A stretch of DNA of 47,972 nucleotides from Candidatus Deferrimicrobium sp. (GTDB taxonomy: Archaea; Asgardarchaeota; Lokiarchaeia; Helarchaeales; HEL-GB-A): the NCBI GenBank assembly GCA_035531115.1, contig DATKTP010000150.1, forward strand, positions 1-47,972. Direction: 5' to 3'. Below are positions 1 to 47,972 of this stretch, one piece after another. How positions within the stretch are numbered: the stretch's first letter is position 1; every line of letters starts with the position of its first letter. The notes beneath the pieces were generated by a model that had not been told where the DNA came from, ran no database searches, and worked only from the letters and a program-made list of their open reading frames with translations. The translations under genes were made by a program, and so were the position numbers.

Positions 1-2
1 AA

Positions 3-662
3 CCTGGCAAGTCCGAAAGCGAGATTAGTCGAAAACATGTTTGTTTGGAGCGAGAAGACGGTTTATTTACGTTAGTGGGTGGAAAATATACAACATTCAG
101 GGTTATGGCTGAAGATCTAATGCGAAAATATATCTTAAAAAGTAAAAAGGTAGATCTCACAAGGAATAGTACATTAGATGTCTCTGATGCCAAAAATATA
201 GCGAAAAAACCCTTTAATATTGCTTTAAAACGAAAGGAATTTGAAGAAAATCCTCAATATACGGCTGCAAAAAGAACAATAGATCCCAATATCTTAGATC
301 ATTTATATAATGAATTTGGGCATGGCGCCTTTCCAATTATTAATAAAATTTTACAAGATCCTAAATTTGGGGCCCGCCTATTGGAAGATCCCAAATATCC
401 ACCCAAATATTTCCCATGGACAAAAGAAGAAGTTATTTACATAATTCAACATGAAATTCCACGCCATTTGAATGATGTACTCTGCCGACGGACTGAAATT
501 TGCTGGTTAGTCGATCCTTCTAAACAACGTAAAATCGCTGAAGCCACCGCTGAAATCATGGGTGATATACTTGGGTGGGATAAAGTGAGAAGACAAAGCG
601 AAATCAATTTCTATCTTTCATATATTAAAGCAAACTCAATTTTTTATAAAGGTGAGTTGTGA
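3..662 (+). CDS. FAD-dependent glycerol-3-phosphate dehydrogenase (GlpA/GlpD family), C-terminal part; 5' end lies outside the window
   Basis: The frame is open from nt 3 (PGKSESEISRKHVCLEREDGLFTLVGGKYTTFRVMAEDL), so the ORF-track start at 45 is internal. It has the GGK-x-TT-x-R motif and a helical C-terminal tail typical of GlpD/GlpA. An FGGY kinase gene follows 27 nt downstream. Confidence 0.6.
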   Translation, partial: PGKSESEISRKHVCLEREDGLFTLVGGKYTTFRVMAEDLMRKYILKSKKVDLTRNSTLDVSDAKNIAKKPFNIALKRKEFEENPQYTAAKRTIDPNILDHLYNEFGHGAFPIINKILQDPKFGARLLEDPKYPPKYFPWTKEEVIYIIQHEIPRHLNDVLCRRTEICWLVDPSKQRKIAEATAEIMGDILGWDKVRRQSEINFYLSYIKANSIFYKGEL

Positions 663-688
663 TTAGTCATTTTTAGAGGGATATATAG

Positions 689-2152
689 ATGAATGAAATT
701 ATACTTGTATTTGATGTGGGCACAACCGGAGCCCGTAGTATTGTCTACGATATTGAGGGTAGAGAAATTTTAAAGTTTTATGAAGAATATAAGATTGAAC
801 GACAACCACCCGGAATATCCGAGCAGGATCCACTGATTTGGTGGAATGCAATTAAAAATACTTGTAACAAAATTGTAAATAATAAAGCCATTAATCCAAC
901 TGACATAATCGGGATATGTGCTGCTTTTCATAGAGCAACAACTACCATAATGGATAAAACTGGTGCTATTTTACATCCAGCACTAACGTGGATGGATGAG
1001 CGAGAGGTTACAGATATAAAAGAATTCCAAACGGAGGGTGGTCTTCGAAGAGCAATTCCCAAGATCCTATGGCTCAAAAACAATCACCCTGAATTATATA
1101 ATAAAACATTCAAAATTATTTCCCCAGATTCCTTTTTCTATATGAAATTATGTGGCGAAATTGTAACCGACCCCTCTAATGCTATTTATGGGATTCTAAA
1201 CCTGGATACTTTACAATGGGATACAAATTTGGCGGAGATATATAATATTCCCCTCGATCTATGGCCCGAACTCCGACAATCAGGAGAAATCATTGGTGAA
1301 CTGTCTAGTGAAGCTGCTGGCGAATTAGGATTGAAAAAAGGGTTGCCGATTATAGCAGGGGGCGGTGATCAACAATGCGCCGCGTTAGGATTGGGCGTCA
1401 TACAAGATGGTCAAGCCAAAGCCACCACAGGAACCGGCACTTTCGTCGATTATGTGGTTGATCATCCTATTGCGGGACCAGGGGATATTCCTATTTTCCC
1501 ATTGCCCCATGTAGTAAAGGGGAAATGGGTCATCGAGGGAACTGTGCCTGGTACGGGAACTGCGTTAAAATGGTTTCGAGATAATTTTTCACAACTGCAA
1601 ACTAAGGAGTGCGAGGAAAAAAATATGAATATCTATGATACTTTAATGCGCGAAGCAGCTCAAGTTCCCCCTGCAAGTGAAGGGTTGCTATTCCTCCCTC
1701 TCTATATTTTCAAGAAAGGTTCTATTTATGGCTTAGGTTTTGGGCACACACGCGGTCATTTTATTCGTGCAATTATGGAATCAGCTGCACTAAGTGCGCA
1801 ACTTTATCTGTCATTGCTGGAAGGGATGGGCGGGAAAAAGACGCAAGAGTTACGAGTTGATGGTGGTGCCATGAACAGTGATTTGTGGTGCCAAATTTTT
1901 GCAGATGTTATCAAAAAGCCTATTCTAGTAGCGGAAAATAAAGATGGTGCAGCTTTAGGTGCTGCAATATTGGGATTTACTGGTCTGAAAAAATTTTCTA
2001 CCTATGAAGACGCTATTCGCAATATGGTTCGATTTATGGCGACTAAAGAACCAAATCAAGAGCATTCAAAGATTTACAAAAAATTAATTCGTATCTTTAT
2101 GCCTGCAATGTTGGAGATACTCAATAAGAAGAGAATAACTGGTGATTTGTAA
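689..2152 (+). CDS. FGGY-family carbohydrate kinase (glycerol/xylulose kinase-like)
   Basis: 487 aa. It has the N-terminal DVGTTGARS motif, GGGDQQCAALG, and the C-domain motif VDGGAMNSDLWCQIFADV. It lies next to the glpD-like gene. Confidence 0.8.
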   Translation: MNEIILVFDVGTTGARSIVYDIEGREILKFYEEYKIERQPPGISEQDPLIWWNAIKNTCNKIVNNKAINPTDIIGICAAFHRATTTIMDKTGAILHPALTWMDEREVTDIKEFQTEGGLRRAIPKILWLKNNHPELYNKTFKIISPDSFFYMKLCGEIVTDPSNAIYGILNLDTLQWDTNLAEIYNIPLDLWPELRQSGEIIGELSSEAAGELGLKKGLPIIAGGGDQQCAALGLGVIQDGQAKATTGTGTFVDYVVDHPIAGPGDIPIFPLPHVVKGKWVIEGTVPGTGTALKWFRDNFSQLQTKECEEKNMNIYDTLMREAAQVPPASEGLLFLPLYIFKKGSIYGLGFGHTRGHFIRAIMESAALSAQLYLSLLEGMGGKKTQELRVDGGAMNSDLWCQIFADVIKKPILVAENKDGAALGAAILGFTGLKKFSTYEDAIRNMVRFMATKEPNQEHSKIYKKLIRIFMPAMLEILNKKRITGDL

Positions 2153-2255
2153 ATTTTTACCTTCTGAATTTTTTCATTTTAATCCGTAATAGTAACTTTT
2201 ATATGTATATGATTAAAATCACTTTCAAGAATATCTTCAATAAAGGCGTATATTC

Positions 2256-2423
2256 ATGACTACATCATACGTAAATAAGAAGGCACAAGAAACGGTTAGT
2301 TGTGTTTTATGTGAAAAAGTGACAGAACGCGGTTCCATGTATATTGAACGAATAACTGATGGAAAATCGGAGCCTATCTGCCATTTTTGTTATTATAACT
2401 TAAAAAAAGAGAATAAATTATAA
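2256..2423 (+). CDS. small (55 aa) CxxC...CxxC zinc-ribbon protein, not in the ORF track
   Basis: Hand translation gives MTTSYVNKKAQETVSCVLCEKVTERGSMYIERITDGKSEPICHFCYYNLKKENKL. It has an ATG start and TAA stop, two CxxC pairs 22 residues apart, and sits in an otherwise empty 312-nt gap. Confidence 0.35.
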   Translation: MTTSYVNKKAQETVSCVLCEKVTERGSMYIERITDGKSEPICHFCYYNLKKENKL

Positions 2424-2464
2424 TTCAAATCTTTTTTCTAAGCATTTTAACATACTGCAGGTCT

Positions 2465-3589
2465 TTATTCAATGTCTGTTGGTTGTTGTTTCCAATACCT
2501 GCCATATGCAATCCAATCTGGATATTTTTCAAATACTTCTTTCATAACTGGATTCTCAAAAAGGAAAATCCGTTTATATCGGAGATGCTTTTCAAGATCA
2601 TCTATATTCGTAATTTGATTGCATTCGAGATGAAAAACCGTTTTATTATCTGATAGATTTTGCACTGAACTGATCTGATTGTATCCAAGTAATACAAGAT
2701 TGAGTTGAACCGGGAAATCATTTCCAATAATTTCAGTAATGTGATTATTATCAAGTTCTAGATACTTTAATGCTGTTAATGAGTAAATACCATCTATTTT
2801 ATTAACACTATTAAATTTTAAACGCAAAATTTTCAGATTTTTTAAAGATGATAACCCCTCAATTAATTTTATTTGGTTGTTATTTAAATTCAGTTCATTG
2901 AGTTCAGTGAGATTTTCTAACCCTTCGATTTTTCCAATTCGATTTCCCTCCAGATTTAGCTCAGAAAGATTTCTGAGTGAATCTAACCCTTCAATTCGTG
3001 AAATATGATTGTACTCCAAGTTTAAAGAACGAAGTGCTGTTAAAGTATTTAAACCGCGGATCTCTGCAGGATCGTTATGAGAAAGATTCAATTTGATAAG
3101 TTTATTTAGATTCTCTAAGCCCTTTACCATTTGTATATTGTTATAGGAGAGATCTAGTTCCTCGAGATTTATTAATGCATCTAACTTTTTTATTTCAAAT
3201 AACCGATTATGAGAAAGATTTAGATGCTTAAGAGAGGTCAAATTATCTAAACCATTTATCTCTCCTATCTTATTATTCATACAAAATAAACTCTCGATTC
3301 TAGGAAAATGGTCTAAACCCTTTAAATCTTCAATTTGATTATTATTTAAAGATAAAGAACGTAGTTTAGGTAATTTTTCTAATAATATTAACCCTTCTAA
3401 ATTCCTAATCTTGTTATTATTCAGTTCCAAATACTTGAGCTTTCCCAGAGATTCCAGTCCTTCGACTTCTGAAAGATCTGAAAGTCTCTGATTGGATAAG
3501 TCTAATAATCCCCCCCTAGTTAGCCCAATCTTTTCACCATGTAGAACAATAGAGTCCGACATATTGGTATTTCCAATAAAGGTATTCAT
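2465..3589 (-). CDS. leucine-rich repeat protein with 22-residue SDS22/internalin-type repeats
   Basis: About 13 consecutive repeats fit the pattern LxxLxxLxLxxNxIxxIEGLExL (for example LKYLELNNNKIRNLEGL, LRSLNLEYNHISRIEGLDSL). Confidence 0.85.
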   Translation of the reverse strand: MNTFIGNTNMSDSIVLHGEKIGLTRGGLLDLSNQRLSDLSEVEGLESLGKLKYLELNNNKIRNLEGLILLEKLPKLRSLSLNNNQIEDLKGLDHFPRIESLFCMNNKIGEINGLDNLTSLKHLNLSHNRLFEIKKLDALINLEELDLSYNNIQMVKGLENLNKLIKLNLSHNDPAEIRGLNTLTALRSLNLEYNHISRIEGLDSLRNLSELNLEGNRIGKIEGLENLTELNELNLNNNQIKLIEGLSSLKNLKILRLKFNSVNKIDGIYSLTALKYLELDNNHITEIIGNDFPVQLNLVLLGYNQISSVQNLSDNKTVFHLECNQITNIDDLEKHLRYKRIFLFENPVMKEVFEKYPDWIAYGRYWKQQPTDIE

Positions 3590-3620
3590 GATTACCTTTT
3601 TAAAAAAAGGAATATTAATT

Positions 3621-4808
3621 TTATTTATCTTTATTTAAAAAGAGAATAAATAGTTTTTTCTCCTCAAAACGTGCGCTTCCTACTTTTAGATTTTTAGCAA
3701 TAGCAGGAAGAAGGAGAATTCGTTTATAATCTCCGATTTCAATAATTAATTCTTCCCCTTTTTTTCGAATTTTTGTTTCTCCTTTTTTTACGAAGGGTAA
3801 ATTAATGGTCATAATGATATTTCCTTCGAGATCAGTATCAATAGTAAAAGGCTTTTCATGGGAATAAACTTCCGTCGGATCACCTTTTTCACCATACATT
3901 TCCGTTGCTACTTGTTCGAGTAATTTTAATCCAATAACTTCTTCTTCTTTCAAATGAATTTTCAGTAATTTTAAAGGATAAAAAGTGGTTTCTATTCGTT
4001 GCATATATTTTTTTTGCGTTTCTTTCCATTTTTTAAAATATGGATCATTAATCGTTTCTGGTATAACTTTATTAATACAAAGTGCGTCAATATTTAGACC
4101 ATAAAGATTCATAAATGTTAGAGCTCGTTCACTTTCTAGAATTGGCATTTTTTCAAGGTTAGTTACAACGCGCACCGTCGTTTTTGTGGTTTCAACAAGA
4201 AGATTTCGCATATCATTCACCCGTTCCATCAAGCCTTGCATCTGTCCAAAAAAAAGTTCATCAGGAATTGGGGTTCGAACGACTTGTTCTGTTGTTTCTC
4301 GCAAGGGTTCAAAAATACGCATAATCCCCCGTTGAATTCGTAATAAATATTTCCCAAACAAACTAAAGACTTGAGGAAAACTGAGCAATCGAAATGTATG
4401 CCCTGTCGGAGCTGTATCCAGGACGATAACTTCGAATTTATTTATATATTCACTTATTTTTAAAATGGAAAATAATTCATCTAAACCTGGAAGTGCAACC
4501 ATTTCACTAGCAATAGCAGCTTCAATCCCTCTAGATTGAAAAAGACGTGTTAGAAAATTCCTAACAACCCCATAATTTTGCTCTATTTCCCGCTCTAATT
4601 CGATTTGAAGCCCATACAGATTTTTTCGAATTTCTCTCGGTTCTTCTACTCCTAATTCTACATCTAGACAGTCAGAGAGTGCCTGAACCGGATCACTTGA
4701 TAAAACAAGTGTCTTTTTTCCAATTTTAGCACATTGTAGGGCTGTGGCTGCTGCACAGGTCGTCTTACCAACTCCACCTTTCCCTGTAAAAATAAGTGTT
4801 CGTGCCAT
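3621..4808 (-). CDS. ArsA/Get3-family ATPase with C-terminal HSP20-like domain
   Basis: It has the deviant Walker A GKGGVGKTT, SSDPVQALSD, and the switch II signature DTAPTGHTFRLL. The C-terminal ~85 aa (IIMTINLPFVKKGETKIRKKGEELIIEIGDYKRILLLP) look like an alpha-crystallin/HSP20 beta-sandwich. Confidence 0.85.
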   Translation of the reverse strand: MARTLIFTGKGGVGKTTCAAATALQCAKIGKKTLVLSSDPVQALSDCLDVELGVEEPREIRKNLYGLQIELEREIEQNYGVVRNFLTRLFQSRGIEAAIASEMVALPGLDELFSILKISEYINKFEVIVLDTAPTGHTFRLLSFPQVFSLFGKYLLRIQRGIMRIFEPLRETTEQVVRTPIPDELFFGQMQGLMERVNDMRNLLVETTKTTVRVVTNLEKMPILESERALTFMNLYGLNIDALCINKVIPETINDPYFKKWKETQKKYMQRIETTFYPLKLLKIHLKEEEVIGLKLLEQVATEMYGEKGDPTEVYSHEKPFTIDTDLEGNIIMTINLPFVKKGETKIRKKGEELIIEIGDYKRILLLPAIAKNLKVGSARFEEKKLFILFLNKDK

Positions 4809-4880
4809 TTAAGTACCCCGGTAAAATTACATTATTATTTTTATAACTATTTTTTTCATTTTTTTACCAGCTTAAATCTC

Positions 4881-5873
4881 TTAAGCCAAATAATATTCTA
4901 TTTTATTTCCCTCTTTAATGGATTTGATTAATTTTTTCTCTTCTAAATCTTGAAGATATTTAGCAATCCAAAACTGTTGGGTTCTCATCAAGATCCGATA
5001 AATCAATTGATGTGCAAAATGTGTTCGTCGAAAAATATAAGGCAGCATCCCTTTTGAGGTAAGAGGTTGTTTTTGTTTCAGTAGGGTAAGAATACGTTTT
5101 TCAGCAATGTCCATATCTCGCAAAAAAATTTGATAATTATGTTTTTCACTTTGCGCTTCTTGGGGTCGCTGATGCCCTCTTACCATCGTTTTAACGTCAT
5201 ATTGGTTTGAATATGCTAGAATTTTCAAAATGGAATTTCGGAAATCTTCAATACTTGTATGAATGTAAGGAGTCCAAGGAATCATATCCCCTGTAAAAAG
5301 AACTCTATTCCTTTTTTCAAGTAAACAAATACTATCATCGCTATGTCCAGGAGTGAAAAAGACTTCTAATTTAATATTCCCTAGATCTATTATTTCCCCC
5401 TCATAAATTGTGGTAACTTCATTCAATCTCTTTCCTCGTCTATTTACAAAGAAATTATATCCCATTAAAATCAAACGACGATAGAGCCAATTATATCTAC
5501 TATGAAAAATGCGTGGGAAAGCTTCTTCAACCAATTCCCAATATTCAAAGGCTTCAAATCCAGCTTTGCTATGTTTCAAAATAGGAATTGCATTTTTATG
5601 AGCGATTACCTCTGCACCAAACTCCTCCGCAAGCTTTCCTGCGTTTTGGCAATGATCAATATGAGAATGAGAAATAATTATCTTATCCAGTGTATTTATC
5701 CCTAAGGATTTTAGAACCTTCCGGATATAGCTAACATTTCCATCAAAGGTTGAACCGCAATCAATCAAAGTGGGATTCCCAGCCCTAATTATATTAATAT
5801 TTGCATTTGCCCACTCATTCCCTCGCGGGCGAAGCACAAAAATATCTTTTCTAATGCGATGTAATCGTGGCAT
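4881..5873 (-). CDS. metallo-beta-lactamase-fold hydrolase
   Basis: It has the HSHIDHCQ (HxHxDH) motif and a downstream TPGHSDDS motif. 330 aa. Confidence 0.8.
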   Translation of the reverse strand: MPRLHRIRKDIFVLRPRGNEWANANINIIRAGNPTLIDCGSTFDGNVSYIRKVLKSLGINTLDKIIISHSHIDHCQNAGKLAEEFGAEVIAHKNAIPILKHSKAGFEAFEYWELVEEAFPRIFHSRYNWLYRRLILMGYNFFVNRRGKRLNEVTTIYEGEIIDLGNIKLEVFFTPGHSDDSICLLEKRNRVLFTGDMIPWTPYIHTSIEDFRNSILKILAYSNQYDVKTMVRGHQRPQEAQSEKHNYQIFLRDMDIAEKRILTLLKQKQPLTSKGMLPYIFRRTHFAHQLIYRILMRTQQFWIAKYLQDLEEKKLIKSIKEGNKIEYYLA

Positions 5874-6013
5874 TTTTCAATCAAATAGTAAATCAATAAA
5901 GAGAATAAAAAATTATCTTTTTTCTAATATCCAAATAAATATCTCAATACCAAATTTCCTTTGCAATGAAGAAGAGATTTCAGCTGAGAGGGGAGATCCG
6001 CCGAGATTTTGCC

Positions 6014-6412
6014 TTAAACTCCTCCAACGCGCCGTGCTTTCATTTTCCATTTCTTTTTAAAACGCTCTGTCTTATATTCAAGCCTGTCCCTGCCCTTTTG
6101 TTTAATTGCCCCGTATTGATCTGCTAATTTCATTAGTAAAGCTTTCGCATCCTTATTAATAATTGAAGCTGGATTCAGTAATCTGTCTATTATTTCCTTG
6201 CTATCTGCATTTTCTTCCAATCCCAGAGTTTTTAGCTGGATCATATATGAAGAAGTTGTCCATGTCTTTTCTTTTTTTAATAAACCTTTCACGCGAACAA
6301 TTTCGCCCTTCTTTGTAAGAAAGTTACTCTTGCTTTCCGTTATTTGCTTTGGTTCGTGAATATAAATTGTTACATATACTTCTTTTGGTTCTTGATTTTC
6401 TTCTTTAGGCAT
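6014..6412 (-). CDS. hypothetical basic protein ending in RRVGGV
   Basis: 132-aa ORF. Its ATG lies 3 nt after the stop of the upstream longin-like gene, suggesting translational coupling. I recognised no family. The C-terminus is KMKARRVGGV. Confidence 0.5.
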   Translation of the reverse strand: MPKEENQEPKEVYVTIYIHEPKQITESKSNFLTKKGEIVRVKGLLKKEKTWTTSSYMIQLKTLGLEENADSKEIIDRLLNPASIINKDAKALLMKLADQYGAIKQKGRDRLEYKTERFKKKWKMKARRVGGV

Positions 6413-6415
6413 GAT

Positions 6416-7051
6416 CTAGTCCTTCTTTTCATCATTTTTGGATATTATTCGTTTTAGTGCGCTTCTTACTTTCTTTGGTGCGTCTATTAAAAAATTTGGT
6501 GGATAGAATCTATTCATTTTATCGGTTATATTTTCTAAAAATCCAACCGTGTGGTCTAATTTTTCAAGTTCATTCTTATCCTTTGGAACGAATAGATTTG
6601 TAAATTTCTCAATTAATTTTTCAAATGAGCCTTTATTAATAAAATTAAAATCAATTTTATGGAGTTTAAGACCCTTACTATTCAAAATTTTGTCTAACTC
6701 TGTATCGAATTTCTGAAATACGGTAATATCATTGTTCCATATTGGGATAATTTCTCCAAATTCACGAAAAAAAGCTTCTTCAATTAAATCAATTTTTTCC
6801 CGAATTTTATCCTCCCGATCATCAGAATCGGCTGCAACCACAAAAATAATTTTTTGGTCCGTATATTTGTAATATAGGATAATATCATCAAGATTAATGC
6901 TTTTTAACTGCCGCTGGCTAATTTCCTTAGAAAAAGATAAAATTGCTACGAGAAATCCTGAGAACAATTGTTCATTTATGTTTAAATCTCGATATTCACG
7001 GTAATAAAGACACTTTCCGTCCGTATGGACGACCCAGATACCGGTAATCAT
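6416..7051 (-). CDS. longin-like (AP sigma / SNARE-like fold) domain protein
   Basis: The N-terminal ~105 aa read MITGIWVVHTDGKCLYYREY...LFSGFLVAILSFSKEI...IILYYKYTDQKIIFVVAADSDDREDKIREKIDLIEEAFFREFG. This mirrors the adaptor sigma-chain/longin pattern (MI-x-h-h-h-x-G-K-x-L-x-x-Y, then hhYrrY..hhFvv..d..dNe...le.I..fve.ld..Fg). Confidence 0.5.
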   Translation of the reverse strand: MITGIWVVHTDGKCLYYREYRDLNINEQLFSGFLVAILSFSKEISQRQLKSINLDDIILYYKYTDQKIIFVVAADSDDREDKIREKIDLIEEAFFREFGEIIPIWNNDITVFQKFDTELDKILNSKGLKLHKIDFNFINKGSFEKLIEKFTNLFVPKDKNELEKLDHTVGFLENITDKMNRFYPPNFLIDAPKKVRSALKRIISKNDEKKD

Positions 7052-7080
7052 TATTTAGCCTCAAGATCTATTGCCTATTT

Positions 7081-9291
7081 CTAAAACATTTCATTTATTT
7101 GTTTAGATACAATTTTTACATCATCGGCGATCAGTAGAGCATCTCCCTCTTTATCAATTTTTAGTAATAAAAAGAGATTATCATTTATTGGGATCGCCAA
7201 AATATGGCCAAACCCTTTTATATTAGTAGCAATAAGCATATCTGTAGAAGCTTTTATCGTCGCGTATTTAGTATCCCCTAAAAATACTGAAGGCGCCTGT
7301 GCTTTCCAATTTTGGACTAATTTCGAAATATCGTTAGTTATGTCCCATAAATTCTGTTCCTTTGTTGTTTGATAAAAAATCGTTCCATTATAATCAATTA
7401 ATGCAAGATACAGTATTTCCGGGATTCCTAATAGACTATCAATAAAATTTAGAACTTCTGAAACTTTATCTTCTTCTGTATCGATTTCCTTACTTAAAAT
7501 TTCCGTATTATATGGTTGTTTATGTTGCTCTGGCTGAATATATGTTTCTATTTGCCCCTCGTTTGGTTTCATCAGGCTTTCAAATGATGGGGCCTTTGGA
7601 ATTTCTGGGATTATAAGGGAATTGATTGAAGAGGGGGAAATTGGTTTAGATGGTTGACTCTTTCCTAGAAGTTCTGAAGGGCGTAATAGTGGTGATTCGT
7701 CAATGATTGGAGTCGGACTTGGTGTAACTGGAGTATATGTAGAATCTGGGGTTCTTGTAGGAGGTGATGTAATAGGCATCTGTGGTAAATAAGGCGGTGT
7801 TTGTGGTTGGACTGGAGGTGTAACCTTTATAGGAATAGGTGTTATTGGGGTTACCACAGGTTCAGTAATTGCAGGTTTCCCACTCTTTTTAAATCTTCTT
7901 GAAGATTCTGAATTCAGCAATTTTTCTAACATCAATTCTCGATTCTTTTTTGAAACCATCATCAATTTATCTACTAACTTATTTTGAGCCGTTATCGGCA
8001 TCAATGGTAATTCTTCTTGAATTGTTCTAATATACGTCTCCCTTGCAAGTGTTTCATTTTCTGTTGGGGTTTCTTCAAGTATTTGTAGAGCCGTTTCAAC
8101 AGCTTCTTCTTTTGAGACGGTGGATCCTTCAGTAACTTTCTCATATTTTGCTTCCAATTCAAGAGTTTGATATTCAGTTTTCAATTTATCCTTAATTGCG
8201 ACGAGATGCATGAATTCGTCGATTGGAATCCGAATCCACCCCTTTTCTTCAAATTTTATAATAATTCTGAAAATGTCAAGGTAAGGTATTTGAGTTACCG
8301 TCTGTAAATCAAAAATTGAGTGTGCTCCATCCAATAATTCAAGAACGCGTTTCTCCTTCTCATCAAATCCCATAGTAAATGATACATTAGCAGTGAGAAT
8401 CGGTTTGATTAATAATTCAGGATGTGTTTTTTCCTCAACCGGTGCAACTTCAGCTTCTGCAGGCAGTTCTTCTTCTTCGGGAATTTTTACCGTCATCTTG
8501 ACAATTTTATTTTTCTCCATTTTTTCCAAAGTACTTTTTAGTTCTCTTTCAGAAATATTTAATTTATCTGCAATCTCTCTACATGTATTATTTCCATCAC
8601 ATAATTCGTTTATATCATAGCTTTTTTTGGAAATCATCCCTAATCTCACAGCTGTCTCTGGAAATTTCTTAATACTCACAGGACTAATTTCTACTTCCCC
8701 TTTAAATTCGAGTTTAAGCCATTCCTTCTCTTCATAACGACGGATAATATCTACCACATTTTTTCGTGGGATTCTTGTTTTATCAATTAGTTCTTTTATC
8801 GAATGACTTCCATCGCACAGCTTTAATACCCCTGATTCATCATCCGTCAATCCCATCGTTAATGATACAGTCTTTACTAATTTCGGCATAATATGCCCTT
8901 TTTCTTCTGTTACAATTGGTTTTGAGGTTGGTAATTCAATTGCAACTTTCAATTCATTGATAAAGTTACCAATCTTCGTTTTAAACGAGAGCAATTGCCC
9001 TTGATACCCTTTTTTTGTATAGAGAGCTAATAAAGTGTCATCTAATATTTTAAAAATCGCTAAATTTGTTCCTGCAAGTGGAAAAGCGTGCCCAAATATC
9101 GTCATTTGTTTAAATTCTGTAACATTGAATAATTTCAATAATTCTATGTGATTATCAAGCGCAGTACTTGCATATAATACGCTACCAGCCTTCAAAATAG
9201 CGATATAAACCCTTTCTAATAAGAGTTTCTCCATTTCACTCATTATATTTCCAGCGATCTCGTCTAAAGTTTTGGGCATATAATCCCCCAC
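7081..9291 (-). CDS. 736-aa multidomain scaffold: Roadblock-like N-domain, three winged-helix repeats, coiled coil, Pro-rich linker, profilin-like (or Roadblock-like) C-domain
   Basis: There are internal repeats at aa 137-197, 209-268 and 295-357 (LCDGSHSIKELIDKTRIPRKNVVDIIRRYEEKEWL / LCDGNNTCREIADKLNISERELKSTLEKMEKNKIV / LLDGAHSIFDLQTVTQIPYLDIFRIIIKFEEKGWI). The P/T/S-rich region covers aa 472-575. The C-terminal 127 aa carry the profilin-like motifs listed in the findings. Confidence 0.6.
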   Translation of the reverse strand: MGDYMPKTLDEIAGNIMSEMEKLLLERVYIAILKAGSVLYASTALDNHIELLKLFNVTEFKQMTIFGHAFPLAGTNLAIFKILDDTLLALYTKKGYQGQLLSFKTKIGNFINELKVAIELPTSKPIVTEEKGHIMPKLVKTVSLTMGLTDDESGVLKLCDGSHSIKELIDKTRIPRKNVVDIIRRYEEKEWLKLEFKGEVEISPVSIKKFPETAVRLGMISKKSYDINELCDGNNTCREIADKLNISERELKSTLEKMEKNKIVKMTVKIPEEEELPAEAEVAPVEEKTHPELLIKPILTANVSFTMGFDEKEKRVLELLDGAHSIFDLQTVTQIPYLDIFRIIIKFEEKGWIRIPIDEFMHLVAIKDKLKTEYQTLELEAKYEKVTEGSTVSKEEAVETALQILEETPTENETLARETYIRTIQEELPLMPITAQNKLVDKLMMVSKKNRELMLEKLLNSESSRRFKKSGKPAITEPVVTPITPIPIKVTPPVQPQTPPYLPQMPITSPPTRTPDSTYTPVTPSPTPIIDESPLLRPSELLGKSQPSKPISPSSINSLIIPEIPKAPSFESLMKPNEGQIETYIQPEQHKQPYNTEILSKEIDTEEDKVSEVLNFIDSLLGIPEILYLALIDYNGTIFYQTTKEQNLWDITNDISKLVQNWKAQAPSVFLGDTKYATIKASTDMLIATNIKGFGHILAIPINDNLFLLLKIDKEGDALLIADDVKIVSKQINEMF

Positions 9292-9415
9292 TATTTTTTT
9301 GTATCAATTTAGTATGTAGTGAATTAAAAAGATTTTTTCTTTTCGCATTTGTTAGATAAAAATACTTATTTAAGAAAAATATGAAAATACAATCCTAAAT
9401 ACCAAGGAGATTTTA

Positions 9416-10513
9416 ATGGGAAACTTAATTGAAAATGAGAGCGCTTTGATCTTGCAAGAATATAGTACTGATTATAATGAAGATAAGCCTGCCGATATCA
9501 AAATTTATTTGTCGATTACACCCGAAATTCATTATTCAATTCAGATAAACTTTGAAACCTATCCTGAAAAACCCAAACTTATCCTTCCCTCTCAATTGCA
9601 CGAGGATTTAGGGGAACCCGAAAGTCTTCTGCATGTTTTACATAACTGGAATCCCCAAAATCCTTCCCATGTCGTCGAAATTATCCATGAATTAGAAGAA
9701 TTTCTCCAACGAATAATACATCCGACTGATGAAATGGAGGAGATTACGATGGAGTTTAACGCTCACATGATCGGTCCTCACAAGATGCAGGTTACTCTTT
9801 TCTCATATAAAATGAAAGTCTTCGAATTTCAAATTTCCCAGAATAAGCCAGATCCGCCTCTTCTTATTCTAAGTCATGAACTTGAGAAAATTATCAAACC
9901 GAATGAACTTTATACTTTACAGAATTGGCAGAACTATCGCCTTATTGATATCTGTCGAGAGCTTTCCAAAAAAATTGACCACCGAACTCGAATTCTTGAT
10001 GAACTTAAATTACTAGAAAAGAGAACTGAATATCAAAAAATCATAAAAAAATGGAATGCCCAAGAATTGATAATCGGCATCCGAATTGAAATTGAAACTG
10101 GGGAAAATTGTGAAATTGATGTAATAATATTAGAGGAATTTCCTGTTGCGCCCCCAAATGTTGAGCTGATAAACACTAGTATGGGCGAGATCTCTGATGA
10201 TTTTAATAACTTTTTGCTCTCAATTTACAATGAATGGGTAAATGCAAACACTTTAGTGGAAATGCTTGACGATATACGAAATTTTCTTAAAAGCAAATCC
10301 AAACATATCTGTCAAATCTGTCATGAGTATAAATGTCCAAAATGCAATAAACCAATAAGAATTTTAAAAGTGGTGGGAATTTCAGGAGAAAACGAATGTA
10401 AACATCAATGTAATTCATGCAACTCTATGTTTCATAATTGTTGTTGGAGCGAACAAACAAAACTCACTCGAAAATGCCCCATCTGTTATATATCACTTTC
10501 TAGCGGATGGTAA
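9416..10513 (+). CDS. three tandem RWD/UBC-like (catalytic-Cys-less) folds followed by a C-terminal RING-type zinc finger; putative E3 ligase
   Basis: GGAGA lies 8 nt upstream of the ATG. The three repeats carry INFETYPEKPKLILPSQL, FQISQNKPDPPLLILSHEL and VIILEEFPVAPPNVELI, resembling the RWD YPxxxP strand-turn. Cys/His ligands are C299-x2-C302, C307-x2-C310, C328-x-H330-x-C332-x2-C335, H340, C342/C343 and C354-x2-C357. Confidence 0.55.
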   Translation: MGNLIENESALILQEYSTDYNEDKPADIKIYLSITPEIHYSIQINFETYPEKPKLILPSQLHEDLGEPESLLHVLHNWNPQNPSHVVEIIHELEEFLQRIIHPTDEMEEITMEFNAHMIGPHKMQVTLFSYKMKVFEFQISQNKPDPPLLILSHELEKIIKPNELYTLQNWQNYRLIDICRELSKKIDHRTRILDELKLLEKRTEYQKIIKKWNAQELIIGIRIEIETGENCEIDVIILEEFPVAPPNVELINTSMGEISDDFNNFLLSIYNEWVNANTLVEMLDDIRNFLKSKSKHICQICHEYKCPKCNKPIRILKVVGISGENECKHQCNSCNSMFHNCCWSEQTKLTRKCPICYISLSSGW

Positions 10514-10672
10514 GCGAAATTGAAAAAATCCGGAAGTCCTACTCGTCTAATAAAAAAATATACTTTATGTAACATTCGAAATCTTAAATTTTAAAGAAGT
10601 TATAATTTATAAATCTTGAAATTAACTTATATTTTATAACAATAAATCTATGATATTTACAGAGGAAGATCA

Positions 10673-11800
10673 ATGAGCGATGAAGAACGACCTAATAAAG
10701 GAAAACAAGACAAAAAAGATGACTCCTTCTTTTCTGATGTGTTAGATGCCTTGGATAAACCCGTTTCAGATGAAGCCAGTTCTCCTCAAGCAGGTGTTTA
10801 TCAACCAGATCAAAGTAGTATTCCCGCACAACCTAGTGTTCCACAAAGCCTATTTCCCTACGCTCCTGACATGAATGATCCAAACGCCTATCCCGATTTC
10901 CAAGGTGCAAAATTCTATGTCGATACCCGCGATTATTTCAAAGCTATTAGTAGCCTCACTAATATTCTTCGGGTTCAGCACGCTACTACGGATAAAAATA
11001 TGGCATCTGAATTAGTCTTAGAATTGGCTAAAACTGACCCTTCAATTCTCGATCCATTACTCCCTTATCTGATTTTAGTAGAAGATTCCGCAGATCCCAT
11101 TATAAATATGAATATTAATAATAGCTTGCTTTATCTTCGCGTATCCTACAATAACGTCGTTACCCGTCTAAAAGAGATCGTTAAATCTTTCGTAGAGTCA
11201 TATTATACGCAGTTTAATACGACTTACATTCCCTTTATCGATATTCTTACCCGAATAGGCACGAGTATAGAAGTCATTATCAAAATCTTAGAATTAATGA
11301 CGAAAAACAGAGAACTCACTGGGAAATTAGATTTTGCCGGTCAAGTATTCGCGTATGAACCACCTGGTGCCTTATACCTATGTCCACATTGCGGGATCGA
11401 ATTGAAAAAAGATGCAAATTTCTGTCCCAATTGCTTAAAAGAAGTCTTTAAATGTGCCATTTGTTTCCGCTTTATCAAGCCTGATGAGCTTGTCCGGTGT
11501 CCAAAATGCTCCATCCCCGCCCACGAACAACATTTTCTGGAATGGGTCAAGAAAACGGGGGCTTGTCCGAGCTGCCAAAACAAGCTCTACGAGCAGGAAG
11601 TCGCGAAAGTCCAGTGCATTGTGTGCAGTCTGGAAATTAAAAGTAGCGAGAAGGTAGAAAATCTAACTAAATGTCCAGCCTGCGGCGGAATCGCCCACAA
11701 AGATCATTTCCTAGATTACATTCGCATGTCGAATCACTGTCCCGAATGTAAGAAGCCAATCGATTACAAGGAATTAAAGAAGTTACTGAAGAAAAAATGA
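10673..11800 (+). CDS. protein with an acidic/PQ-rich N-terminus, a helical middle, one zinc ribbon and two tandem cross-brace (PHD/RING-H2-like) zinc fingers
   Basis: The zinc ribbon is CPHC-x12-CPNC. The first finger is C261-x2-C-x11-C-x2-C-x4-H-x2-H-x10-C-x2-C301. The second, C315-x2-C-x15-C-x2-C-x4-H-x2-H-x10-C-x2-C359, has the same pattern. H-x2-HF-x2-W resembles the RING-H2 core. Confidence 0.55.
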   Translation: MSDEERPNKGKQDKKDDSFFSDVLDALDKPVSDEASSPQAGVYQPDQSSIPAQPSVPQSLFPYAPDMNDPNAYPDFQGAKFYVDTRDYFKAISSLTNILRVQHATTDKNMASELVLELAKTDPSILDPLLPYLILVEDSADPIINMNINNSLLYLRVSYNNVVTRLKEIVKSFVESYYTQFNTTYIPFIDILTRIGTSIEVIIKILELMTKNRELTGKLDFAGQVFAYEPPGALYLCPHCGIELKKDANFCPNCLKEVFKCAICFRFIKPDELVRCPKCSIPAHEQHFLEWVKKTGACPSCQNKLYEQEVAKVQCIVCSLEIKSSEKVENLTKCPACGGIAHKDHFLDYIRMSNHCPECKKPIDYKELKKLLKKK

Positions 11801-11936
11801 ATCTTTATACCAATTTTCTTCCTAAAAATAGTTAGATTTTTAATTTCTCAAAAATTTTAAACTTTATCAAAATAAGTATCTTTTAAATTTTTCAAATTTT
11901 CTTTGAAGTATAAAATACCTCGTAGAGATGATGTAG

Positions 11937-13091
11937 ATGGATTTTTCAATTTCCAAAAAACAGCAAATGCTTCGTAAGATAACTCGTGAATTTGCTGAAA
12001 CACTCATTGCACCCATCGCAGAAGAGAGTGATCGCAGCTCCGAACTGGATCCTATCGTCTTTAACTTGATAAAAGAGATGAACTTTTTCGGAATTTGTAT
12101 TCCTAAGGAATATGGTGGTGCTGGATTACAAAATGATACAATTAGCTTTGCAATTATCGTCGAAGAAATTGGGCGGATTGACGCTTCATGGGCAATTACA
12201 GTTGGGGTTCATTGTAGTGTTGTCGCTTACCCACTGCTTATCTTTGGAACTGAGGAACAGAAACAAAAATTCTTAATCCCTCTTGCAAAAGGCGATAAAC
12301 TCGGGGCCTTTGCCCTAACGGAAGCCAATGCTGGTTCAGATGCAGCAAGCGTTGAAACAAGTGCTGTTTTAGATGGCGATGAATGGGTTTTAAATGGAAG
12401 TAAAATTTTTGCTACAAATGGAGGTATCGCTAAAACCTTACTTGTAGCTGCAAAAACAGGTCAGCGCGGCAGGAAAAGTATTTTCACGGTTTTTATTGTG
12501 GATACCGACACTCCAGGATTTAGCGTTGGAGTTAAAGAGGATAAATTAGGTGTTCGAGCTTCTAATACTTCAGAACTCGTCTTCCAGGATGTCAGAGTGC
12601 CGAAGGAAAATGTCCTTGGCGGAGTTGGAAATGGATTTAATATCGTATTAAAAATTCTGGATTTCGGGCGCATTCTGATAGCCGCTCAATGTGTGGGGTT
12701 AGGACAGGCTGCACTAGAAGCTTCTGTAAAGTATGCAAATGAAAGAGAACAGTTTGGTCGTAAAATAGGGCAATTTCAGGGGATCCAGTGGAAAATTACA
12801 GATATGGGTTGTGCAATTGAATCTGCCAGACTACTAACTTACAAAGCTGCCTATATGTGTGATCAAGGATTAGAATATGGACTGGCATCCTCCATGGCAA
12901 AGCTCGTGGCAAGCGAGGCTGCAATGCAAGCAACCCACTATGCAGTCCAAATCCACGGCGGGTATGGTTTAATGAAGTCCTACCAAGTCGAGAGGTACTT
13001 TCGAGATGCGAAGATGGCTGAAATCTATGAGGGCACCTCGGAAATACAGCGAATGGTCATAGCAACTCATCTATTAAGACAAACTTTATGA
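11937..13091 (+). CDS. acyl-CoA dehydrogenase (short/medium-chain type)
   Basis: It has the ACAD signature ALTEANAGSDAAS. The C-terminus reads QIHGGYGLMKSYQVERYFRDAKMAEIYEGTSEIQR and includes the catalytic Glu context. 384 aa. Confidence 0.9.
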   Translation: MDFSISKKQQMLRKITREFAETLIAPIAEESDRSSELDPIVFNLIKEMNFFGICIPKEYGGAGLQNDTISFAIIVEEIGRIDASWAITVGVHCSVVAYPLLIFGTEEQKQKFLIPLAKGDKLGAFALTEANAGSDAASVETSAVLDGDEWVLNGSKIFATNGGIAKTLLVAAKTGQRGRKSIFTVFIVDTDTPGFSVGVKEDKLGVRASNTSELVFQDVRVPKENVLGGVGNGFNIVLKILDFGRILIAAQCVGLGQAALEASVKYANEREQFGRKIGQFQGIQWKITDMGCAIESARLLTYKAAYMCDQGLEYGLASSMAKLVASEAAMQATHYAVQIHGGYGLMKSYQVERYFRDAKMAEIYEGTSEIQRMVIATHLLRQTL

Positions 13092-13916
13092 ATGGAGTGT
13101 GATAAGTTGAAAATTTTTGTTTGTATTAAGCAAGTACCTGGTGTTGCTGAGGTCAAAATTGATGCCAAGACTGGAAAGCTTGTCCGCGAAGGGGTCCTGA
13201 GTATAATCAATCCTGTTGATAAAAACGCCATTGAATTAGCATTACAGATCAAGGATCGAAAGCATGCAGAAGTGATAGCACTTAGTATGGGACCACCCCA
13301 AGCTGAAGAGGCATTATATGAGGCATTAGCAATGGGCGTTGATAATGCATTCCTTCTAACTGATAAAGAATTCGCTGGTGCGGATACCTTAGCTACGTCC
13401 TATACATTAGCACTCGCTATCAAACAAATTCTAAAGGACTCTGGGATAACTGAGCCATATCTTATTGTTTGTGGCTCCCAGGCAATTGATGGAGATACTG
13501 CACAAGTTGGTCCTGAGTTAGCAGAAGAATTAAACCTACCGCAGGTAACTAACGTTCAAAAATTCGAAATGATCGATGAACGCATCATTGTTGAAAGCAT
13601 CTTACGACCTGAAGAAATCGTAGTATTGGAGACAAAGTTACCCGCATTGATAACAGTTCTGAAAGTGATAAATACCCCCCGATTTCCAACCCTTATTGGA
13701 ATTGTGGAAGCCTATAAAGAAAAAAAAGTTACCCATTTAAATGCTAGTAAACTGAAAGCTGAGAAAGTTAAAATTGGCTTAACCGGTTCACAAACTCAAG
13801 TTTGGAAAATTTTTGTTCCTCAGCAAAAAGGGGAACACATAAAGTTATCAGGCTCTATAAATGAGATGGTAAAAGAATTATGCTTGAATTTAAAGGAAGA
13901 TAAAATATTGATCTGA
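13092..13916 (+). CDS. etfB: electron transfer flavoprotein beta subunit (EtfB)
   Basis: It has the VCIKQVPG N-terminus and AIDGDTAQVGPELAEELNLPQV. It begins directly after the ACAD stop. The true start may be the TTG at 13107 (LKIFVCIKQVP). Confidence 0.85.
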   Translation: MECDKLKIFVCIKQVPGVAEVKIDAKTGKLVREGVLSIINPVDKNAIELALQIKDRKHAEVIALSMGPPQAEEALYEALAMGVDNAFLLTDKEFAGADTLATSYTLALAIKQILKDSGITEPYLIVCGSQAIDGDTAQVGPELAEELNLPQVTNVQKFEMIDERIIVESILRPEEIVVLETKLPALITVLKVINTPRFPTLIGIVEAYKEKKVTHLNASKLKAEKVKIGLTGSQTQVWKIFVPQQKGEHIKLSGSINEMVKELCLNLKEDKILI

Positions 13917-13939
13917 AAATTTCTGGGGGATTGAATTAA

Positions 13940-15154
13940 ATGGGAATTAAAATTAATAGAGAATTATGCACAGGTTGTGAAAGTTGTATTTCTGCTTGCA
14001 CTTATGGTGGAATTAAAATTGTAAACAATCAAGCACAAATAACGGGGCAATGTAACCTGTGTGGGATTTGTGTAGAAGCATGTCCCGTTGGTGCGATTGA
14101 AATTGAAATGGAGGAAATTGCTGGGGAAGCTGTAGATATTTCACAATATCAAGGTATCTGGATTATTGGAGAACATTATAATAACAAAATACATAATGTC
14201 GTTTACCAATTGGCAGGCAGAGGTCGGGAACTAGCAGATAAATTGACTACCAGCCTAACAGTAGTTCTCCTAGGATCATATTTAGAGCATGAAATAGAAG
14301 AAATGGGTCATTATGGCGTAGATGAAATTATTTATATTAAATCTCCAGTATTAAGAGATTATTTTAATGAATTATATGTCAATATTTTAACAAAATTAAT
14401 AATCGAAAATAAACCAGAAATTGTGCTAATTGGAGCAACGCCAATAGGTCGTGATTTTGCCCCAAGAATCTCCAAACGTCTTGGAACGGGGCTCACTGCC
14501 GATTGTACAGGATTAGAAATAGAAACAGAAACGCGAAATTTACTCTTACAAACGCGTCCTACTTGGGGTGGAAAAATTATGGCTACCATTAAAACACCAA
14601 GTAGTCGCCCTCAGATGACTACAGTTAGACCTGGAATGTTTAAAGTGCCTGAAAAGAGTAAAAGAACCGTAAATATAAGGAAAATTGAAATGCATCTAAA
14701 TGAAGATGATTTATCTACAAAAATCGTAAAGATCATTAAGAAGGAAAAAAAACAGGTGAACCTTGAAGAGGCAGAAATTATTGTGGCAGGAGGCAGAGGT
14801 GTTGGAAGTAAAGAGAATTTTAAAATCATTGAAGAACTAGCAAAGCAATTAAATGCAGAAGTTGCAGGTTCCCGTGTTGCCGTTGAATTGGGTTGGATTG
14901 ATTCGCAACACCAAGTAGGACAGACCGGTAAAAGTGTATCACCAAAATTATATATTGCATGTGGTATTTCCGGGGCTATTCAACACCGCGTAGGTATTCA
15001 GAACTCGGATATCATTGTTGCCATTAATAAAGATCCGAATGCCGCAATTTTCGATATGGCCCATTATGGAATCGTCGGAGACCTTCATAAGGTCGTTCCA
15101 GCTTTAATAGAAGAAATTAAACGAATTAAATCAGAAGAGGAAATTAAAAAATAA
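13940..15154 (+). CDS. etfA: electron transfer flavoprotein alpha subunit (EtfA) with N-terminal 2x[4Fe-4S] ferredoxin domain
   Basis: The N-terminal Cys clusters are CTGCESCISAC and CNLCGICVEACP. The C-terminal FAD-binding signature is PKLYIACGISGAIQHRVGIQNSDIIVAINKDPNAAIF. Confidence 0.85.
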   Translation: MGIKINRELCTGCESCISACTYGGIKIVNNQAQITGQCNLCGICVEACPVGAIEIEMEEIAGEAVDISQYQGIWIIGEHYNNKIHNVVYQLAGRGRELADKLTTSLTVVLLGSYLEHEIEEMGHYGVDEIIYIKSPVLRDYFNELYVNILTKLIIENKPEIVLIGATPIGRDFAPRISKRLGTGLTADCTGLEIETETRNLLLQTRPTWGGKIMATIKTPSSRPQMTTVRPGMFKVPEKSKRTVNIRKIEMHLNEDDLSTKIVKIIKKEKKQVNLEEAEIIVAGGRGVGSKENFKIIEELAKQLNAEVAGSRVAVELGWIDSQHQVGQTGKSVSPKLYIACGISGAIQHRVGIQNSDIIVAINKDPNAAIFDMAHYGIVGDLHKVVPALIEEIKRIKSEEEIKK

Positions 15155-15177
15155 TGGAAAAATGAAAGAATATTAAA

Positions 15178-16032
15178 TTATTTTTTCTCTTCTTTTTTCT
15201 CTTTTGCGTTGAGCCCAACCCGACACACTCGTTGACACTCGTTGCAAAACGGGAAAAATCCCATACGTGTAGCTAAATCCTGGTATTCCTGAATCTGTGG
15301 ATACTTCTGCGCATATTTAGAAACCATGATTAAAGCAGTTGGTCTTGCATCTACCCAATCTTTTGGCGGTTCCTCGACCTTGGTCAATCTCGCCCAACCA
15401 TCTACCCCCCAAAAGCATCGATTGAGATTAAAATTATAGGGTGTATAATTCTCACGAGCTAACGCACGCGGCGGGCACTTCTCACAACAATCAAAGCAGT
15501 GTTTACAGACCTTATCAATCAATTCAGGCCCATCTTCTTGTAAGGGGGCATCTGTTAAAATTGTGGCAAGTTGAACCCTCGGTCCCCATTCTGGTGTCAA
15601 AAGCAGATTATTTTGACCAATTTCACCTAGACCCGACAATTGCGCAATATAACGATGAGAAATTGTTCCTGCCCAACGTTTTTCATCTCTTCCAGGAACA
15701 TCTGGCGCAATTGGGGTTGCATTATAGCCTTTTTTCTCAAGGAACTTTGCAATACGCATCGTAATACGCGATAATTCTGCATTCATCTGCTGTTGAACTG
15801 CCACAAATACCCCTGCATGAATTAAATCATCTGTATGATCACAATCCATGGTCCCATCCGGGTATGCGAGCACAATTGAAATTGCAGTTTTTGCACCTTT
15901 AACCATATTCGGCGGAGTTGCATGTCCATGGGGCGGATCTTCCGCCAACGTTGCATCTGCAATTCCTACCTTATCTGCCCCCAATTCAAGGGCTAATTCT
16001 TTCACTTGTTTCGTTAATTCTTCGTCTGCCAA
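15178..16032 (-). CDS. QueG / reductive-dehalogenase-superfamily-like iron-sulfur protein
   Basis: AQLSGLGEIGQNNLLLTPEWGPRVQLATILTDAPL is followed by CKHCFDCCEKCPPRAL and a distal CNECQRVC. This resembles the epoxyqueuosine reductase core. Confidence 0.55.
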   Translation of the reverse strand: MADEELTKQVKELALELGADKVGIADATLAEDPPHGHATPPNMVKGAKTAISIVLAYPDGTMDCDHTDDLIHAGVFVAVQQQMNAELSRITMRIAKFLEKKGYNATPIAPDVPGRDEKRWAGTISHRYIAQLSGLGEIGQNNLLLTPEWGPRVQLATILTDAPLQEDGPELIDKVCKHCFDCCEKCPPRALARENYTPYNFNLNRCFWGVDGWARLTKVEEPPKDWVDARPTALIMVSKYAQKYPQIQEYQDLATRMGFFPFCNECQRVCRVGLNAKEKKEEKK

Positions 16033-16188
16033 CTTTAATGCCTCATGAGTTATTAATAACTGAAATTAGAATTTACTTAACTAATAAATTTAACTTGGAT
16101 TAAACATTTTTGATATTAAAATAGACTTTTTACTTAACAGCATTAACACCTAAAATAACCATTATAAAAGCGATACGAAAAAAATTTT

Positions 16189-16737
16189 TCATGGCTTAAA
16201 CCAAGTAAACATGTAATAAATAACTTTATCCATTGAAATAGTGGCGATGATAAATTTTTTTCGAACGGTGGTTGCCAATCGGCCCGCCCGAACCATTTCG
16301 ATGCTTGAAATCGCGGTATTATTTTGAAGACAATGGACAATGAAGGGCGCATGATCGATTCCGGGGCCGTGTTGGTAGACTGCAAAATCTGCTCCGAACT
16401 TCAATCCGGGCCTAACTATATAACCTCGATCCCGTAAATCACAATAGACTCGAAATTTCTCTTCGAATTCAACAAAATTAACAATTGCAATCCCTAATAG
16501 ATTCTGAGAATCTAACATTTTGTCATTGATCTTGTCATAGACTTCTATTTTATTTTTACTTAATAAATAAAGCGTTTCAAAAAGCGAAAGCTCAAGCGGC
16601 CGGTTGAATTCAAAAGATTTCGGTTTCCGAATACCCAGTGGTTTGCCATAAAAACCCTCTTTATATAATGAAGAACCTTCTTCATGGTTCCACACAATTA
16701 CCCGGTTCTGCAATAACTCTGCACGAATAGTACCCAT
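16189..16737 (-). CDS. endA: tRNA-splicing endonuclease
   Basis: 182 aa. The C-terminal catalytic domain reads GYIVRPGLKFGADFAVYQHGPGIDHAPFIVHC followed by RAGRLATTVRKKFIIA, with the Tyr/His/Lys catalytic context. Confidence 0.85.
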   Translation of the reverse strand: MGTIRAELLQNRVIVWNHEEGSSLYKEGFYGKPLGIRKPKSFEFNRPLELSLFETLYLLSKNKIEVYDKINDKMLDSQNLLGIAIVNFVEFEEKFRVYCDLRDRGYIVRPGLKFGADFAVYQHGPGIDHAPFIVHCLQNNTAISSIEMVRAGRLATTVRKKFIIATISMDKVIYYMFTWFKP

Positions 16738-16785
16738 GTTTTATCCTTCTTTCCCCTTAACAGATCTCAGCGAATTTAGTAAAAT

Positions 16786-17451
16786 TTAGAAAAATCCCTT
16801 CCGAGCTACCGCGATAATGCGAATTGCATCCGTAACTTTCTCTGTAATATCTGCCATTTCCTCTAGATGATCGATAAAACTCAATGCTTGTAAAAGAATC
16901 TTATGATCTATATTTAAGGAATAAATATGTTTGGTCATGTTTCGCTCAAGTTTATCAATCTCTCTCTCCATATCATAAATATTTTGAGCGATCGTTATTG
17001 AATTCTCCGAATTTTGCGTTAAGACAAAGATAGATTCCCGTAAGGTCATCATCATTTGAAAAAGTTTATCCATTATTTCTTTAATAAAATTAATGCTTTT
17101 CTCATCTGGTTTCCATGATTTTAAAATTCCCACTCGATGCCCGGTACCTTCTGCATAATCCACAATTTCATCAATAGTCATAACTAGCCGCATAAAATCT
17201 TCACGATGTAACATTGTTTCTGCTTGAGATAATTCATTCAGTATTTTCCACTTGATCGTATTCGCCTTATTTTCAATTTCTTGTAATTTTTCTACATGTG
17301 GTTCGATGCTCTCAGTTTTTCCTTCAGTCCAGACGTCAATCGCATTCCGTAATTCCTTAATTGAAGCAAGAACTTCTCGTAGATGATCCTGTAGCATATC
17401 TAATGCTTTCATTTCTTTACGGGTGTCTTCTTCGTTACTCATTTTGCTCAC
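16786..17451 (-). CDS. PhoU-like / DUF47-family helical protein
   Basis: This 221-aa all-helical protein has the pattern KANTIKWKILNELS...LHREDFMRLVMTIDEIVDYAE, similar to the DUF47 motif (eaD.i.r.i...reDi..L...iD.i.D). Confidence 0.5.
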   Translation of the reverse strand: MSKMSNEEDTRKEMKALDMLQDHLREVLASIKELRNAIDVWTEGKTESIEPHVEKLQEIENKANTIKWKILNELSQAETMLHREDFMRLVMTIDEIVDYAEGTGHRVGILKSWKPDEKSINFIKEIMDKLFQMMMTLRESIFVLTQNSENSITIAQNIYDMEREIDKLERNMTKHIYSLNIDHKILLQALSFIDHLEEMADITEKVTDAIRIIAVARKGFF

Positions 17452-17967
17452 GACTAAAATAATCTTATTTTAAATATTTTTTTTATTCTAATTAATTAAG
17501 CAATATTGGGTATTATAATTTACTATTTTAAGATATTGTTTGGATTTCATTTTTAATCCTTATTTACCTCTCTAATTCTGGATGATTTCCAAATTTCTTT
17601 TTAAATCCGATTATTCCAAAGCCCTGAATTTTTGCAAACGCTTTATTTGATATTATAATGTAAAATTTCATATTATTTCATTGATTTGATTTTAATCTCC
17701 TTCACTTAATAAATTGGAAAATCTTTGCTTTTTATGGCTCATCTTTATAATCTATAAATAACATCAAAGAAAAAAGATATTTACAACTTAGTCAAATTTA
17801 TATTACATAAATAATAGAATGAAATAGTTTAACAATGTCTTGATAAACATATCTTCAAGACCGAACGCGAATAGAATTAAGTTGTTTGGAATGTTTCAGA
17901 TAAACGAAGAGGATATTTTGAGGCGTTGTTAGACGTTTTTAGAAATATTGTGATGAAGTGAGGCGAT

Positions 17968-18624
17968 ATGGAAGATAGAGAGACTATCATTCAGCGGGTC
18001 ATCAATTTCCTCTATGAGGCATTGGACCGCTTTAAAGATACGATGAGTGATTTGAACCAGAATGTTTCCTCGCTAATGGACAGCTTAAAGAAAGCTGAAG
18101 GTGATCTTTCTGGCACAGGTATCGCTAGATCCTCGACGGACAGGTCTGCTGTTCTTTCAACTATTTCTGGTCGAGGCGTACCCACTACCTCTTCATCGCG
18201 TGAAAAATTAATTGCTTTACTTTCAGGAAGACCAATGACTCCTCCCACAGCTGCTCCCGCAGCAGCGGTTCCTAGACCTGCTATGCCTCCAGCAGCCGGG
18301 CCTCCACGGCCTCCAGCAGCCGGACCTCAAGCCGCAGGACCTCCACGGCCTCCAGCAGCCGGGCCTCCAGCCGCAGGGATTCCACCACGCCCACCAGCTG
18401 CCGCTGTGCCATCGGCGGGTCCTCCTCGCGTTCCAGTAGCTGGCCCTCCTCTGGCGGCTCCCCCCACAATGGCACCTGCCGCTCGTCCTCCTACCCCTAT
18501 GCCCACCGCAGCGCCAGCCAGTGCAGCCGCTGGTGCAGGAAGCGCACCAACAATTTCAGGCTTACGTGATGAGATGTTGAAGGAATTGAAACGTTTAAAA
18601 AGTATAATGAAAGGCGAAAAATAA
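17968..18624 (+). CDS. coiled-coil protein with long Pro/Ala-rich repeat region
   Basis: GTGAGG lies upstream of the ATG. The N-terminus is helical, aa ~90-195 contain PPAAGPPRPPAAGPQAAGPPRPPAAGPPAAGIPPRPPAA, and the C-terminus is an amphipathic helix LRDEMLKELKRLKSIMKG. Confidence 0.6.
   Translation: MEDRETIIQRVINFLYEALDRFKDTMSDLNQNVSSLMDSLKKAEGDLSGTGIARSSTDRSAVLSTISGRGVPTTSSSREKLIALLSGRPMTPPTAAPAAAVPRPAMPPAAGPPRPPAAGPQAAGPPRPPAAGPPAAGIPPRPPAAAVPSAGPPRVPVAGPPLAAPPTMAPAARPPTPMPTAAPASAAAGAGSAPTISGLRDEMLKELKRLKSIMKGEK
18285..18372 (+). repeat. in-frame tandem DNA repeat, period 39 nt, inside the Pro/Ala-rich coding region
   Basis: cctccacggcctccagcagccgg occurs at 18301 and again at 18340. 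A partial copy gcctccagcagccggg lies at 18285. Confidence 0.7.
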
Positions 18625-18860
18625 GTAAAAATCTGAAAGAAAGAGGTAAACTCCTCCTTTTTTCATTTTAACTGGATTTCCTATTGATTTTTACGAGAGC
18701 TCATAAAATAAAAGGCAAGGACTCTATCTTGAACACAATGATTAAATATTTATTCAACAATTGAAAAAAATATTTGTAAGATTATGAAAAAAAAGGGTGC
18801 TTAAAAAGAGATATTAATTCAACAGAAGGACCGAACCTAAAAAGAATACAATAAAAAGAG

Positions 18861-19139
18861 ATGAAGATCATGCCAAAAATTGATAAAGATGCGTTTATCA
18901 AAAGAGTATACGAAATAGTCAATGAAATGAAAATTCCCCTCATTGATGATCGTGTCTATAATAAATGCCTTCTTGCGAAGGGACGAACCAGCGTAGAAAT
19001 ACTGTTCAAGTACGACGGTGATGAATCAGTCATCAAAGGCTTTCTTGGATTGGCTGACTACTACCATACTGTCGTAGTACGAAAGCAATACTCGTTTTTT
19101 ATCCCCCATAGTGCCATCGTTTTTGAATTGACCGTCTAA
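18861..19139 (+). CDS. hypothetical protein (92 aa)
   Basis: An isolated ORF with protein-like composition. I recognised no motif. Confidence 0.35.
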   Translation: MKIMPKIDKDAFIKRVYEIVNEMKIPLIDDRVYNKCLLAKGRTSVEILFKYDGDESVIKGFLGLADYYHTVVVRKQYSFFIPHSAIVFELTV

Positions 19140-19370
19140 TCACTTTTTTTTTCCTCGCAATTTTTTATATTTACTTTTATTTAGTAGAAGATTTATTGCT
19201 ATCTTCCTATCTAATTAGATATTTATATTACTTAAAAATGAGTAAGAACTTTTATATTTTAAAATTTCAGAATGTAAAAAGAAGGATTCTTTATACTTAA
19301 ATTCAAAAAAAAAAGATATTCAATAAATTACTCAAAAGTGAGTAGTACGAAAAATAGATAGTGAATTAAA

Positions 19371-20027
19371 ATGACGCAAGAGACAAAACTCGTTGGATCT
19401 AGGAACAATATTATTATTATTGCTGCAGGTGCAATTTTTGGTGCCTTATCTATGGCTCTCTCTCCATTTACTGGTTCAATTCCAAAAATATCGGTAGGTT
19501 GGGGTATGTCAATTTTAGATCCTATTAGTATTATTTGGTTAATTTGCTTTCTGATTTTTGGCTGGAAATCAGGCTTGCTTGCTTCTGGAATAGGCACTGT
19601 AGGAATTGCTCTATTATCTCCAGAACCAGTAGCATGGTTAGGCGCCTTAATGAAATTCTCTGCTACAATTTCATTTATAATTGTTCCTACAATATTAGCA
19701 AAATTACGTGATCTCAAAGCGATTGAATTTAAAAGGTTAAAGATTTATGGATCTTCAAGTGGATTAGCAATCCTTCTTCGATGCGCATTAATGATTCCCA
19801 TGAATATTTTTTTCGCAATGGGGATATATGCTGCTTTTTTTGGTATGTCTCTCCAAGAAGTTATAAATGTTATGACAATCTGGCTTGCTCCGATTGGATT
19901 AACTGGTTGGGGCGCTGTAATTCTAACAATTGCTGTAATGAACATTTGGCAAAGTCTCTGGGATATTGCTGTGCCGTATCTTGTCGTATTTCCGACTAAA
20001 ATTGCTGAAAGTTACGCAACCTGGTAA
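19371..20027 (+). CDS. integral membrane protein (about 5-6 TM), ECF S-component-like
   Basis: Hydrophobic segments run throughout (IIIIAAGAIFGALSMAL, ISIIWLICFLIFGW, GAVILTIAVMNIW). Its size and layout resemble vitamin-transporter S components. It is convergent with the riboflavin reductase gene. Confidence 0.5.
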   Translation: MTQETKLVGSRNNIIIIAAGAIFGALSMALSPFTGSIPKISVGWGMSILDPISIIWLICFLIFGWKSGLLASGIGTVGIALLSPEPVAWLGALMKFSATISFIIVPTILAKLRDLKAIEFKRLKIYGSSSGLAILLRCALMIPMNIFFAMGIYAAFFGMSLQEVINVMTIWLAPIGLTGWGAVILTIAVMNIWQSLWDIAVPYLVVFPTKIAESYATW

Positions 20028-20058
20028 AAATTTTCTGTTTCTAACTTCATTTTTCTTT

Positions 20059-20739
20059 TTAAAATAATGCTTTGTAGTATAAGACGACATTATAGCCTAT
20101 TTGATCAATATAATCAAGTTCTAAATGAAATCCTTCGCAAACTGATTCAAATCCTAAGCCATCGACTAAAGTTGTAGCGCTTTTCCCCCCTACAAGTACT
20201 GGCGCAATTGCCACTCTCACTTCATCAATAAATTTATTTTCTATCATGCTAAAATTTAAAGTACCTCCTCCTTCAAGTAATACCTTTTTTATATTCATTT
20301 TTACAAGAAATTCCATGACTTTTTTTAAATCAACCTGGTTTTTTTCTCCAGTTTCAAGGATTTGTGCTCCTTTATTTTTTAATTGTTGGATTTTTGATTT
20401 TGGTGCTTTATTGGTAACTGCAATTAAAACTGGATAAATTGAAAGATCCATATTGAAAAGATTCGCATTTGGGGGTGTATGTGCTATACTATCTATAATA
20501 ACACGCAAAAACTTATTCGGAGTATAGTTTTTAATATAAAGTTTTGGATCATCTTTTAAGATTGTGTTAATTCCAACCATAATTGCATCCATTTCACTAC
20601 GTAATTTATGAACACGCTTCCAATCTGCCTCTGATGAAAATTCAGCGTCGCCAGAAATAGTGGCTATTTTGCCATCGAGGCTCATTGCTGCATTTAAAAT
20701 GACATATGGTCGATTCTTAAGGTTCTTCTCACTGGGCAT
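20059..20739 (-). CDS. 2,5-diamino-6-ribosylamino-4(3H)-pyrimidinone 5'-phosphate reductase (RibD C-terminal domain type; archaeal ArfC-like)
   Basis: 226 aa. It has RPYVILNAAMSLDGKIAT, a DAIMVGINTILKDDPKL motif and LLEGGGTLNFS, typical of the RibD_C reductase family. Confidence 0.8.
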   Translation of the reverse strand: MPSEKNLKNRPYVILNAAMSLDGKIATISGDAEFSSEADWKRVHKLRSEMDAIMVGINTILKDDPKLYIKNYTPNKFLRVIIDSIAHTPPNANLFNMDLSIYPVLIAVTNKAPKSKIQQLKNKGAQILETGEKNQVDLKKVMEFLVKMNIKKVLLEGGGTLNFSMIENKFIDEVRVAIAPVLVGGKSATTLVDGLGFESVCEGFHLELDYIDQIGYNVVLYYKALF

Positions 20740-21898
20740 AGATTAATGTTCCTCCAATAAAAACACCCTTTACATTTAGTGGATTTGCTCTCAGGATGAG
20801 TGCATCGTATAAAGATGTTAATGGACAAAGATTTGGGGCATTTAAATCAATCAAAAAGAAATTGGCCATTTTCCCTACATTTAAAGATCCAATATCCTGT
20901 TCTAATTTTAAGGCTCTAGCTGGATTTATGGTAACCATTTTCAAAATTTCAAAGGAAGAGATACAATTAATTCCAAATTTCTCTCTGGCAGATTTAAATA
21001 GGAATTCCATTTCTCGAAAGAGATTTAAATTATTGATCATAACATTATCACTTCCTAGACATGTCAAAATCTTATATTTATTAAGGAGCAATAGCGGGGG
21101 ATATCCCACGCCTAGATGTGAATTAGATCGTGGGCAAATTACTACAGCTCTATGTTGTTCAGCAATTTCTTTAATGTCTTCTTCATCTGCCCATGTAATA
21201 TGAATTAAGATATCTGCATCAAGTACTTCTAATGCTCGTCGGATATCTGATTTTTCAAATTTTTTCAAAGCAAAGGACCGCTCTTCTTTGGTTTCAGAAG
21301 CATGGGTTAATATTAATTTTTGAGAGTTCTTACAATTATTTTTGAGATAATTCAAATCAATATCCGAATATATATTAGACGAACTAAGCCCAAGAGCTTC
21401 ACATTTTTTAAGCACTTTTGGAAATGATTCTAAATCTGGAAAGGGTCGCCCACATATTATTGCATTCATTGGGTGATTTTCAAGAACTTGCTTGAGAGAA
21501 TCTATTCCAGTCTCTCCAGATTCACGAAAATCCACAAATGTCGTAATTCCACAAGAAATCATTTCTCGGATGGCAAAAATTAATCCTTTTTTTAAATCCT
21601 CATCCGAAATTTCACTCAATAATCGATGCTTCAACCCATATGGGGGTTCCACCAACTCCTGAATTGATAGATTTAATCCTTGATCCTTCGCAAAGCTATC
21701 CCCAATATGTGTATGTGCATTGATAAATCCTGGCACCACTGCGCACTTCGGATAGTGTAATTGAGCCTCCCTATTCGATTGGTCAACTTGGATATCTTGA
21801 ATTAAATTATTTCTAATTGTTAATATGACGTTCTTTTTTAATTCCAGATTGTCTCCTAGTAATCCGAACCTACAAAAAATTGTTTTTATTTCTGGCAT
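20729..21898 (-). CDS. metal-dependent amidohydrolase-superfamily deaminase/chlorohydrolase-like protein
   Basis: It has VVPGFINAHTHIGDS (HxH metal motif), a later LTHASE, and LGSDN (metal Asp). Its stop overlaps the start of the downstream reductase gene by 11 nt (ATGCCCAGTGA). Confidence 0.8.
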   Translation of the reverse strand: MPEIKTIFCRFGLLGDNLELKKNVILTIRNNLIQDIQVDQSNREAQLHYPKCAVVPGFINAHTHIGDSFAKDQGLNLSIQELVEPPYGLKHRLLSEISDEDLKKGLIFAIREMISCGITTFVDFRESGETGIDSLKQVLENHPMNAIICGRPFPDLESFPKVLKKCEALGLSSSNIYSDIDLNYLKNNCKNSQKLILTHASETKEERSFALKKFEKSDIRRALEVLDADILIHITWADEEDIKEIAEQHRAVVICPRSNSHLGVGYPPLLLLNKYKILTCLGSDNVMINNLNLFREMEFLFKSAREKFGINCISSFEILKMVTINPARALKLEQDIGSLNVGKMANFFLIDLNAPNLCPLTSLYDALILRANPLNVKGVFIGGTLIYAQ

Positions 21899-21935
21899 TT
21901 AAGAAAAATCCAAATATTTTATCCTTAATAATCAT

Positions 21936-23141
21936 TTGATGCACCCTATAATAGAAAAGATTTTACCTCAATTGAATCCCCCAACAGATGAAATAATTCA
22001 AAAAATTTTGGACAATCAACCAGTAAAATCGAAAGAGGTTTATTCATTATATGAAATTCCTTTTAACCACTATCCTTTCCTTTTCCTGATCGCGAATTAT
22101 TTAAGGCAAGAAGCAAATCAAAATGTTATCAGTTACTCTAAAAATGTCTTTATCGATATTACTCACTTATGTCGAAATAATTGCTCATATTGTGGATTCC
22201 GGCAAGAGCCGATCGAACTGAATTCAGTTATATTACGACCCGAAAAAATTATAGAGATCGCTCGAAAAGCAAAGGATTTAGGATGTAAAGAAGCCCTGCT
22301 TACAATGGGCGAAAAACCAGAACTCAAATATGATATATATAGGACTATTTTACGTTCCCTAGGGAATTATTCCACCACTATTGAATATTTGCGAGACGTA
22401 TGTGAAAAAATATTTAATGAAACGGGTCTTTTACCTCATAGTAATCCTGGTATTATGGAACGAGATGAGTTGAGCGAATTAAAAGAAGTTAATGCAAGTT
22501 TAGGGTTAATGCTTGAAAATGTGAGTGGGCGATTACTATCGAAAGGAGCTCCTCATGAACTTAGTCCTGGAAAAGCGCCAAAATTAAGATTAAACACAAT
22601 AAAACTCGCTGGAGAATTAAAAATTCCCTTTACGACAGGTATTTTAGTCGGAATTGGGGAATCATATCAAGAGCAGATTGATTCGCTTCTTGAAATAAAG
22701 AAATTAAATGACAAATTTGGTCATATCCAAGAAATAATTATTCAGAATTTTCTCCCTAAGAAGAATACCCCTATGGAACAGCATAGCCCGCCTTCAATAA
22801 TTGAAATGATGAAACTTGTCTGCCTTGCGCGAATCATTTTTAATGGCAAAATGAATATTCAAGTGCCCCCTAATTTGAATCCAAATAGTTTGGAATTATT
22901 ATTAATGAGTGGAACTAATGATTGGGGTGGAATTTCTCCACTCACACAAGATTACGTCAATCCCGAAAGAAAATGGCCCTCCATTCAACACCTAATGGAA
23001 ATAACTCATCAAACTGGCTTTATTATAAAAGAACGTCTTCCTATTTATCCTGAATTTGTAAAAAAAGATACATTTATATCACTAAAATTTAAGGATCACA
23101 TCAAATCTTTAACGGATGAAACAGGTTTTGTTAAACCATGA
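21936..23141 (+). CDS. cofG: FO (7,8-didemethyl-8-hydroxy-5-deazariboflavin) synthase subunit CofG, radical SAM
   Basis: NVFIDITHLCRNNCSYCGF carries the CxxxCxxC motif in the CofG context. The likely ATG is at 21939. Its stop overlaps the cofH start by 4 nt. Confidence 0.85.
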   Translation: MMHPIIEKILPQLNPPTDEIIQKILDNQPVKSKEVYSLYEIPFNHYPFLFLIANYLRQEANQNVISYSKNVFIDITHLCRNNCSYCGFRQEPIELNSVILRPEKIIEIARKAKDLGCKEALLTMGEKPELKYDIYRTILRSLGNYSTTIEYLRDVCEKIFNETGLLPHSNPGIMERDELSELKEVNASLGLMLENVSGRLLSKGAPHELSPGKAPKLRLNTIKLAGELKIPFTTGILVGIGESYQEQIDSLLEIKKLNDKFGHIQEIIIQNFLPKKNTPMEQHSPPSIIEMMKLVCLARIIFNGKMNIQVPPNLNPNSLELLLMSGTNDWGGISPLTQDYVNPERKWPSIQHLMEITHQTGFIIKERLPIYPEFVKKDTFISLKFKDHIKSLTDETGFVKP

Positions 23142-24295
23142 AAAAACAAAGTGATACTATTCGAAATCTCGAAAAATTTCTCGATGCAATTGATCCAGAG
23201 ACGGCTTCCATCTTGAATAGATTCCTTGATGGAAAAAAGAACTTAAAGGGCACTGAAGCAATTGAATTATTCCATACAACTGGATTAGAATTTCAAGCAT
23301 TATTGTTTATTGCAGATTTTATTCAAAAGCAAGTCAATAAAGATGTTGTTACCTTTGTTATTAACCGAAATATTAACTTCACTAATATTTGCACAAGTAA
23401 TTGCCAATTCTGTTCATTTAGTGTCAAACCTTCTGCATCTGATGCTTTTTTCTTAGAGGATGCTGAGATTTTAAAAAGAGCCAAGGAAGCCGTAAAAATT
23501 GGTGCTACAGAGGTTTGTATTCAAGGGGGCTTAGCCCCGAATTTAAATATTTATTCATATTCTCATATCATTGAATTATTAAAACAAGAACTCCCTAATT
23601 TGCATATTCATGGGTTTTCGCCCATGGAAGTATACTATGGATCAAGGAATTCAGATATTTCTATTCAGGAGGGTTTACGGATTTTAAAAGAAGCAGGATT
23701 AGATAGTATGCCTGGAACTGCTGCAGAAATATTAGTGGATGAAATCAGGAAAAAAATCTGTCCAAATAAAATGGATGTAGCAAATTGGGTGAAGACAATA
23801 AAAACTGCACATAATTTGGGAATTCCAACGAGTTCAACTATTATGTATGGACATATCGATTCAATTGAAGATCGTGTCAAACATCTAGAAATTCTTAGGG
23901 ACATTCAAAAAGAAACCCACGGATTTACGGAATTTGTTCCCCTATCATTCATGTATTGGAATACCAAAATATTTAAGGAGGGTATCGCAATGCCAGGATC
24001 TACTGGGATGGATGATTTAAAGATGTATGCTATTTCCCGATTGTTTTTTCATGGATTAATTAACAACATTCAAGTTTCATGGGTAAAGTTAGGTCCCAAA
24101 CTCGCTCAAATCGCCTTAAATGTAGGTTGCAATGATTTTGGTGGGACCCTTATGGATGAAAATATTTCGAAATCGGCAGGTGCCTCTTTTGGAGAATATT
24201 TACCCCCTAGCGAATTCATCCACCTAATAAAGGACGCGGGAAGAATTCCAGCCCAGCGCGATACGGTCTATAAAATTCTCAAAAATTTCACTTGA
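23138..24295 (+). CDS. cofH: FO synthase subunit CofH, radical SAM
   Basis: VINRNINFTNICTSNCQFCSF carries the CofH/MqnE-type CxxxCxxC context. 385 aa. It has an ATGA overlap with cofG. Confidence 0.85.
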   Translation: MKKQSDTIRNLEKFLDAIDPETASILNRFLDGKKNLKGTEAIELFHTTGLEFQALLFIADFIQKQVNKDVVTFVINRNINFTNICTSNCQFCSFSVKPSASDAFFLEDAEILKRAKEAVKIGATEVCIQGGLAPNLNIYSYSHIIELLKQELPNLHIHGFSPMEVYYGSRNSDISIQEGLRILKEAGLDSMPGTAAEILVDEIRKKICPNKMDVANWVKTIKTAHNLGIPTSSTIMYGHIDSIEDRVKHLEILRDIQKETHGFTEFVPLSFMYWNTKIFKEGIAMPGSTGMDDLKMYAISRLFFHGLINNIQVSWVKLGPKLAQIALNVGCNDFGGTLMDENISKSAGASFGEYLPPSEFIHLIKDAGRIPAQRDTVYKILKNFT

Positions 24296-24350
24296 ATTTT
24301 CGCCATATCTTAAAAAGAGATGAATAGAAGTGATTTATTATTTAATATAA

Positions 24351-25562
24351 TTATTCTGTCAGTCGCTTTAATTTAGTATGAATAACATTTTTGGCGTCTT
24401 CCCATTTTTTCAGTTCATTTTGTATACGAGGATGTTGAATGCCTTTAGTGTTTGCATTTAGCCATGTAATAAAATCCTTATCATAACTTTCGATTGACTT
24501 TTGAATTTCCAGCGCTCGTGATGAAATTAATTCCATTAGATCCCCTAGCATACTCATATAATAATTAATAGATTCTTCAATATTCTTCTCCATTTCGTTA
24601 ATAATCATCAAAATTTGCTGATCATCGACTTTCGATGGAATAGGTTTTGCTTTTTCTTCAGCTGGGAAGATCTGTGTCTTTAGATTATCGACTGTTTCGA
24701 TAAAATACTGAATTTGATCATCTCCATATTCGTCTGAAATCGCCACAATCATATTGTATATTTCGGTTAATATGGGAATAAAGCCATCTTTTATTTCAAA
24801 AAGAGATTGAAAGACTAACGGTTCAACTCCCTCTAATAAACCTGCATGGCAGGTTAAAACTCCCTTTCCTTCATTAGTAAATACGGCTGAAAAAACGGGC
24901 GCTCCAAGAGCTGCATTTTCTCCTTTTTCTTTAGCTACTGCGTCTAAACTTAATAATGTACCGCCGAACTCTTCCGAACCAACATTCATGGTTGGACTCA
25001 CACTGAATGCAAGGGGTAATCCCAGTTCATTTGTAACACAATTTGCTAGAAATAAGGGGTTTTTTATTGATAAGATTTCTTGTAACGCATCTTCTCCACC
25101 GGGTTGAAACGAATGTGAAGGAACAGGCTTCCCCGCATACATCGTTGCTATGATTTTATGAACACTTTGTATTACTGAGAAGTCGTATCCATCTAAGCCT
25201 AATTCTGAAACCCAAATATTTACTAAATCATTTAAACACGAATCAATCAATTTTGAATCAAGAATCCAATTAGTTTTATGTTCTACTACGAGAACAAGGT
25301 AACCCAACCCAATATCAATCCCTATTATAGATTTATCAGGAAATATAGAAATATGAATTACACTTTTCCCTAATGAAAGAAATTCACAGACATCTTCTGC
25401 TGCTCTAAAAATTGAAGATTCTAAAGCCCCGATGCCTTCGATCGGCTTAATCCTAAGTACTTTACTAATCACCAAACCCACTTTATCACAAATTAGCACT
25501 AGTTTTATACTCTGAGAACTTCTCAAAATCTTGGCAAGGATCATTTCAGGAGTTGCGGACAT
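24351..25562 (-). CDS. protein with two Roadblock/LC7-like domains and a C-terminal coiled coil
   Basis: The first domain spans aa 10-100 (SIKLVLICDKVGLVISK...AAEDVCEFLSLGKSVIHISIFPDKSIIGIDIGLGYLVLVV). The second spans aa ~170-265 (FLANCVTNELGLPLAF...VFTNEGKGVLTCHAG). Both fit the Roadblock pattern. The tail is helical. Confidence 0.45.
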   Translation of the reverse strand: MSATPEMILAKILRSSQSIKLVLICDKVGLVISKVLRIKPIEGIGALESSIFRAAEDVCEFLSLGKSVIHISIFPDKSIIGIDIGLGYLVLVVEHKTNWILDSKLIDSCLNDLVNIWVSELGLDGYDFSVIQSVHKIIATMYAGKPVPSHSFQPGGEDALQEILSIKNPLFLANCVTNELGLPLAFSVSPTMNVGSEEFGGTLLSLDAVAKEKGENAALGAPVFSAVFTNEGKGVLTCHAGLLEGVEPLVFQSLFEIKDGFIPILTEIYNMIVAISDEYGDDQIQYFIETVDNLKTQIFPAEEKAKPIPSKVDDQQILMIINEMEKNIEESINYYMSMLGDLMELISSRALEIQKSIESYDKDFITWLNANTKGIQHPRIQNELKKWEDAKNVIHTKLKRLTE

Positions 25563-25962
25563 ATTATCACTCTTATAAAATAAAAAACTCTGCTATTACT
25601 ACCACACCTATTCTTATTATTAAATTTAATCTTTAATATTTAAATTTAAATTCATTTGTTTAGACAATAAAAACGTAGCTAAAAAATATAATTTTCCTTA
25701 CTTAATGAATTTAAATTCCGCTACTTGCCCCAAAAATCGAAAATCATAACTATTCAAAGCAATATTCTTTTTAGAATCGTGTAATGTTTTTCACTCTCAA
25801 TTGCTCTTCCCTTATTTCTCCTTTTTCCTAAAATTTAAATAGGAATAAATAAGTTATATCAAGTAATCGTGTTTAGAAAAATAATAGTGAATTATTTTAA
25901 GCATGTTATTTATAATTATAGTAATTGAATCAATGTATTTATTTATTAGGAGATTTTAAAGA

Positions 25963-26649
25963 ATGGATAAAATCGAAGGAGAATTCATCTGTAGGAAATG
26001 CCAAAGTCCCCTAAGCATATATAGAATTTTAGTTAGCAAAAAAGGGTATGCATTACTCGAAGTTGCATGTCAAAATAAACATTCCGGAAAGCGGAAATTC
26101 GAAATGCAACAGCAAAATGAGTGGATGCCCACAACAATTAAGCATTTATATATTTGTCCAAGATGCAGCGCAGATTTAACTGATTTGCGTCAAAAGACAG
26201 ATGGAGATTTAACTGTTCTTCTTTTAAATTGCCCGACCCATGGAAAAATTAAAAAAGTCATCTCAACTTCTTTCTTCTATGCTATGGACGCTTTAAGAAA
26301 ACAATTAACTGCAAGACCCGCCTATCCTGCTGGCTATCCAGCTGCATATCCTCCCGCAGCGCCTTATCCTAGTACCTATCCACCACAACCGTATCCCGCT
26401 CAAGCCCCACCACCCACAGGATTTCCACAACCCCCACCTGGACAATATCCTCCTACCTCGTCTCCCCCGCCTGCTACGGTTTCCCCTCCCCAATTCGAAG
26501 TTGCACCCCCTATTCCCCCCTCAACGCCACCTGCTAGTGTCGCTTCTCCCGAACGAACAACTGGCGGTCCAGATCTCTGTCCGGTCTGCGGTGAGGAAAT
26601 TACTCCCGGGGCAATGTTCTGCACTAGTTGTGGATCGGAACTTAAGTAA
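25963..26649 (+). CDS. duplicated N-terminal zinc-ribbon, Tyr/Pro-rich low-complexity linker, C-terminal zinc-ribbon protein
   Basis: The two N-terminal units are FICRKCQSPL-x22-CQNKHSGKRK and YICPRCSADL-x17-CPTHGKIKK. The linker reads PAYPAGYPAAYPPAAPYPSTYPPQPYP...PPPGQYPP. The C-terminal ribbon is CPVCGEEITPGAMFCTSCG. Confidence 0.6.
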   Translation: MDKIEGEFICRKCQSPLSIYRILVSKKGYALLEVACQNKHSGKRKFEMQQQNEWMPTTIKHLYICPRCSADLTDLRQKTDGDLTVLLLNCPTHGKIKKVISTSFFYAMDALRKQLTARPAYPAGYPAAYPPAAPYPSTYPPQPYPAQAPPPTGFPQPPPGQYPPTSSPPPATVSPPQFEVAPPIPPSTPPASVASPERTTGGPDLCPVCGEEITPGAMFCTSCGSELK

Positions 26650-26691
26650 CTCTGCCGTTATCGAGTTTCTGCCTTTTTCTCCCAATTTTTA

Positions 26692-28140
26692 TTACAGGTT
26701 CTTAATCCATTTACTTTCAAATTTTTTACCCGGATTGAGGATGTTGTTTGGGTCGAAAATCGCCTTTATTTTTTTCATATAATCCAGCGCATTTCCGTGC
26801 TCTAAGCGATTAAAACCTCCTAAGCGATCTCCGTCTCCGATATATGTGCTCATAGTGCCTTCCAATTCAATAGCCATTTTTGACATTTCACGAACATATG
26901 CATAAAAGTTACGCACTTCTTCAGGGTTCGAATCATCAACAAAGACTGCAAAGCTTATACTAGGACTAATACGATTTGGTCTTTCATTATACACACACAT
27001 ACCTAAAATTTCAATATCAAATTGGTTGGCAAATCGTTGATACTGTTTATAAGCCTCTTCAATTCGCCCGATGGGTATTCCGAGATCTGCGGCTCCAAAT
27101 TTCTTTTTGCGCTGCGAATCAGGCCATTTTTGTTTCATAGGTACAAATTGGAGCGTGTGTTTACTTCCCCACCAACTGTCCACTATATCTTGTTCCTTGA
27201 TACGAACCCCACCCATTTGTTCTAATAAGGTAATCGAATAATTATATGAGAAATCAACTACTGATTTATCCCCATTGACAGTAATAAATAAAACTGCTCC
27301 TGCCCAAGAAGGGATGTCAGGCTCATGTCCATAGTTCTCTCGATAAGCATGTGTGTAAAATCCCAAGCGTTGTTTGCAATTTATATGTGCGCTTTCAATA
27401 CTAATTCCTGACTGGAGCAAACGTTTTAATCCTTCAATAGCATCTGTAATAGATTTAAAGACGATACCTACAACAGCTCTTGCTTCAGGTAGTAAAAATA
27501 CTTTCAAAGTTGCTTCTGTAACAACCCCGAGGGTTCCTTCTGAAGCAATTAAAAGCCAATGCAATTTATATCCCGTGGATGTACAAAGTGCTTTACGATG
27601 TCCCACACGTAAAATTTCTCCTGTCCCTGTTACCATTTTGGCATTTAATAAAAAATCCCCTATTTTCCCATATTTTATTCCAAAAGTCGAATCATTGTCA
27701 CAAGCGATTGCTGCACCCACTGTACTTGAGGGTTTCGATTCAGGATCATGGGGCCACCATAATTTTTCTCGTTGAAGTGCCTCATTAAGTTTAAGAACTG
27801 TAATTCCTGTCTGGGTGGTAACAGTCATATTCCTTGCGTCAATTTCAAGCACGCGATTTAGCCCTTTCGTATCAAGTACAATTCCACCATGCGTGGGAAT
27901 TGCGCCTCCCCCCATTCCGGTGAGCCCGCCAATAGGTGTTACTGGACAACGATGCTTATTTGCAATAATTAAAACTTGTGAAACTTCTTCTGTAGATACA
28001 GGACGCACAACAATTTGAGGCATTTGGATTTCTGATGCATCACGAGGCGACCAATCCCGCGAGTACGGTATAAGCTGAAAATCCTCCGTTTTTACCTTTG
28101 CTTTTCCAATTGCTTGAGTTATCTCTTCTACAATACCCAT
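26692..28140 (-). CDS. FAD-linked oxidase (GlcD / D-lactate dehydrogenase family)
   Basis: The N-terminal half has FAD_binding_4-type motifs (PVTPIGGLTGMGGGAIP). The C-terminus reads IKAIFDPNNILNPGK. 482 aa. Confidence 0.85.
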   Translation of the reverse strand: MGIVEEITQAIGKAKVKTEDFQLIPYSRDWSPRDASEIQMPQIVVRPVSTEEVSQVLIIANKHRCPVTPIGGLTGMGGGAIPTHGGIVLDTKGLNRVLEIDARNMTVTTQTGITVLKLNEALQREKLWWPHDPESKPSSTVGAAIACDNDSTFGIKYGKIGDFLLNAKMVTGTGEILRVGHRKALCTSTGYKLHWLLIASEGTLGVVTEATLKVFLLPEARAVVGIVFKSITDAIEGLKRLLQSGISIESAHINCKQRLGFYTHAYRENYGHEPDIPSWAGAVLFITVNGDKSVVDFSYNYSITLLEQMGGVRIKEQDIVDSWWGSKHTLQFVPMKQKWPDSQRKKKFGAADLGIPIGRIEEAYKQYQRFANQFDIEILGMCVYNERPNRISPSISFAVFVDDSNPEEVRNFYAYVREMSKMAIELEGTMSTYIGDGDRLGGFNRLEHGNALDYMKKIKAIFDPNNILNPGKKFESKWIKNL

Positions 28141-28230
28141 AAGTACACCTCATTAATCATTACTAAAGAAAAATTAACATAACCCTATTTAAAATTTAAA
28201 TAAGAGCAAATGTGAAAGAAATCAGATAAG

Positions 28231-28995
28231 GTGAAAAATGTGAATATTATCTTTTTGGGACCAGCCTCGAGTGGAAAGACGAGTCTATGTAATGCATATG
28301 GGATGTGGCTAAAAAATCAACTAAAAGAAAGCGTAAGTTTTGTAAATCTCGATGCTGGAGTAGAATATTTACCGTATATTCCAGATTATGATATTAGAAA
28401 ACGTTTTACCACTAGCGAAATAATGAAAAAAGATAAATTAGGTCCTAATGGAGCTATGCTTCGAGCTAATCAATTAATGATAGAACAAGCTGAAACAATT
28501 ATCCAGGAAATAAATGCCTTAAATTCTGAGTTTGTACTTATTGATGCCCCAGGTCAATTGGAAGCTTTTGTTTTTAAAGAAGCTGGTCTTTTTTTACAGC
28601 AACTTCAGGCGAAATCCCGTACAATGGCTATTTTTCTTATTGATACTGAATTAACCAAGTTTGCATCGAATTTAGTTGTTGGCTTGTTATTGGCAATTGC
28701 CGTTCAAATTCAACTCGGAATTGCCATGATTTATATTCTCCATAAGTCCGATTTACTTTTAAAGGATTCAAATATACTAAAAATGATTCAAGATCCAGAA
28801 TATCTAAAAGAATGTATTTGTTCAGAGAATCGGGGTGCATTCACCGATCTCGCATTAATAGCTCAACGTGCCGTGGCTGAATTAGCTCCTTCAATGCGAA
28901 TTATAGCAACTTCTGCAGTTAAAGAACCCCATGGATTTGATGACTTGCATGATTTGATCCACGAGCTATTTTGTTCTTGCGGTGACTTAACTTAA
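28231..28995 (+). CDS. GPN-loop GTPase
   Basis: It has the P-loop GPASSGKTS, the GPN motif LGPNGAM, and IDAPGQLE (switch II). It uses a GTG start. Confidence 0.85.
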   Translation: MKNVNIIFLGPASSGKTSLCNAYGMWLKNQLKESVSFVNLDAGVEYLPYIPDYDIRKRFTTSEIMKKDKLGPNGAMLRANQLMIEQAETIIQEINALNSEFVLIDAPGQLEAFVFKEAGLFLQQLQAKSRTMAIFLIDTELTKFASNLVVGLLLAIAVQIQLGIAMIYILHKSDLLLKDSNILKMIQDPEYLKECICSENRGAFTDLALIAQRAVAELAPSMRIIATSAVKEPHGFDDLHDLIHELFCSCGDLT

Positions 28996-29037
28996 AAATA
29001 GTTAAAAAATTGATTTAAACATCTATTCTGATTCTAT

Positions 29038-29793
29038 TTATAATTTAACTCCGCATATAGAACATTTTGGATGTCTTTTCACAGTTATTATATCAAAAGT
29101 CATGTTTTCTCCATCAACAATTAAAAGACGACCGATCAACGGTTTTCCAATTCCTGTAATTAATTTAATTGCCTCTGTAACTTCAATTGATGCGATAATT
29201 CCTACTGCTGCCCCAACCACAGGAATTTTTTGCATTTCAGAAGGAATTTTGGGATAAAAACACTGAAGGCAAGGACTCTTTCCAGGTACAATTGTTAGCA
29301 CACGCCCTTCAAATGCGTAACATGCGGCATGCACATATGGAATGTTTAATTCTATGCACGTTTTATTCAAAAGAAAGCGTGTTTCAAAATTATCAAGACA
29401 ATCCAAAACAACCGTACAGTTTTTAATGAGGTCTTTTATGTTATCTTGCGTAATACGAGTTGAAATGGGTTCAATGTTTATTTCAGGATTTAAAGCGTGC
29501 AGCTTTTCATAGGCTGAATCTACTTTCTTTTTTGCAATATCCGGTGTAAAATGGATGATTTGGCGGTTTAGGTTACTAATATCAACGAAATCATTATCTA
29601 CAATTTTTATTTTTCCAATACCTGCAGCTGTTGCATATAGTGAAGTAATGCTTCCTAATCCCCCAACTCCTATGATTGCTACAGTTGCTTCTTTTAACTT
29701 CTTCTGTACTCCTTCACCCCAATTTTTAATGAGAAGTTGGCGAGCATACCTTTCCCTTTCGGCATCTGTTAAATTCACCCTATTCAATTTCAA
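29038..29793 (-). CDS. ThiF/MoeB/HesA-family E1-like adenylyltransferase
   Basis: RYARQLLI...ATVAIIGVGGLGS is the Rossmann GxGxxG region. It also has NLNRQ and the C-terminal zinc pairs CLQC and CSIC. Confidence 0.85.
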   Translation of the reverse strand: MKLNRVNLTDAERERYARQLLIKNWGEGVQKKLKEATVAIIGVGGLGSITSLYATAAGIGKIKIVDNDFVDISNLNRQIIHFTPDIAKKKVDSAYEKLHALNPEINIEPISTRITQDNIKDLIKNCTVVLDCLDNFETRFLLNKTCIELNIPYVHAACYAFEGRVLTIVPGKSPCLQCFYPKIPSEMQKIPVVGAAVGIIASIEVTEAIKLITGIGKPLIGRLLIVDGENMTFDIITVKRHPKCSICGVKL

Positions 29794-30137
29794 TCTCTTT
29801 CCTTCTTTTTGTAAATAAATATAAGCTGAAACTGCTCTTTAATTTATCGATCGATGTTCAGTAGCGAAAAAATAATAAAAAAAAGATAGAAAAAATATCC
29901 TAAAAAAAGAAAAAAAATGAATGCCCTTGGCTCGGCTTTGCTTTGAAGTGCGTTGCACAGTAGATTTAAAGTCCCCAGAAATGATTGCATAGGTGAGAAG
30001 GATATCTTCGTTATCCTCCATACATTCTGCTTTTTACTGCCGATAATTCGCCTCAATTAACATTATTCATTGATTGTTCTAATAGAAAAAAAAAGGGGGA
30101 AAGGGAGCTATTTTGTTATTGGGATCATTTCCCATGT

Positions 30138-30929
30138 TTATTGAATCGTATTATGTGTAAAATTCACATTTGGGGCAAATACATAACGTGATTTTCCCTG
30201 ACTTTTTTTGGAATCTAAGGCACGTGTTGGGCAATTATTGATACATCCACAACATCCAATACAAGCTTTCTTCGATATTCTAGGAAAGGGGGCTAATTCA
30301 ATTGCATTTGTAGGACAAATATTTGCACAAATCCCGCATTGAGTGCATTTATCATAATCAACATTAATAGTTCCAAGATACCAGCGTAATGCCCAATCTG
30401 ACATAAATTTAGCAAGAATAGCTGCTCTCACATTTTGTTTAACTTTAGGAAGCTGCCTATTCGCTTCTGTAATTGCATGATAATCCAGAGTAAGAGATTT
30501 CCCATAGTTTACTGCTTTTTTAATTTCGTCTGGTTTAAAGTGATTGAATTTTCTTGGCCAGATAAGGTAAGAACTGGGACAGTAAAATACTTCTTTAGAA
30601 AAAACCGCGATACTTTTTTTAGCTAGAAAATTCGCCATTCGGAAAAAAAAATTTCCAAAACTCCCCTCACAAGTACAAAATAAGAATGCATATTTTCCCT
30701 CTGGTTCCTTAAGAGCCAAAATAAATTTCTGGATTGGTGTAGGCTCTCTATACGCAAAAACTGGTGCCCCAAAACCACAAAGATCATATTCTTGAATTGA
30801 ACTTAAGTCTAACTCATGGATATTAAACAAATCACAAGAATTACCCGACTCTTCTACTCCCTTCTTAATTATCTCTGCAATAAATTTTGTATTACCGGTA
30901 ATTGACATATAAAATAATGCAATTTTCAT
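30138..30929 (-). CDS. flavodoxin-like domain fused to 2x[4Fe-4S] ferredoxin domain
   Basis: The N-terminus MKIALFYMSITGNTKFIAE is flavodoxin-like. The Cys clusters are CTQCGICANICP and CIGCCGCINNCP. Confidence 0.7.
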   Translation of the reverse strand: MKIALFYMSITGNTKFIAEIIKKGVEESGNSCDLFNIHELDLSSIQEYDLCGFGAPVFAYREPTPIQKFILALKEPEGKYAFLFCTCEGSFGNFFFRMANFLAKKSIAVFSKEVFYCPSSYLIWPRKFNHFKPDEIKKAVNYGKSLTLDYHAITEANRQLPKVKQNVRAAILAKFMSDWALRWYLGTINVDYDKCTQCGICANICPTNAIELAPFPRISKKACIGCCGCINNCPTRALDSKKSQGKSRYVFAPNVNFTHNTIQ

Positions 30930-31104
30930 TAAAAGTTCTCTCTCTATTTAGATATAAAAATTTTATTTAAGTAATATCTCTATAAAACTCACATTAAAAT
31001 AAAAAAGAGAATATATCACAATAACAAAGTTGTGTGATTGCCTATTATTTAAAAATATCAGATAAATTATTAATCTATTTGTCGGTAAATGGAGAAATTT
31101 CTGG

Positions 31105-32298
31105 ATGCAAAATACTTTATTTAATTTGCTAATAATAAGATACGGGGAAATTGGATTAAAGAGTTCGAAAGTCAGGCGAATGCTAGAAAAAATCCTATCT
31201 AAACGGATAATACAAATGTTAGAGCGAAAAAACATTGAATATGACAAATTAAAACTGTTTCCAACCAGAGGTCGGCTTTTTTTATATACCCCTAATATCT
31301 CAAGAGCTATTGAAGAATTAAAAAAATGTTTTGGAATTGTTTCACTGAGCCCTGCATTTCAGATTACAACTGATCGAAAAAAGATTTGCGAAACTGCTTT
31401 TAAAATCGCAGAATCTGATTTAAGAATGACTGATACATTTGCCATCCGAACTAGGCGGGTTGGAGAACATCCTTTTTCATCACAAGACATTTCTTCAGAA
31501 GTTGGAACTTTTTTCTTAAATAATTTCTCAGATAAGAACATTTCAGTAAATTTATCGAATCCCAATCATATTTTTTATATTGAAATCCGAGATAAAGATA
31601 CTTTTTTATTTAAAAACATTGTCCAAGGTGCTGGTGGACTGCCTTATGGCTCCCAAGGAAAATTAATTTCGTTAATTTCAGGTGGAATTGATAGTCCCAT
31701 TGCAACTTGGTTGATGATGAAACGTGGCTGTCACACTATCCCCCTTTATTGTGATCTGATTCCCTACACTACTAATGCGGATTATGATCGCTTAATTTAC
31801 GTTCTTCAAAAACTGTTTCAATACAGCCCTGATAAGGATATTACTCTGTATCGCGCTCCACATGGATATATTTTAAAACAAATTAGAGAGGTAATTCCCA
31901 ATAAATTAACCTGTATCTTTTGCAAACGCCTCATGTATCAATTCGCTGAAAAACTAGCAATGAAACTAAACGCTAAAGGAATTGTAACTGGTAATAATTT
32001 GGGCCAAGTCGCATCTCAAACATTAGATAATCTCTATATTTTGAATCAGGCTGTTAAAATTCCAATTTTTCAACCAATAATTGGATTCGATAAAAATGAA
32101 ACGATTGAACTAAGTAAAACTATCGGAACATATTCAGAATCAATAAGGCAAGTTCCAGATTGCGCAGCGGTTCCAGAATATCCCGAAACCCATGGTCTAT
32201 TAGAAAAGGTTCTTGAAATAGAGAAGGAACATGATTTCACAACAATAATAAATGAAGCTTTTCAAAAAATAGAGAAAATTCGGATATCAATTTCTTGA
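31105..32298 (+). CDS. thiI: tRNA 4-thiouridine / thiamine sulfurtransferase ThiI (THUMP + PP-loop)
   Basis: It has the N-terminus LIIRYGEIGLKS, a THUMP-sized middle region and the PP-loop SGGIDSPIATWL. 397 aa. Confidence 0.85.
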   Translation: MQNTLFNLLIIRYGEIGLKSSKVRRMLEKILSKRIIQMLERKNIEYDKLKLFPTRGRLFLYTPNISRAIEELKKCFGIVSLSPAFQITTDRKKICETAFKIAESDLRMTDTFAIRTRRVGEHPFSSQDISSEVGTFFLNNFSDKNISVNLSNPNHIFYIEIRDKDTFLFKNIVQGAGGLPYGSQGKLISLISGGIDSPIATWLMMKRGCHTIPLYCDLIPYTTNADYDRLIYVLQKLFQYSPDKDITLYRAPHGYILKQIREVIPNKLTCIFCKRLMYQFAEKLAMKLNAKGIVTGNNLGQVASQTLDNLYILNQAVKIPIFQPIIGFDKNETIELSKTIGTYSESIRQVPDCAAVPEYPETHGLLEKVLEIEKEHDFTTIINEAFQKIEKIRISIS

Positions 32299-32317
32299 AA
32301 ATCTTTGAAAGTTAAAG

Positions 32318-32420
32318 AGCCGAGAGAGGGAGTTGAACCCTCGTATAGTGAATTACTGCTTTTAAGTCCTTTTTTCCACGACTTCTGCAGTCCACCGCTT
32401 CGCCTCTAAGCTATCTCGGC
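32318..32420 (-). tRNA. tRNA-Cys (anticodon GCA) with a 31-nt intron at the canonical 37/38 position; CCA not encoded
   Basis: The cloverleaf was folded by hand. The acceptor stem is GCCGAGA/UCUCGGC, the D stem GCUU/AAGC and the anticodon stem GUGGA/UUCAC. The anticodon loop after splicing is CUGCAGA. The T arm is GAGGG-UUCAACU-CCCUC. Discriminator U73 is the known tRNA-Cys identity base. Confidence 0.75.
32354..32384 (-). other. tRNA intron flanked by a bulge-helix-bulge motif
   Basis: A central 4-bp helix CUGC/GCAG is flanked by 3-nt bulges AGA (5' side) and UAA (3' side). An inner helix AGUC/GACU follows. Cleavage after the second bulge nucleotide on each side yields a 7-nt anticodon loop. 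Confidence 0.6.
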
Positions 32421-32480
32421 TTTTAATTCAAAAGATTGACATTATTGAATGATTGGACAATAAAAAAGCTTTCGCTTTAA

Positions 32481-33335
32481 TTATTTTAAATCTAACGAAA
32501 TGTCTAAGGCTTTAATGGAATGAGTTAGATAACCCAGTGAAATCACATCTACCCTAAGATTTGCATAATTTAGAATATTTTCTGGAGTTATGTTACCCGA
32601 TACTTCAAGAAATACATTTTCTCTAAGGTTATTTTGCTCTAAAGCATCAATTGCTCGTTGTACCTCTGAGACTTTAAAATTATCTAACATGAGAATATCA
32701 ACCTTCGCTTTTGCAGCTTCTAGTGCTTGTTCAACGGAAGTGACTTCAATTTCAATCTTTTTACTGAAACCAACACTTTCCCGTACTAGTTTTATAATCT
32801 GAGGTATATCAGGAATAAGTTTAAGATGGTTATCTTTAATCAAAACCATATCATCCAAGCGATATCGATGAGTATCTCCCATGCCTAATTTAACAGCCTT
32901 TTTTTCAAAATAGCGGAATCCAGGGGTTGTTTTTCGAGTACACGCAATCTTAACCGAGGGGTTAACTTGACGTACCTTTTCTACTATATTAAAGGTTGTT
33001 GTAGCGATTCCGCTCATCCGCATTAATAAATTTAATGCAGTCCGCTCCCCTGCTAATATTCCCTTAACCGGACCTTCCAGTTCCATTATAATCTCGTTTG
33101 CTTGAATTCTTGTTCCGTCTTCTTTATTAGCATGGGTTTTTACATGAAAGAAATCAAAGAGAATAACAATTTCTTTCAAACCAGCGACAATTCCATCCCG
33201 TCTCGTAAATATCGATGCCTTTCTATTCGAACCCGTTCCTTTTATAATAGAATTAGTAGTAATATCTCCAAATCCAATATCTTCTTCAAGAAATTCTTTA
33301 ATTTTTTTTCTTAATATGGTATCTGGTAGTTCCAT
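32481..33335 (-). CDS. nadC: nicotinate-nucleotide pyrophosphorylase (quinolinate phosphoribosyltransferase)
   Basis: It has ERTALNLL, the CTRKTTPGFR motif and MGDTHRYRLDDMVLIKDNH. 284 aa. Confidence 0.85.
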   Translation of the reverse strand: MELPDTILRKKIKEFLEEDIGFGDITTNSIIKGTGSNRKASIFTRRDGIVAGLKEIVILFDFFHVKTHANKEDGTRIQANEIIMELEGPVKGILAGERTALNLLMRMSGIATTTFNIVEKVRQVNPSVKIACTRKTTPGFRYFEKKAVKLGMGDTHRYRLDDMVLIKDNHLKLIPDIPQIIKLVRESVGFSKKIEIEVTSVEQALEAAKAKVDILMLDNFKVSEVQRAIDALEQNNLRENVFLEVSGNITPENILNYANLRVDVISLGYLTHSIKALDISLDLK

Positions 33336-33358
33336 TTCTTATACCTTTTCCTAATATT

Positions 33359-34015
33359 CTATTCATCATTCAACTCTTTACGTTTTATTTCCCCTAACGG
33401 CTCAATTTCTTCAAAAATAATTGCCTGAAATGTATAAATCTTGGTATCTAACTTTTCCCAGCAATTGGTGGGAAGATATGCTTTATTGCAGGTATGTTCC
33501 AAATATTCTTTTACATCCCATTTCCATTCTACAGGAACTTGGGGTAACAGTAATCCTCTAAAGGTACCTCGTTGCGCAATTAATCCATCCTGTCCAATTT
33601 TTATTTTTGTAAGATATTCCTTTGGATTTTTGACTTCGAGCAATTTTGGAGGTGTTAGAATGCTGACTTCAAAGGTAATCTTATTTAATTCTTCCTTTGT
33701 TACAGGACCAGGACCAAATGGTGGGTGAAACCTAGAGTCCTCCGTTGCAGAGCTAATTGCAGACTCAATTATTGCTTCGATTAAAGGATTAATTGGGTAG
33801 GGAAATCCAATGCACCCTCGTAATTCTTTTTTAATATTCCCTTTTTCTTTGGATACAGTTTTTAAAGTGACAAAAACCCCGCTTTTTTCACGAAAGTCTT
33901 CAGGATACGTAGCTGGCGGGGTAATTTTTTGCTGAGATTTTATATACGTTTCCACAGCTTTGCGGGCTAAATTTACTGCAAATATTCCATCCTCATGTGA
34001 AATAATTTTCCTCAC
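33359..34015 (-). CDS. AMMECR1-domain protein
   Basis: It has GVFVTLK...LRGCIG followed by the AISSATEDSRF motif characteristic of AMMECR1. Confidence 0.8.
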   Translation of the reverse strand: MRKIISHEDGIFAVNLARKAVETYIKSQQKITPPATYPEDFREKSGVFVTLKTVSKEKGNIKKELRGCIGFPYPINPLIEAIIESAISSATEDSRFHPPFGPGPVTKEELNKITFEVSILTPPKLLEVKNPKEYLTKIKIGQDGLIAQRGTFRGLLLPQVPVEWKWDVKEYLEHTCNKAYLPTNCWEKLDTKIYTFQAIIFEEIEPLGEIKRKELNDE

Positions 34016-34057
34016 CTACTGTGTGGTTTTTTTAATATTAACTTATCAATTTTAATG

Positions 34058-34549
34058 TCATTCTCTTCTTTTTTCTTCAATCTTTTCAATAATTTGTTTA
34101 AATGCTTTAGTAATATTATCCCAATGCTGTCCTTGATAATAAATCTTTCCACAATTTCTATTTGGACATATCCAAAACTCATTAAATGCCAAATATGTCT
34201 TTTCAGGAACTTTTCCCTTAATTTTTTGCTTTGAAATAGGCATAATTATTGTATTACAATTTGAGCAACGGGAATCCGCTGCCGTTAAATCCAATTTTAA
34301 ATTTGCTTGCATTACTAAAGAAGCAATTCTGTCAATGTACGTTTTTTCATAGAGTAAAAAGGAAGGTATTTTTTGTTTCAAAGCATGCTGATGTAATTTC
34401 AGATCCCGCGTTAGAAGTATTCGTTTTTCTTCAGATGCAATTCGCAATAATTCAGAATCGGAATATGTGTTGCTATATAGCGTGTCATAACCAAATAACC
34501 GTAAGAATCGCGCAGTGCGTCCTAACATTGCATCACAAACAAAAGACAA
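34058..34549 (-). CDS. Mut7-C / DUF82 PIN-like RNase-domain protein with C-terminal zinc ribbon
   Basis: The N-terminus is FVCDAMLGRTARFLRLFGYDT, followed by ILLTRD. The C-terminal ligands are CSNCN ... CPNRNC. Confidence 0.7.
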   Translation of the reverse strand: MSFVCDAMLGRTARFLRLFGYDTLYSNTYSDSELLRIASEEKRILLTRDLKLHQHALKQKIPSFLLYEKTYIDRIASLVMQANLKLDLTAADSRCSNCNTIIMPISKQKIKGKVPEKTYLAFNEFWICPNRNCGKIYYQGQHWDNITKAFKQIIEKIEEKRRE

Positions 34550-34561
34550 ATAAATCCACCG

Positions 34562-35941
34562 TTATTTTAAAGGTCTCTGAAGAATTTTGCCAAGACCTTT
34601 TGGTACCATTATTTCCCCATCTTTCATAACAATTTTTCCATTTACTATGGTCATTGTAGGAATCCCTTTAACTTCTCGTCCATTAAAAGGTGAGAATTTT
34701 GCTTTTGAATGAAAATCTTCTGCTTTAATTACTTTAGATTTTTTTAAATCAATAACTGTTAAATCCGCATCAAATCCAACAGCTATTCTCCCTTTACTAG
34801 ATAAATTTAGAAATTTAGCTGGATTTTCAGAGATGATCTGAATTAATCGAGTTAAAGTAATTTTTTCTTCATGCATAGCTGTAAACATTAATGGTAATAC
34901 TGTTTCAAAACCTGGAATTCCATTTGCAGCCTGTGAAAAATTACAATCTTTCTCAGACTGCATATGAGGCGCATGATCGGTTGCTAATATATCGATTGTT
35001 CCATCATTCAGTCCCTGCCATAAGCCAGCTTGATGATGGGGTGCCCGTAAAGGCGGAAGCATTTTCGCAAGGGCACCATATTTCAGTAAATCATTTGTAT
35101 TTAAAAATAAATGATGAGGCGTTACTTCTGCAGTGATATTTTTTTCCTTTTCTTTCATTTCTCGAATAATATCCATCCCTGCAACAGTACTGACATGGCA
35201 AATATGAGTTTTTGATCCAATTTGTGCAGTTAGTTTTAAAATAAATTCAATTGCCTTTTTTTCAACCACTTCAGAATGACTTTGTAGATATATTTCCTGA
35301 GGCGATAATTGTACCCCACGTATTTGTGTCTGAATTTCTTCAATATCCTTTTTTCTCTCTGCATGAATTAAAATTGGACAATTACTTTGTTTGATTTTTT
35401 GAAAAAGTTTTCGAAGTAATTCCAAATCATCGATATCAAATTCGCTTAATGAATGTGAAAGATATAATTTAAATCCAAATACCCCATGATCTGCCAAAGA
35501 AGTTATTTCTTCTAATATATTTGGAATGCCTGCATAAAATCCAGTATTGATTACTATTTTTTTTCTTGCTATATTCATTTTTTGTTCCAATAAATCAGAA
35601 GATATTGTAGAAGGATTAGTATTTGGCATATCCACAACGGTGGTAATACCCCCATTTGCTGCGGCACATGTGCCCGAATAAAAATCTTCTTTGTCTCTAT
35701 AATTTAAATCTCTTAAGTGTGCATGAATGTCAATTGCTCCAGGAATTACCAATTGCCCTTCTATATTAATAGTGTGATCACCCGGAGGTAATTTAGAATC
35801 TTTCCCGATCCCGGTAATTTTCCCCTTATCAATAATAATACCTCCCTCAATAATTTGGTTATTAAAAAAGATTTTTGCGTTTTTAATTATGAGATCCACA
35901 GTGGTTGAATTTCTTGCTATCATTGGCCGGTTATCTTCCAA
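34562..35941 (-). CDS. dihydroorotase-like cyclic amidohydrolase (dihydroorotase / allantoinase / dihydropyrimidinase family)
   Basis: It has PGAIDIHAHLRD (HxH), FKLYLSH (carbamylated Lys context), ILIHAE, HICHVS and TDHAPH motifs. 459 aa. Confidence 0.7.
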   Translation of the reverse strand: MEDNRPMIARNSTTVDLIIKNAKIFFNNQIIEGGIIIDKGKITGIGKDSKLPPGDHTINIEGQLVIPGAIDIHAHLRDLNYRDKEDFYSGTCAAANGGITTVVDMPNTNPSTISSDLLEQKMNIARKKIVINTGFYAGIPNILEEITSLADHGVFGFKLYLSHSLSEFDIDDLELLRKLFQKIKQSNCPILIHAERKKDIEEIQTQIRGVQLSPQEIYLQSHSEVVEKKAIEFILKLTAQIGSKTHICHVSTVAGMDIIREMKEKEKNITAEVTPHHLFLNTNDLLKYGALAKMLPPLRAPHHQAGLWQGLNDGTIDILATDHAPHMQSEKDCNFSQAANGIPGFETVLPLMFTAMHEEKITLTRLIQIISENPAKFLNLSSKGRIAVGFDADLTVIDLKKSKVIKAEDFHSKAKFSPFNGREVKGIPTMTIVNGKIVMKDGEIMVPKGLGKILQRPLK

Positions 35942-35960
35942 TATCAGAGAACTTATTATT

Positions 35961-36776
35961 TTAATTATTTTTTGTTTTAAAACCTCGGGCTACAAAACGG
36001 GTTAAGTCACCTTTGGTCACTATTCCGATTATAGAATTATTCTCATCTACAATGGGTAGTGCCCTTACTCCTTGTTTTAACATTATCTCTGCAGATTCAG
36101 CTACTGTAGATTCGATTGTTAAAAATTTATCCAATTGTTTCATTGCATCTTGAACTAATAGGTATCGAATCCGTTCCTCTTGATGTCGGGCAGGTACCGT
36201 TTCTCGAAAATTCGCAAAACCTCTCGCTAGGCTTCCCTCTGAAATAACTCCTACTATTTTTCCTTCATCTATAACTAGTAAACTTCCAAATTTATTGTCA
36301 AACATTAGTTTTCTCGCGTGTATTAACCTATCTTCGGGTGAGATAAAGACTTTGACTTCAGACATTAAATCCTTCACTTTAATTGTAGTAAATTTAGTAC
36401 AAAGATTGATAATTTCATTCTGAGATATAAAACCTATTGGGTCCTTCCCCTTAACGACGGGTAGACCGCTCACTTTATGTCGATCCATTAGTTCTGCGGC
36501 TTCCTCAATAGGTGCATCTGCAGATATAACTTTCGGATTATATGTCATTACTCCTGACACATGAATCCTTGAAGGACTAAGTTGTTTTGAATGGCTGGAT
36601 CCTAATCTATCCGCAATATCTCGCTCGGTAATCATCCCGACTAACTTTAAATTATTAACACATAAAAGCATAGATAAATTATATTTATCCATTTCAGTAA
36701 GTGCATCTGTTACGGATTGATTCTTATCTATAGTTAATTTTCTTATCTCAGTTTGCAGTAGTTCTACAACTTTCAA
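35961..36776 (-). CDS. CBS-domain protein (four CBS repeats)
   Basis: The repeated pattern LPVV...G.IS..DI (GLPVVKGKDPIGFISQNEI, ALPIVDENNSIIGIVTKGDL) occurs four times. Confidence 0.8.
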   Translation of the reverse strand: MKVVELLQTEIRKLTIDKNQSVTDALTEMDKYNLSMLLCVNNLKLVGMITERDIADRLGSSHSKQLSPSRIHVSGVMTYNPKVISADAPIEEAAELMDRHKVSGLPVVKGKDPIGFISQNEIINLCTKFTTIKVKDLMSEVKVFISPEDRLIHARKLMFDNKFGSLLVIDEGKIVGVISEGSLARGFANFRETVPARHQEERIRYLLVQDAMKQLDKFLTIESTVAESAEIMLKQGVRALPIVDENNSIIGIVTKGDLTRFVARGFKTKNN

Positions 36777-36795
36777 TTAACTCTCACCTTCTGAC

Positions 36796-37377
36796 TTAAA
36801 ACTCAGATCTCTTTCTTGCGGCTTTACATTGCTCACAAATATATTCATCATCAGATTCTATAAGTATGTCACTCCAATTCCTACATAGCTGACAGTAACC
36901 TGCTGTAAATTCTGTTTGATAACTTTCTTCTACAAAATTTGCTTTTTCCTGTAATATTTCAATCATATATGGTGCTATTGCGAGGATGTCACTTTGTGAA
37001 ATTATTCCTGTCATTTTTTGATTTTCCATGACAATCAACCGTTTAATTCTTTGAGTTGCTATTTGGTGCATTGCATCAGTGAGGCGTAAATTTGGTGAAA
37101 CAGATTTAACTGGTTTTGACATTATTTCCTGACATTGAATATTATTGGGTAATTTATTCTCTGCAACTACCCGATTGTTCATATCCCGCTCTGTTATTAT
37201 CCCGATTGGTTTCTGATTGTCTTTCGGATCAACAATTATTACAGAGCCAATTTCCTCGTCTCGCATCAATCTTGCTGCCTCTTGTACGGTTGCTGTTGCT
37301 GCTAGAATTTGTACTTCATTATTCATAACGTCTCGAACGGTTAATTTTTGGTTGACATTCATAAGATTCACCCGCAA
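36796..37377 (-). CDS. CBS-pair protein with C-terminal zinc ribbon
   Basis: There are two CBS repeats (GSVIIVDPKDNQKPIGIITERDM; RLIVMENQKMTGIISQSDI), followed by CQLC-x17-CEQC. Confidence 0.8.
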   Translation of the reverse strand: MRVNLMNVNQKLTVRDVMNNEVQILAATATVQEAARLMRDEEIGSVIIVDPKDNQKPIGIITERDMNNRVVAENKLPNNIQCQEIMSKPVKSVSPNLRLTDAMHQIATQRIKRLIVMENQKMTGIISQSDILAIAPYMIEILQEKANFVEESYQTEFTAGYCQLCRNWSDILIESDDEYICEQCKAARKRSEF

Positions 37378-37482
37378 GAATTGACTTTCATCCAGCTTAA
37401 TAAATACACTCTTTTTTTTAATGATTTCGGTAATTTTATTTTAAAGATAAATTTTCTAATATTATGATTATAATTAATGAAA

Positions 37483-39495
37483 TTAGTCCTTAATTTCCCC
37501 CCTACCCCCGGGAAGAGCCCGTTGTATTTCGTCAAGAGGGATATTTCGAATCATTTCTTTATAAGATTCATTGCTACTTCCCTTTAATAATTGTGCTTTA
37601 ATGAGCTTGGCAAGTTCAGAACCTGATTTGTCTCCAAATGTGATTTCGATGGAGATTTGTGTATGTTTTTTTATTGCTTCGGGAGGTCCTGACATCACTA
37701 TTGCAAATTTTTCCTCAAATTTCACGCCTAACCTCAATTTGAGAGGTACATTTTTAAATGGATTTTTTGTTCCTCGAATAATAAAAGATCCTTTTTGCAG
37801 ATATTCACCAGATGGGGGAGTTTGAGACACTTGGTTTGCAAGAACATAATAAACATCTGCCTGACCATATTGAGACTTCCAAGCGCTAGAAAACGTAATC
37901 TCAAACTGGGCAGCCTCCCGTTGAGTTTGTTCTGGTACTTGTTTTCCCTCTGTCTTAACTACAACCACAGGCGCCCCATGAAATACTGCATGGAAAAAAA
38001 TATCTTCCTCCGCCATATATCTTTTTACAATCAGCTCATTCGTCTTTAAATCGCGCCCCCCTATCACAAGAAATCCATCTGATGAAATAAACCAATGAAA
38101 TTTTTCATACCAATGCTTCTTTCTCATTTCACGCAGTTTTGTCTCTTTTTTAGCAATAATCTCGGCTTCAAGTTCTATTTGATCCTTTTGTTTTAACATC
38201 CGTTGATATGCAGCTTTAGCGCCCTCTAATTTCGCTGCTGATTTCTTTGCTTTCGTATAAAAATTGTTTGCATTATCTGCAACGGATTTCCGAAAATCAA
38301 CAGGAAATTCTTCTCCTTCTATGTTTAAAAGAAGTATCGCATTTGTATAATCAATTTTTTTAACTAGATGTGCCGGTACAACATTTTTTTTCTTAGCTTC
38401 CCGGATGATTGTTTCAATTTCCTTCCATGATTTACCATTACTGCGTGCTTTTTTAATAGAAATTAGTAATTCTTCGATGCTCTGAAAGTTTTGATATAAA
38501 ATATCGCCCAATCGTCTGAAACGAACTGAACCTTGTTCTAATTGCTGAATCGCTACTTCTTGTTTCTTAAGAATTTTATCTGTTTTAGTTAAATCTGTTT
38601 TTTTATCTTTGAGCTCAATGGTTTTTATTTTAATTTCTTCATTCGCACTGAAAAATTCGTCTGCCGCTGTATTAAAATTATCAAAATTTTGTCTTTTTGC
38701 ATCTGAAAATTGAATAAGTTCGATCGGGGCTAAGATTTTATTTGCATCAATCTCATAAATACCTGGATTAAATTTATTAATATTAAAGGATGAAATAAAA
38801 TCCCTCATGATCTCAAAGATACCTTCTAAATTTTCGTCAGATAGAGATGTACATTGCATTTCCTTTTCGAGATGTACTCTAAAACATATTTCTTCTGCAT
38901 AAATTGGACTAATATTCAAATTCATTATAAGAGTCCTTATGAGATTTTGATCGGTGGACTGAAAAATCGCTTTCAAATCATTTAAGGTTAATTTATTAAT
39001 ATCCACTCCTCTTGAAGGCGCAAAGTTAAATTCCCGATTTGGAATGATGCGCCTATCACGCATTGTTCTATAACTCAATGCGATTATTACTTTTCCATTA
39101 GAATCTAAAAGAACTAGATTTCCCCTTTCAAAAAATTCTACGATCAATTTATTGTTACATTTCTGTATCTCGTCTTCTGTGCTAAGCCGTCCTACTTCGA
39201 TAATTATTACACGGTCAAATTCATGCTGCTCTATTCCCAAAACCCGCTGATTTCTTAGATATTTCCGTAAGGTCATGCAAAACTTGGAAGGTATCTTAGG
39301 TTTCTGACGCTCATATTTAGTTAAATGGACTCGTTTCGCGGGTTCAATTAATAATTCTACATTTCCTTCTTTTGTCCGGAATTTTATCGTAAAAAGTGAA
39401 TCTATTTGATATACATTGCTGATCCATTGCTTAGTAACTAACGATTTAAGCTCAGATACGATTGCTGCAATATCGAAAGACGACATTTCTGTCAA
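37483..39495 (-). CDS. NFACT-family protein (FbpA / Rqc2 / NEMF homolog), ribosome quality control
   Basis: 670 aa. It has an NFACT-N-like N-terminus, a central coiled coil and a DUF814/NFACT-R block (FHWFISSDGFLVIGGRDLKTNELIVKRY...FFHAVFHGAPVVVVK). Confidence 0.85.
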   Translation of the reverse strand: MTEMSSFDIAAIVSELKSLVTKQWISNVYQIDSLFTIKFRTKEGNVELLIEPAKRVHLTKYERQKPKIPSKFCMTLRKYLRNQRVLGIEQHEFDRVIIIEVGRLSTEDEIQKCNNKLIVEFFERGNLVLLDSNGKVIIALSYRTMRDRRIIPNREFNFAPSRGVDINKLTLNDLKAIFQSTDQNLIRTLIMNLNISPIYAEEICFRVHLEKEMQCTSLSDENLEGIFEIMRDFISSFNINKFNPGIYEIDANKILAPIELIQFSDAKRQNFDNFNTAADEFFSANEEIKIKTIELKDKKTDLTKTDKILKKQEVAIQQLEQGSVRFRRLGDILYQNFQSIEELLISIKKARSNGKSWKEIETIIREAKKKNVVPAHLVKKIDYTNAILLLNIEGEEFPVDFRKSVADNANNFYTKAKKSAAKLEGAKAAYQRMLKQKDQIELEAEIIAKKETKLREMRKKHWYEKFHWFISSDGFLVIGGRDLKTNELIVKRYMAEEDIFFHAVFHGAPVVVVKTEGKQVPEQTQREAAQFEITFSSAWKSQYGQADVYYVLANQVSQTPPSGEYLQKGSFIIRGTKNPFKNVPLKLRLGVKFEEKFAIVMSGPPEAIKKHTQISIEITFGDKSGSELAKLIKAQLLKGSSNESYKEMIRNIPLDEIQRALPGGRGEIKD

Positions 39496-39739
39496 TTTTA
39501 GACCTCACTTTTGAGTTCATTCAAAACATTAAAAAGTCAAGAAACCTCTCTCAATTCAAAAACCATCTTTCCTTAAAAATCTAATAAGAAATTAACCAAA
39601 AGATAAAATTAAATAGTTATTATTAAATTACAAAATGCCAAAACATAAGCATATTAATTCAAAAAGTGAAAATAAATTTATTCCATTTAGAGGTTATTTT
39701 GTCAGTATGAATTGATTTAGATTTGGAGTTTGACTAACT

Positions 39740-40609
39740 GTGGAATTTAAGGATAAAATTTATTATTCAAAGATTTTATTAGCAGGAATCTCAAGTATTG
39801 TTTGTAATCTTTTAACTATACTCGGTTTTTTATTCCATTTTGGTCATGCTCAGGCATTTGGTGTTGCCTTTGGATGGGGGATTTTGGTTATTTATTGTTT
39901 ACTCCTTAATTGGCTCCTTAGTAAAAGGCCAGATAGCGAGAAAATCTTTTTAGATATAGGTGGTAAGAGAAAAATTGTTATGGAAGGTCTTGGAGGATAC
40001 GTCACTTTTTGGGTCAGCACGTGGGCACTCTCCTATTCCTTTTTACATTATGTACTTTGGCCTGAATTATACACACCTGAAATATTAGGACCGCCCTTCT
40101 TTGCAAATGCCCCCTATTTCATTACCACTCTTCTAATTCTTGGAATCTCGTTTGCGTTGTCCTCAACAAGCAGTCTTTTATCCTTAAAAATTATGGATGT
40201 GAAACGCTTAAAACGATATTCAAAGGAGATTAAGAAATTTAAAGACCTTGAAAAACATGTTAAAGAAACAGGCGATAAAAAGGCTGCAATAAAATTAAAA
40301 CGGAAACAGAAGTACATCGAAAAGATAACAAGAACTACGATGTGGCAACGGATGAAACCTATGCTATTTTACATGGTGCCCTTTATGATTCTATTTTTTA
40401 TATTGAGTAGTACTTTCAAAAATACCACCTGTGCTATGTTCCCCTTTAATATCTCAGTAGTTCCACTTCTGAATATGTTCATTCGATCTCCTGGGGGTGT
40501 ATATTTACCTATGGGCTATCCCTTAGGTTATGTCAGTTGGTATATCGTCTCCTCTTTTGGATTTACAACAGTTATTCAAAAAGTGCTTGGGCTTCGCTTT
40601 GAGCAATGA
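39740..40609 (+). CDS. DUF106 / EMC3-TMCO1-Get1-like (Oxa1 superfamily) membrane protein with three extra N-terminal TM segments
   Basis: The core runs TM, then a basic coiled coil (KRLKRYSKEIKKFKDLEKHVKETGDKKAAIKLKRKQKYIEKITRTTMWQRMKPMLFYMVPFMILFF), then two further TMs. This is the DUF106 layout. About 120 additional hydrophobic N-terminal residues precede it. It uses a GTG start. Confidence 0.55.
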   Translation: MEFKDKIYYSKILLAGISSIVCNLLTILGFLFHFGHAQAFGVAFGWGILVIYCLLLNWLLSKRPDSEKIFLDIGGKRKIVMEGLGGYVTFWVSTWALSYSFLHYVLWPELYTPEILGPPFFANAPYFITTLLILGISFALSSTSSLLSLKIMDVKRLKRYSKEIKKFKDLEKHVKETGDKKAAIKLKRKQKYIEKITRTTMWQRMKPMLFYMVPFMILFFILSSTFKNTTCAMFPFNISVVPLLNMFIRSPGGVYLPMGYPLGYVSWYIVSSFGFTTVIQKVLGLRFEQ

Positions 40610-40814
40610 TGAAAAAAGATATTAAAGAGATCGTAAAAAAGGCAAAGTGAAATTGCGAAATTTTAAAAAGTGTAATATCAAATAAACATATAAAAAAATG
40701 ATGTATGTGGGTAAAATAACGCAATTCTAATTTATAATCTAAAAAAATGACATTTGTGTGGGATGAGACAGTAATTTTCTCTGAGGAAGATGCCGATCAT
40801 AGCGTGGTAGATAA

Positions 40815-41300
40815 GTGATGGAACAAATTGATGAACTTGATCAAAAGATAATTAATATGTTAAAAGAAGATTCCCGGATTGCATATACCAAAATTGCAGA
40901 AAAACTTCAAGTTCCTGATACTACTATTCACTTTCGAATCAAAAAGCTGAGGAATTCCAATATCATTAAAAATTTTACAATCCTGATATCCCCCGAAAGT
41001 TTCGGATATAATTTAGGCGCCTTATTGAAAATAAAAGTCGGAGATCACATAATTAAAGATATAAGCATAAAAAAGACGCTTGAAATCGGAAAATCTTTCG
41101 CAGGACAAAAAAATTTTTGTTTTGTTGGGACCGTTGAAGATGGAACAATCTTGTATTGCATAATATTTACGAAGAGCGAAGAAGAGCTGGACAAATTTGT
41201 ATCCGATATACGTCATGATCCGGATATAATAGATCTTGAAATAGTTAAATTTACAAATGTCATAAAAGGAAATGAATTACTCGGTAGTAATTTACTTTAA
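40815..41300 (+). CDS. Lrp/AsnC-family transcriptional regulator
   Basis: LDQKIINMLKEDSRIAYTKIAEKLQVPDTTIHFRIKKLRNSNII is the HTH_AsnC region, followed by a RAM-like C-terminal domain. The likely ATG is at 40818. Confidence 0.85.
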   Translation: MMEQIDELDQKIINMLKEDSRIAYTKIAEKLQVPDTTIHFRIKKLRNSNIIKNFTILISPESFGYNLGALLKIKVGDHIIKDISIKKTLEIGKSFAGQKNFCFVGTVEDGTILYCIIFTKSEEELDKFVSDIRHDPDIIDLEIVKFTNVIKGNELLGSNLL

Positions 41301-41314
41301 TTTGAGGTGGATTT

Positions 41315-42043
41315 ATGAGTGATCGTGTGAAAAGTGGAATTTTAGGGCTTGATGAAATTTTAAATGGAGGCTTCATTAGAGGTAGTAATGTTCTTCTGGC
41401 AGGATCAGCTGGAACAGGTAAAACTATTTTTTGCCAAGAATTTCTCTGTAAAGGCGCTACAGAATTTGACGAACCAGGTATTTTTGTTACCTTAGAAGAA
41501 ATGCCCGTTGAGTTAAGACGTGAAGCTCTCCTTTTCGGATGGGACTTTAAAAAGTTAGAGGATGAAAAAAAATTTGCAATAGTGGATGCTGCATCAAGTA
41601 AGGCCGGACTTCCAACGGGAGAACGCTTCGCATTACGACGTGGATTTGATGTTAATATTCTAGCACAAGAAATCTATCGAACTGCAAAAGAAATCGATGC
41701 TAAAAGAATTGTAATTGATTCAATTGCAGGACTTGGCATCCAATTTGAAGGGACTGCAAATATTAGAACCGCAATTTTCCGTCTATCAGCACTTTTACGT
41801 GAAATTAAATGTACATCTCTTATGACTTCTGAAGTTGCGGTTGGCGAAGTTTTTACGCGATATGGTGTTGAAGAATTTATTGCACAAGGTGTTGTTCTTT
41901 TATTTCTAGAAGAGATTTCAGGCGAACTTCGACGATCCTTAATAGTACGAAAAATGAGAGGTACAGCACATTCTCTTCGCCGCTATCCTTTTGAAATTTC
42001 ACCCGATAAAGGCTTTGTGGTCATGCCAGGCGGCGAAATTTAA
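41315..42043 (+). CDS. KaiC/RecA-superfamily single-domain ATPase
   Basis: It has VKSGILGLDEILNGGFIRGSNVLLAGSAGTGKT (Walker A), RIVIDSI (Walker B) and the tail VRKMRGTAHSLRRYPFEI typical of archaeal KaiC-like proteins. Confidence 0.8.
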   Translation: MSDRVKSGILGLDEILNGGFIRGSNVLLAGSAGTGKTIFCQEFLCKGATEFDEPGIFVTLEEMPVELRREALLFGWDFKKLEDEKKFAIVDAASSKAGLPTGERFALRRGFDVNILAQEIYRTAKEIDAKRIVIDSIAGLGIQFEGTANIRTAIFRLSALLREIKCTSLMTSEVAVGEVFTRYGVEEFIAQGVVLLFLEEISGELRRSLIVRKMRGTAHSLRRYPFEISPDKGFVVMPGGEI

Positions 42044-42146
42044 TTCCTCTCCTTTTTTTAGAATTAAGGACGAGTCTGCCTAATTAAAATTAGATACAAA
42101 TTGAAAAATTTTATTTTCAGCTATAAAATATTAGCTGGAAAGCAAA

Positions 42147-43409
42147 TTACTTTCCATCCTCTGGTTCTTCCCATCCGAGCACCTTTAGCGCTTCCAGTAC
42201 TGCTTCTTTATCGGAAATTTTAAAGAGATCTTCATCATCTCCTGTAGTAGCTGCAGGAGCCGTAGCTACGAAAGGTATATTTGCGGGTTTAGCTGCAGTT
42301 TTTGCGGGAGCTGGTTGTCCAACAAAAGGTATTTGCTGCCGAGCAGGTTGTGGGCGCGAAACAGGTTGTGTGGGTTGTGGTTTTGCTTGTGGTTTTAAAG
42401 CATCCATTAATGCTTGCGTATCTACCTTTGAAGTAGTTGCCGTGGTGGGCGCAGGCTCTTTTTCTGTTCCTAATGCTTGTAGTGCTTCAAAAAGCGCACT
42501 TTTATCAATAGAACCTGAGGAAGGTTTAGGTGAAATAGGTTTCGGTTCTTCAATCGCAATTGGCTCAGGCTCAAAACTTACTGGAATCGGTTCCGGTTCT
42601 TCACTTATTGCAATAGGCTCCGGTTCCTCGATCGCAATCGGTTCAGGTTCCTCAATTGTCTGAATTGTCTCTGGTTCCTCAATAATACTCAGTGCCTCCA
42701 ATGCCTCCGAAATTTTATCTTCTACAGGTTCCGGTTGTACTTGAGAGAATTGCGGGGTTTGTAGATGAGTAGGTCTAGGTGTTGGAGTCATTGCTTTCGG
42801 TATTTGCGCCGTACTGACAGCTGGCTGTGCCCTAACAGTTGAAGTAGGACCTTCTAACAGGGATGCTGCAGTAGGACCCACAGCTCCAACTGGCATTGGA
42901 GCAGGTTTTGGTACTGGAGTAGGCGCTTCAATTGCATATCCCAATGTTTCAGCAACTTTTGCAGAAAACCGATGAAGTAATGCTAAATAATACCCCATAC
43001 GTGAAGTATTTTTACAAGAGCCAACTATCATATGTTTGGGTCCAGCAGAAGTTAAAATAGTATATCCGTCTTCTCCTCTTACAATAATCTCTTTGAGGCT
43101 TCCATGGCGTAGTTGTCTTAAAGTGGTTTCTCCTAAATTAACTAAGGCAGCACTGGCTGCTGAATATACATCTGCATCAAGTTCTGCACCAACGGCACAG
43201 GCAATTCTCATTCCCTCCTTGGAAACAACAGCGCACGCTTCGAGTTCCGTTCTCGCTTCTAACTTCTGTAATAAATTGGTAAGTAGGTGTTTTGTCTCTT
43301 CTGATAATTGTTCTTCCATTTCTTTTTCACTTCTCTTCCTTAATTTAGTAAAAATCTTTCCTGATAGCAATACTATGCTTATTTGGGGGTGATTATTTAT
43401 CAAATACAA
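42147..43409 (-). CDS. Roadblock/LC7-domain protein with long Pro-rich C-terminal region containing EPEPIAI repeats
   Basis: The Roadblock core reads ELEACAVVSKEGMRIACAVGAELDADVYSAASAALVNLGETT...EIIVRGEDGYTILTSAGPKHMIVGS. The repeats read IEEPETIQTIEEPEPIAIEEPEPIAISEEPEPIPVSFEPEPIAIEEPKPI. The true start is probably the internal ATG at 43319 (MEEQLSEE). Confidence 0.65.
   Translation of the reverse strand: MYLINNHPQISIVLLSGKIFTKLRKRSEKEMEEQLSEETKHLLTNLLQKLEARTELEACAVVSKEGMRIACAVGAELDADVYSAASAALVNLGETTLRQLRHGSLKEIIVRGEDGYTILTSAGPKHMIVGSCKNTSRMGYYLALLHRFSAKVAETLGYAIEAPTPVPKPAPMPVGAVGPTAASLLEGPTSTVRAQPAVSTAQIPKAMTPTPRPTHLQTPQFSQVQPEPVEDKISEALEALSIIEEPETIQTIEEPEPIAIEEPEPIAISEEPEPIPVSFEPEPIAIEEPKPISPKPSSGSIDKSALFEALQALGTEKEPAPTTATTSKVDTQALMDALKPQAKPQPTQPVSRPQPARQQIPFVGQPAPAKTAAKPANIPFVATAPAATTGDDEDLFKISDKEAVLEALKVLGWEEPEDGK
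42540..42690 (-). repeat. imperfect in-frame tandem repeat (24-27 nt units) encoding E-E-P-E-P-I-A-I
   Basis: The plus strand shows repeated ggttc(t/c)tc(a/g)at(c/t)gcaat(n)gg(c/t)tc units in at least five copies. Confidence 0.7.
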
Positions 43410-43557
43410 CTAGGGGATAGTTACATAAATATTTTAACCCTTCATTAAAAGTTTCGTTTTAACTATTTGAATCTATGTTGATATTTGAACTTCTTTAATT
43501 TAAAGAATATGACCATAGAGATAATGCTGGCAAATAAGTTACAATTTCAGTAACTTG

Positions 43558-43932
43558 CTAACTATTCAGGAAAATGGGGCTCAAATTTTGAGGATAGGGC
43601 TTTCCCGTCTCAAATTTCATATATTCTTGAAACCCCCTTTGAGCAGCTTCTTCGATAGATTTTACCATCTTTTCGTAAATCGAGCGAAATTTCTCATCGA
43701 AACATTCTGAGTACCCATTAGGGTTAAACTCGGCTATTAATTTTCCATTTTTATCGAAAATTTCAAAATTTGGTCGAGGAATTGGACCTGCCACTGGTTC
43801 CGAAGTCCTTATAGGCTCACGCCTCTTTATTTCATACTCATTCGTCGAATATTTCTTAAATGCCTCCGGAATTTCCCACTCTCGTGCATTATCCATCGCT
43901 TGGTATTTTGGGTGTTTTACCATCAGACTCAC
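43558..43932 (-). CDS. hypothetical protein (124 aa)
   Basis: An isolated ORF with normal composition. I recognised no motif. Confidence 0.4.
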   Translation of the reverse strand: MSLMVKHPKYQAMDNAREWEIPEAFKKYSTNEYEIKRREPIRTSEPVAGPIPRPNFEIFDKNGKLIAEFNPNGYSECFDEKFRSIYEKMVKSIEEAAQRGFQEYMKFETGKPYPQNLSPIFLNS

Positions 43933-44020
43933 CTTTATTTTTTAAAATATTTGTTGGTTTTTTTTTAATATTCCTATTAAAACTGAATACATAAATACCT
44001 GAACCTCTATTAAATGACAA

Positions 44021-44112
44021 TGGATGATGATTAGTGTGGATAATGAATGAGTGTTTTTATGAAACCAGTTTTGGTTTAAAAAGGCTATCTGAATCCCCGC
44101 TATCATCATCCA
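44021..44112. repeat. 11-nt perfect inverted repeat (TGGATGATGAT) flanking a small palindrome, in the intergenic region upstream of the Orc1/Cdc6-like gene
   Basis: tggatgatgat lies at 44021-44031 and its reverse complement atcatcatcca at 44102-44112. The palindrome aaacca-gttt-tggttt lies at 44062-44077. The right arm continues into ccacccctccacatc. Confidence 0.6.
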
Positions 44113-44267
44113 CCCCTCCACATCGCAGTTCTTTCATTATCTGAGGGTTTTTTCAAATAGCTAAATTGTTTTTCGTTTTTTTTTGCGCGAATTCGTTAGG
44201 AAGTTGCATGGTATAGATATTAAATAAAGGGGTCTTTAAATATTCTTTATTTTGATAATTTATTAGG

Positions 44268-45437
44268 TTGAGGCATATGACTTTATCTCCATCTCAGTTT
44301 GGATATCCACGGGCTCTTTATGACCCAAATTATGTTCCACCAAAGCTCCTTCATAGAACTAAAGAATTGAAATCTTTATTGAATATCTTCCAATCCAGTT
44401 TAAATCCAGGAGATTTATTTGACATTAACGTTTATATTCACGGAATTCGTGGAATTGGAAAAACAGTTTTTGCTAAGTACTTCATAGAACTTTTGAAAGC
44501 TAATTTTGAAGAAAAATTCATTCCTATTCATTTAAATCTTACAATTAAAAATCCGAATGAAAACTTACGATTAATTGTTGAGCTATATTCTCAATCTATT
44601 TCCAATAAATTCACTTATTTAAAGAATTCAAAAGAATTATGGAGTTATTTTCATTTTTTACGGAATAAAAGCAATATTCCTCTAATTCTTATTTTTGATA
44701 ATGTAGATTATTTTAACCAACCTTTATATGAAAGATTTATTCGATATTCAAAAGATCTTAAAATTTCAACGATTGCTACTTCTCAAATTTCTCCCAGATC
44801 TTGGAAAAATAAATCAGATGTCTTAACTGAATATTTAGATTTCCCTCTTAAACTGGATATCTATTCTCCATCTGCTTTATTGGATATCCTCTCGCAACGA
44901 ATTTCAATAGCATTTCCCGTTGAACTAGATCATGAGATTTTACAATATATTGTAGATATTGTTACACAATTTGATAATTATCGCCCAAGTACGTGCATAA
45001 CTGTTTTAAAAACAATTTACCATCAATTAATTAGTGGAAATGACATTAATCCGACGTTAATAAGAGAATCTTCATATCCTTTACTCGAGTTTCCATATCA
45101 AGGTGATTTAGATTGCTTGCTTCAATTGGATGACTCTTTAATTGAACTTCTTTATTACCCTTTTCTAGAGAAAATCGCTCTTTACTTTAAGAATGGAAAA
45201 AACATCTATGTTTCTTACAAAGAATTATTTAGAATATATAGAATTGCATGTGATGAACTTCTTTTACCGTATAACCAAAATCAATTCGAAAAATTTATCG
45301 AAAAATTAGTATTTGATGGATTCTTGTACCCATCCCAATTTAACGCAAATACAAATGAAAATCGATTCTTTATAATAATTGATCCTTTTAGATTACTCGA
45401 GTATTTAGAAATAAAATTTTCAGAAGATCTAGACTAA
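44268..45437 (+). CDS. Orc1/Cdc6-like AAA+ ATPase with C-terminal winged helix; degenerate Walker B
   Basis: LLHRTKELKSLLNIF...NVYIHGIRGIGKTVFAKYF contains Walker A GxxGxGKT. The Walker B position reads LILIFDNVDYF (D-N instead of D-E). The C-terminal region is wHTH-like (VSYKELFRIYRIACDELLLPYNQNQFEKFIEKLVFDGFLY). The likely ATG is at 44277. Confidence 0.6.
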   Translation: MRHMTLSPSQFGYPRALYDPNYVPPKLLHRTKELKSLLNIFQSSLNPGDLFDINVYIHGIRGIGKTVFAKYFIELLKANFEEKFIPIHLNLTIKNPNENLRLIVELYSQSISNKFTYLKNSKELWSYFHFLRNKSNIPLILIFDNVDYFNQPLYERFIRYSKDLKISTIATSQISPRSWKNKSDVLTEYLDFPLKLDIYSPSALLDILSQRISIAFPVELDHEILQYIVDIVTQFDNYRPSTCITVLKTIYHQLISGNDINPTLIRESSYPLLEFPYQGDLDCLLQLDDSLIELLYYPFLEKIALYFKNGKNIYVSYKELFRIYRIACDELLLPYNQNQFEKFIEKLVFDGFLYPSQFNANTNENRFFIIIDPFRLLEYLEIKFSEDLD

Positions 45438-45439
45438 AA

Positions 45440-45637
45440 TTAGCCTTCAATTTCATCTGCTTTATGTTGTGCCGTGTTTGCTTTTTCTTCATTTCCCGCT
45501 TTCTTATACCATTCAACTGCACTTAACAAAAGACTTTTAGCTTTTTTTGGTTCTCGCGATCTTAAATGCTCTCCCGCAAGCTCCACGTAATAATCGCCTT
45601 TTTTTTCCGCGAATTCAATCAATTGCTTACTCATCAT
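45440..45637 (-). CDS. small helical protein (65 aa), TPR/MIT-like hairpin
   Basis: GDYYVELAGEHL...AKSLLLSAVEWYKKAGNEEKA has an A-x3-Y-x2-AG TPR-like pattern. It is convergent with the Orc-like gene, 2 nt away. Confidence 0.3.
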   Translation of the reverse strand: MMSKQLIEFAEKKGDYYVELAGEHLRSREPKKAKSLLLSAVEWYKKAGNEEKANTAQHKADEIEG

Positions 45638-45921
45638 TATCCCCAGTTATTTCATTGCTATACATTACTATTCAATCATCTATATTAATGTCTTTTTAAT
45701 TTCTCAAGAAAAGAGAGTTCCATTTGAAACAGCGGATAAATCCATAATTTTATCACCCTACAAGCAATTGTTCCGCCTTATTTTTTTAAATTCATTCAAA
45801 ATTTTATAGAAGATGCAAATTGTTTGATTAATCATTTTAAATCCTTCTTATTCTTCCAACCCCTTCTAATATTTACGATTTTTCTTCTATTCAAAAACGG
45901 CTCTAGACGGTTAATTCGCAC

Positions 45922-46851
45922 TTAATGCCTTTTGCTTATACGCTTCATTCTTTCTCCCCTTAAACCGCGGAGTTCCCTTAAACGTGCAGGAAGTGATTCT
46001 ATCCCACAACCAATAAGATCCAAGCGTTTGAGTGCTTGTAGATTTTCTAGGCTCGCAGGTAATTCAGTTAAGAATTTAGAACCGATAATTGATAATTTTT
46101 TGAGTGCTTTTAAATTTCCCATACTCTCAGGTAATCTAATAAATCCAAAACATCCAAAAAGGCTTAATTCTTGAAGTGCCTGTAAACTTCCTATGCTCTC
46201 AGGTATTGGCTCTCTTACATTGTAAATATATAATTTTTTTAATGACATTAAATTCCCATTTCTATTTAAAAACGAACAAAATGCGACCCCATCAACCCAT
46301 AATACTTGGAGTTTATGTAATTCAGTCACATTGGTAGGCAATTCTTTTATTTCGGAACAGTTTCTAATATGCAATTTTTTAAGAGAGCTTAAATTACCAA
46401 TAGTTTCGGGTAAATTAGTTAAGGACTTACAGCCCTTTAACGAAAGTATTTTAAGTTTTTGTAGATTCCCTATTTCTTTATCTATTTTTTTTAAGCAATG
46501 ACACTCATCTAAATATAAAAATTCTAGTGATTGAAAGGATTTCAGGACTTTAAATTCTTCAAATGTATTAAAGGGAAAAATAGCGTCTTTCCGTTTTAGA
46601 AACTCATAAAATGATTTCAAATCTTTCAAATCTTTAAATTTATTGAAGGTCTGTGGTAGATCAGGAGCTAGATCACTAATATCGGTATAATTGCTTAGAT
46701 ACAGCGCCTTAAGCCCCGTAAGTTCCTCCAGCCCCTCAATTTGATGCATATATGAAATTCTTTTTCGACGAAGATCTAATTTACCTCTATCATCCAGAAA
46801 GATTTTCTCCCCATGCACCATAACAAACTGCTTATGGGTATCGGGCGCCAC
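45922..46851 (-). CDS. leucine-rich repeat protein (Cys-containing, plant/ROCO-type LRRs)
   Basis: The repeats resemble IGNLQKLKILSLKGCKSLTNLPETIGNLSSLKKLHIRNCSEIKELP and SIGSLQALQELSLFGCFGFIRLPESMGNLKALKKLSI. It uses a GTG start at 46851 or an ATG at 46821. Confidence 0.8.
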   Translation of the reverse strand: MAPDTHKQFVMVHGEKIFLDDRGKLDLRRKRISYMHQIEGLEELTGLKALYLSNYTDISDLAPDLPQTFNKFKDLKDLKSFYEFLKRKDAIFPFNTFEEFKVLKSFQSLEFLYLDECHCLKKIDKEIGNLQKLKILSLKGCKSLTNLPETIGNLSSLKKLHIRNCSEIKELPTNVTELHKLQVLWVDGVAFCSFLNRNGNLMSLKKLYIYNVREPIPESIGSLQALQELSLFGCFGFIRLPESMGNLKALKKLSIIGSKFLTELPASLENLQALKRLDLIGCGIESLPARLRELRGLRGERMKRISKRH

Positions 46852-47007
46852 GACCTCAACTCCATCCTGATATGTTGAAGAATTTTTTAATATAAAGGTA
46901 AGTTCCTATACTTATTTTATATTATTTAAGTTTAGATAATAGCATTTCTAATCTATTTTTAATATATATTTACTATAAAATAAGTAAGTCTCCGGTTTTG
47001 AAGATAT

Positions 47008-47361
47008 CTATTCGTTCTTAAATATGTTTATTTGTTCCAAAAATTCAAATTCTTCTTTCCCAATTAAAGTTTTTTGTTTAGATATTAATTTTTTCAATGC
47101 AACATTTATTGCTTCCTCTGATCTATCTATTCCTATCCATGTTCTACCTAATTCTTGAGCTGCTTTCAGAGTTGTTCCTGAACCGCAAAAACAATCCAAA
47201 ACAATACTATCTTGGTTGGAAGATGCACTTACAATTAATTTGAGCAATTCCGAATTCTTTTCAGTTGGATATAAAGGGTTCTGCAAATCTTTGAACTTTA
47301 AAATATCTTGTATTTTTTTTCCATCCTTTTCATCAGCATAAATTTTTTTTCGTTTTAACAT
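47008..47361 (-). pseudogene. C-terminal half of a beta-class N4/N6 DNA methyltransferase (motif I only); probable gene remnant
   Basis: YPTEKNSELLKLIVSASSNQDSIVLDCFCGSGTTLKAAQELGRTWIGIDRSEEAI matches the hPTxKP ... DPFxGSGTT ... GIE region. No DPPY (motif IV) segment is present in the ORF or in the AT-rich 400 nt upstream. Confidence 0.55.
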
Positions 47362-47972
47362 TATTTAAAGACGAAATTAATTTTATATATATTTAATACT
47401 CCCGCTTTTGGTTAGTTATAGATGCTTAATAAAATTACTTTTTAAGTTTAGTTAAATTTAAACTCAACCCAGAATATTAGAATACCATTAAATTTAATGA
47501 AAGATATCATATATCTTCTTATTTATAAAATTAGAGCCAAACTGAACTTATAGAACATATTAATACATATATTCCTAACTTTACTTAAAAATAAAAAAAA
47601 TTCTGCCCTTTAATATTTTTTTTAAACCTTTACGAGGGTTTTATGAGAGTCAGACTTTTTTAGAAAACCTTTATAGAGAAATTCTGAATAATAAAAAACT
47701 ATCCCTTTATCCAGATATTAAGGGAAAAGTTTTTAAGATAAAATAGCTTAATATTAGTTCAAAAGCAGAAAAGATGGGGAAAAAATGATAAATATGAAAA
47801 TCTTTTCAATTGTAGTCCAAAATCACTCAGCTGCATACTTCAATTTTAAAGTCAAAATTGATCAATATTTTTTCTGAAGCTCGGGACTTTCCATATACTT
47901 CTCTGAAATATCATATCCTACTTACTTGTGCTTTATATTATAATTTTAAAAATGGATTTACGTTAAAAGACT

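Follow-up and report, generated by a model that had tools for sequence, protein, structure and literature searches.

Actin monomers in eukaryotes are handled by the profilin module. As a eukaryotic signature protein, profilin has been used to argue that a regulated actin cytoskeleton was present in Asgard archaea, the nearest archaeal kin of eukaryotes, before eukaryotes existed. To our knowledge, biochemical work so far has covered small free-standing profilins only. Here we consider a gene in a 47,972-nucleotide stretch of Helarchaeales DNA (contig DATKTP010000150.1, hereafter the window) that was proposed in an initial annotation, made by eye, to carry a profilin-like domain at the end of a long protein, behind a proline-rich linker and Roadblock and winged-helix modules. 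Is the terminal domain a profilin, is the architecture real, and what might a profilin built into such a protein do?

The initial annotation took the Asgard profilins described so far to be small and free-standing, and this agrees with a survey of 256 Asgard profilins in which no N-terminal extension was longer than 25 residues (PMC8410842). Its claim of a new architecture likewise holds for the literature searched: we found no multidomain profilin described in the principal papers on Asgard profilins and ESPs, and a mention in a supplement is possible. The 736-aa open reading frame is indeed present on the minus strand. Translation more likely starts at the ATG at 9279, for a product of 732 aa: this is the length of the public gene call (P0001, 100% identical to the product of 7081..9291), and the orthologues begin MPK.... 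From N- to C-terminus the modules are a Roadblock-like domain, three winged-helix units, a helical module, a Pro/Ser/Thr-rich linker and the profilin domain:

7081..9291, minus strand: whole open reading frame, the multidomain profilin fusion gene (736 aa from a GTG at 9291)
8917..9291, minus strand: N-terminal Roadblock-like domain (aa 1-125; predicted order a-b-b-a-b-b-a; AF2 pLDDT 86)
8701..8901, minus strand: winged helix-turn-helix unit 1, wHTH1 (~aa 131-197; pI 9.2; HTH_47 and MarR-type matches at aa 155-195)
8482..8700, minus strand: winged helix-turn-helix unit 2, wHTH2 (~aa 198-270; TrmB match at aa 230-266)
8416-8481, minus strand: acidic spacer (aa 271-292), just ahead of wHTH3
8218..8415, minus strand: winged helix-turn-helix unit 3, wHTH3 (~aa 293-358; acidic, pI 5.2; HTH_47 match)
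7882..8217, minus strand: helical region (aa 359-470), predicted helical from sequence
7477..7881, minus strand: Pro/Ser/Thr-rich variable linker (aa 471-605; 22% Pro, 21% Ser+Thr)
7666..7710, minus strand: conserved linker motif P-[VI]-I-[DE]-E-x-P-L-[LIV]-x-P-S-x-[LI]-[LVF] (aa 528-542)
7084..7476, minus strand: C-terminal profilin-family domain (aa 606-736; predicted order a-b2-a-b5-a; from PDB matches, AF2, Foldseek and hhalign)

In an alignment, about 20 Helarchaeota orthologues of 690-760 aa keep this architecture. An assembly or frameshift artefact is ruled out by the same unbroken architecture in ~20 independent assemblies.

Identity of the C-terminal domain

Judged by sequence and predicted fold together, the last ~130 aa form a true profilin domain of the Asgard type. 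The 127-aa piece at the C-terminus, which holds all four of the landmarks originally picked out (VLNFIDSLLG, LALIDYNGTIFYQT, VFLGDTKYATIKAS and LFLLLKIDKEGDALLIADDVKIVSKQI), matched Asgard profilins only when searched with phmmer against 177,635 PDB sequences (7pbh, E 6.7e-8; 5zza_P, 3.8e-7; 5yed, 5.6e-5; 6yrr, 1.3e-4). A profile of 12 orthologous domains reached Asgard profilins in the PDB at E 2.6e-11 and 5.4e-11, hhalign against 17 free-standing Asgard profilins returned a 99.7% probability (E 3.7e-27, 122 columns), and all of the Asgard-profilin family motifs are present ([YW]Q[TS], WD[IL][ST], PS[IV], G[IV]KY, LIATN.xGxGH and GD). In the AF2 model (pLDDT 92, pTM 0.86) the folded domain begins at ~aa 606-610 and its predicted elements run H-E-E-H-E-E-E-E-E-H; the seven strands are those of the antiparallel sheet of the profilin fold, which is bordered by the N- and C-terminal helices and in which an extra strand motif replaces half of the Roadblock central helix (PMC10933270).

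The initial annotation had cautioned that this might be a second Roadblock domain, a caveat that the model and the searches remove. Foldseek ranks 1-7 are all profilins, led by the Odin profilin from an actin complex (E 6.8e-11, TM 0.78/0.85, rmsd 1.9 Å), and the first Roadblock structure stands at rank 8 (E 2.8e-5, rmsd 5.4 Å), a gap in E-value of six orders of magnitude. Robl_LC7 has no match in the 12 orthologous domains at E<=10, no Roadblock chain was returned by the PDB sequence and profile searches, and hhalign gave only 0.3% against the genuine PF03259 domain encoded in the same window and 1.2% against the protein's own N-terminal domain. We rejected the second-Roadblock assignment on the hhalign contrast (99.7% vs 0.3%), the Foldseek ranks and the seven strands rather than five; the profile and structure searches that had been proposed as the deciding ones thus place profilin far above Roadblock/MglB.

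The same comparisons qualify the claim of a landmark-for-landmark match to eukaryotic profilins: the resemblance to profilin goes far beyond chance, but it is closest to Asgard profilins and the eukaryotic actin-contact residues are not kept. Identity to human profilin-1 is only 17%, and the PF00235 match scores 16.3 bits, below the gathering score of 25; six of the 12 orthologous domains match PF00235, each sub-threshold. This model derives mostly from eukaryotic sequences and has little sensitivity here, as many accepted 122-aa Asgard profilins likewise have no precomputed PF00235 match. The domain shares family, predicted fold and motifs with the free-standing Asgard profilins (Loki profilin-1 and -2, Odin, Thor and Heimdall; 5yed, 5yee, 5zzb, 5zza, 7pbh and 6yrr). 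Those are single-domain proteins of 120-150 aa, whereas here the domain occupies aa 606-736 of a 732/736-aa protein, the C-terminal tenth to fifth of ~730 aa, and belongs to a separate clade; being part of a larger protein is a point of difference and no ground for exclusion from the profilin family.

Does the domain retain an actin-facing surface? The contact face that was sought in the model is represented by the profilin-specific strands, which are present and form the best-conserved part of the domain, and it is in the strands KYATIK...LIATNIKGFGHI that the domain most resembles the profilins of Odin, Thor and Loki, which bind actin. Strands of this type are the profilin-specific motif that contacts actin (PMC10933270). 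The eukaryotic contact residues are not conserved in the fusion domain; because actin-binding Asgard profilins are without them too, mapping them is uninformative, and we used the heimProfilin mutagenesis and NMR data in their place (PMC8410842). By this mapping heimProfilin F95 corresponds to L686, G104 to an invariant G695, R88 to an invariant K680 and F84 to Y676; mutation of F95 and G104 weakened the inhibition of filament elongation (PMC8410842). From these correspondences we infer that the domain may bind actin, and Lokiactin has been reported from all Asgard lineages (PMC9834061). Since these strands also make up the structural core, an actin interface does not follow from their being conserved.

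At the positions of the human polyproline-binding cluster, W3, Y6, W31, H133 and Y139 have V613, F616, Y640, Q731 and F736 as their counterparts: three of the five positions are aromatic (F616, Y640, F736), and the equivalents of W3 and H133 are lost. This aromatic cluster is variable among Asgard profilins, of which those of Thor and Heimdall bind polyproline weakly and those of Odin and Loki are reported to be without such binding (PMC8410842). Across orthologues, the profilin domain and wHTH2 are the most conserved parts of the protein, each at 78% mean pairwise identity, which argues for functional constraint on the profilin domain. Both faces of its N-terminal helix (aa 616-625) are invariant, suggestive of a surface particular to this clade.

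Modules ahead of the profilin domain

The Roadblock and winged-helix modules reported upstream are real, the former by predicted fold and the latter by Pfam. The best Foldseek match of the N-terminal model is the Roadblock domain of 8yqk/8yql, a Roadblock-Longin protein from Lokiarchaeota (E 6.5e-5, TM 0.55-0.65), followed by MglB and LAMTOR; scores are modest and all top matches are Roadblock/MglB/LAMTOR, so that the predicted fold of aa 1-125 agrees with the Roadblock fold, for which the order is a-b-b-a-b-b-b-a. No Pfam model, PF03259 included, matches this domain, a 12-sequence profile of it found no sequence match in the PDB, and hhalign against the PF03259 domain in the window gave 0.1%. 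Thus aa 1-125 are Roadblock-like by predicted fold, and by sequence they stand outside PF03259.

Winged-helix membership is indicated by curated models matched above their cut-offs: TrmB at 29.2 bits (cut-off 25.6), and HTH_47 in three stretches, the best at aa 316-353 with 35.5 bits (cut-off 27.1). wHTH1 (76% mean pairwise identity among orthologues) and wHTH2 are basic with invariant basic patches, wHTH3 is acidic, and the protein as a whole is acidic (pI 5.2). wHTH2 contains the near-invariant stretch PxSIKKFPETAVRLGMISKKxYDxNELCxG. A basic KTRIPRK patch in wHTH1 is not retained in the short forms described below. The wHTH units may bind DNA; against this stand the acidity of the whole protein and the frequent binding of proteins by tandem winged helices. 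The Regulator_TrmB effector domain was not detected by Pfam in the full protein, and when a profile of the middle of the protein (wHTH units plus helices) was searched against the PDB, it yielded only marginal regulator matches (E 0.05-0.3). Within the helical region, a conserved module at aa 424-470 (ELPLMP...KL...RE.ML.KLLNSESS.KFK) is 57% identical among orthologues, against 39% for the preceding helices, and is retained in the short forms.

The ~605 residues N-terminal to the profilin domain hold at least five folded modules and a disordered linker. Like this protein, heimProfilin and thorProfilin have extra sequence N-terminal to the profilin fold; their extensions, proposed to modulate polyproline and lipid binding, are unstructured and no longer than 25 residues (PMC8410842).

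The linker does contain the P/T/S-rich segment of the initial annotation, with TPPVQPQTPPYLPQMP, at aa 472-575 (nt 7567-7878), but the suggestion that it supplies the profilin with its own polyproline ligand fares poorly. Its longest Pro run is 2, which leaves the own-ligand idea weak. Among long-form linkers (92-151 aa, 14-33% Pro, 33% identity), which keep their composition while varying in sequence, the longest runs are 2-5, some of them PPPP or PPPPP, and neither their position nor their presence is conserved; in the short forms the linker is shorter and free of polyproline runs. Segments rich in Pro, Thr and Ser commonly serve just to join domains. Conserved in sequence is the motif at aa 528-542, in which P528, I530, E532, P538 and S539 are invariant and L535 near-invariant, the rest of the linker being unalignable. 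In the coiled-coil fusions described below, related PLLG/GLLG motifs precede the profilin domain.

Formin FH1 and Ena/VASP segments offer the nearest eukaryotic likeness, a long, Pro-rich and presumably extended segment beside an anchoring module and associated with profilin. In eukaryotes, it is an FH2 or EVH2 domain that works on the filament, and profilin binds polyproline tracks non-covalently; here, by contrast, profilin is covalently attached and the linker is without true polyproline tracks. Neither FH2, EVH1 nor WH2 has a Pfam match in the fusion protein, and the linker has no repeated tracks of at least five consecutive prolines beside an FH2 or EVH1/EVH2 domain.

Relatives and neighbouring genes

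Relatives of the C-terminal domain were collected with an exhaustive HMM search; a word-indexed search gave six matches, mostly fragments. A shorter form of the fusion protein exists without the Roadblock domain. Ordinary free-standing 122-aa profilins are encoded in the same MAGs, as paired by shared prefix (P0139/P0002 for HWN65; P0182/P0021/P0029 for ACFFD2), and on this gene content the fusion protein is an extra, apparently specialised paralogue beside an ordinary profilin. In a rough neighbour-joining tree without bootstrap, profilin domains of the fusion type group in a single clade (21-31% identity to the free-standing ones), within which they are joined to either wHTH arrays or long coiled coils; the closest profilin domain (41% identity) is that of a Helarchaeota coiled-coil-profilin protein (P0031). 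Elsewhere in Asgard archaea, profilin is fused to Ras-family GTPases (P0052, P0072), and a profilin-TrmB wHTH combination (P0073, P0080) is a second, independent family; a further Asgard form of ~201 aa has a C-terminal extension. All of these fusions use profilin as a module in a larger protein, but with different partner domains and profilin positions, and none combines a Roadblock-like domain, triple wHTH and a Pro-rich linker. JGI labels some genuine free profilins 'Roadblock/LC7/MglB family' and one fusion orthologue an Lrp-family regulator.

Two genes follow the fusion gene:

6416..7051, minus strand: 211-aa gene, possibly longin-like, 29 nt after the stop of the fusion gene
6014..6412, minus strand: 132-aa basic protein (pI 9.8) with the invariant C-terminal tail YKT.RFKKKWKMK.RR

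Searches of PDB sequences and profiles, Pfam and NCBIfam gave no known family for the 132-aa protein and, for the 211-aa protein, nothing beyond sub-threshold longin matches (Fuz_longin_1 in three of five orthologues, Intu_longin_1 in one of five). The 211-aa gene keeps its position in long-form loci and is absent from short-form loci; it and the Roadblock-like domain have been gained or lost together. The gene for the ~130-aa basic protein, on the other hand, is a conserved neighbour of the fusion gene in long- and short-form loci alike: the 132-aa protein is 44% identical (E 2e-31) to the product of the gene adjoining the short form in L005, and Hel_GB_B and L008 have the same ~130-aa partner gene, convergent, despite unrelated flanks. 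No actin, gelsolin or other cytoskeletal gene lies within the window. The N-terminal fold and the weakly longin-like downstream gene recall the Roadblock-Longin protein (8yqk/8yql), MglB and Ragulator/LAMTOR; unlike those GTPase platforms, the present domain is no PF03259 member, has no adjacent GTPase gene and is dispensable in short forms.

What a tethered profilin may do

We tentatively favour a reading, possible if just short of probable, in which the fusion protein is a modular adaptor that concentrates, delivers or reports actin monomers at a defined site. The profilin domain would bind monomeric Asgard actin (Lokiactin), the Pro-rich segment would serve as an extended, flexible tether, and the wHTH array would anchor the protein to a second partner, either DNA or a protein platform, a role suggested by TrmB and HTH_47 matches above Pfam cut-offs and by the basic wHTH1-2. 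In the long form, the Roadblock-like domain would add to the anchor, probably by pairing with the longin-like 211-aa product, and the conserved ~130-aa basic protein would be a likely subunit. The tethered profilin would then localise actin monomers, with bulk buffering left to the free profilin.

The fused copy could also have changed partner, given its own clade at 21-31% identity and the co-existing canonical profilin. It is unlikely, though deserving of serious attention, that the profilin-fold domain is an actin-independent protein-interaction module recruited into a Helarchaeota-specific complex, where its partners could be the ~130-aa protein or Roadblock/longin-type regulators of small GTPases. 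Besides the divergence and the canonical copy in the same MAGs, such a module would fit the helix at aa 616-625 that is invariant on both faces, the conserved linkage with the ~130-aa orphan gene, the Roadblock-like and longin-like company of the long form, the Ras-family GTPase-profilin fusions elsewhere in Asgard archaea (P0052, P0072), and the common core fold of profilin, Roadblock and longin (PMC10933270). It sits less easily with the profilin-specific strand insert, which is fully kept and highly conserved at the place where Roadblock proteins have their dimerisation helix (PMC10933270), with the retained profilin motifs and equivalents of heimProfilin F95, G104 and R88, or with the undetectable Roadblock sequence similarity in the C-terminal domain. 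A step beyond this, that the domain is a second Roadblock/LC7 or the fusion an assembly or frameshift artefact, we give almost no credence: Roadblock structures do appear from Foldseek rank 8, since the folds have a common core, and the JGI label on some genuine free profilins points the same way, but sequence and structure tests favour profilin and ~20 assemblies carry the same architecture.

The wHTH array invites another interpretation, distinctly unlikely in our view, of a one-component-style transcription regulator that sits on DNA while its profilin senses the G-actin pool (with logic like that of eukaryotic MRTF) or another ligand; its output would be gene expression in place of filament assembly. 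TrmB/MarR-type matches above cut-off, the basic wHTH1-2 with their invariant patches, the independent profilin-TrmB family (P0073, P0080) and the Lrp-family label given to one orthologue all speak for it. A row of three wHTH units in which neither a dimerisation domain nor a TrmB sensor can be recognised is atypical for archaeal regulators, however, and a disordered tether of 92-151 aa is unusual between DNA-binding and sensor modules; furthermore, wHTH3 and the whole protein are acidic, the KTRIPRK patch is missing from short forms, and the middle-region profile yields only marginal regulator matches. Very improbable is an arrangement in which the Pro-rich linker binds its own profilin, for intramolecular autoinhibition or an FH1-like relay. 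Every long-form linker has 14-33% Pro and several have PPPP/PPPPP, weak polyproline binding is reported for the profilins of Thor and Heimdall (PMC8410842), and F616, Y640 and F736 provide aromatic residues for Y6, W31 and Y139; yet the window linker has no Pro run longer than 2, runs are unconserved and short-form linkers have none, V613 and Q731 stand where the human protein has W3 and H133, and the closest structural relatives, the Odin and Loki profilins, are reported non-binders of polyproline (PMC8410842).

Returning to the favoured adaptor, a more ambitious version, improbable as it stands, holds that a protein anchored to DNA, membrane or a GTPase platform uses its own tethered profilin to couple profilin-actin to that cellular site. 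Lokiactin monomers might be fed to filaments, making the protein a covalent forerunner of the formin-FH1/VASP relay or a ParR-like DNA-filament adaptor; alternatively, the G-actin pool might be reported to transcription by MRTF-like logic. If this were true, the coiled-coil, GTPase and TrmB fusions would represent a wider undescribed toolkit of targeted Asgard profilins.

Polyproline-bearing recruiters of profilin-actin 'have yet to be discovered in Asgard archaea' (PMC9433394). With its profilin joined to winged-helix, Roadblock-like and Pro-rich modules, the conserved fusion protein is a testable candidate for localised or sensed archaeal actin regulation, and the profilin domain has been shuffled into larger proteins within Asgard archaea. 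Should the domain not bind actin, it would be a case of a repurposed profilin fold, which would bear on the counting of profilin homologues as evidence for cytoskeletal complexity.

Domain architecture and the C-terminal profilin domain

The fusion gene is a minus-strand ORF of 736 codons (7081..9291). The identical database protein (P0001) has a public gene call of 732 aa, and its orthologues open with MPK..., which makes the ATG at 9279 the probable true start; residues are numbered throughout by the 736-aa version. Ahead of the C-terminal domain (aa 606-736), the protein comprises:

aa 1-125, minus strand: Roadblock-like domain (AlphaFold2 model, pLDDT 86, and fold search)
aa ~131-358, minus strand: three winged-helix (wHTH) units (HTH_47 and TrmB matches)
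following the wHTH units, minus strand: helical segment ending in an ELPLMP...KLLNSESS.KFK module conserved among orthologues
between the helical segment and the profilin domain, minus strand: linker of 135 aa (22% Pro, 21% Ser+Thr)
7666..7710, minus strand: short linear motif PIIDESPLLRPSELL of the linker (aa 528-542), conserved amid hypervariable sequence

Two Pfam models score above their cut-offs in the wHTH region, HTH_47 at 35.5 bits and TrmB at 29.2; the first two units have a basic pI (9.2 and 8.6), the third an acidic one. Conservation in the fusion protein peaks in the profilin domain and wHTH2 (78% mean pairwise identity), and the profilin domain is thus under strong purifying selection.

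The initial annotation had read the C-terminus as profilin-like; the strings it quoted all fall within the last 127 residues of the ORF, and phmmer, profile, AlphaFold2/Foldseek and hhalign comparisons all agree with the assignment. Searched with phmmer against all PDB sequences, the 127-aa piece gave significant matches to Asgard profilins only, namely those of Thor (7pbh, E 6.7e-8), Odin (5zza_P, 3.8e-7), Loki-1 (5yed, 5.6e-5), Heimdall (6yrr, 1.3e-4) and Loki-2 (5zzb, 4e-4), with no Roadblock, MglB or longin chain among the matches even at E<=10. A profile of 12 orthologous domains improved the Asgard profilin matches to 2.6e-11 and 5.4e-11. The AlphaFold2 model from the same alignment (pLDDT 92, pTM 0.86) opens and closes with a helix, and a third helix parts the first two strands from the other five; in a Foldseek search of the PDB the top seven places go to profilins, with the Odin profilin from an actin complex matching at E 6.8e-11 (TM 0.78/0.85, rmsd 1.9 A) and the best Roadblock at rank 8 (E 2.8e-5, rmsd 5.4 A). 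In hhalign, 17 free-standing Asgard profilins were matched at 99.7% probability (E 3.7e-27, 122 columns), as against 1.2% for the protein's own N-terminal domain and 0.3% for the genuine PF03259 Roadblock domain encoded at 42147..43409, which served as internal control. These results place the C-terminal domain in the Asgard profilin family. The caveat that it might instead be a second Roadblock domain is settled by these hhalign values, and we reject that candidate, profilin being preferred in sequence, fold and profile-profile comparison. The Pfam Profilin model scores 16.3 bits, below its gathering score of 25, and matches half of the 12 orthologous domains, always below that score; Robl_LC7 matches none of the 12. 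A precomputed PF00235 match is also missing from many accepted 122-aa Asgard profilins, and identity to human profilin-1 (sequence checked against the PDB) is only 17%.

The control protein itself (42147..43409, minus strand, 420 aa) carries its bona fide Roadblock/LC7 domain at aa 45-129 (PF03259, E 1.9e-12); another ~290 residues are without a Pfam match. Automated annotation confuses the two folds: several genuine free profilins (the cluster of P0037; P0107) are named 'predicted regulator of Ras-like GTPase activity (Roadblock/LC7/MglB family)' by JGI/IMG, and near-identical relatives are named 'profilin family protein' by NCBI.

Residues 1-125 are modelled as helix-strand-strand-helix-strand-strand-helix. 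Structurally they lie closest to a Lokiarchaeota Roadblock-Longin protein, in its Roadblock domain (8yqk/8yql, E 6.5e-5, TM 0.55-0.65), followed by MglB and then LAMTOR. Neither Pfam, nor a PDB profile search, nor hhalign to the in-window PF03259 domain gave sequence-level support, so we call this domain Roadblock-like by predicted fold only; the Roadblock module previously claimed here thus agrees in predicted fold and lacks a sequence match.

The putative actin-facing surface and the linker

The eukaryotic actin-contact residues listed in PMC8410842 are not conserved in the fusion profilin domain, and they are likewise unconserved in actin-binding Asgard profilins. The domain most resembles the profilins of Odin, Thor and Loki, which bind actin, over KYATIK...LIATNIKGFGHI; these strands take the place of half of Roadblock's central helix and make the contact with actin (PMC10933270). 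Aligned to heimProfilin (6yrr), with a numbering that reproduced nearly all published residue identities (N36 mismatched), F95 and G104, whose mutation weakened inhibition of filament elongation (PMC8410842), correspond to L686 and the invariant G695; the actin-shifted R88 corresponds to the invariant K680 and F84 to Y676 (residues from PMC8410842), and G63 falls in a gapped region. This mapping is compatible with retained actin binding without proving it, because the same strands form the structural core.

The linker, of which the peptide TPPVQPQTPPYLPQMP is part, includes a Pro/Thr/Ser-rich segment exactly where it had been placed (aa 472-575, nt 7567-7878). Its length across 18 orthologues is 92-151 aa and its identity only 33%, yet one short motif is conserved within it, P-[VI]-I-[DE]-E-x-P-L-x-x-P-S-x-L-L; the corresponding PIIDESPLLRPSELL is not clearly present in short forms (relatives without the Roadblock-like domain). 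The human polyproline cluster W3, Y6, W31, H133 and Y139 aligns to V613, F616, Y640, Q731 and F736. The initial annotation had seen in the linker the profilin domain's own, intramolecular polyproline ligand. That idea is weak here, because proline runs in this linker do not exceed 2, those of orthologues (2-5, some PPPPP) vary in position, the shorter linkers of short forms have none, and the closest structural relatives of the domain, the Odin and Loki profilins, are reported not to bind polyproline (PMC8410842); we judge it improbable. For the most part the linker resembles a flexible, extended tether that bears one conserved short motif. According to PMC9433394, Asgard archaea have so far yielded no polyproline machinery that recruits profilin.

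Paralogues, distribution and gene neighbourhood

An HMM run exhaustively over 1.84 billion cluster representatives returned 58 proteins at E<=1e-3, part of them free-standing profilins of ~120-130 aa, together with a profilin bearing a C-terminal helical extension. A second Helarchaeota fusion family (P0031, 770 aa, NVM54115.1; P0030, P0035, P0051, P0029) joins a long SMC- or tropomyosin-like coiled coil, with repeated PLLG/GLLG motifs upstream of the profilin domain, to a C-terminal profilin domain that is the closest relative of ours (41% identity). Ras-family GTPases carry a C-terminal profilin-type domain in P0052 (390 aa) and P0072 (323 aa; PF00071 E 1e-31 and 3e-28, respectively). P0073 (420 aa, Promethearchaeota MFX1256398.1) and P0080 (416 aa), in which an N-terminal profilin-type domain is followed by a TrmB winged helix and then by a C-terminal domain, are a second, independent profilin-wHTH combination.

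Other arrangements were also seen. In P0057 a related profilin domain is combined with a PPLPPPSLHPPPPP tract, and a zinc ribbon forms the C-terminus. Proteins of ~200 aa, very abundant across Loki-, Thor-, Hermod- and Hodarchaeota MAGs (e.g., P0125, P0129, P0142, P0164, P0170, P0194; also P0039, P0041, P0044, P0048), begin with a profilin domain, which a low-complexity linker joins to a conserved helical module of ~50 aa at the C-terminus (..IDNFxxWIKxPxGLxxYIDYY..). The highly repetitive, His/Trp/Gln-rich P0040 (574 aa) matched in 8 stretches, each covering only the NxKGFxHxV motif of a repeat; it is probably not a profilin but a tandem repeat translated spuriously or out of frame.

A rough neighbour-joining tree, built without bootstrap, groups the profilin domains of three kinds of protein in one clade, separate from free-standing profilins: the long form (which has the Roadblock-like domain), the short form and the coiled-coil proteins. 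A free-standing-profilin profile gave 1201 matches, including 122-aa profilins from Helarchaeota MAGs. The locus-tag prefix HWN65 is common to free profilin P0139 and fusion orthologue P0002, and ACFFD2 to free profilin P0182, wHTH fusion P0021 and coiled-coil fusion P0029; P0139 aligns to the C-terminal domain of P0002 only (30% identity, E 4e-11). The fusion is thus one more, specialised paralogue and not the organism's sole profilin.

Full-length orthologues number ~20 (690-760 aa, 55-66% identical), in MAGs labelled Helarchaeota or Promethearchaeota. A scan of species-representative genomes found 4 loci, including both original Guaymas Basin Helarchaeota MAGs: Hel_GB_A has the long form and Hel_GB_B a 509-aa short form matching residues ~130-736 only. 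Short forms (also P0034 and locus L008) lack the Roadblock-like domain; upstream of the short-form gene lies AT-rich non-coding sequence at locus L005 and an unrelated opposite-strand gene at L008 and L009. At long-form loci the fusion gene is followed on its own strand by a ~210-aa gene (here 211 aa, 6416..7051) and a ~133-aa gene (here 132 aa, 6014..6412). At short-form loci the flanks are unrelated and the 210-aa gene is missing, and a convergent ~125-aa homologue of the 132-aa gene lies directly downstream (44% identity, E 2e-31). Since this pair is kept across two clades and two contexts, the pattern argues for a functional link between the fusion gene and the ~130-aa gene, whose product matched no known family and ends in an invariant tail of basic and aromatic residues, YKT.RFKKKWKMK.RR. 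Matches of the 211-aa protein to MON1/FUZ- and CCZ1/INTU-type longin domains are consistent but stay below threshold, and the gene for this protein occurs exactly where the Roadblock-like domain does; this co-occurrence suggests that the two act together.

Divergently upstream of the fusion gene, and syntenic in long-form loci, lie genes for two Cys-rich proteins (9416..10513 and 10673..11800, plus strand), one of 365 aa whose C-terminus weakly resembles a Rubicon-homology zinc finger (E 0.01), the other of 375 aa with a RING-H2, a zinc ribbon and a Pro/Gln-rich N-terminus. The window also encodes two leucine-rich-repeat proteins (2465..3589 and 45922..46851, minus strand; LRR_4 E 3e-41, LRR_14 E 3e-29), such repeats being commoner in eukaryotes and bacteria than in archaea, and eukaryote-like protein-biogenesis genes (3621..4808, minus; 39740..40609, plus; 37483..39495, minus) of the types ArsA/Get3-type ATPase with an HSP20-like domain, EMC3/TMCO1-like membrane insertase and NFACT (ribosome quality control).

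A possible role and relation to published profilins

With domain identities, architecture, conservation, paralogy and gene linkage established, we tentatively favour, at somewhat less than even confidence, a model in which the fusion protein is an adaptor that would present its profilin module on a long tether. The wHTH array would be the anchor, joined in the long form by the Roadblock-like domain, probably paired with the longin-like 211-aa neighbour; the ~130-aa basic protein would be a likely partner, and the presumed ligand of the profilin module is Lokiactin, reported in all Asgard lineages (PMC9834061). That the profilin fold has instead been exapted to an actin-independent use strikes us as rather unlikely. 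Doubtful, too, is a regulator that binds DNA and senses through its profilin domain, a reading that overlaps the adaptor model where the ligand is actin. A second Roadblock domain at the C-terminus, or an artefact, is scarcely credible.

Published Asgard profilins are small and free-standing, as the initial annotation had it, whereas this one is the C-terminal module of a multidomain protein: the longest N-terminal extension among 256 surveyed homologues is 25 residues (PMC8410842), and the reviews and structural papers up to 2026 that were consulted are confined to small free-standing profilins, with multidomain ones absent. For Asgard signature proteins, Liu et al. present domain shuffling that is extensive and restricted by lineage as a general rule. 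They place profilins together with the Roadblock superfamily, and no fusion of a profilin is named in their main text. Given this literature, the protein is best regarded as bringing a known domain family into a conserved architecture not described before, which fits a known evolutionary tendency. Under its proposed function, the fusion protein may offer a specific, testable lead on actin localisation or sensing in Asgard archaea.

Follow-up and report, generated by a model that had tools for sequence, protein, structure and literature searches.

Tandem pseudo-E2 domains joined to a C-terminal RING finger in a candidate ubiquitin ligase family of Asgard archaea

Multi-domain ubiquitin ligases (E3s) such as FANCL, listerin and RNF25 belong to a type whose origin has been placed in eukaryogenesis. 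In FANCL, an ELF domain binds ubiquitin, a double RWD binds FANCD2/FANCI, and the RING finger carries a Ser after its last zinc ligand. Listerin has a RING core of the form C-x2-C...C-x2-C-x4-H-x2-C...C-x2-C, like that of the archaeal finger described here, and its RWD packs on the RING. RWD and RING parts also occur in the SEA/GATOR2 complexes, where RING-RING heterodimers are an assembly principle, the RINGs are structural with ligase activity not established, and the RWD of Sea3 contacts Npr3 in the SEA complex (PMC9646525). The set known from Asgard archaea comprises ubiquitin, E1, E2, small RING E3s, UEV-Vps23 and a single RWD-like sequence (PMC6601020; bioRxiv 10.1101/2023.07.25.550441), and in vitro activity has been shown for a Helarchaeia cascade of E1, E2 and RING (bioRxiv 10.1101/2023.07.25.550441).

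Three pseudo-E2 domains followed by a RING finger

The gene analysed here lies in a 47,972-nucleotide stretch of DNA, the whole of which we refer to as the window. It occupies positions 9416–10513 of the + strand, exactly where an earlier note made from the sequence alone had placed it, and encodes a 365-residue protein made up of three pseudo-E2 domains, of the UBC/RWD-like kind, and a RING finger. The ATG at 9416 is supported as the start codon by a Shine-Dalgarno-like AAGGAG (9404–9409, + strand), read from the sequence 7 nt 5′ of it; the N-terminal MGN is kept in homologues of the protein. Since scanning the window protein against Pfam and NCBIfam gave no match above threshold, and only RH_dom at E 0.01, its fold assignment rests on family profiles and structure. 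For these we had 22 homologues at 50–62% identity, found in Helarchaeota/Promethearchaeota MAGs, and a confident AlphaFold2 (AF2) model (mean pLDDT 88.6, pTM 0.72).

Residues 1–295 form three tandem, internally duplicated E2/UBC folds. The model shows the same order three times, a helix, a four-stranded antiparallel β-meander and C-terminal helices, and each unit has a [YF]P-x-x-(x)-P turn and one invariant Trp, and no conserved Cys. Unit 1 (9416–9724, + strand, residues 1–103; UBC/UEV-like) consists of helix 4–15, strands 17–21, 24–33, 39–45 and 54–56, and helix 86–101, with a Y49-P50-x2-P53 turn (YPEKP, 49–53, within ETYPEKPKLIL, 47–57) and W78. Unit 2 (9725–9985, + strand, residues 104–190; UBC-like) consists of helix 105–113, strands 115–120, 123–129, 135–141 and 149–152, and the start of helix 176–202, with a P146-P148 turn (PDPP, 145–148, within NKPDPPLLIL, 143–152) and W171. 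Unit 3 (9986–10300, + strand, residues 191–295; RWD-like) has strands 206–213, 217–225, 231–239 and 248–254 and helices 257–272 and 280–294, with an F242-P243-x3-P247 turn (FPVAPP, 242–247, within EEFPVAPPNVEL, 239–250) and W274. All three turns sit between strands 3 and 4 of their meander, which in units 1, 2 and 3 is preceded by helices 4–15, 105–113 and 176–202 and followed by the long helices 86–101, 176–202 and 280–294, respectively. The turn prolines P50, P148, P243 and P247 and the three tryptophans are invariant among the 22 homologues.

The units are also related to one another in sequence. Comparison of units 1 and 2 by hhalign gave a probability of 99.5% (E 3.6e-22), and both are tied to unit 3 at 93%. 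Pfam RWD matches 19 of the 22 family members and UQ_con 15 of 22, with both sets of matches mapping to unit 3, where RWD exceeded its gathering score in 6 of 10 scanned members (24–37 bits vs 22.8). With A3, a profile that spans unit 3 and the RING, canonical E2s came up at E 8e-7 to 1e-5, and the extra N-terminal unit of the long forms scores 46 bits against UQ_con. By sequence, the UBC membership of units 1 and 2 is transitive only, resting on the hhalign links of 93–99.5%. A Foldseek search with the whole model matched UBC/RWD folds, the E2 matches having a TM of about 0.5. The observed arrangement is far beyond chance: the units are mutually homologous, and conserved members of the family occur in at least 57 Asgard species genomes. 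The claim of three UBC/RWD-like units, each with a strand-turn motif and then a long helix, thus held.

Residues 1–298 contain no Cys that is invariant among the 22 homologues and no HPN motif, and the three units are therefore pseudo-E2 domains of the UEV/RWD type, as had been suggested from the lack of an E2 catalytic HPN-Cys context. These data bear on a first alternative, an active E2-E3 fusion whose ubiquitin would be carried as a thioester by one of the UBC-like units. In its favour, the units are genuine UBC-fold homologues. However, the conserved Cys and the HPN motif are both missing, and in the alignment of unit 3 with E2s a helix takes the place of the active-site loop (AF2, profile A3). 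The fusion was rejected for want of any conserved Cys outside the finger, and we regard it as all but excluded.

The remaining residues, 296–365 (10301–10510, + strand), make up a RING finger whose C4HC3 core is C299-x2-C302 ... C332-x2-C335-x4-H340-x2-C343-x10-C354-x2-C357, as judged from invariant Cys/His positions and from alignment with the ligands of FANCL and RBX1/RBX2, with which the finger agrees ligand for ligand. The eight core ligands are invariant in the three-unit clade and its closest long-form relatives, and also in a diverse set of 18 sequences (in A3 numbering, C122, C125, C147, C150, H155, C158, C169 and C172). The AF2 model of the finger has short strands followed by helix 341–351, at whose start H340 and C343 fall, and this β-β-α order is that of a RING. 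The earlier note had placed a cross-brace Cys/His finger at 10310–10486. This position was borne out, the first ligand, C299, lying at nt 10310 and the last, C357, at nt 10486, and so was the identity of the finger as a RING, by ligand alignment and β-β-α order; cross-brace zinc coordination is supported by this homology only, and is thus inferred without coordinate geometry.

What had been missed is that the finger has 12 ligands rather than 8. It contains 11 invariant Cys/His residues plus C342, a position at which relatives have Cys, His or Asp and the long forms His. The four extra ligands are C307, C310, C328 and C342; in the relatives P0049, P0060 and P0121 the first three are jointly missing and C342 is replaced by Ala, Asn or Arg. 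Because the four vanish together in some relatives, and from the ligand order, we infer a third zinc site of the RBX1 type. The zinc-insert loop is of low confidence in the model (pLDDT 66–68, with residues 319–323 below 50). Residues of the E2-contact type are present and conserved in the Helarchaeota clade: I301, the hydrophobic residue of C-x-[ILV]-C; W344, which is nearly invariant; and P355 of C-P-x-C, in place of which the long forms have C-G-F-C. Where many active RINGs have an Arg/Lys "linchpin" after their final zinc ligand, Tyr or Leu is found here.

Relatives in ubiquitin operons and a conserved partner gene

The family is Asgard-wide, with at least 57 species genomes or loci; most members have four units, and the window protein is a three-unit form. 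The earlier note was not aware of any description of three UBC-like units with a RING in archaea, and none was found as far as the literature was searched; an entry in an asCOG table is not excluded.

Two subfamilies are located in operons encoding ubiquitin, E1, E2 and JAB proteins. One is represented by P0049, a relative with three units and a RING like the window protein (BLASTP E 2e-19 over 363 aa), which heads an operon in the order P0049, ubiquitin, ThiF E1, UQ_con E2, JAB and a RING protein. In the other, the order is Ub-like, ThiF, UQ_con, JAB and, last, P0038. The operon-bearing contigs are L068, L069 and L071. No ubiquitin, Cys-domain E1 or E2 gene adjoins the window copy. The sole ThiF gene of the window (29038–29793) lies beside ThiI and resembles a sulfur-transfer enzyme.

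Downstream of the window gene on the + strand, 10673–11800 encodes a 375-residue protein, hereafter the partner, with a disordered N-terminus, a helical-repeat domain, a zinc ribbon and two RING-H2 fingers, and with matches to Pfam zf-RING_2 and zinc-ribbon families. An orthologue of the partner lies directly 3′ of the three-unit gene in 9/9 loci screened by tblastn. Collinear synteny extends over about 17 kb in the close relatives L001–L005, L009 and L010 and is uninformative by itself. The 9 loci include the diverged L007 and L011, in which the partner alone of these neighbours remains beside the three-unit gene. Searched with Foldseek, the partner model (pLDDT 78) came closest to subunits of IFT-A and GATOR2/SEA (E 2.7e-5 to 9e-4). 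The RING protein that ends the P0049 operon was considered as a partner orthologue (BLASTP E 5e-4; hhalign 66% over 53 columns), which was not established, the similarity being at the RING-H2 level only.

These observations suggest a second alternative, in which the protein is a non-catalytic scaffold whose RING heterodimerises with the RINGs of the partner, as in SEA/GATOR2 cages, without ubiquitin transfer, and whose pseudo-E2 domains are plain protein-protein interaction modules like those of kinetochore or Mediator RWD proteins. It is favoured by the strict adjacency of the partner to the three-unit form, by the match of the partner model to IFT-A and GATOR2/SEA subunits in their α-solenoid and C-terminal zinc/RING part, by the structural heterodimerisation of SEA-complex RINGs and the contact of Sea3 RWD with Npr3, by the missing Arg linchpin, and by the divergent genes upstream, which encode a multi-winged-helix protein with faint NPRL3-HTH matches and a longin-like protein. 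However, the two other subfamilies sit inside operons of the ubiquitin system, one of them in the usual RING E3 slot; the TM-scores of the partner matches are low (0.12–0.2) and helical repeats match promiscuously; the upstream synteny is found among close relatives only; and structural and catalytic roles are not mutually exclusive. We therefore consider a purely structural role unlikely.

A putative ligase and its implications

From the fold, the RING finger, the match to FANCL and the relatives inside archaeal ubiquitin operons, the gene most likely belongs to a previously undescribed family of archaeal RING ubiquitin ligases. We hold this reading by a modest margin, and ligase activity itself is inferred. 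Against it stand the lack of a ubiquitin, E1 or E2 neighbour, the lack of a linchpin, the C-G-F-C of the long forms, the lack of a Pfam or NCBIfam match at threshold, the poorly modelled zinc-insert loop, and the fact that the RINGs of SEA/GATOR2, which the partner resembles, are structural (PMC9646525).

If the protein is a ligase, it would be a soluble RING-type E3 of a eukaryote-like ubiquitin system in a Helarchaeota-like Asgard archaeon. Its finger would bind three zinc ions, in a cross-brace and an RBX1-like extra site, and a ubiquitin-charged E2 would dock on the RING through I301, W344 and P355. By analogy with FANCL, the pseudo-E2 domains may be non-catalytic modules that bind substrate, ubiquitin or partner proteins. 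In Helarchaeota the protein would act jointly with the adjacent α-solenoid and double-RING product, probably as a hetero-oligomeric RING complex.

A phylum-wide family of several pseudo-E2 domains plus a RING would be new as a multi-domain E3 in Asgard archaea. It would offer a clonable candidate for substrate-selective ubiquitination in these organisms, an outgroup for dating the split among E2, UEV and RWD and, together with the adjacent α-solenoid-RING gene, perhaps a way to approach from prokaryotes the question of how RING-bearing coat-like scaffolds arose. Each of these uses could be tested directly with the Helarchaeia E1, E2 and ubiquitin that are active in vitro.

Comparison with known systems

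The closest likeness is to FANCL. In about 370 residues, both proteins have three catalytically dead UBC-like folds in a row and then, at the C-terminus, a RING of the C4HC3 type. Full-length human FANCL (7kzp_L) is the top PDB match of the whole model in Foldseek (E 1.8e-8, 396 aligned columns), ahead of listerin RWD-RING, double-RWD proteins (the FANCL double RWD and CENP-O/P), E2s and the RNF25 RWD. Alignment to a FANCL profile by hhalign covered only the last unit, which paired with FANCL D3, and the RING, at 84–87% probability and with all eight RING ligands in register; this profile was vertebrate-only, which limits its sensitivity. Neither FANCL nor the archaeal protein has an Arg linchpin.

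Unlike in FANCL, the first two archaeal units have no sequence match to ELF or D2, and they are recent internal duplicates, with greater likeness among themselves than to the domains of FANCL. When units 1–3 were compared with ELF, D2 and D3 domain by domain in hhalign, no match was significant, the best being 68% for the extra unit against D2, and co-linear orthology was dropped on this basis. No Pfam FANCL model reached threshold in the relatives scanned, where the weak matches were FANCL_d1 at E 0.006, in unit 3 and hence not co-linear, and FANCL_C at E 0.037. The four units of most family members and the inferred RBX1-like zinc site, which is not evident in the aligned FANCL RING sequence, are further differences, as is the genomic context: no DNA-repair genes were found in any neighbourhood examined, and no UBE2T, FANCB/FAAP100 or FANCD2/FANCI genes were recognised in the window or the neighbourhoods examined. 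A third alternative, that the protein is a true FANCL orthologue acting in a Fanconi-like repair of DNA crosslinks or replication forks, can draw on the structural match, on the in-register alignment of the last unit and RING, and on the common C4HC3 core pattern. The absence of co-linear domain matches, the closeness of units 1–3 to one another, the unit number, the sub-threshold FANCL models, the extra zinc site and the lack of repair genes nevertheless make it very unlikely. The earlier description of the arrangement as FANCL-like thus holds for architecture only; orthology is not shown.

Listerin (Ltn1) resembles the archaeal protein in its RWD and RING, which are matched by Foldseek at E 6.7e-5 to 2.6e-4 over about 210–220 columns, and in Pfam UBC_like (PF23009), which comes near threshold in unit 3 of the long forms (E 1.4e-5). 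A fourth alternative is accordingly a listerin-like ribosome quality-control ligase, which would act on stalled nascent chains at the large subunit together with archaeal NFACT/Rqc2. It is supported by Foldseek matches 4–6, which are Ltn1/listerin in RQC complexes, by the PF23009 match, by a class I aminoacyl-tRNA synthetase gene that lies next, 3′ and on the same strand, to the four-unit form in 41 loci, and by a gene for an NFACT_N/NFACT-R protein within the window (37483–39495). However, the NFACT gene is 27 kb off on the opposite strand, and NFACT is common in archaea; the synthetase synteny does not hold for the three-unit form of this window; and FANCL is a far better full-length match. 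The 365-residue protein has no HEAT-repeat body and no N-terminal, ribosome-binding domain, and it has three units, with up to four in the family, where listerin has one UBC-like unit. We consider this alternative very improbable, and the reading as an E3 of a previously undescribed family remains preferred.

In its finger, this candidate E3 resembles the RING-H2 fingers of RBX1/RBX2 (and APC11). The order of its twelve ligands is shared with them, L1 L2 [x x x] L3 L4 L5 [x] L6 L7 L8, and the FHNCC motif with RBX2. Pfam zf-rbx1 matches 16 of the 22 family members, weakly (best E 0.002–0.006, bits below the cutoff of 31). Unlike RBX1/RBX2, the protein lacks the cullin-binding N-terminal strand (WNAVALW-type) and has RWD unit 3 ahead of the finger, and its L4 is a Cys, giving C-x2-C in place of C-x-H. 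RNF25 likewise joins a non-catalytic RWD to a RING, and its RWD has the top per-domain TM (0.60, rmsd 3.8 Å) among domain-sized Foldseek matches of about 110–130 columns; the RWD of GCN2 gives a weak sequence match. RNF25, however, has a single N-terminal RWD, a central RING and a long tail, and archaea are not known to have a GCN1-type partner.

The gene and its neighbour together supply the RWD, α-solenoid and RING that are combined with a β-propeller in Sea3/WDR59 of SEA/GATOR2, but without a β-propeller, with the modules divided between two genes and with low TM-scores. A bolder reading is that the family represents the archaeal stock of eukaryotic RWD-RING proteins (FANCL, listerin, RNF25 and the RWD and RING parts of Sea3/WDR59), and that its RING-RING hetero-complex with the partner in Helarchaeota prefigures protocoatomer-type scaffolds of the SEA/GATOR2 and IFT-A kind. 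We regard this as unlikely; were it true, a ligase type held to be eukaryote-only and a piece of coat-like architecture would be older than eukaryogenesis. Finally, BRE/BRCC45 has no RING and its similarity is marginal, but it too has tandem pseudo-E2 domains. Its UEV is the best PDB sequence match of unit 1 (YPE-P...L..W.P.NP...V.EL; E 0.03–0.07), a weak Pfam BRE match is seen in a long form, and the fusion of a unit-1-type module to JAB (JAMM), deubiquitinase-type domains in other Asgard-type proteins recalls the partnership of BRCC36 with BRE.

The target gene and its repeated units

The ORF at 9416..10513 on the + strand is a genuine gene; it starts with ATG, encodes 365 aa, and an AAGGAG read from the sequence lies upstream of it at 9404-9409 (+). 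The G+C content of the window is low (0.30-0.42), and the closest relatives of its proteins come from MAGs that carry Helarchaeota or Promethearchaeota labels. Among 5.8 billion proteins searched, 20 were full-length homologues (50-62% identity); one further match was partial, and two were 568-aa relatives with 30% identity. All named homologues are annotated as "hypothetical protein". In an alignment of the window protein and its homologues (A1; 22 sequences), P50, P148, P243 and P247 are invariant, as is one Trp per unit (W78, W171 and W274), and residues 299-357 hold 11 invariant Cys/His. No invariant Cys precedes residue 299, and the HPN motif is absent. The strand-turn prolines, the Cys/His-rich finger and the lack of an E2 catalytic HPN-Cys context claimed by the earlier note therefore all held.

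Pfam and NCBIfam scans of the window protein alone returned nothing above threshold. When every A1 member was scanned against Pfam, RWD was matched in 19/22, UQ_con in 15/22 and zf-rbx1 in 16/22. The RWD and UQ_con matches fell in unit 3 (U3; aa 191-295), where six of ten scanned members passed the RWD gathering score, and in long relatives they were also found in an extra N-terminal unit, U0 (UQ_con 46 bits in the relative P0025). A profile of diverse unit 3 plus RING sequences (A3) retrieved canonical E2s from the PDB (E 8e-7 to 1e-5), with the alignment running from β3, YPxxPP and β4 through to the Trp and crossover helix. Using a 63-sequence family alignment, we compared U0, U1 (aa 1-103), U2 (aa 104-190) and U3 with hhalign and found that all are mutually homologous (U1-U2, 99.5%, E 3.6e-22; U0-U1, 98.7%, E 1.8e-16; U0-U2, 98.2%, E 5.6e-14; U0-U3, 97.6%, E 3.3e-12; U1-U3, 93.4%, E 2.6e-7; U2-U3, 93.2%, E 2.9e-7). 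Since all units are homologous and unit 3 matches RWD, UQ_con and E2s, we conclude that units 1-3 are UBC-fold domains without a catalytic centre, i.e. UEV/RWD-type pseudo-E2s. For unit 1, the first UEV domain of BRE/BRCC45 was a further, marginal match (E 0.03-0.07).

An AlphaFold2 model built from A1 was confident, with a mean pLDDT of 88.6 and a pTM of 0.72, with values below 50 only at residues 319-323. The same order of elements is predicted three times: helix 4-15, four strands, short helices and long helix 86-101 in unit 1; helix 105-113, four strands and long helix 176-202 in unit 2; and four strands and helices 257-272 and 280-294 in unit 3. A small β-β-α zinc module with helix 341-351 follows. 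Each proline motif quoted in the earlier note sits between strands 3 and 4, the position of 'YPfkPP' in E2s. The top Foldseek match against the PDB was full-length human FANCL (7kzp_L, E 1.8e-8, 396 aligned columns), with further FANCL chains at E 5.5e-8 (9a0j_L) and 8.5e-6 (7kzp_M), and the predicted three UBC-like units preceding a zinc module bear out the proposed folds. Listerin/Ltn1 in RQC complexes ranked second (E 6.7e-5 to 2.6e-4, ~210-220 columns). Further down came a Mediator subunit and CENP-O/P, the central double RWD of FANCL (3zqs), numerous E2 enzymes at TM about 0.5, and the RWD of RNF25 at TM 0.60. The global TM-score against FANCL was low (0.25): folds and domain order are alike, whereas inter-domain geometry is not.

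The C-terminal finger and the relation to FANCL

The finger (aa 296-365) follows the pattern C299-x2-C302-x4-C307-x2-C310-x17-C328-x3-C332-x2-C335-x4-H340-x-C342-C343-x10-C354-x2-C357. By hhalign, each of the eight FANCL RING ligands is met by one finger residue, the L3 position by C328 rather than C332. In a MAFFT alignment of 23 family members with RBX1 and RBX2, the twelve finger ligands follow the RBX1 order, and the FHNCC motif is shared with RBX2. Relatives with shorter fingers (P0049, P0060 and P0121) retain the core C-x2-C ... C-x2-C-x4-H-x2-C ... C-x2-C but lack C307, C310 and C328; in these relatives position 342, which is His in long forms, is occupied by Ala, Asn or Arg. This co-variation of the extra ligands supports a C4HC3 RING core (C299, C302 / C332, C335 / H340, C343 / C354, C357) and a third, RBX1-like site (C307, C310, C328, C342) at which zinc binding is inferred. 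The cross-brace claimed by the earlier note is likewise inferred, from homology and β-β-α order, without measurement on coordinates.

Compared with 15 vertebrate FANCL sequences, all retrieved real sequences (A2), A1 aligned by hhalign at 84% probability (E 7e-6), residues 170-362 pairing with FANCL 176-367, which comprises the end of D2, D3 and the RING; A3 reached 87%. Unit-by-unit comparison with this vertebrate-only set gave no significant match of single units to FANCL ELF, D2 or D3. Because D3-RING aligns while the single units do not, kinship to FANCL is credible for the RWD-RING supradomain only, which listerin has as well. The number of units looks to have grown by internal duplication in the archaeal family, not by inheritance of ELF/D2/D3 from FANCL. 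The proposed FANCL-like label held for the order of folds, with sequence support for the last unit and RING only. Readings of the window protein as a true FANCL, as listerin-like, or as an active E2, for which a catalytic centre is lacking, each rank well below the E3 and scaffold readings considered below.

Distribution and genomic neighbourhood

When 1.84 billion representatives were searched exhaustively with a profile, 171 proteins scored E ≤ 1e-3, 26 of them E ≤ 1e-30; no eukaryotic FANCL or BRE was recognised among the part of these sequences that was inspected. Scanning one genome per GTDB species gave 57 loci, 56 of them in Asgard (Helarchaeota, Promethearchaeota, Thor-, Odin-, Hermod- and Hodarchaeota) or unclassified 'uncultured archaeon' MAGs, the sole exception being labelled Bathyarchaeota. 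Most encode 545-620 aa, in which the additional UBC-like unit at the N-terminus is joined by a disordered linker to three units and the RING. Only a Helarchaeota-like set (L001-5, L007, L009-11) has the 365-aa three-unit form.

Informatively, other subfamilies are embedded in ubiquitin operons. P0049, with three units and a RING (BLASTP E 2e-19 over 363 aa against the window protein), is first in an operon continuing with ubiquitin, ThiF, UQ_con, JAB and a RING protein, and P0038 is last in one of Ub-like, ThiF, UQ_con and JAB genes. At 41 loci from several Asgard classes (within L012-L062, e.g. L043:5232-8378), a gene for a class I aminoacyl-tRNA synthetase (1048 aa, tRNA-synt_1 + Anticodon_1 + DUF5915) lies ~170 nt downstream of the four-unit form, on the same strand.

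Unit-1-type modules also occur alone in many other architectures, including Prok-JAB (JAMM deubiquitinase-type) fusions of ~225-240 aa (P0145, P0149, P0164), and in many proteins C-terminal to coiled coils or to longin- or roadblock-like domains judged by eye. These varied fusions suggest a widely reused Asgard ubiquitin-system part. P0035, a 434-aa member with an N-terminal coiled-coil extension (L066:6226..8305), has a Roadblock/LC7 gene and a 90-aa ORF 5' on the same strand and Arf/Ras-like GTPase genes within 7 kb, possibly a recurring tie to small-GTPase regulators or merely a high Asgard background of such genes.

No Ub, E1 or E2 genes were found among the neighbours of the window copy. 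Three divergent genes at 6014..9291 (-), syntenic in close relatives only, encode a 736-aa protein with several winged-helix domains (HTH_47, TrmB) and faint NPRL3-HTH and profilin-like C-terminal matches, a 211-aa protein with a weak Fuz/MON1/HPS1 longin match, and a 132-aa ORF for which no match was found; a GATOR1-like longin and winged-helix reading is possible but untested. A 251-aa ThiF-family protein at 29038..29793 (-), near a ThiI/THUMP protein at 31105..32298 (+), is short and has no ubiquitin or E2 gene nearby, so we infer from context that it looks like an adenylyltransferase for a sulfur carrier and not like a ubiquitin E1. The window also encodes a 670-aa NFACT_N + NFACT-R_1 protein at 37483..39495 (-), a homologue of Rqc2/NEMF. 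Rqc2/NEMF is a ribosome quality-control factor and partner of listerin in eukaryotes; as 27 kb separates the window homologue from the RWD-RING gene, no linkage can be claimed. Other eukaryote-flavoured genes encode an EMC3/TMCO1-like membrane protein (39740..40609, +), a 420-aa Roadblock/LC7-domain protein (42147..43409, -), a GPN-loop (ATP_bind_1) GTPase (28231..28995, +) and two leucine-rich-repeat proteins (2465..3589, -; 45922..46851, -).

The probable downstream partner and proposed role

The 17 kb around the target gene are collinear in close relatives, which carries little information. The next gene downstream (10673..11800, +) is matched by an orthologue in the same position in 9/9 three-unit loci, and this adjacency is informative because it is kept (46% identity) beside the diverged genes at L007 and L011, two loci with no other gene in common with the window. 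The encoded protein is disordered at its N-terminus and contains a helical-repeat domain, a zinc ribbon and two RING-H2 fingers. The AF2 model of this protein (pLDDT 78) best matched IFT-A subunits (E 2.7e-5 to 5e-4) and then GATOR2/SEA subunits (E 9e-4 to 4e-3) by Foldseek with low TM, over 235-364 columns (255-308 for the six matches at E < 1e-3), the part matched being α-solenoid plus C-terminal zinc/RING. An α-solenoid-RING protein in a prokaryote would be of interest for protocoatomer origins.

The most economical reading, which we favour with moderate confidence, is that the window protein serves the Asgard ubiquitin system as a RING E3, its activity and binding being inferred. The RING would engage E2~Ub, and it has the hydrophobic residue of C-x-I-C, W344 and C-P-x-C; the pseudo-E2 units would, by analogy with FANCL, serve to bind a substrate, ubiquitin or partner proteins; and the multi-RING product of the neighbouring gene would be a likely partner. 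In vitro, an E1/E2/RING cascade from Helarchaeia is functional, and upstream enzymes thus exist in this lineage. Against this reading, no Ub, E1 or E2 genes adjoin the window copy, the Arg linchpin is absent, and the complexes that the partner resembles contain structural RINGs. This last point favours a purely structural RING scaffold, as C-terminal RINGs of the SEA complex heterodimerise structurally, with an RWD carried by Sea3 (PMC9646525); we nevertheless consider a scaffold unlikely.

For Asgard archaea, a single RWD-like sequence and a Uev-like homologue have been reported (PMC6601020), and small RING E3s and UEV-Vps23 also appear in the literature searched. No multi-pseudo-E2 RING, FANCL-like or listerin-like archaeal protein was found in the accessible searchable literature. 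RING E3s with RWD or pseudo-E2 domains are already known; what we regard as new here is the archaeal host, the repeat architecture and the protein's own RBX1-like finger.

Follow-up and report, generated by a model that had tools for sequence, protein, structure and literature searches.

We report that an amidohydrolase gene lying next to the archaeal riboflavin reductase gene arfC, and divergent from cofG and cofH, encodes an Asgard orthologue of the MJ0699/HVO_2483 family, judging from sequence comparison. The gene (AH in the following, for gene and protein alike) was analyzed in a stretch of 47,972 nt from a Helarchaeota-like genome (the window), where it occupies positions 20729-21898 of the minus strand. 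AH most likely deaminates 2,5-diamino-6-ribitylamino-4(3H)-pyrimidinone 5'-phosphate (a probability of roughly 0.8), and would do so as a mononuclear-metal enzyme of subtype III, COG0402 type. A sequence-only reading of this DNA had already singled out AH as a candidate for the missing archaeal pyrimidine deaminase, a proposal that riboflavin-operon context, deaminase signature and family scores all support, but which is the rediscovery of an existing prediction and not a new one.

Osterman, Overbeek and Rodionov proposed the MJ0699/HVO_2483 family for the deaminase role in archaea in 2010, on the ground of its chromosomal clustering with riboflavin genes, and the proposal was restated in 2017 (PMC5397151) and 2021 (PMC8305020). 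The family is called "PyrD" by Rodionova et al. (2017) and "Pyrimidine deaminase archaeal predicted (EC 3.5.4.26)" in SEED, the candidate is listed in the RbkR riboflavin regulons of 15 genomes, and orthologues of the RibD-type deaminase are reported to be absent from Archaea. The literature searched yielded neither biochemical assays nor genetic work on any MJ0699/HVO_2483 family member. The deaminase function is thus a prediction, well supported by comparison, and the sequence-only reading was right in regarding this step as not firmly assigned: the candidate proposed since 2010 remains a predicted one.

Gene layout in the window

The features considered here are the following:

20729-21898, minus strand: AH, predicted amidohydrolase-superfamily deaminase, 389 aa (Amidohydro_1, 4e-44)
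20059-20739, minus strand: arfC, archaeal 2,5-diamino-6-ribosylamino-4(3H)-pyrimidinone 5'-phosphate reductase, RibD_C type, 226 aa (RibD_C, 2.7e-49)
20729-20739, minus strand: 11-nt overlap of AH stop and arfC start, ATGCCCAGTGA, with GGAGG 11 nt upstream of the arfC ATG
21899-21935, between the divergent genes: AT-rich AH/cofG spacer with the palindromic AAATATTT
21936-23141, plus strand: cofG, radical-SAM FO synthase subunit (TIGR03550, 445 bits versus a cutoff of 213)
23138-24295, plus strand: cofH, 5-amino-6-(D-ribitylamino)uracil--L-tyrosine 4-hydroxyphenyl transferase (TIGR03551, 497 bits versus a cutoff of 374)

The four ORFs are found exactly where the sequence-only reading had placed them, and the 11-nt overlap it described between AH and arfC is exact; together with the GGAGG motif, this overlap suggests that arfC translation is probably coupled to that of AH. 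The identity of arfC was confirmed with the HMM TIGR01508 (rib_reduct_arch, 209.5 bits versus a cutoff of 186.45), cofG carries the CxxxCxxC motif as CRNNCSYC, and the coordinates of cofG and cofH overlap by 4 nt. The divergent spacer had been given as 37 nt, which holds if cofG starts at the TTG at 21936; yet translation more likely begins one codon further on, at the ATG at 21939, since the Helarchaeota orthologue is 400 aa long, and this makes the spacer 40 nt. It may represent a shared bidirectional promoter region. No CDA-fold (RibD-N) domain was detected by domain scan in any of the window ORFs scanned, in line with what had been reported from the sequence.

Family assignment

Among the NCBIfam models, window AH clears the cutoff of NF005552 (alias PRK07213, "chlorohydrolase") alone, by a narrow margin (301.1 bits versus a curated cutoff of 294). 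The core of this family is Methanocaldococcus jannaschii MJ0699 (Q58110/WP_010870204.1, identified by accession), which scores 589 bits, and the orthologues of Nitrosopumilus, Methanosarcina and Haloferax score 327, 295 and 294.6 bits, respectively. Window AH aligns with MJ0699 over its full length (residues 13-350, E-value 4e-55) at only 36% identity, and the Haloferax orthologue at 34%, equal to the figure published for HVO_2483. A sister cluster bears the name "Pyrimidine deaminase archaeal predicted". The only domains found in window AH were Amidohydro_1 and Amidohydro_3. Several identities were considered and rejected: guanine deaminase (85 bits versus a cutoff of 375), SsnA (84 bits versus 444), a RibD-N/Rib2-like CDA-fold enzyme, whose cytidine/deoxycytidylate deaminase zinc-binding domain is absent from AH, and a creatininase-family ArfB (PF02633), which has a different fold.

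Conserved genomic context

Across two phyla, 41 independent loci have AH and arfC side by side, and 37 of these pairs show an overlap of 4 to 17 nt between the stop of AH and the start of arfC. The pairing is therefore not a matter of chance. The operon of Nitrososphaerota (about 35 loci) reads ribE-ribB-ribH-arfA-AH-arfC, locus L001 has the order ribB-ribH-arfA-AH-arfC-arfB-ribE, and in a complete Freyarchaeum genome the order is ribB-ribH-ribC-arfA-AH-arfC-arfB, AH being the sole gene there without an assigned step. Neither the Nitrososphaerota nor the Freyarchaeum riboflavin operons, which hold AH between arfA and arfC, contain radical-SAM genes. Window AH shares with its family the linkage to arfC and riboflavin genes, the score above the HMM cutoff, the full-length alignment and the invariant residues described below, but differs in being paired with a divergent cofGH and not embedded in a riboflavin operon. 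Linkage to cofGH recurs in the Loki and Thor loci (AH-arfC-cofG-cofH) and in the Helarchaeota locus L085, which is laid out as in the window with an AH/cofG spacer of 91 nt. The Loki and Thor clusters are bordered by a GTP cyclohydrolase gene of the FolE2/MptA type and by pterin-binding genes. No riboflavin neighbors were found within 10 kb of AH in Halobacteria, Methanoperedens, ANME-1 and Methanobacterium, so that the synteny support comes chiefly from Nitrososphaerota and Asgard archaea.

Catalytic signature, pocket and fold

The HxxE motif is a mark of deaminases of the COG0402 group within the amidohydrolase superfamily. AH carries the full subtype III signature, with HxH after beta1 (H62/H64, the metal site already noticed in the sequence), HxxE after beta5 (H199, E202), His after beta6 (H233) and Asp after beta8 (D284), and these six residues are invariant in 94 orthologues. 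Invariant residues specific to the family are D67, K71, K90, R125, E126, R151, R257 and N285; like the catalytic set, D67, K90, R125, E126, R151, R257 and N285 are present in window AH and unchanged in the 94 orthologues, which belong to six clades. The AlphaFold2 model of window AH (pLDDT 96.6) is a (beta/alpha)8 barrel with the catalytic residues at the strand ends, and it places the invariant basic residues at or just past the C-terminal ends of the barrel strands. This basic pocket, which is absent from MTA/SAH deaminases, fits a phosphorylated substrate.

All nearest folds retrieved with Foldseek are COG0402 deaminases (TM 0.82-0.90). They include isocytosine (Vcz, 7ww2) and guanine deaminases, whose substrates have the 2-amino-4-oxopyrimidine ring in common with that proposed for AH; together with 8-oxoguanine deaminase, these enzymes share the scaffold of AH (TM about 0.82-0.88) and remove the 2-amino group, as proposed for AH, but in AH the position three residues after HxH is an invariant Asp, and its proposed substrate carries a ribityl phosphate. 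Among solved structures, the closest are those of MTA/adenosine deaminases (4gbd, 4dzh, 3lnp), although at just 20-23% identity.

Proposed reaction

ArfC would reduce 2,5-diamino-6-ribosylamino-4(3H)-pyrimidinone 5'-phosphate to its ribityl form, from which AH would then remove the 2-amino group hydrolytically, yielding 5-amino-6-ribitylamino-2,4(1H,3H)-pyrimidinedione 5'-phosphate; once dephosphorylated, this product would feed both CofG/CofH (FO/F420) and lumazine synthase (riboflavin). Based on the position of residues along the strands of the model and on analogy, H62, H64, H199 and D284 would be the metal ligands, H233 and D284 would activate the water, and E202 of the HxxE motif may pass a proton on to the departing ammonia. 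The pyrimidinone is probably recognized by D67 and N285, and the ribityl 5'-phosphate probably by the basic residues K71, K90, R125, R151 and R257. The reaction proposed for AH is also that of the N-terminal domain of RibD (EC 3.5.4.26) and of fungal Rib2, the latter likewise deaminating the ribityl form after reduction, and AH occupies the same place in the pathway, beside a RibD_C-type reductase. Yet RibD-N and Rib2 are CDA-fold zinc deaminases, whereas AH is an unrelated (beta/alpha)8 amidohydrolase. If confirmed, this would be a case of non-orthologous displacement.

Alternative functions

The sequence-only reading had offered as an alternative that AH is a DadD/MtaD-type nucleoside deaminase clearing the 5'-deoxyadenosine by-product of the neighboring radical-SAM enzymes CofG and CofH, which now seems very unlikely. 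AH does adjoin cofGH in the window and in the Loki, Thor and Helarchaeota loci, and MTA/SAH/adenosine deaminases are nearest to it both among solved structures and by sequence in the PDB; with the enzymes of this group (TM0936, 1p1m/2plm; PA3170, 4gbd; Cv1032, 4f0r; MJ1541), it shares the fold, the HxH/HxxE/H/D set and TM values of 0.86-0.90. However, AH falls far below the cutoffs of the DadD (NF005557, 102 bits versus 522) and MtaD (NF012037, 42 bits versus 779) models, and MJ0699 has no match to the DadD model at E<=1e-20. The family scores give no sign of the clustering with MtaD, DadD or SsnA enzymes that would have spoken against a pyrimidine deaminase, AH failing all of these models widely. 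The nucleoside-binding loop after beta1 (HxHxaM...W...WPxE) is replaced by HTHIGDSxxKD...PPxGLKH, CPESN by CPRSN and DMYF by DFREGG, so that family-specific basic motifs stand in place of the MtaD substrate loop and CPESN; the GTDG motif is replaced as well, and the insert between beta4 and beta5 is shorter by about 25 residues. The genomic context is mixed in this respect: apart from its place next to cofGH, AH is found in riboflavin operons without any radical-SAM gene, both across about 35 loci of Nitrososphaerota and in Freyarchaeum, and overall the setting looks like riboflavin synthesis rather than SAM recycling. Besides, M. jannaschii reportedly has a characterized DadD, MJ1541, which counts against AH in this role.

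It is somewhat less improbable, while still unlikely, that AH, still as a deaminase of pyrimidines or pterins within this pathway neighborhood, takes another form of the substrate. This form could be the ribosyl intermediate, with deamination preceding ArfC as in bacteria, the ribityl compound after its dephosphorylation, or a 2-aminopyrimidine that is damaged or arises as a side product. Gene order alone does not fix the order of reactions. AH is upstream of arfC in every cluster, and the cyclohydrolase and pterin-binding genes beside the Loki and Thor clusters would be compatible with such a role. Against it, experiments with M. jannaschii extracts and with MJ0671, as cited in the literature, point to reduction first in archaea, and the invariant basic pocket favors a phosphorylated substrate; this reading departs from the deamination of the ArfC product in detail only.

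AH might also be the formamide hydrolase of the ArfB step, instead of or besides being a deaminase, in those lineages that lack a creatininase-type ArfB in their riboflavin cluster, an assignment we regard as just as improbable as the DadD/MtaD one. Amidohydrolases can hydrolyze amides, ArfB is unassigned in haloarchaea according to the literature, and no arfB lies nearby in the window or in the Nitrosopumilales operon (ribE-ribB-ribH-arfA-AH-arfC), where AH abuts arfA. But AH and a creatininase-family ArfB co-occur in the same operon in loci L001 and L086, and AH is therefore no simple replacement of ArfB; furthermore, its invariant HxxE marks a deaminase in the superfamily, and all its near structural neighbors are deaminases or dechlorinases. 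Only slightly less doubtful is that AH performs two hydrolytic steps where the cluster has no creatininase-type ArfB, namely removing the formyl group from the ArfA product and deaminating the ArfC product. The lineages concerned might be those with the Nitrosopumilales operon and with the AH-arfC-cofGH clusters of Helarchaeota, Loki and Thor, in which case gene order would put a single enzyme both before and after the reductase.

Gene layout of the amidohydrolase locus

The amidohydrolase of the window (AH) is flanked by an archaeal-type pyrimidine reductase gene (arfC) and by the two FO synthase genes cofG and cofH, and the open reading frames of all four lie exactly where the sequence-only reading had placed them:

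20059-20739, minus strand: arfC, archaeal-type pyrimidine reductase (RibD_C, 2.7e-49; TIGR01508, 209.5 bits versus a cutoff of 186)
20729-21898, minus strand: AH, 389 aa (Amidohydro_1, 4e-44; HxH motif formed by H62/H64)
from 21936, plus strand: cofG, divergent from AH (TIGR03550, 445 bits; CxxxCxxC intact)
4-nt coordinate overlap with cofG, plus strand: cofH (TIGR03551, 497 bits; CxxxCxxC intact)

The start of arfC and the stop of AH share 11 nt (ATGCCCAGTGA), as had been noticed, and a GGAGG motif is found 11 nt 5' of the arfC ATG. The HxH site proposed for AH is likewise present. The divergent spacer had been given as 37 nt, which holds up to a TTG at 21936; yet the likelier start of cofG is the ATG at 21939, given the 400-aa length of the Helarchaeota orthologue, and this gives a spacer of 40 nt. 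In agreement with the earlier reading, no CDA-fold domain was detected in the window ORFs scanned. A second amidohydrolase (34562-35941), considered as a possible DadD/MtaD paralogue, turned out to be the dihydroorotase PyrC and is irrelevant to the question of AH function.

AH belongs to the family of a published candidate deaminase

To our knowledge, two steps in making the archaeal riboflavin/F420 precursor, deamination and dephosphorylation, have no experimentally assigned enzyme, and we know of no assigned gene for ArfB in some lineages, e.g., haloarchaea. Archaea apparently lack orthologues of the RibD-type deaminase (Rodionova et al., 2017, PMC5397151), and Osterman, Overbeek and Rodionov had put forward an archaeal-specific candidate, "PyrD", in 2010 on the basis of clustering and co-occurrence with riboflavin genes, a proposal that was still a prediction in 2017 (as related in PMC5397151). 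The candidates named more recently, MJ0699 of Methanocaldococcus jannaschii (Q58110) and HVO_2483 of Haloferax, are 34% identical and were awaiting experimental confirmation (Pfeiffer et al., 2021, PMC8305020). Only these two prediction papers, from 2017 and 2021, and no later characterization of the family were found in the literature searched.

AH passes a single NCBIfam model, NF005552/PRK07213 "chlorohydrolase" (301 bits versus a cutoff of 294), on which MJ0699 scores 589 bits. An exhaustive search returned 197 representative clusters at E<=1e-30 versus 7354 at E<=1e-3, and the AH family is therefore distinct within the wider superfamily. The nearest relatives, at 60-67% identity, are found in Helarchaeota, and sequences from other Asgard lineages and from Nitrososphaerales come next; a representative picked by amino-acid composition (P0129) is a Loki-type Asgard sequence. 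The family leads through Methanotorris igneus to the cluster holding Q58110 ("Uncharacterized protein MJ0699"), whose sister cluster comes from M. lauensis and carries the name "Pyrimidine deaminase archaeal predicted". AH is 36% identical to MJ0699 (E 4e-55), and a Haloferax orthologue is 34% identical to MJ0699, which is the published figure for HVO_2483. Membership in NF005552, the identity to MJ0699 and the matching Haloferax figure together identify AH as an orthologue of the published candidate MJ0699/HVO_2483. The pyrimidine-deaminase idea of the sequence-only reading thus finds support in family, context and motifs, but it is not new: it rediscovers a prediction published, and annotated in SEED, since 2010, and the window gene adds an Asgard member to a known family of predicted function.

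Bacterial relatives (in Trueperaceae, Actinomycetales and Ornatilinea; loci L041, L042 and L070) have no riboflavin genes within 10 kb. The two that were scanned, L042 and L070, score under the NF005552 cutoff (256-268 bits versus 294), and a near-invariant lysine, K71, is missing in some bacterial-type representatives (P0172, P0195, P0247). These relatives probably form a functionally distinct side branch. An extra match in L070 was rejected as a generic MtaD/DadD-like paralogue, and extra matches in L035 and L038 hit no NCBIfam model at E<=1e-30.

Gene neighborhoods of AH homologs

Relatives were sought in one genome per GTDB species with a profile built from a 12-sequence subset of a 41-sequence AH alignment; 432 were confirmed, and the best 80 loci were kept and searched with profiles derived from genes of the window and of a Nitrososphaerales operon. 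Among these best 80 of 432, the order ribE-ribB-ribH-arfA-AH-arfC is found in ∼35 Nitrososphaerota loci, with AH abutting both neighbors, and on one Nitrososphaerales contig arfB and ribE also lie within the same operon. The complete genome of Freyarchaeum deiterrae, CP147778.1, carries a seven-gene operon (ribB-ribH-ribC-arfA-AH-arfC-arfB) in which AH is the sole gene without an assigned step. In Loki and Thor loci, AH-arfC-cofG-cofH lies beside a divergent FolE2/MptA-type cyclohydrolase, and a Helarchaeota locus (L085), whose contig matches the window gene for gene, shares its divergent layout. Of the 41 AH-arfC junctions, 37 show a stop/start overlap of 4-17 nt. The pair, whose synteny the sequence-only reading had suggested checking, recurs in Nitrososphaerota and in Asgard loci; in Methanosarcina, arfC lies ∼1.5 kb from AH, and no linkage to riboflavin genes was found within 10 kb in Halobacteria, Methanoperedens, ANME-1 and Methanobacterium.

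The FolE2/MptA-type GTP cyclohydrolase (PF02649, GCHY-1) is kept divergently upstream of the four-gene cluster in Loki and Thor, with pterin-binding/DUF4346 genes close by and no arfA within the cluster:

L002, 6931-7890, divergent to AH: FolE2/MptA-type GTP cyclohydrolase
L083, 4967-5941, divergent to AH: same
L084, 2077-3051, divergent to AH: same
L088, 5535-6494, divergent to AH: same

The GTDB match most like the window AH (40% identity) is found in a Nitrososphaerota MAG (L003, 9908-11005), which, unlike other Nitrososphaerota loci, has no riboflavin genes around the homologue and carries a second amidohydrolase paralogue 8.7 kb away.

Conserved residues and predicted structure

The catalytic residues H62, H64, H199, E202, H233 and D284 are invariant among 94 orthologues that represent six clades, as are D67, K90, R125, E126, R151, R257, N285 and R370, with K71 nearly so. 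In an AF2 model (pLDDT 96.6, pTM 0.95), the catalytic residues and R125, R151 and R257 are located at or just past the C-terminal ends of the barrel strands, where the active sites of the amidohydrolase superfamily lie; nearness to the active site was judged from these strand ends and not from measured distances. The strongly basic, family-specific predicted pocket would suit a phosphorylated substrate. Foldseek ranks MTA/adenosine deaminases first (TM 0.87-0.90, 20-23% identity), ahead of isocytosine deaminase, AtzA, TM0936, TrzN and guanine deaminases; no solved structure of an AH family member was among the matches. In profile alignments to structures, the HxHxaMSlfRG...W...WPaE of MTA/adenosine deaminases is replaced in the AH family by HTHIGDSxxKD...PPxGLKH, DMYF by DFREGG, CPESN by CPRSN and GTDG by GTDN, and the beta4-beta5 insert is shorter than in the solved enzymes.

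Proposed function and alternative readings

Within the superfamily, guanine, 8-oxoguanine and isocytosine deaminases are known to take the 2-amino group off a 2-amino-4-oxopyrimidine. The evidence supports AH as the predicted archaeal riboflavin/F420 pyrimidine deaminase: ArfC would reduce the ribosyl intermediate, AH would then deaminate C2 of the ribityl 5'-phosphate, and after the action of a phosphatase the product would be common to CofGH (FO/F420) and lumazine synthase (riboflavin). Helarchaeota, Loki and Thor link the AH-arfC pair to FO synthase, and Nitrososphaerota and Freyarchaeum link it to riboflavin genes, a split to be expected of a maker of the common precursor.

The sequence-only reading had offered as an alternative a DadD/MtaD-type nucleoside deaminase clearing 5'-deoxyadenosine, and MJ1541 of M. 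jannaschii is a characterized DadD. AH fails the models of MtaD, DadD and SsnA by far (42 versus 779, 102 versus 522 and 84 versus 444 bits, respectively), as it does that of guanine deaminase (85 versus 375), and the MTA-deaminase motifs are replaced in its family. AH lies beside cofGH in Asgard loci; no radical-SAM gene is found in the AH-bearing riboflavin operons of Nitrososphaerota and Freyarchaeum, which argues against clearance of 5'-deoxyadenosine, and we consider this function very improbable. We give equally little credence to an ArfB-like role, since AH co-occurs with true ArfB and carries an HxxE signature. That AH might act on a different form of the substrate seems unlikely.

If the deaminase function of the AH family is confirmed, the deaminase gap in archaeal riboflavin/F420 precursor synthesis would be closed, and the case would be a clean non-orthologous displacement of the cytidine-deaminase fold of Bacteria and fungi by an archaeal amidohydrolase barrel; thousands of genes annotated as "chlorohydrolase" or "amidohydrolase family protein" could then be re-annotated. 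The question is real and testable, and was equally so before the window was read. The window contributes Asgard orthologues that are probably still translationally coupled to arfC, a tie to FO synthase besides riboflavin genes, and a residue-level case against the DadD reading.

Other genes in the window

Convergent with arfC lies a gene for a 218-aa multi-pass membrane protein (19371-20027, plus strand), which has no Pfam match itself. With the same-position gene in L085, whose product scores above the Pfam threshold for ECF-transporter substrate-specific components (32.0 versus 30.7 bits), it shares 37% identity (E 9e-29), and it may be the S-component for a vitamin, perhaps riboflavin. Directly 3' of cofH, a 403-aa protein without Pfam or NCBIfam match (24351-25562, minus strand; L085, 3309-4520) shares 75% identity with its L085 counterpart, above the ∼61% of AH. 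A 117-aa ORF (47008-47361, minus strand) matches an N6/N4 DNA methylase domain at its C-terminal part only (133-220 of 221) and may be a truncated gene or gene fragment. Eukaryote-like signature proteins typical of Asgard archaea are encoded at 42147-43409, 2465-3589, 45922-46851, 10673-11800, 39740-40609, 37483-39495 and 29038-29793, the set comprising Roadblock/LC7, two leucine-rich-repeat, RING-finger/zinc-ribbon, EMC3/TMCO1-like membrane, NFACT and ThiF/E1-like proteins. Two further proteins (17968-18624 and 25963-26649, both plus strand) contain long proline/alanine-rich low-complexity tracts, the latter with zinc ribbons too, and their genes coincide with local GC peaks of ∼0.40-0.42, versus ∼33% GC in the rest of the window.
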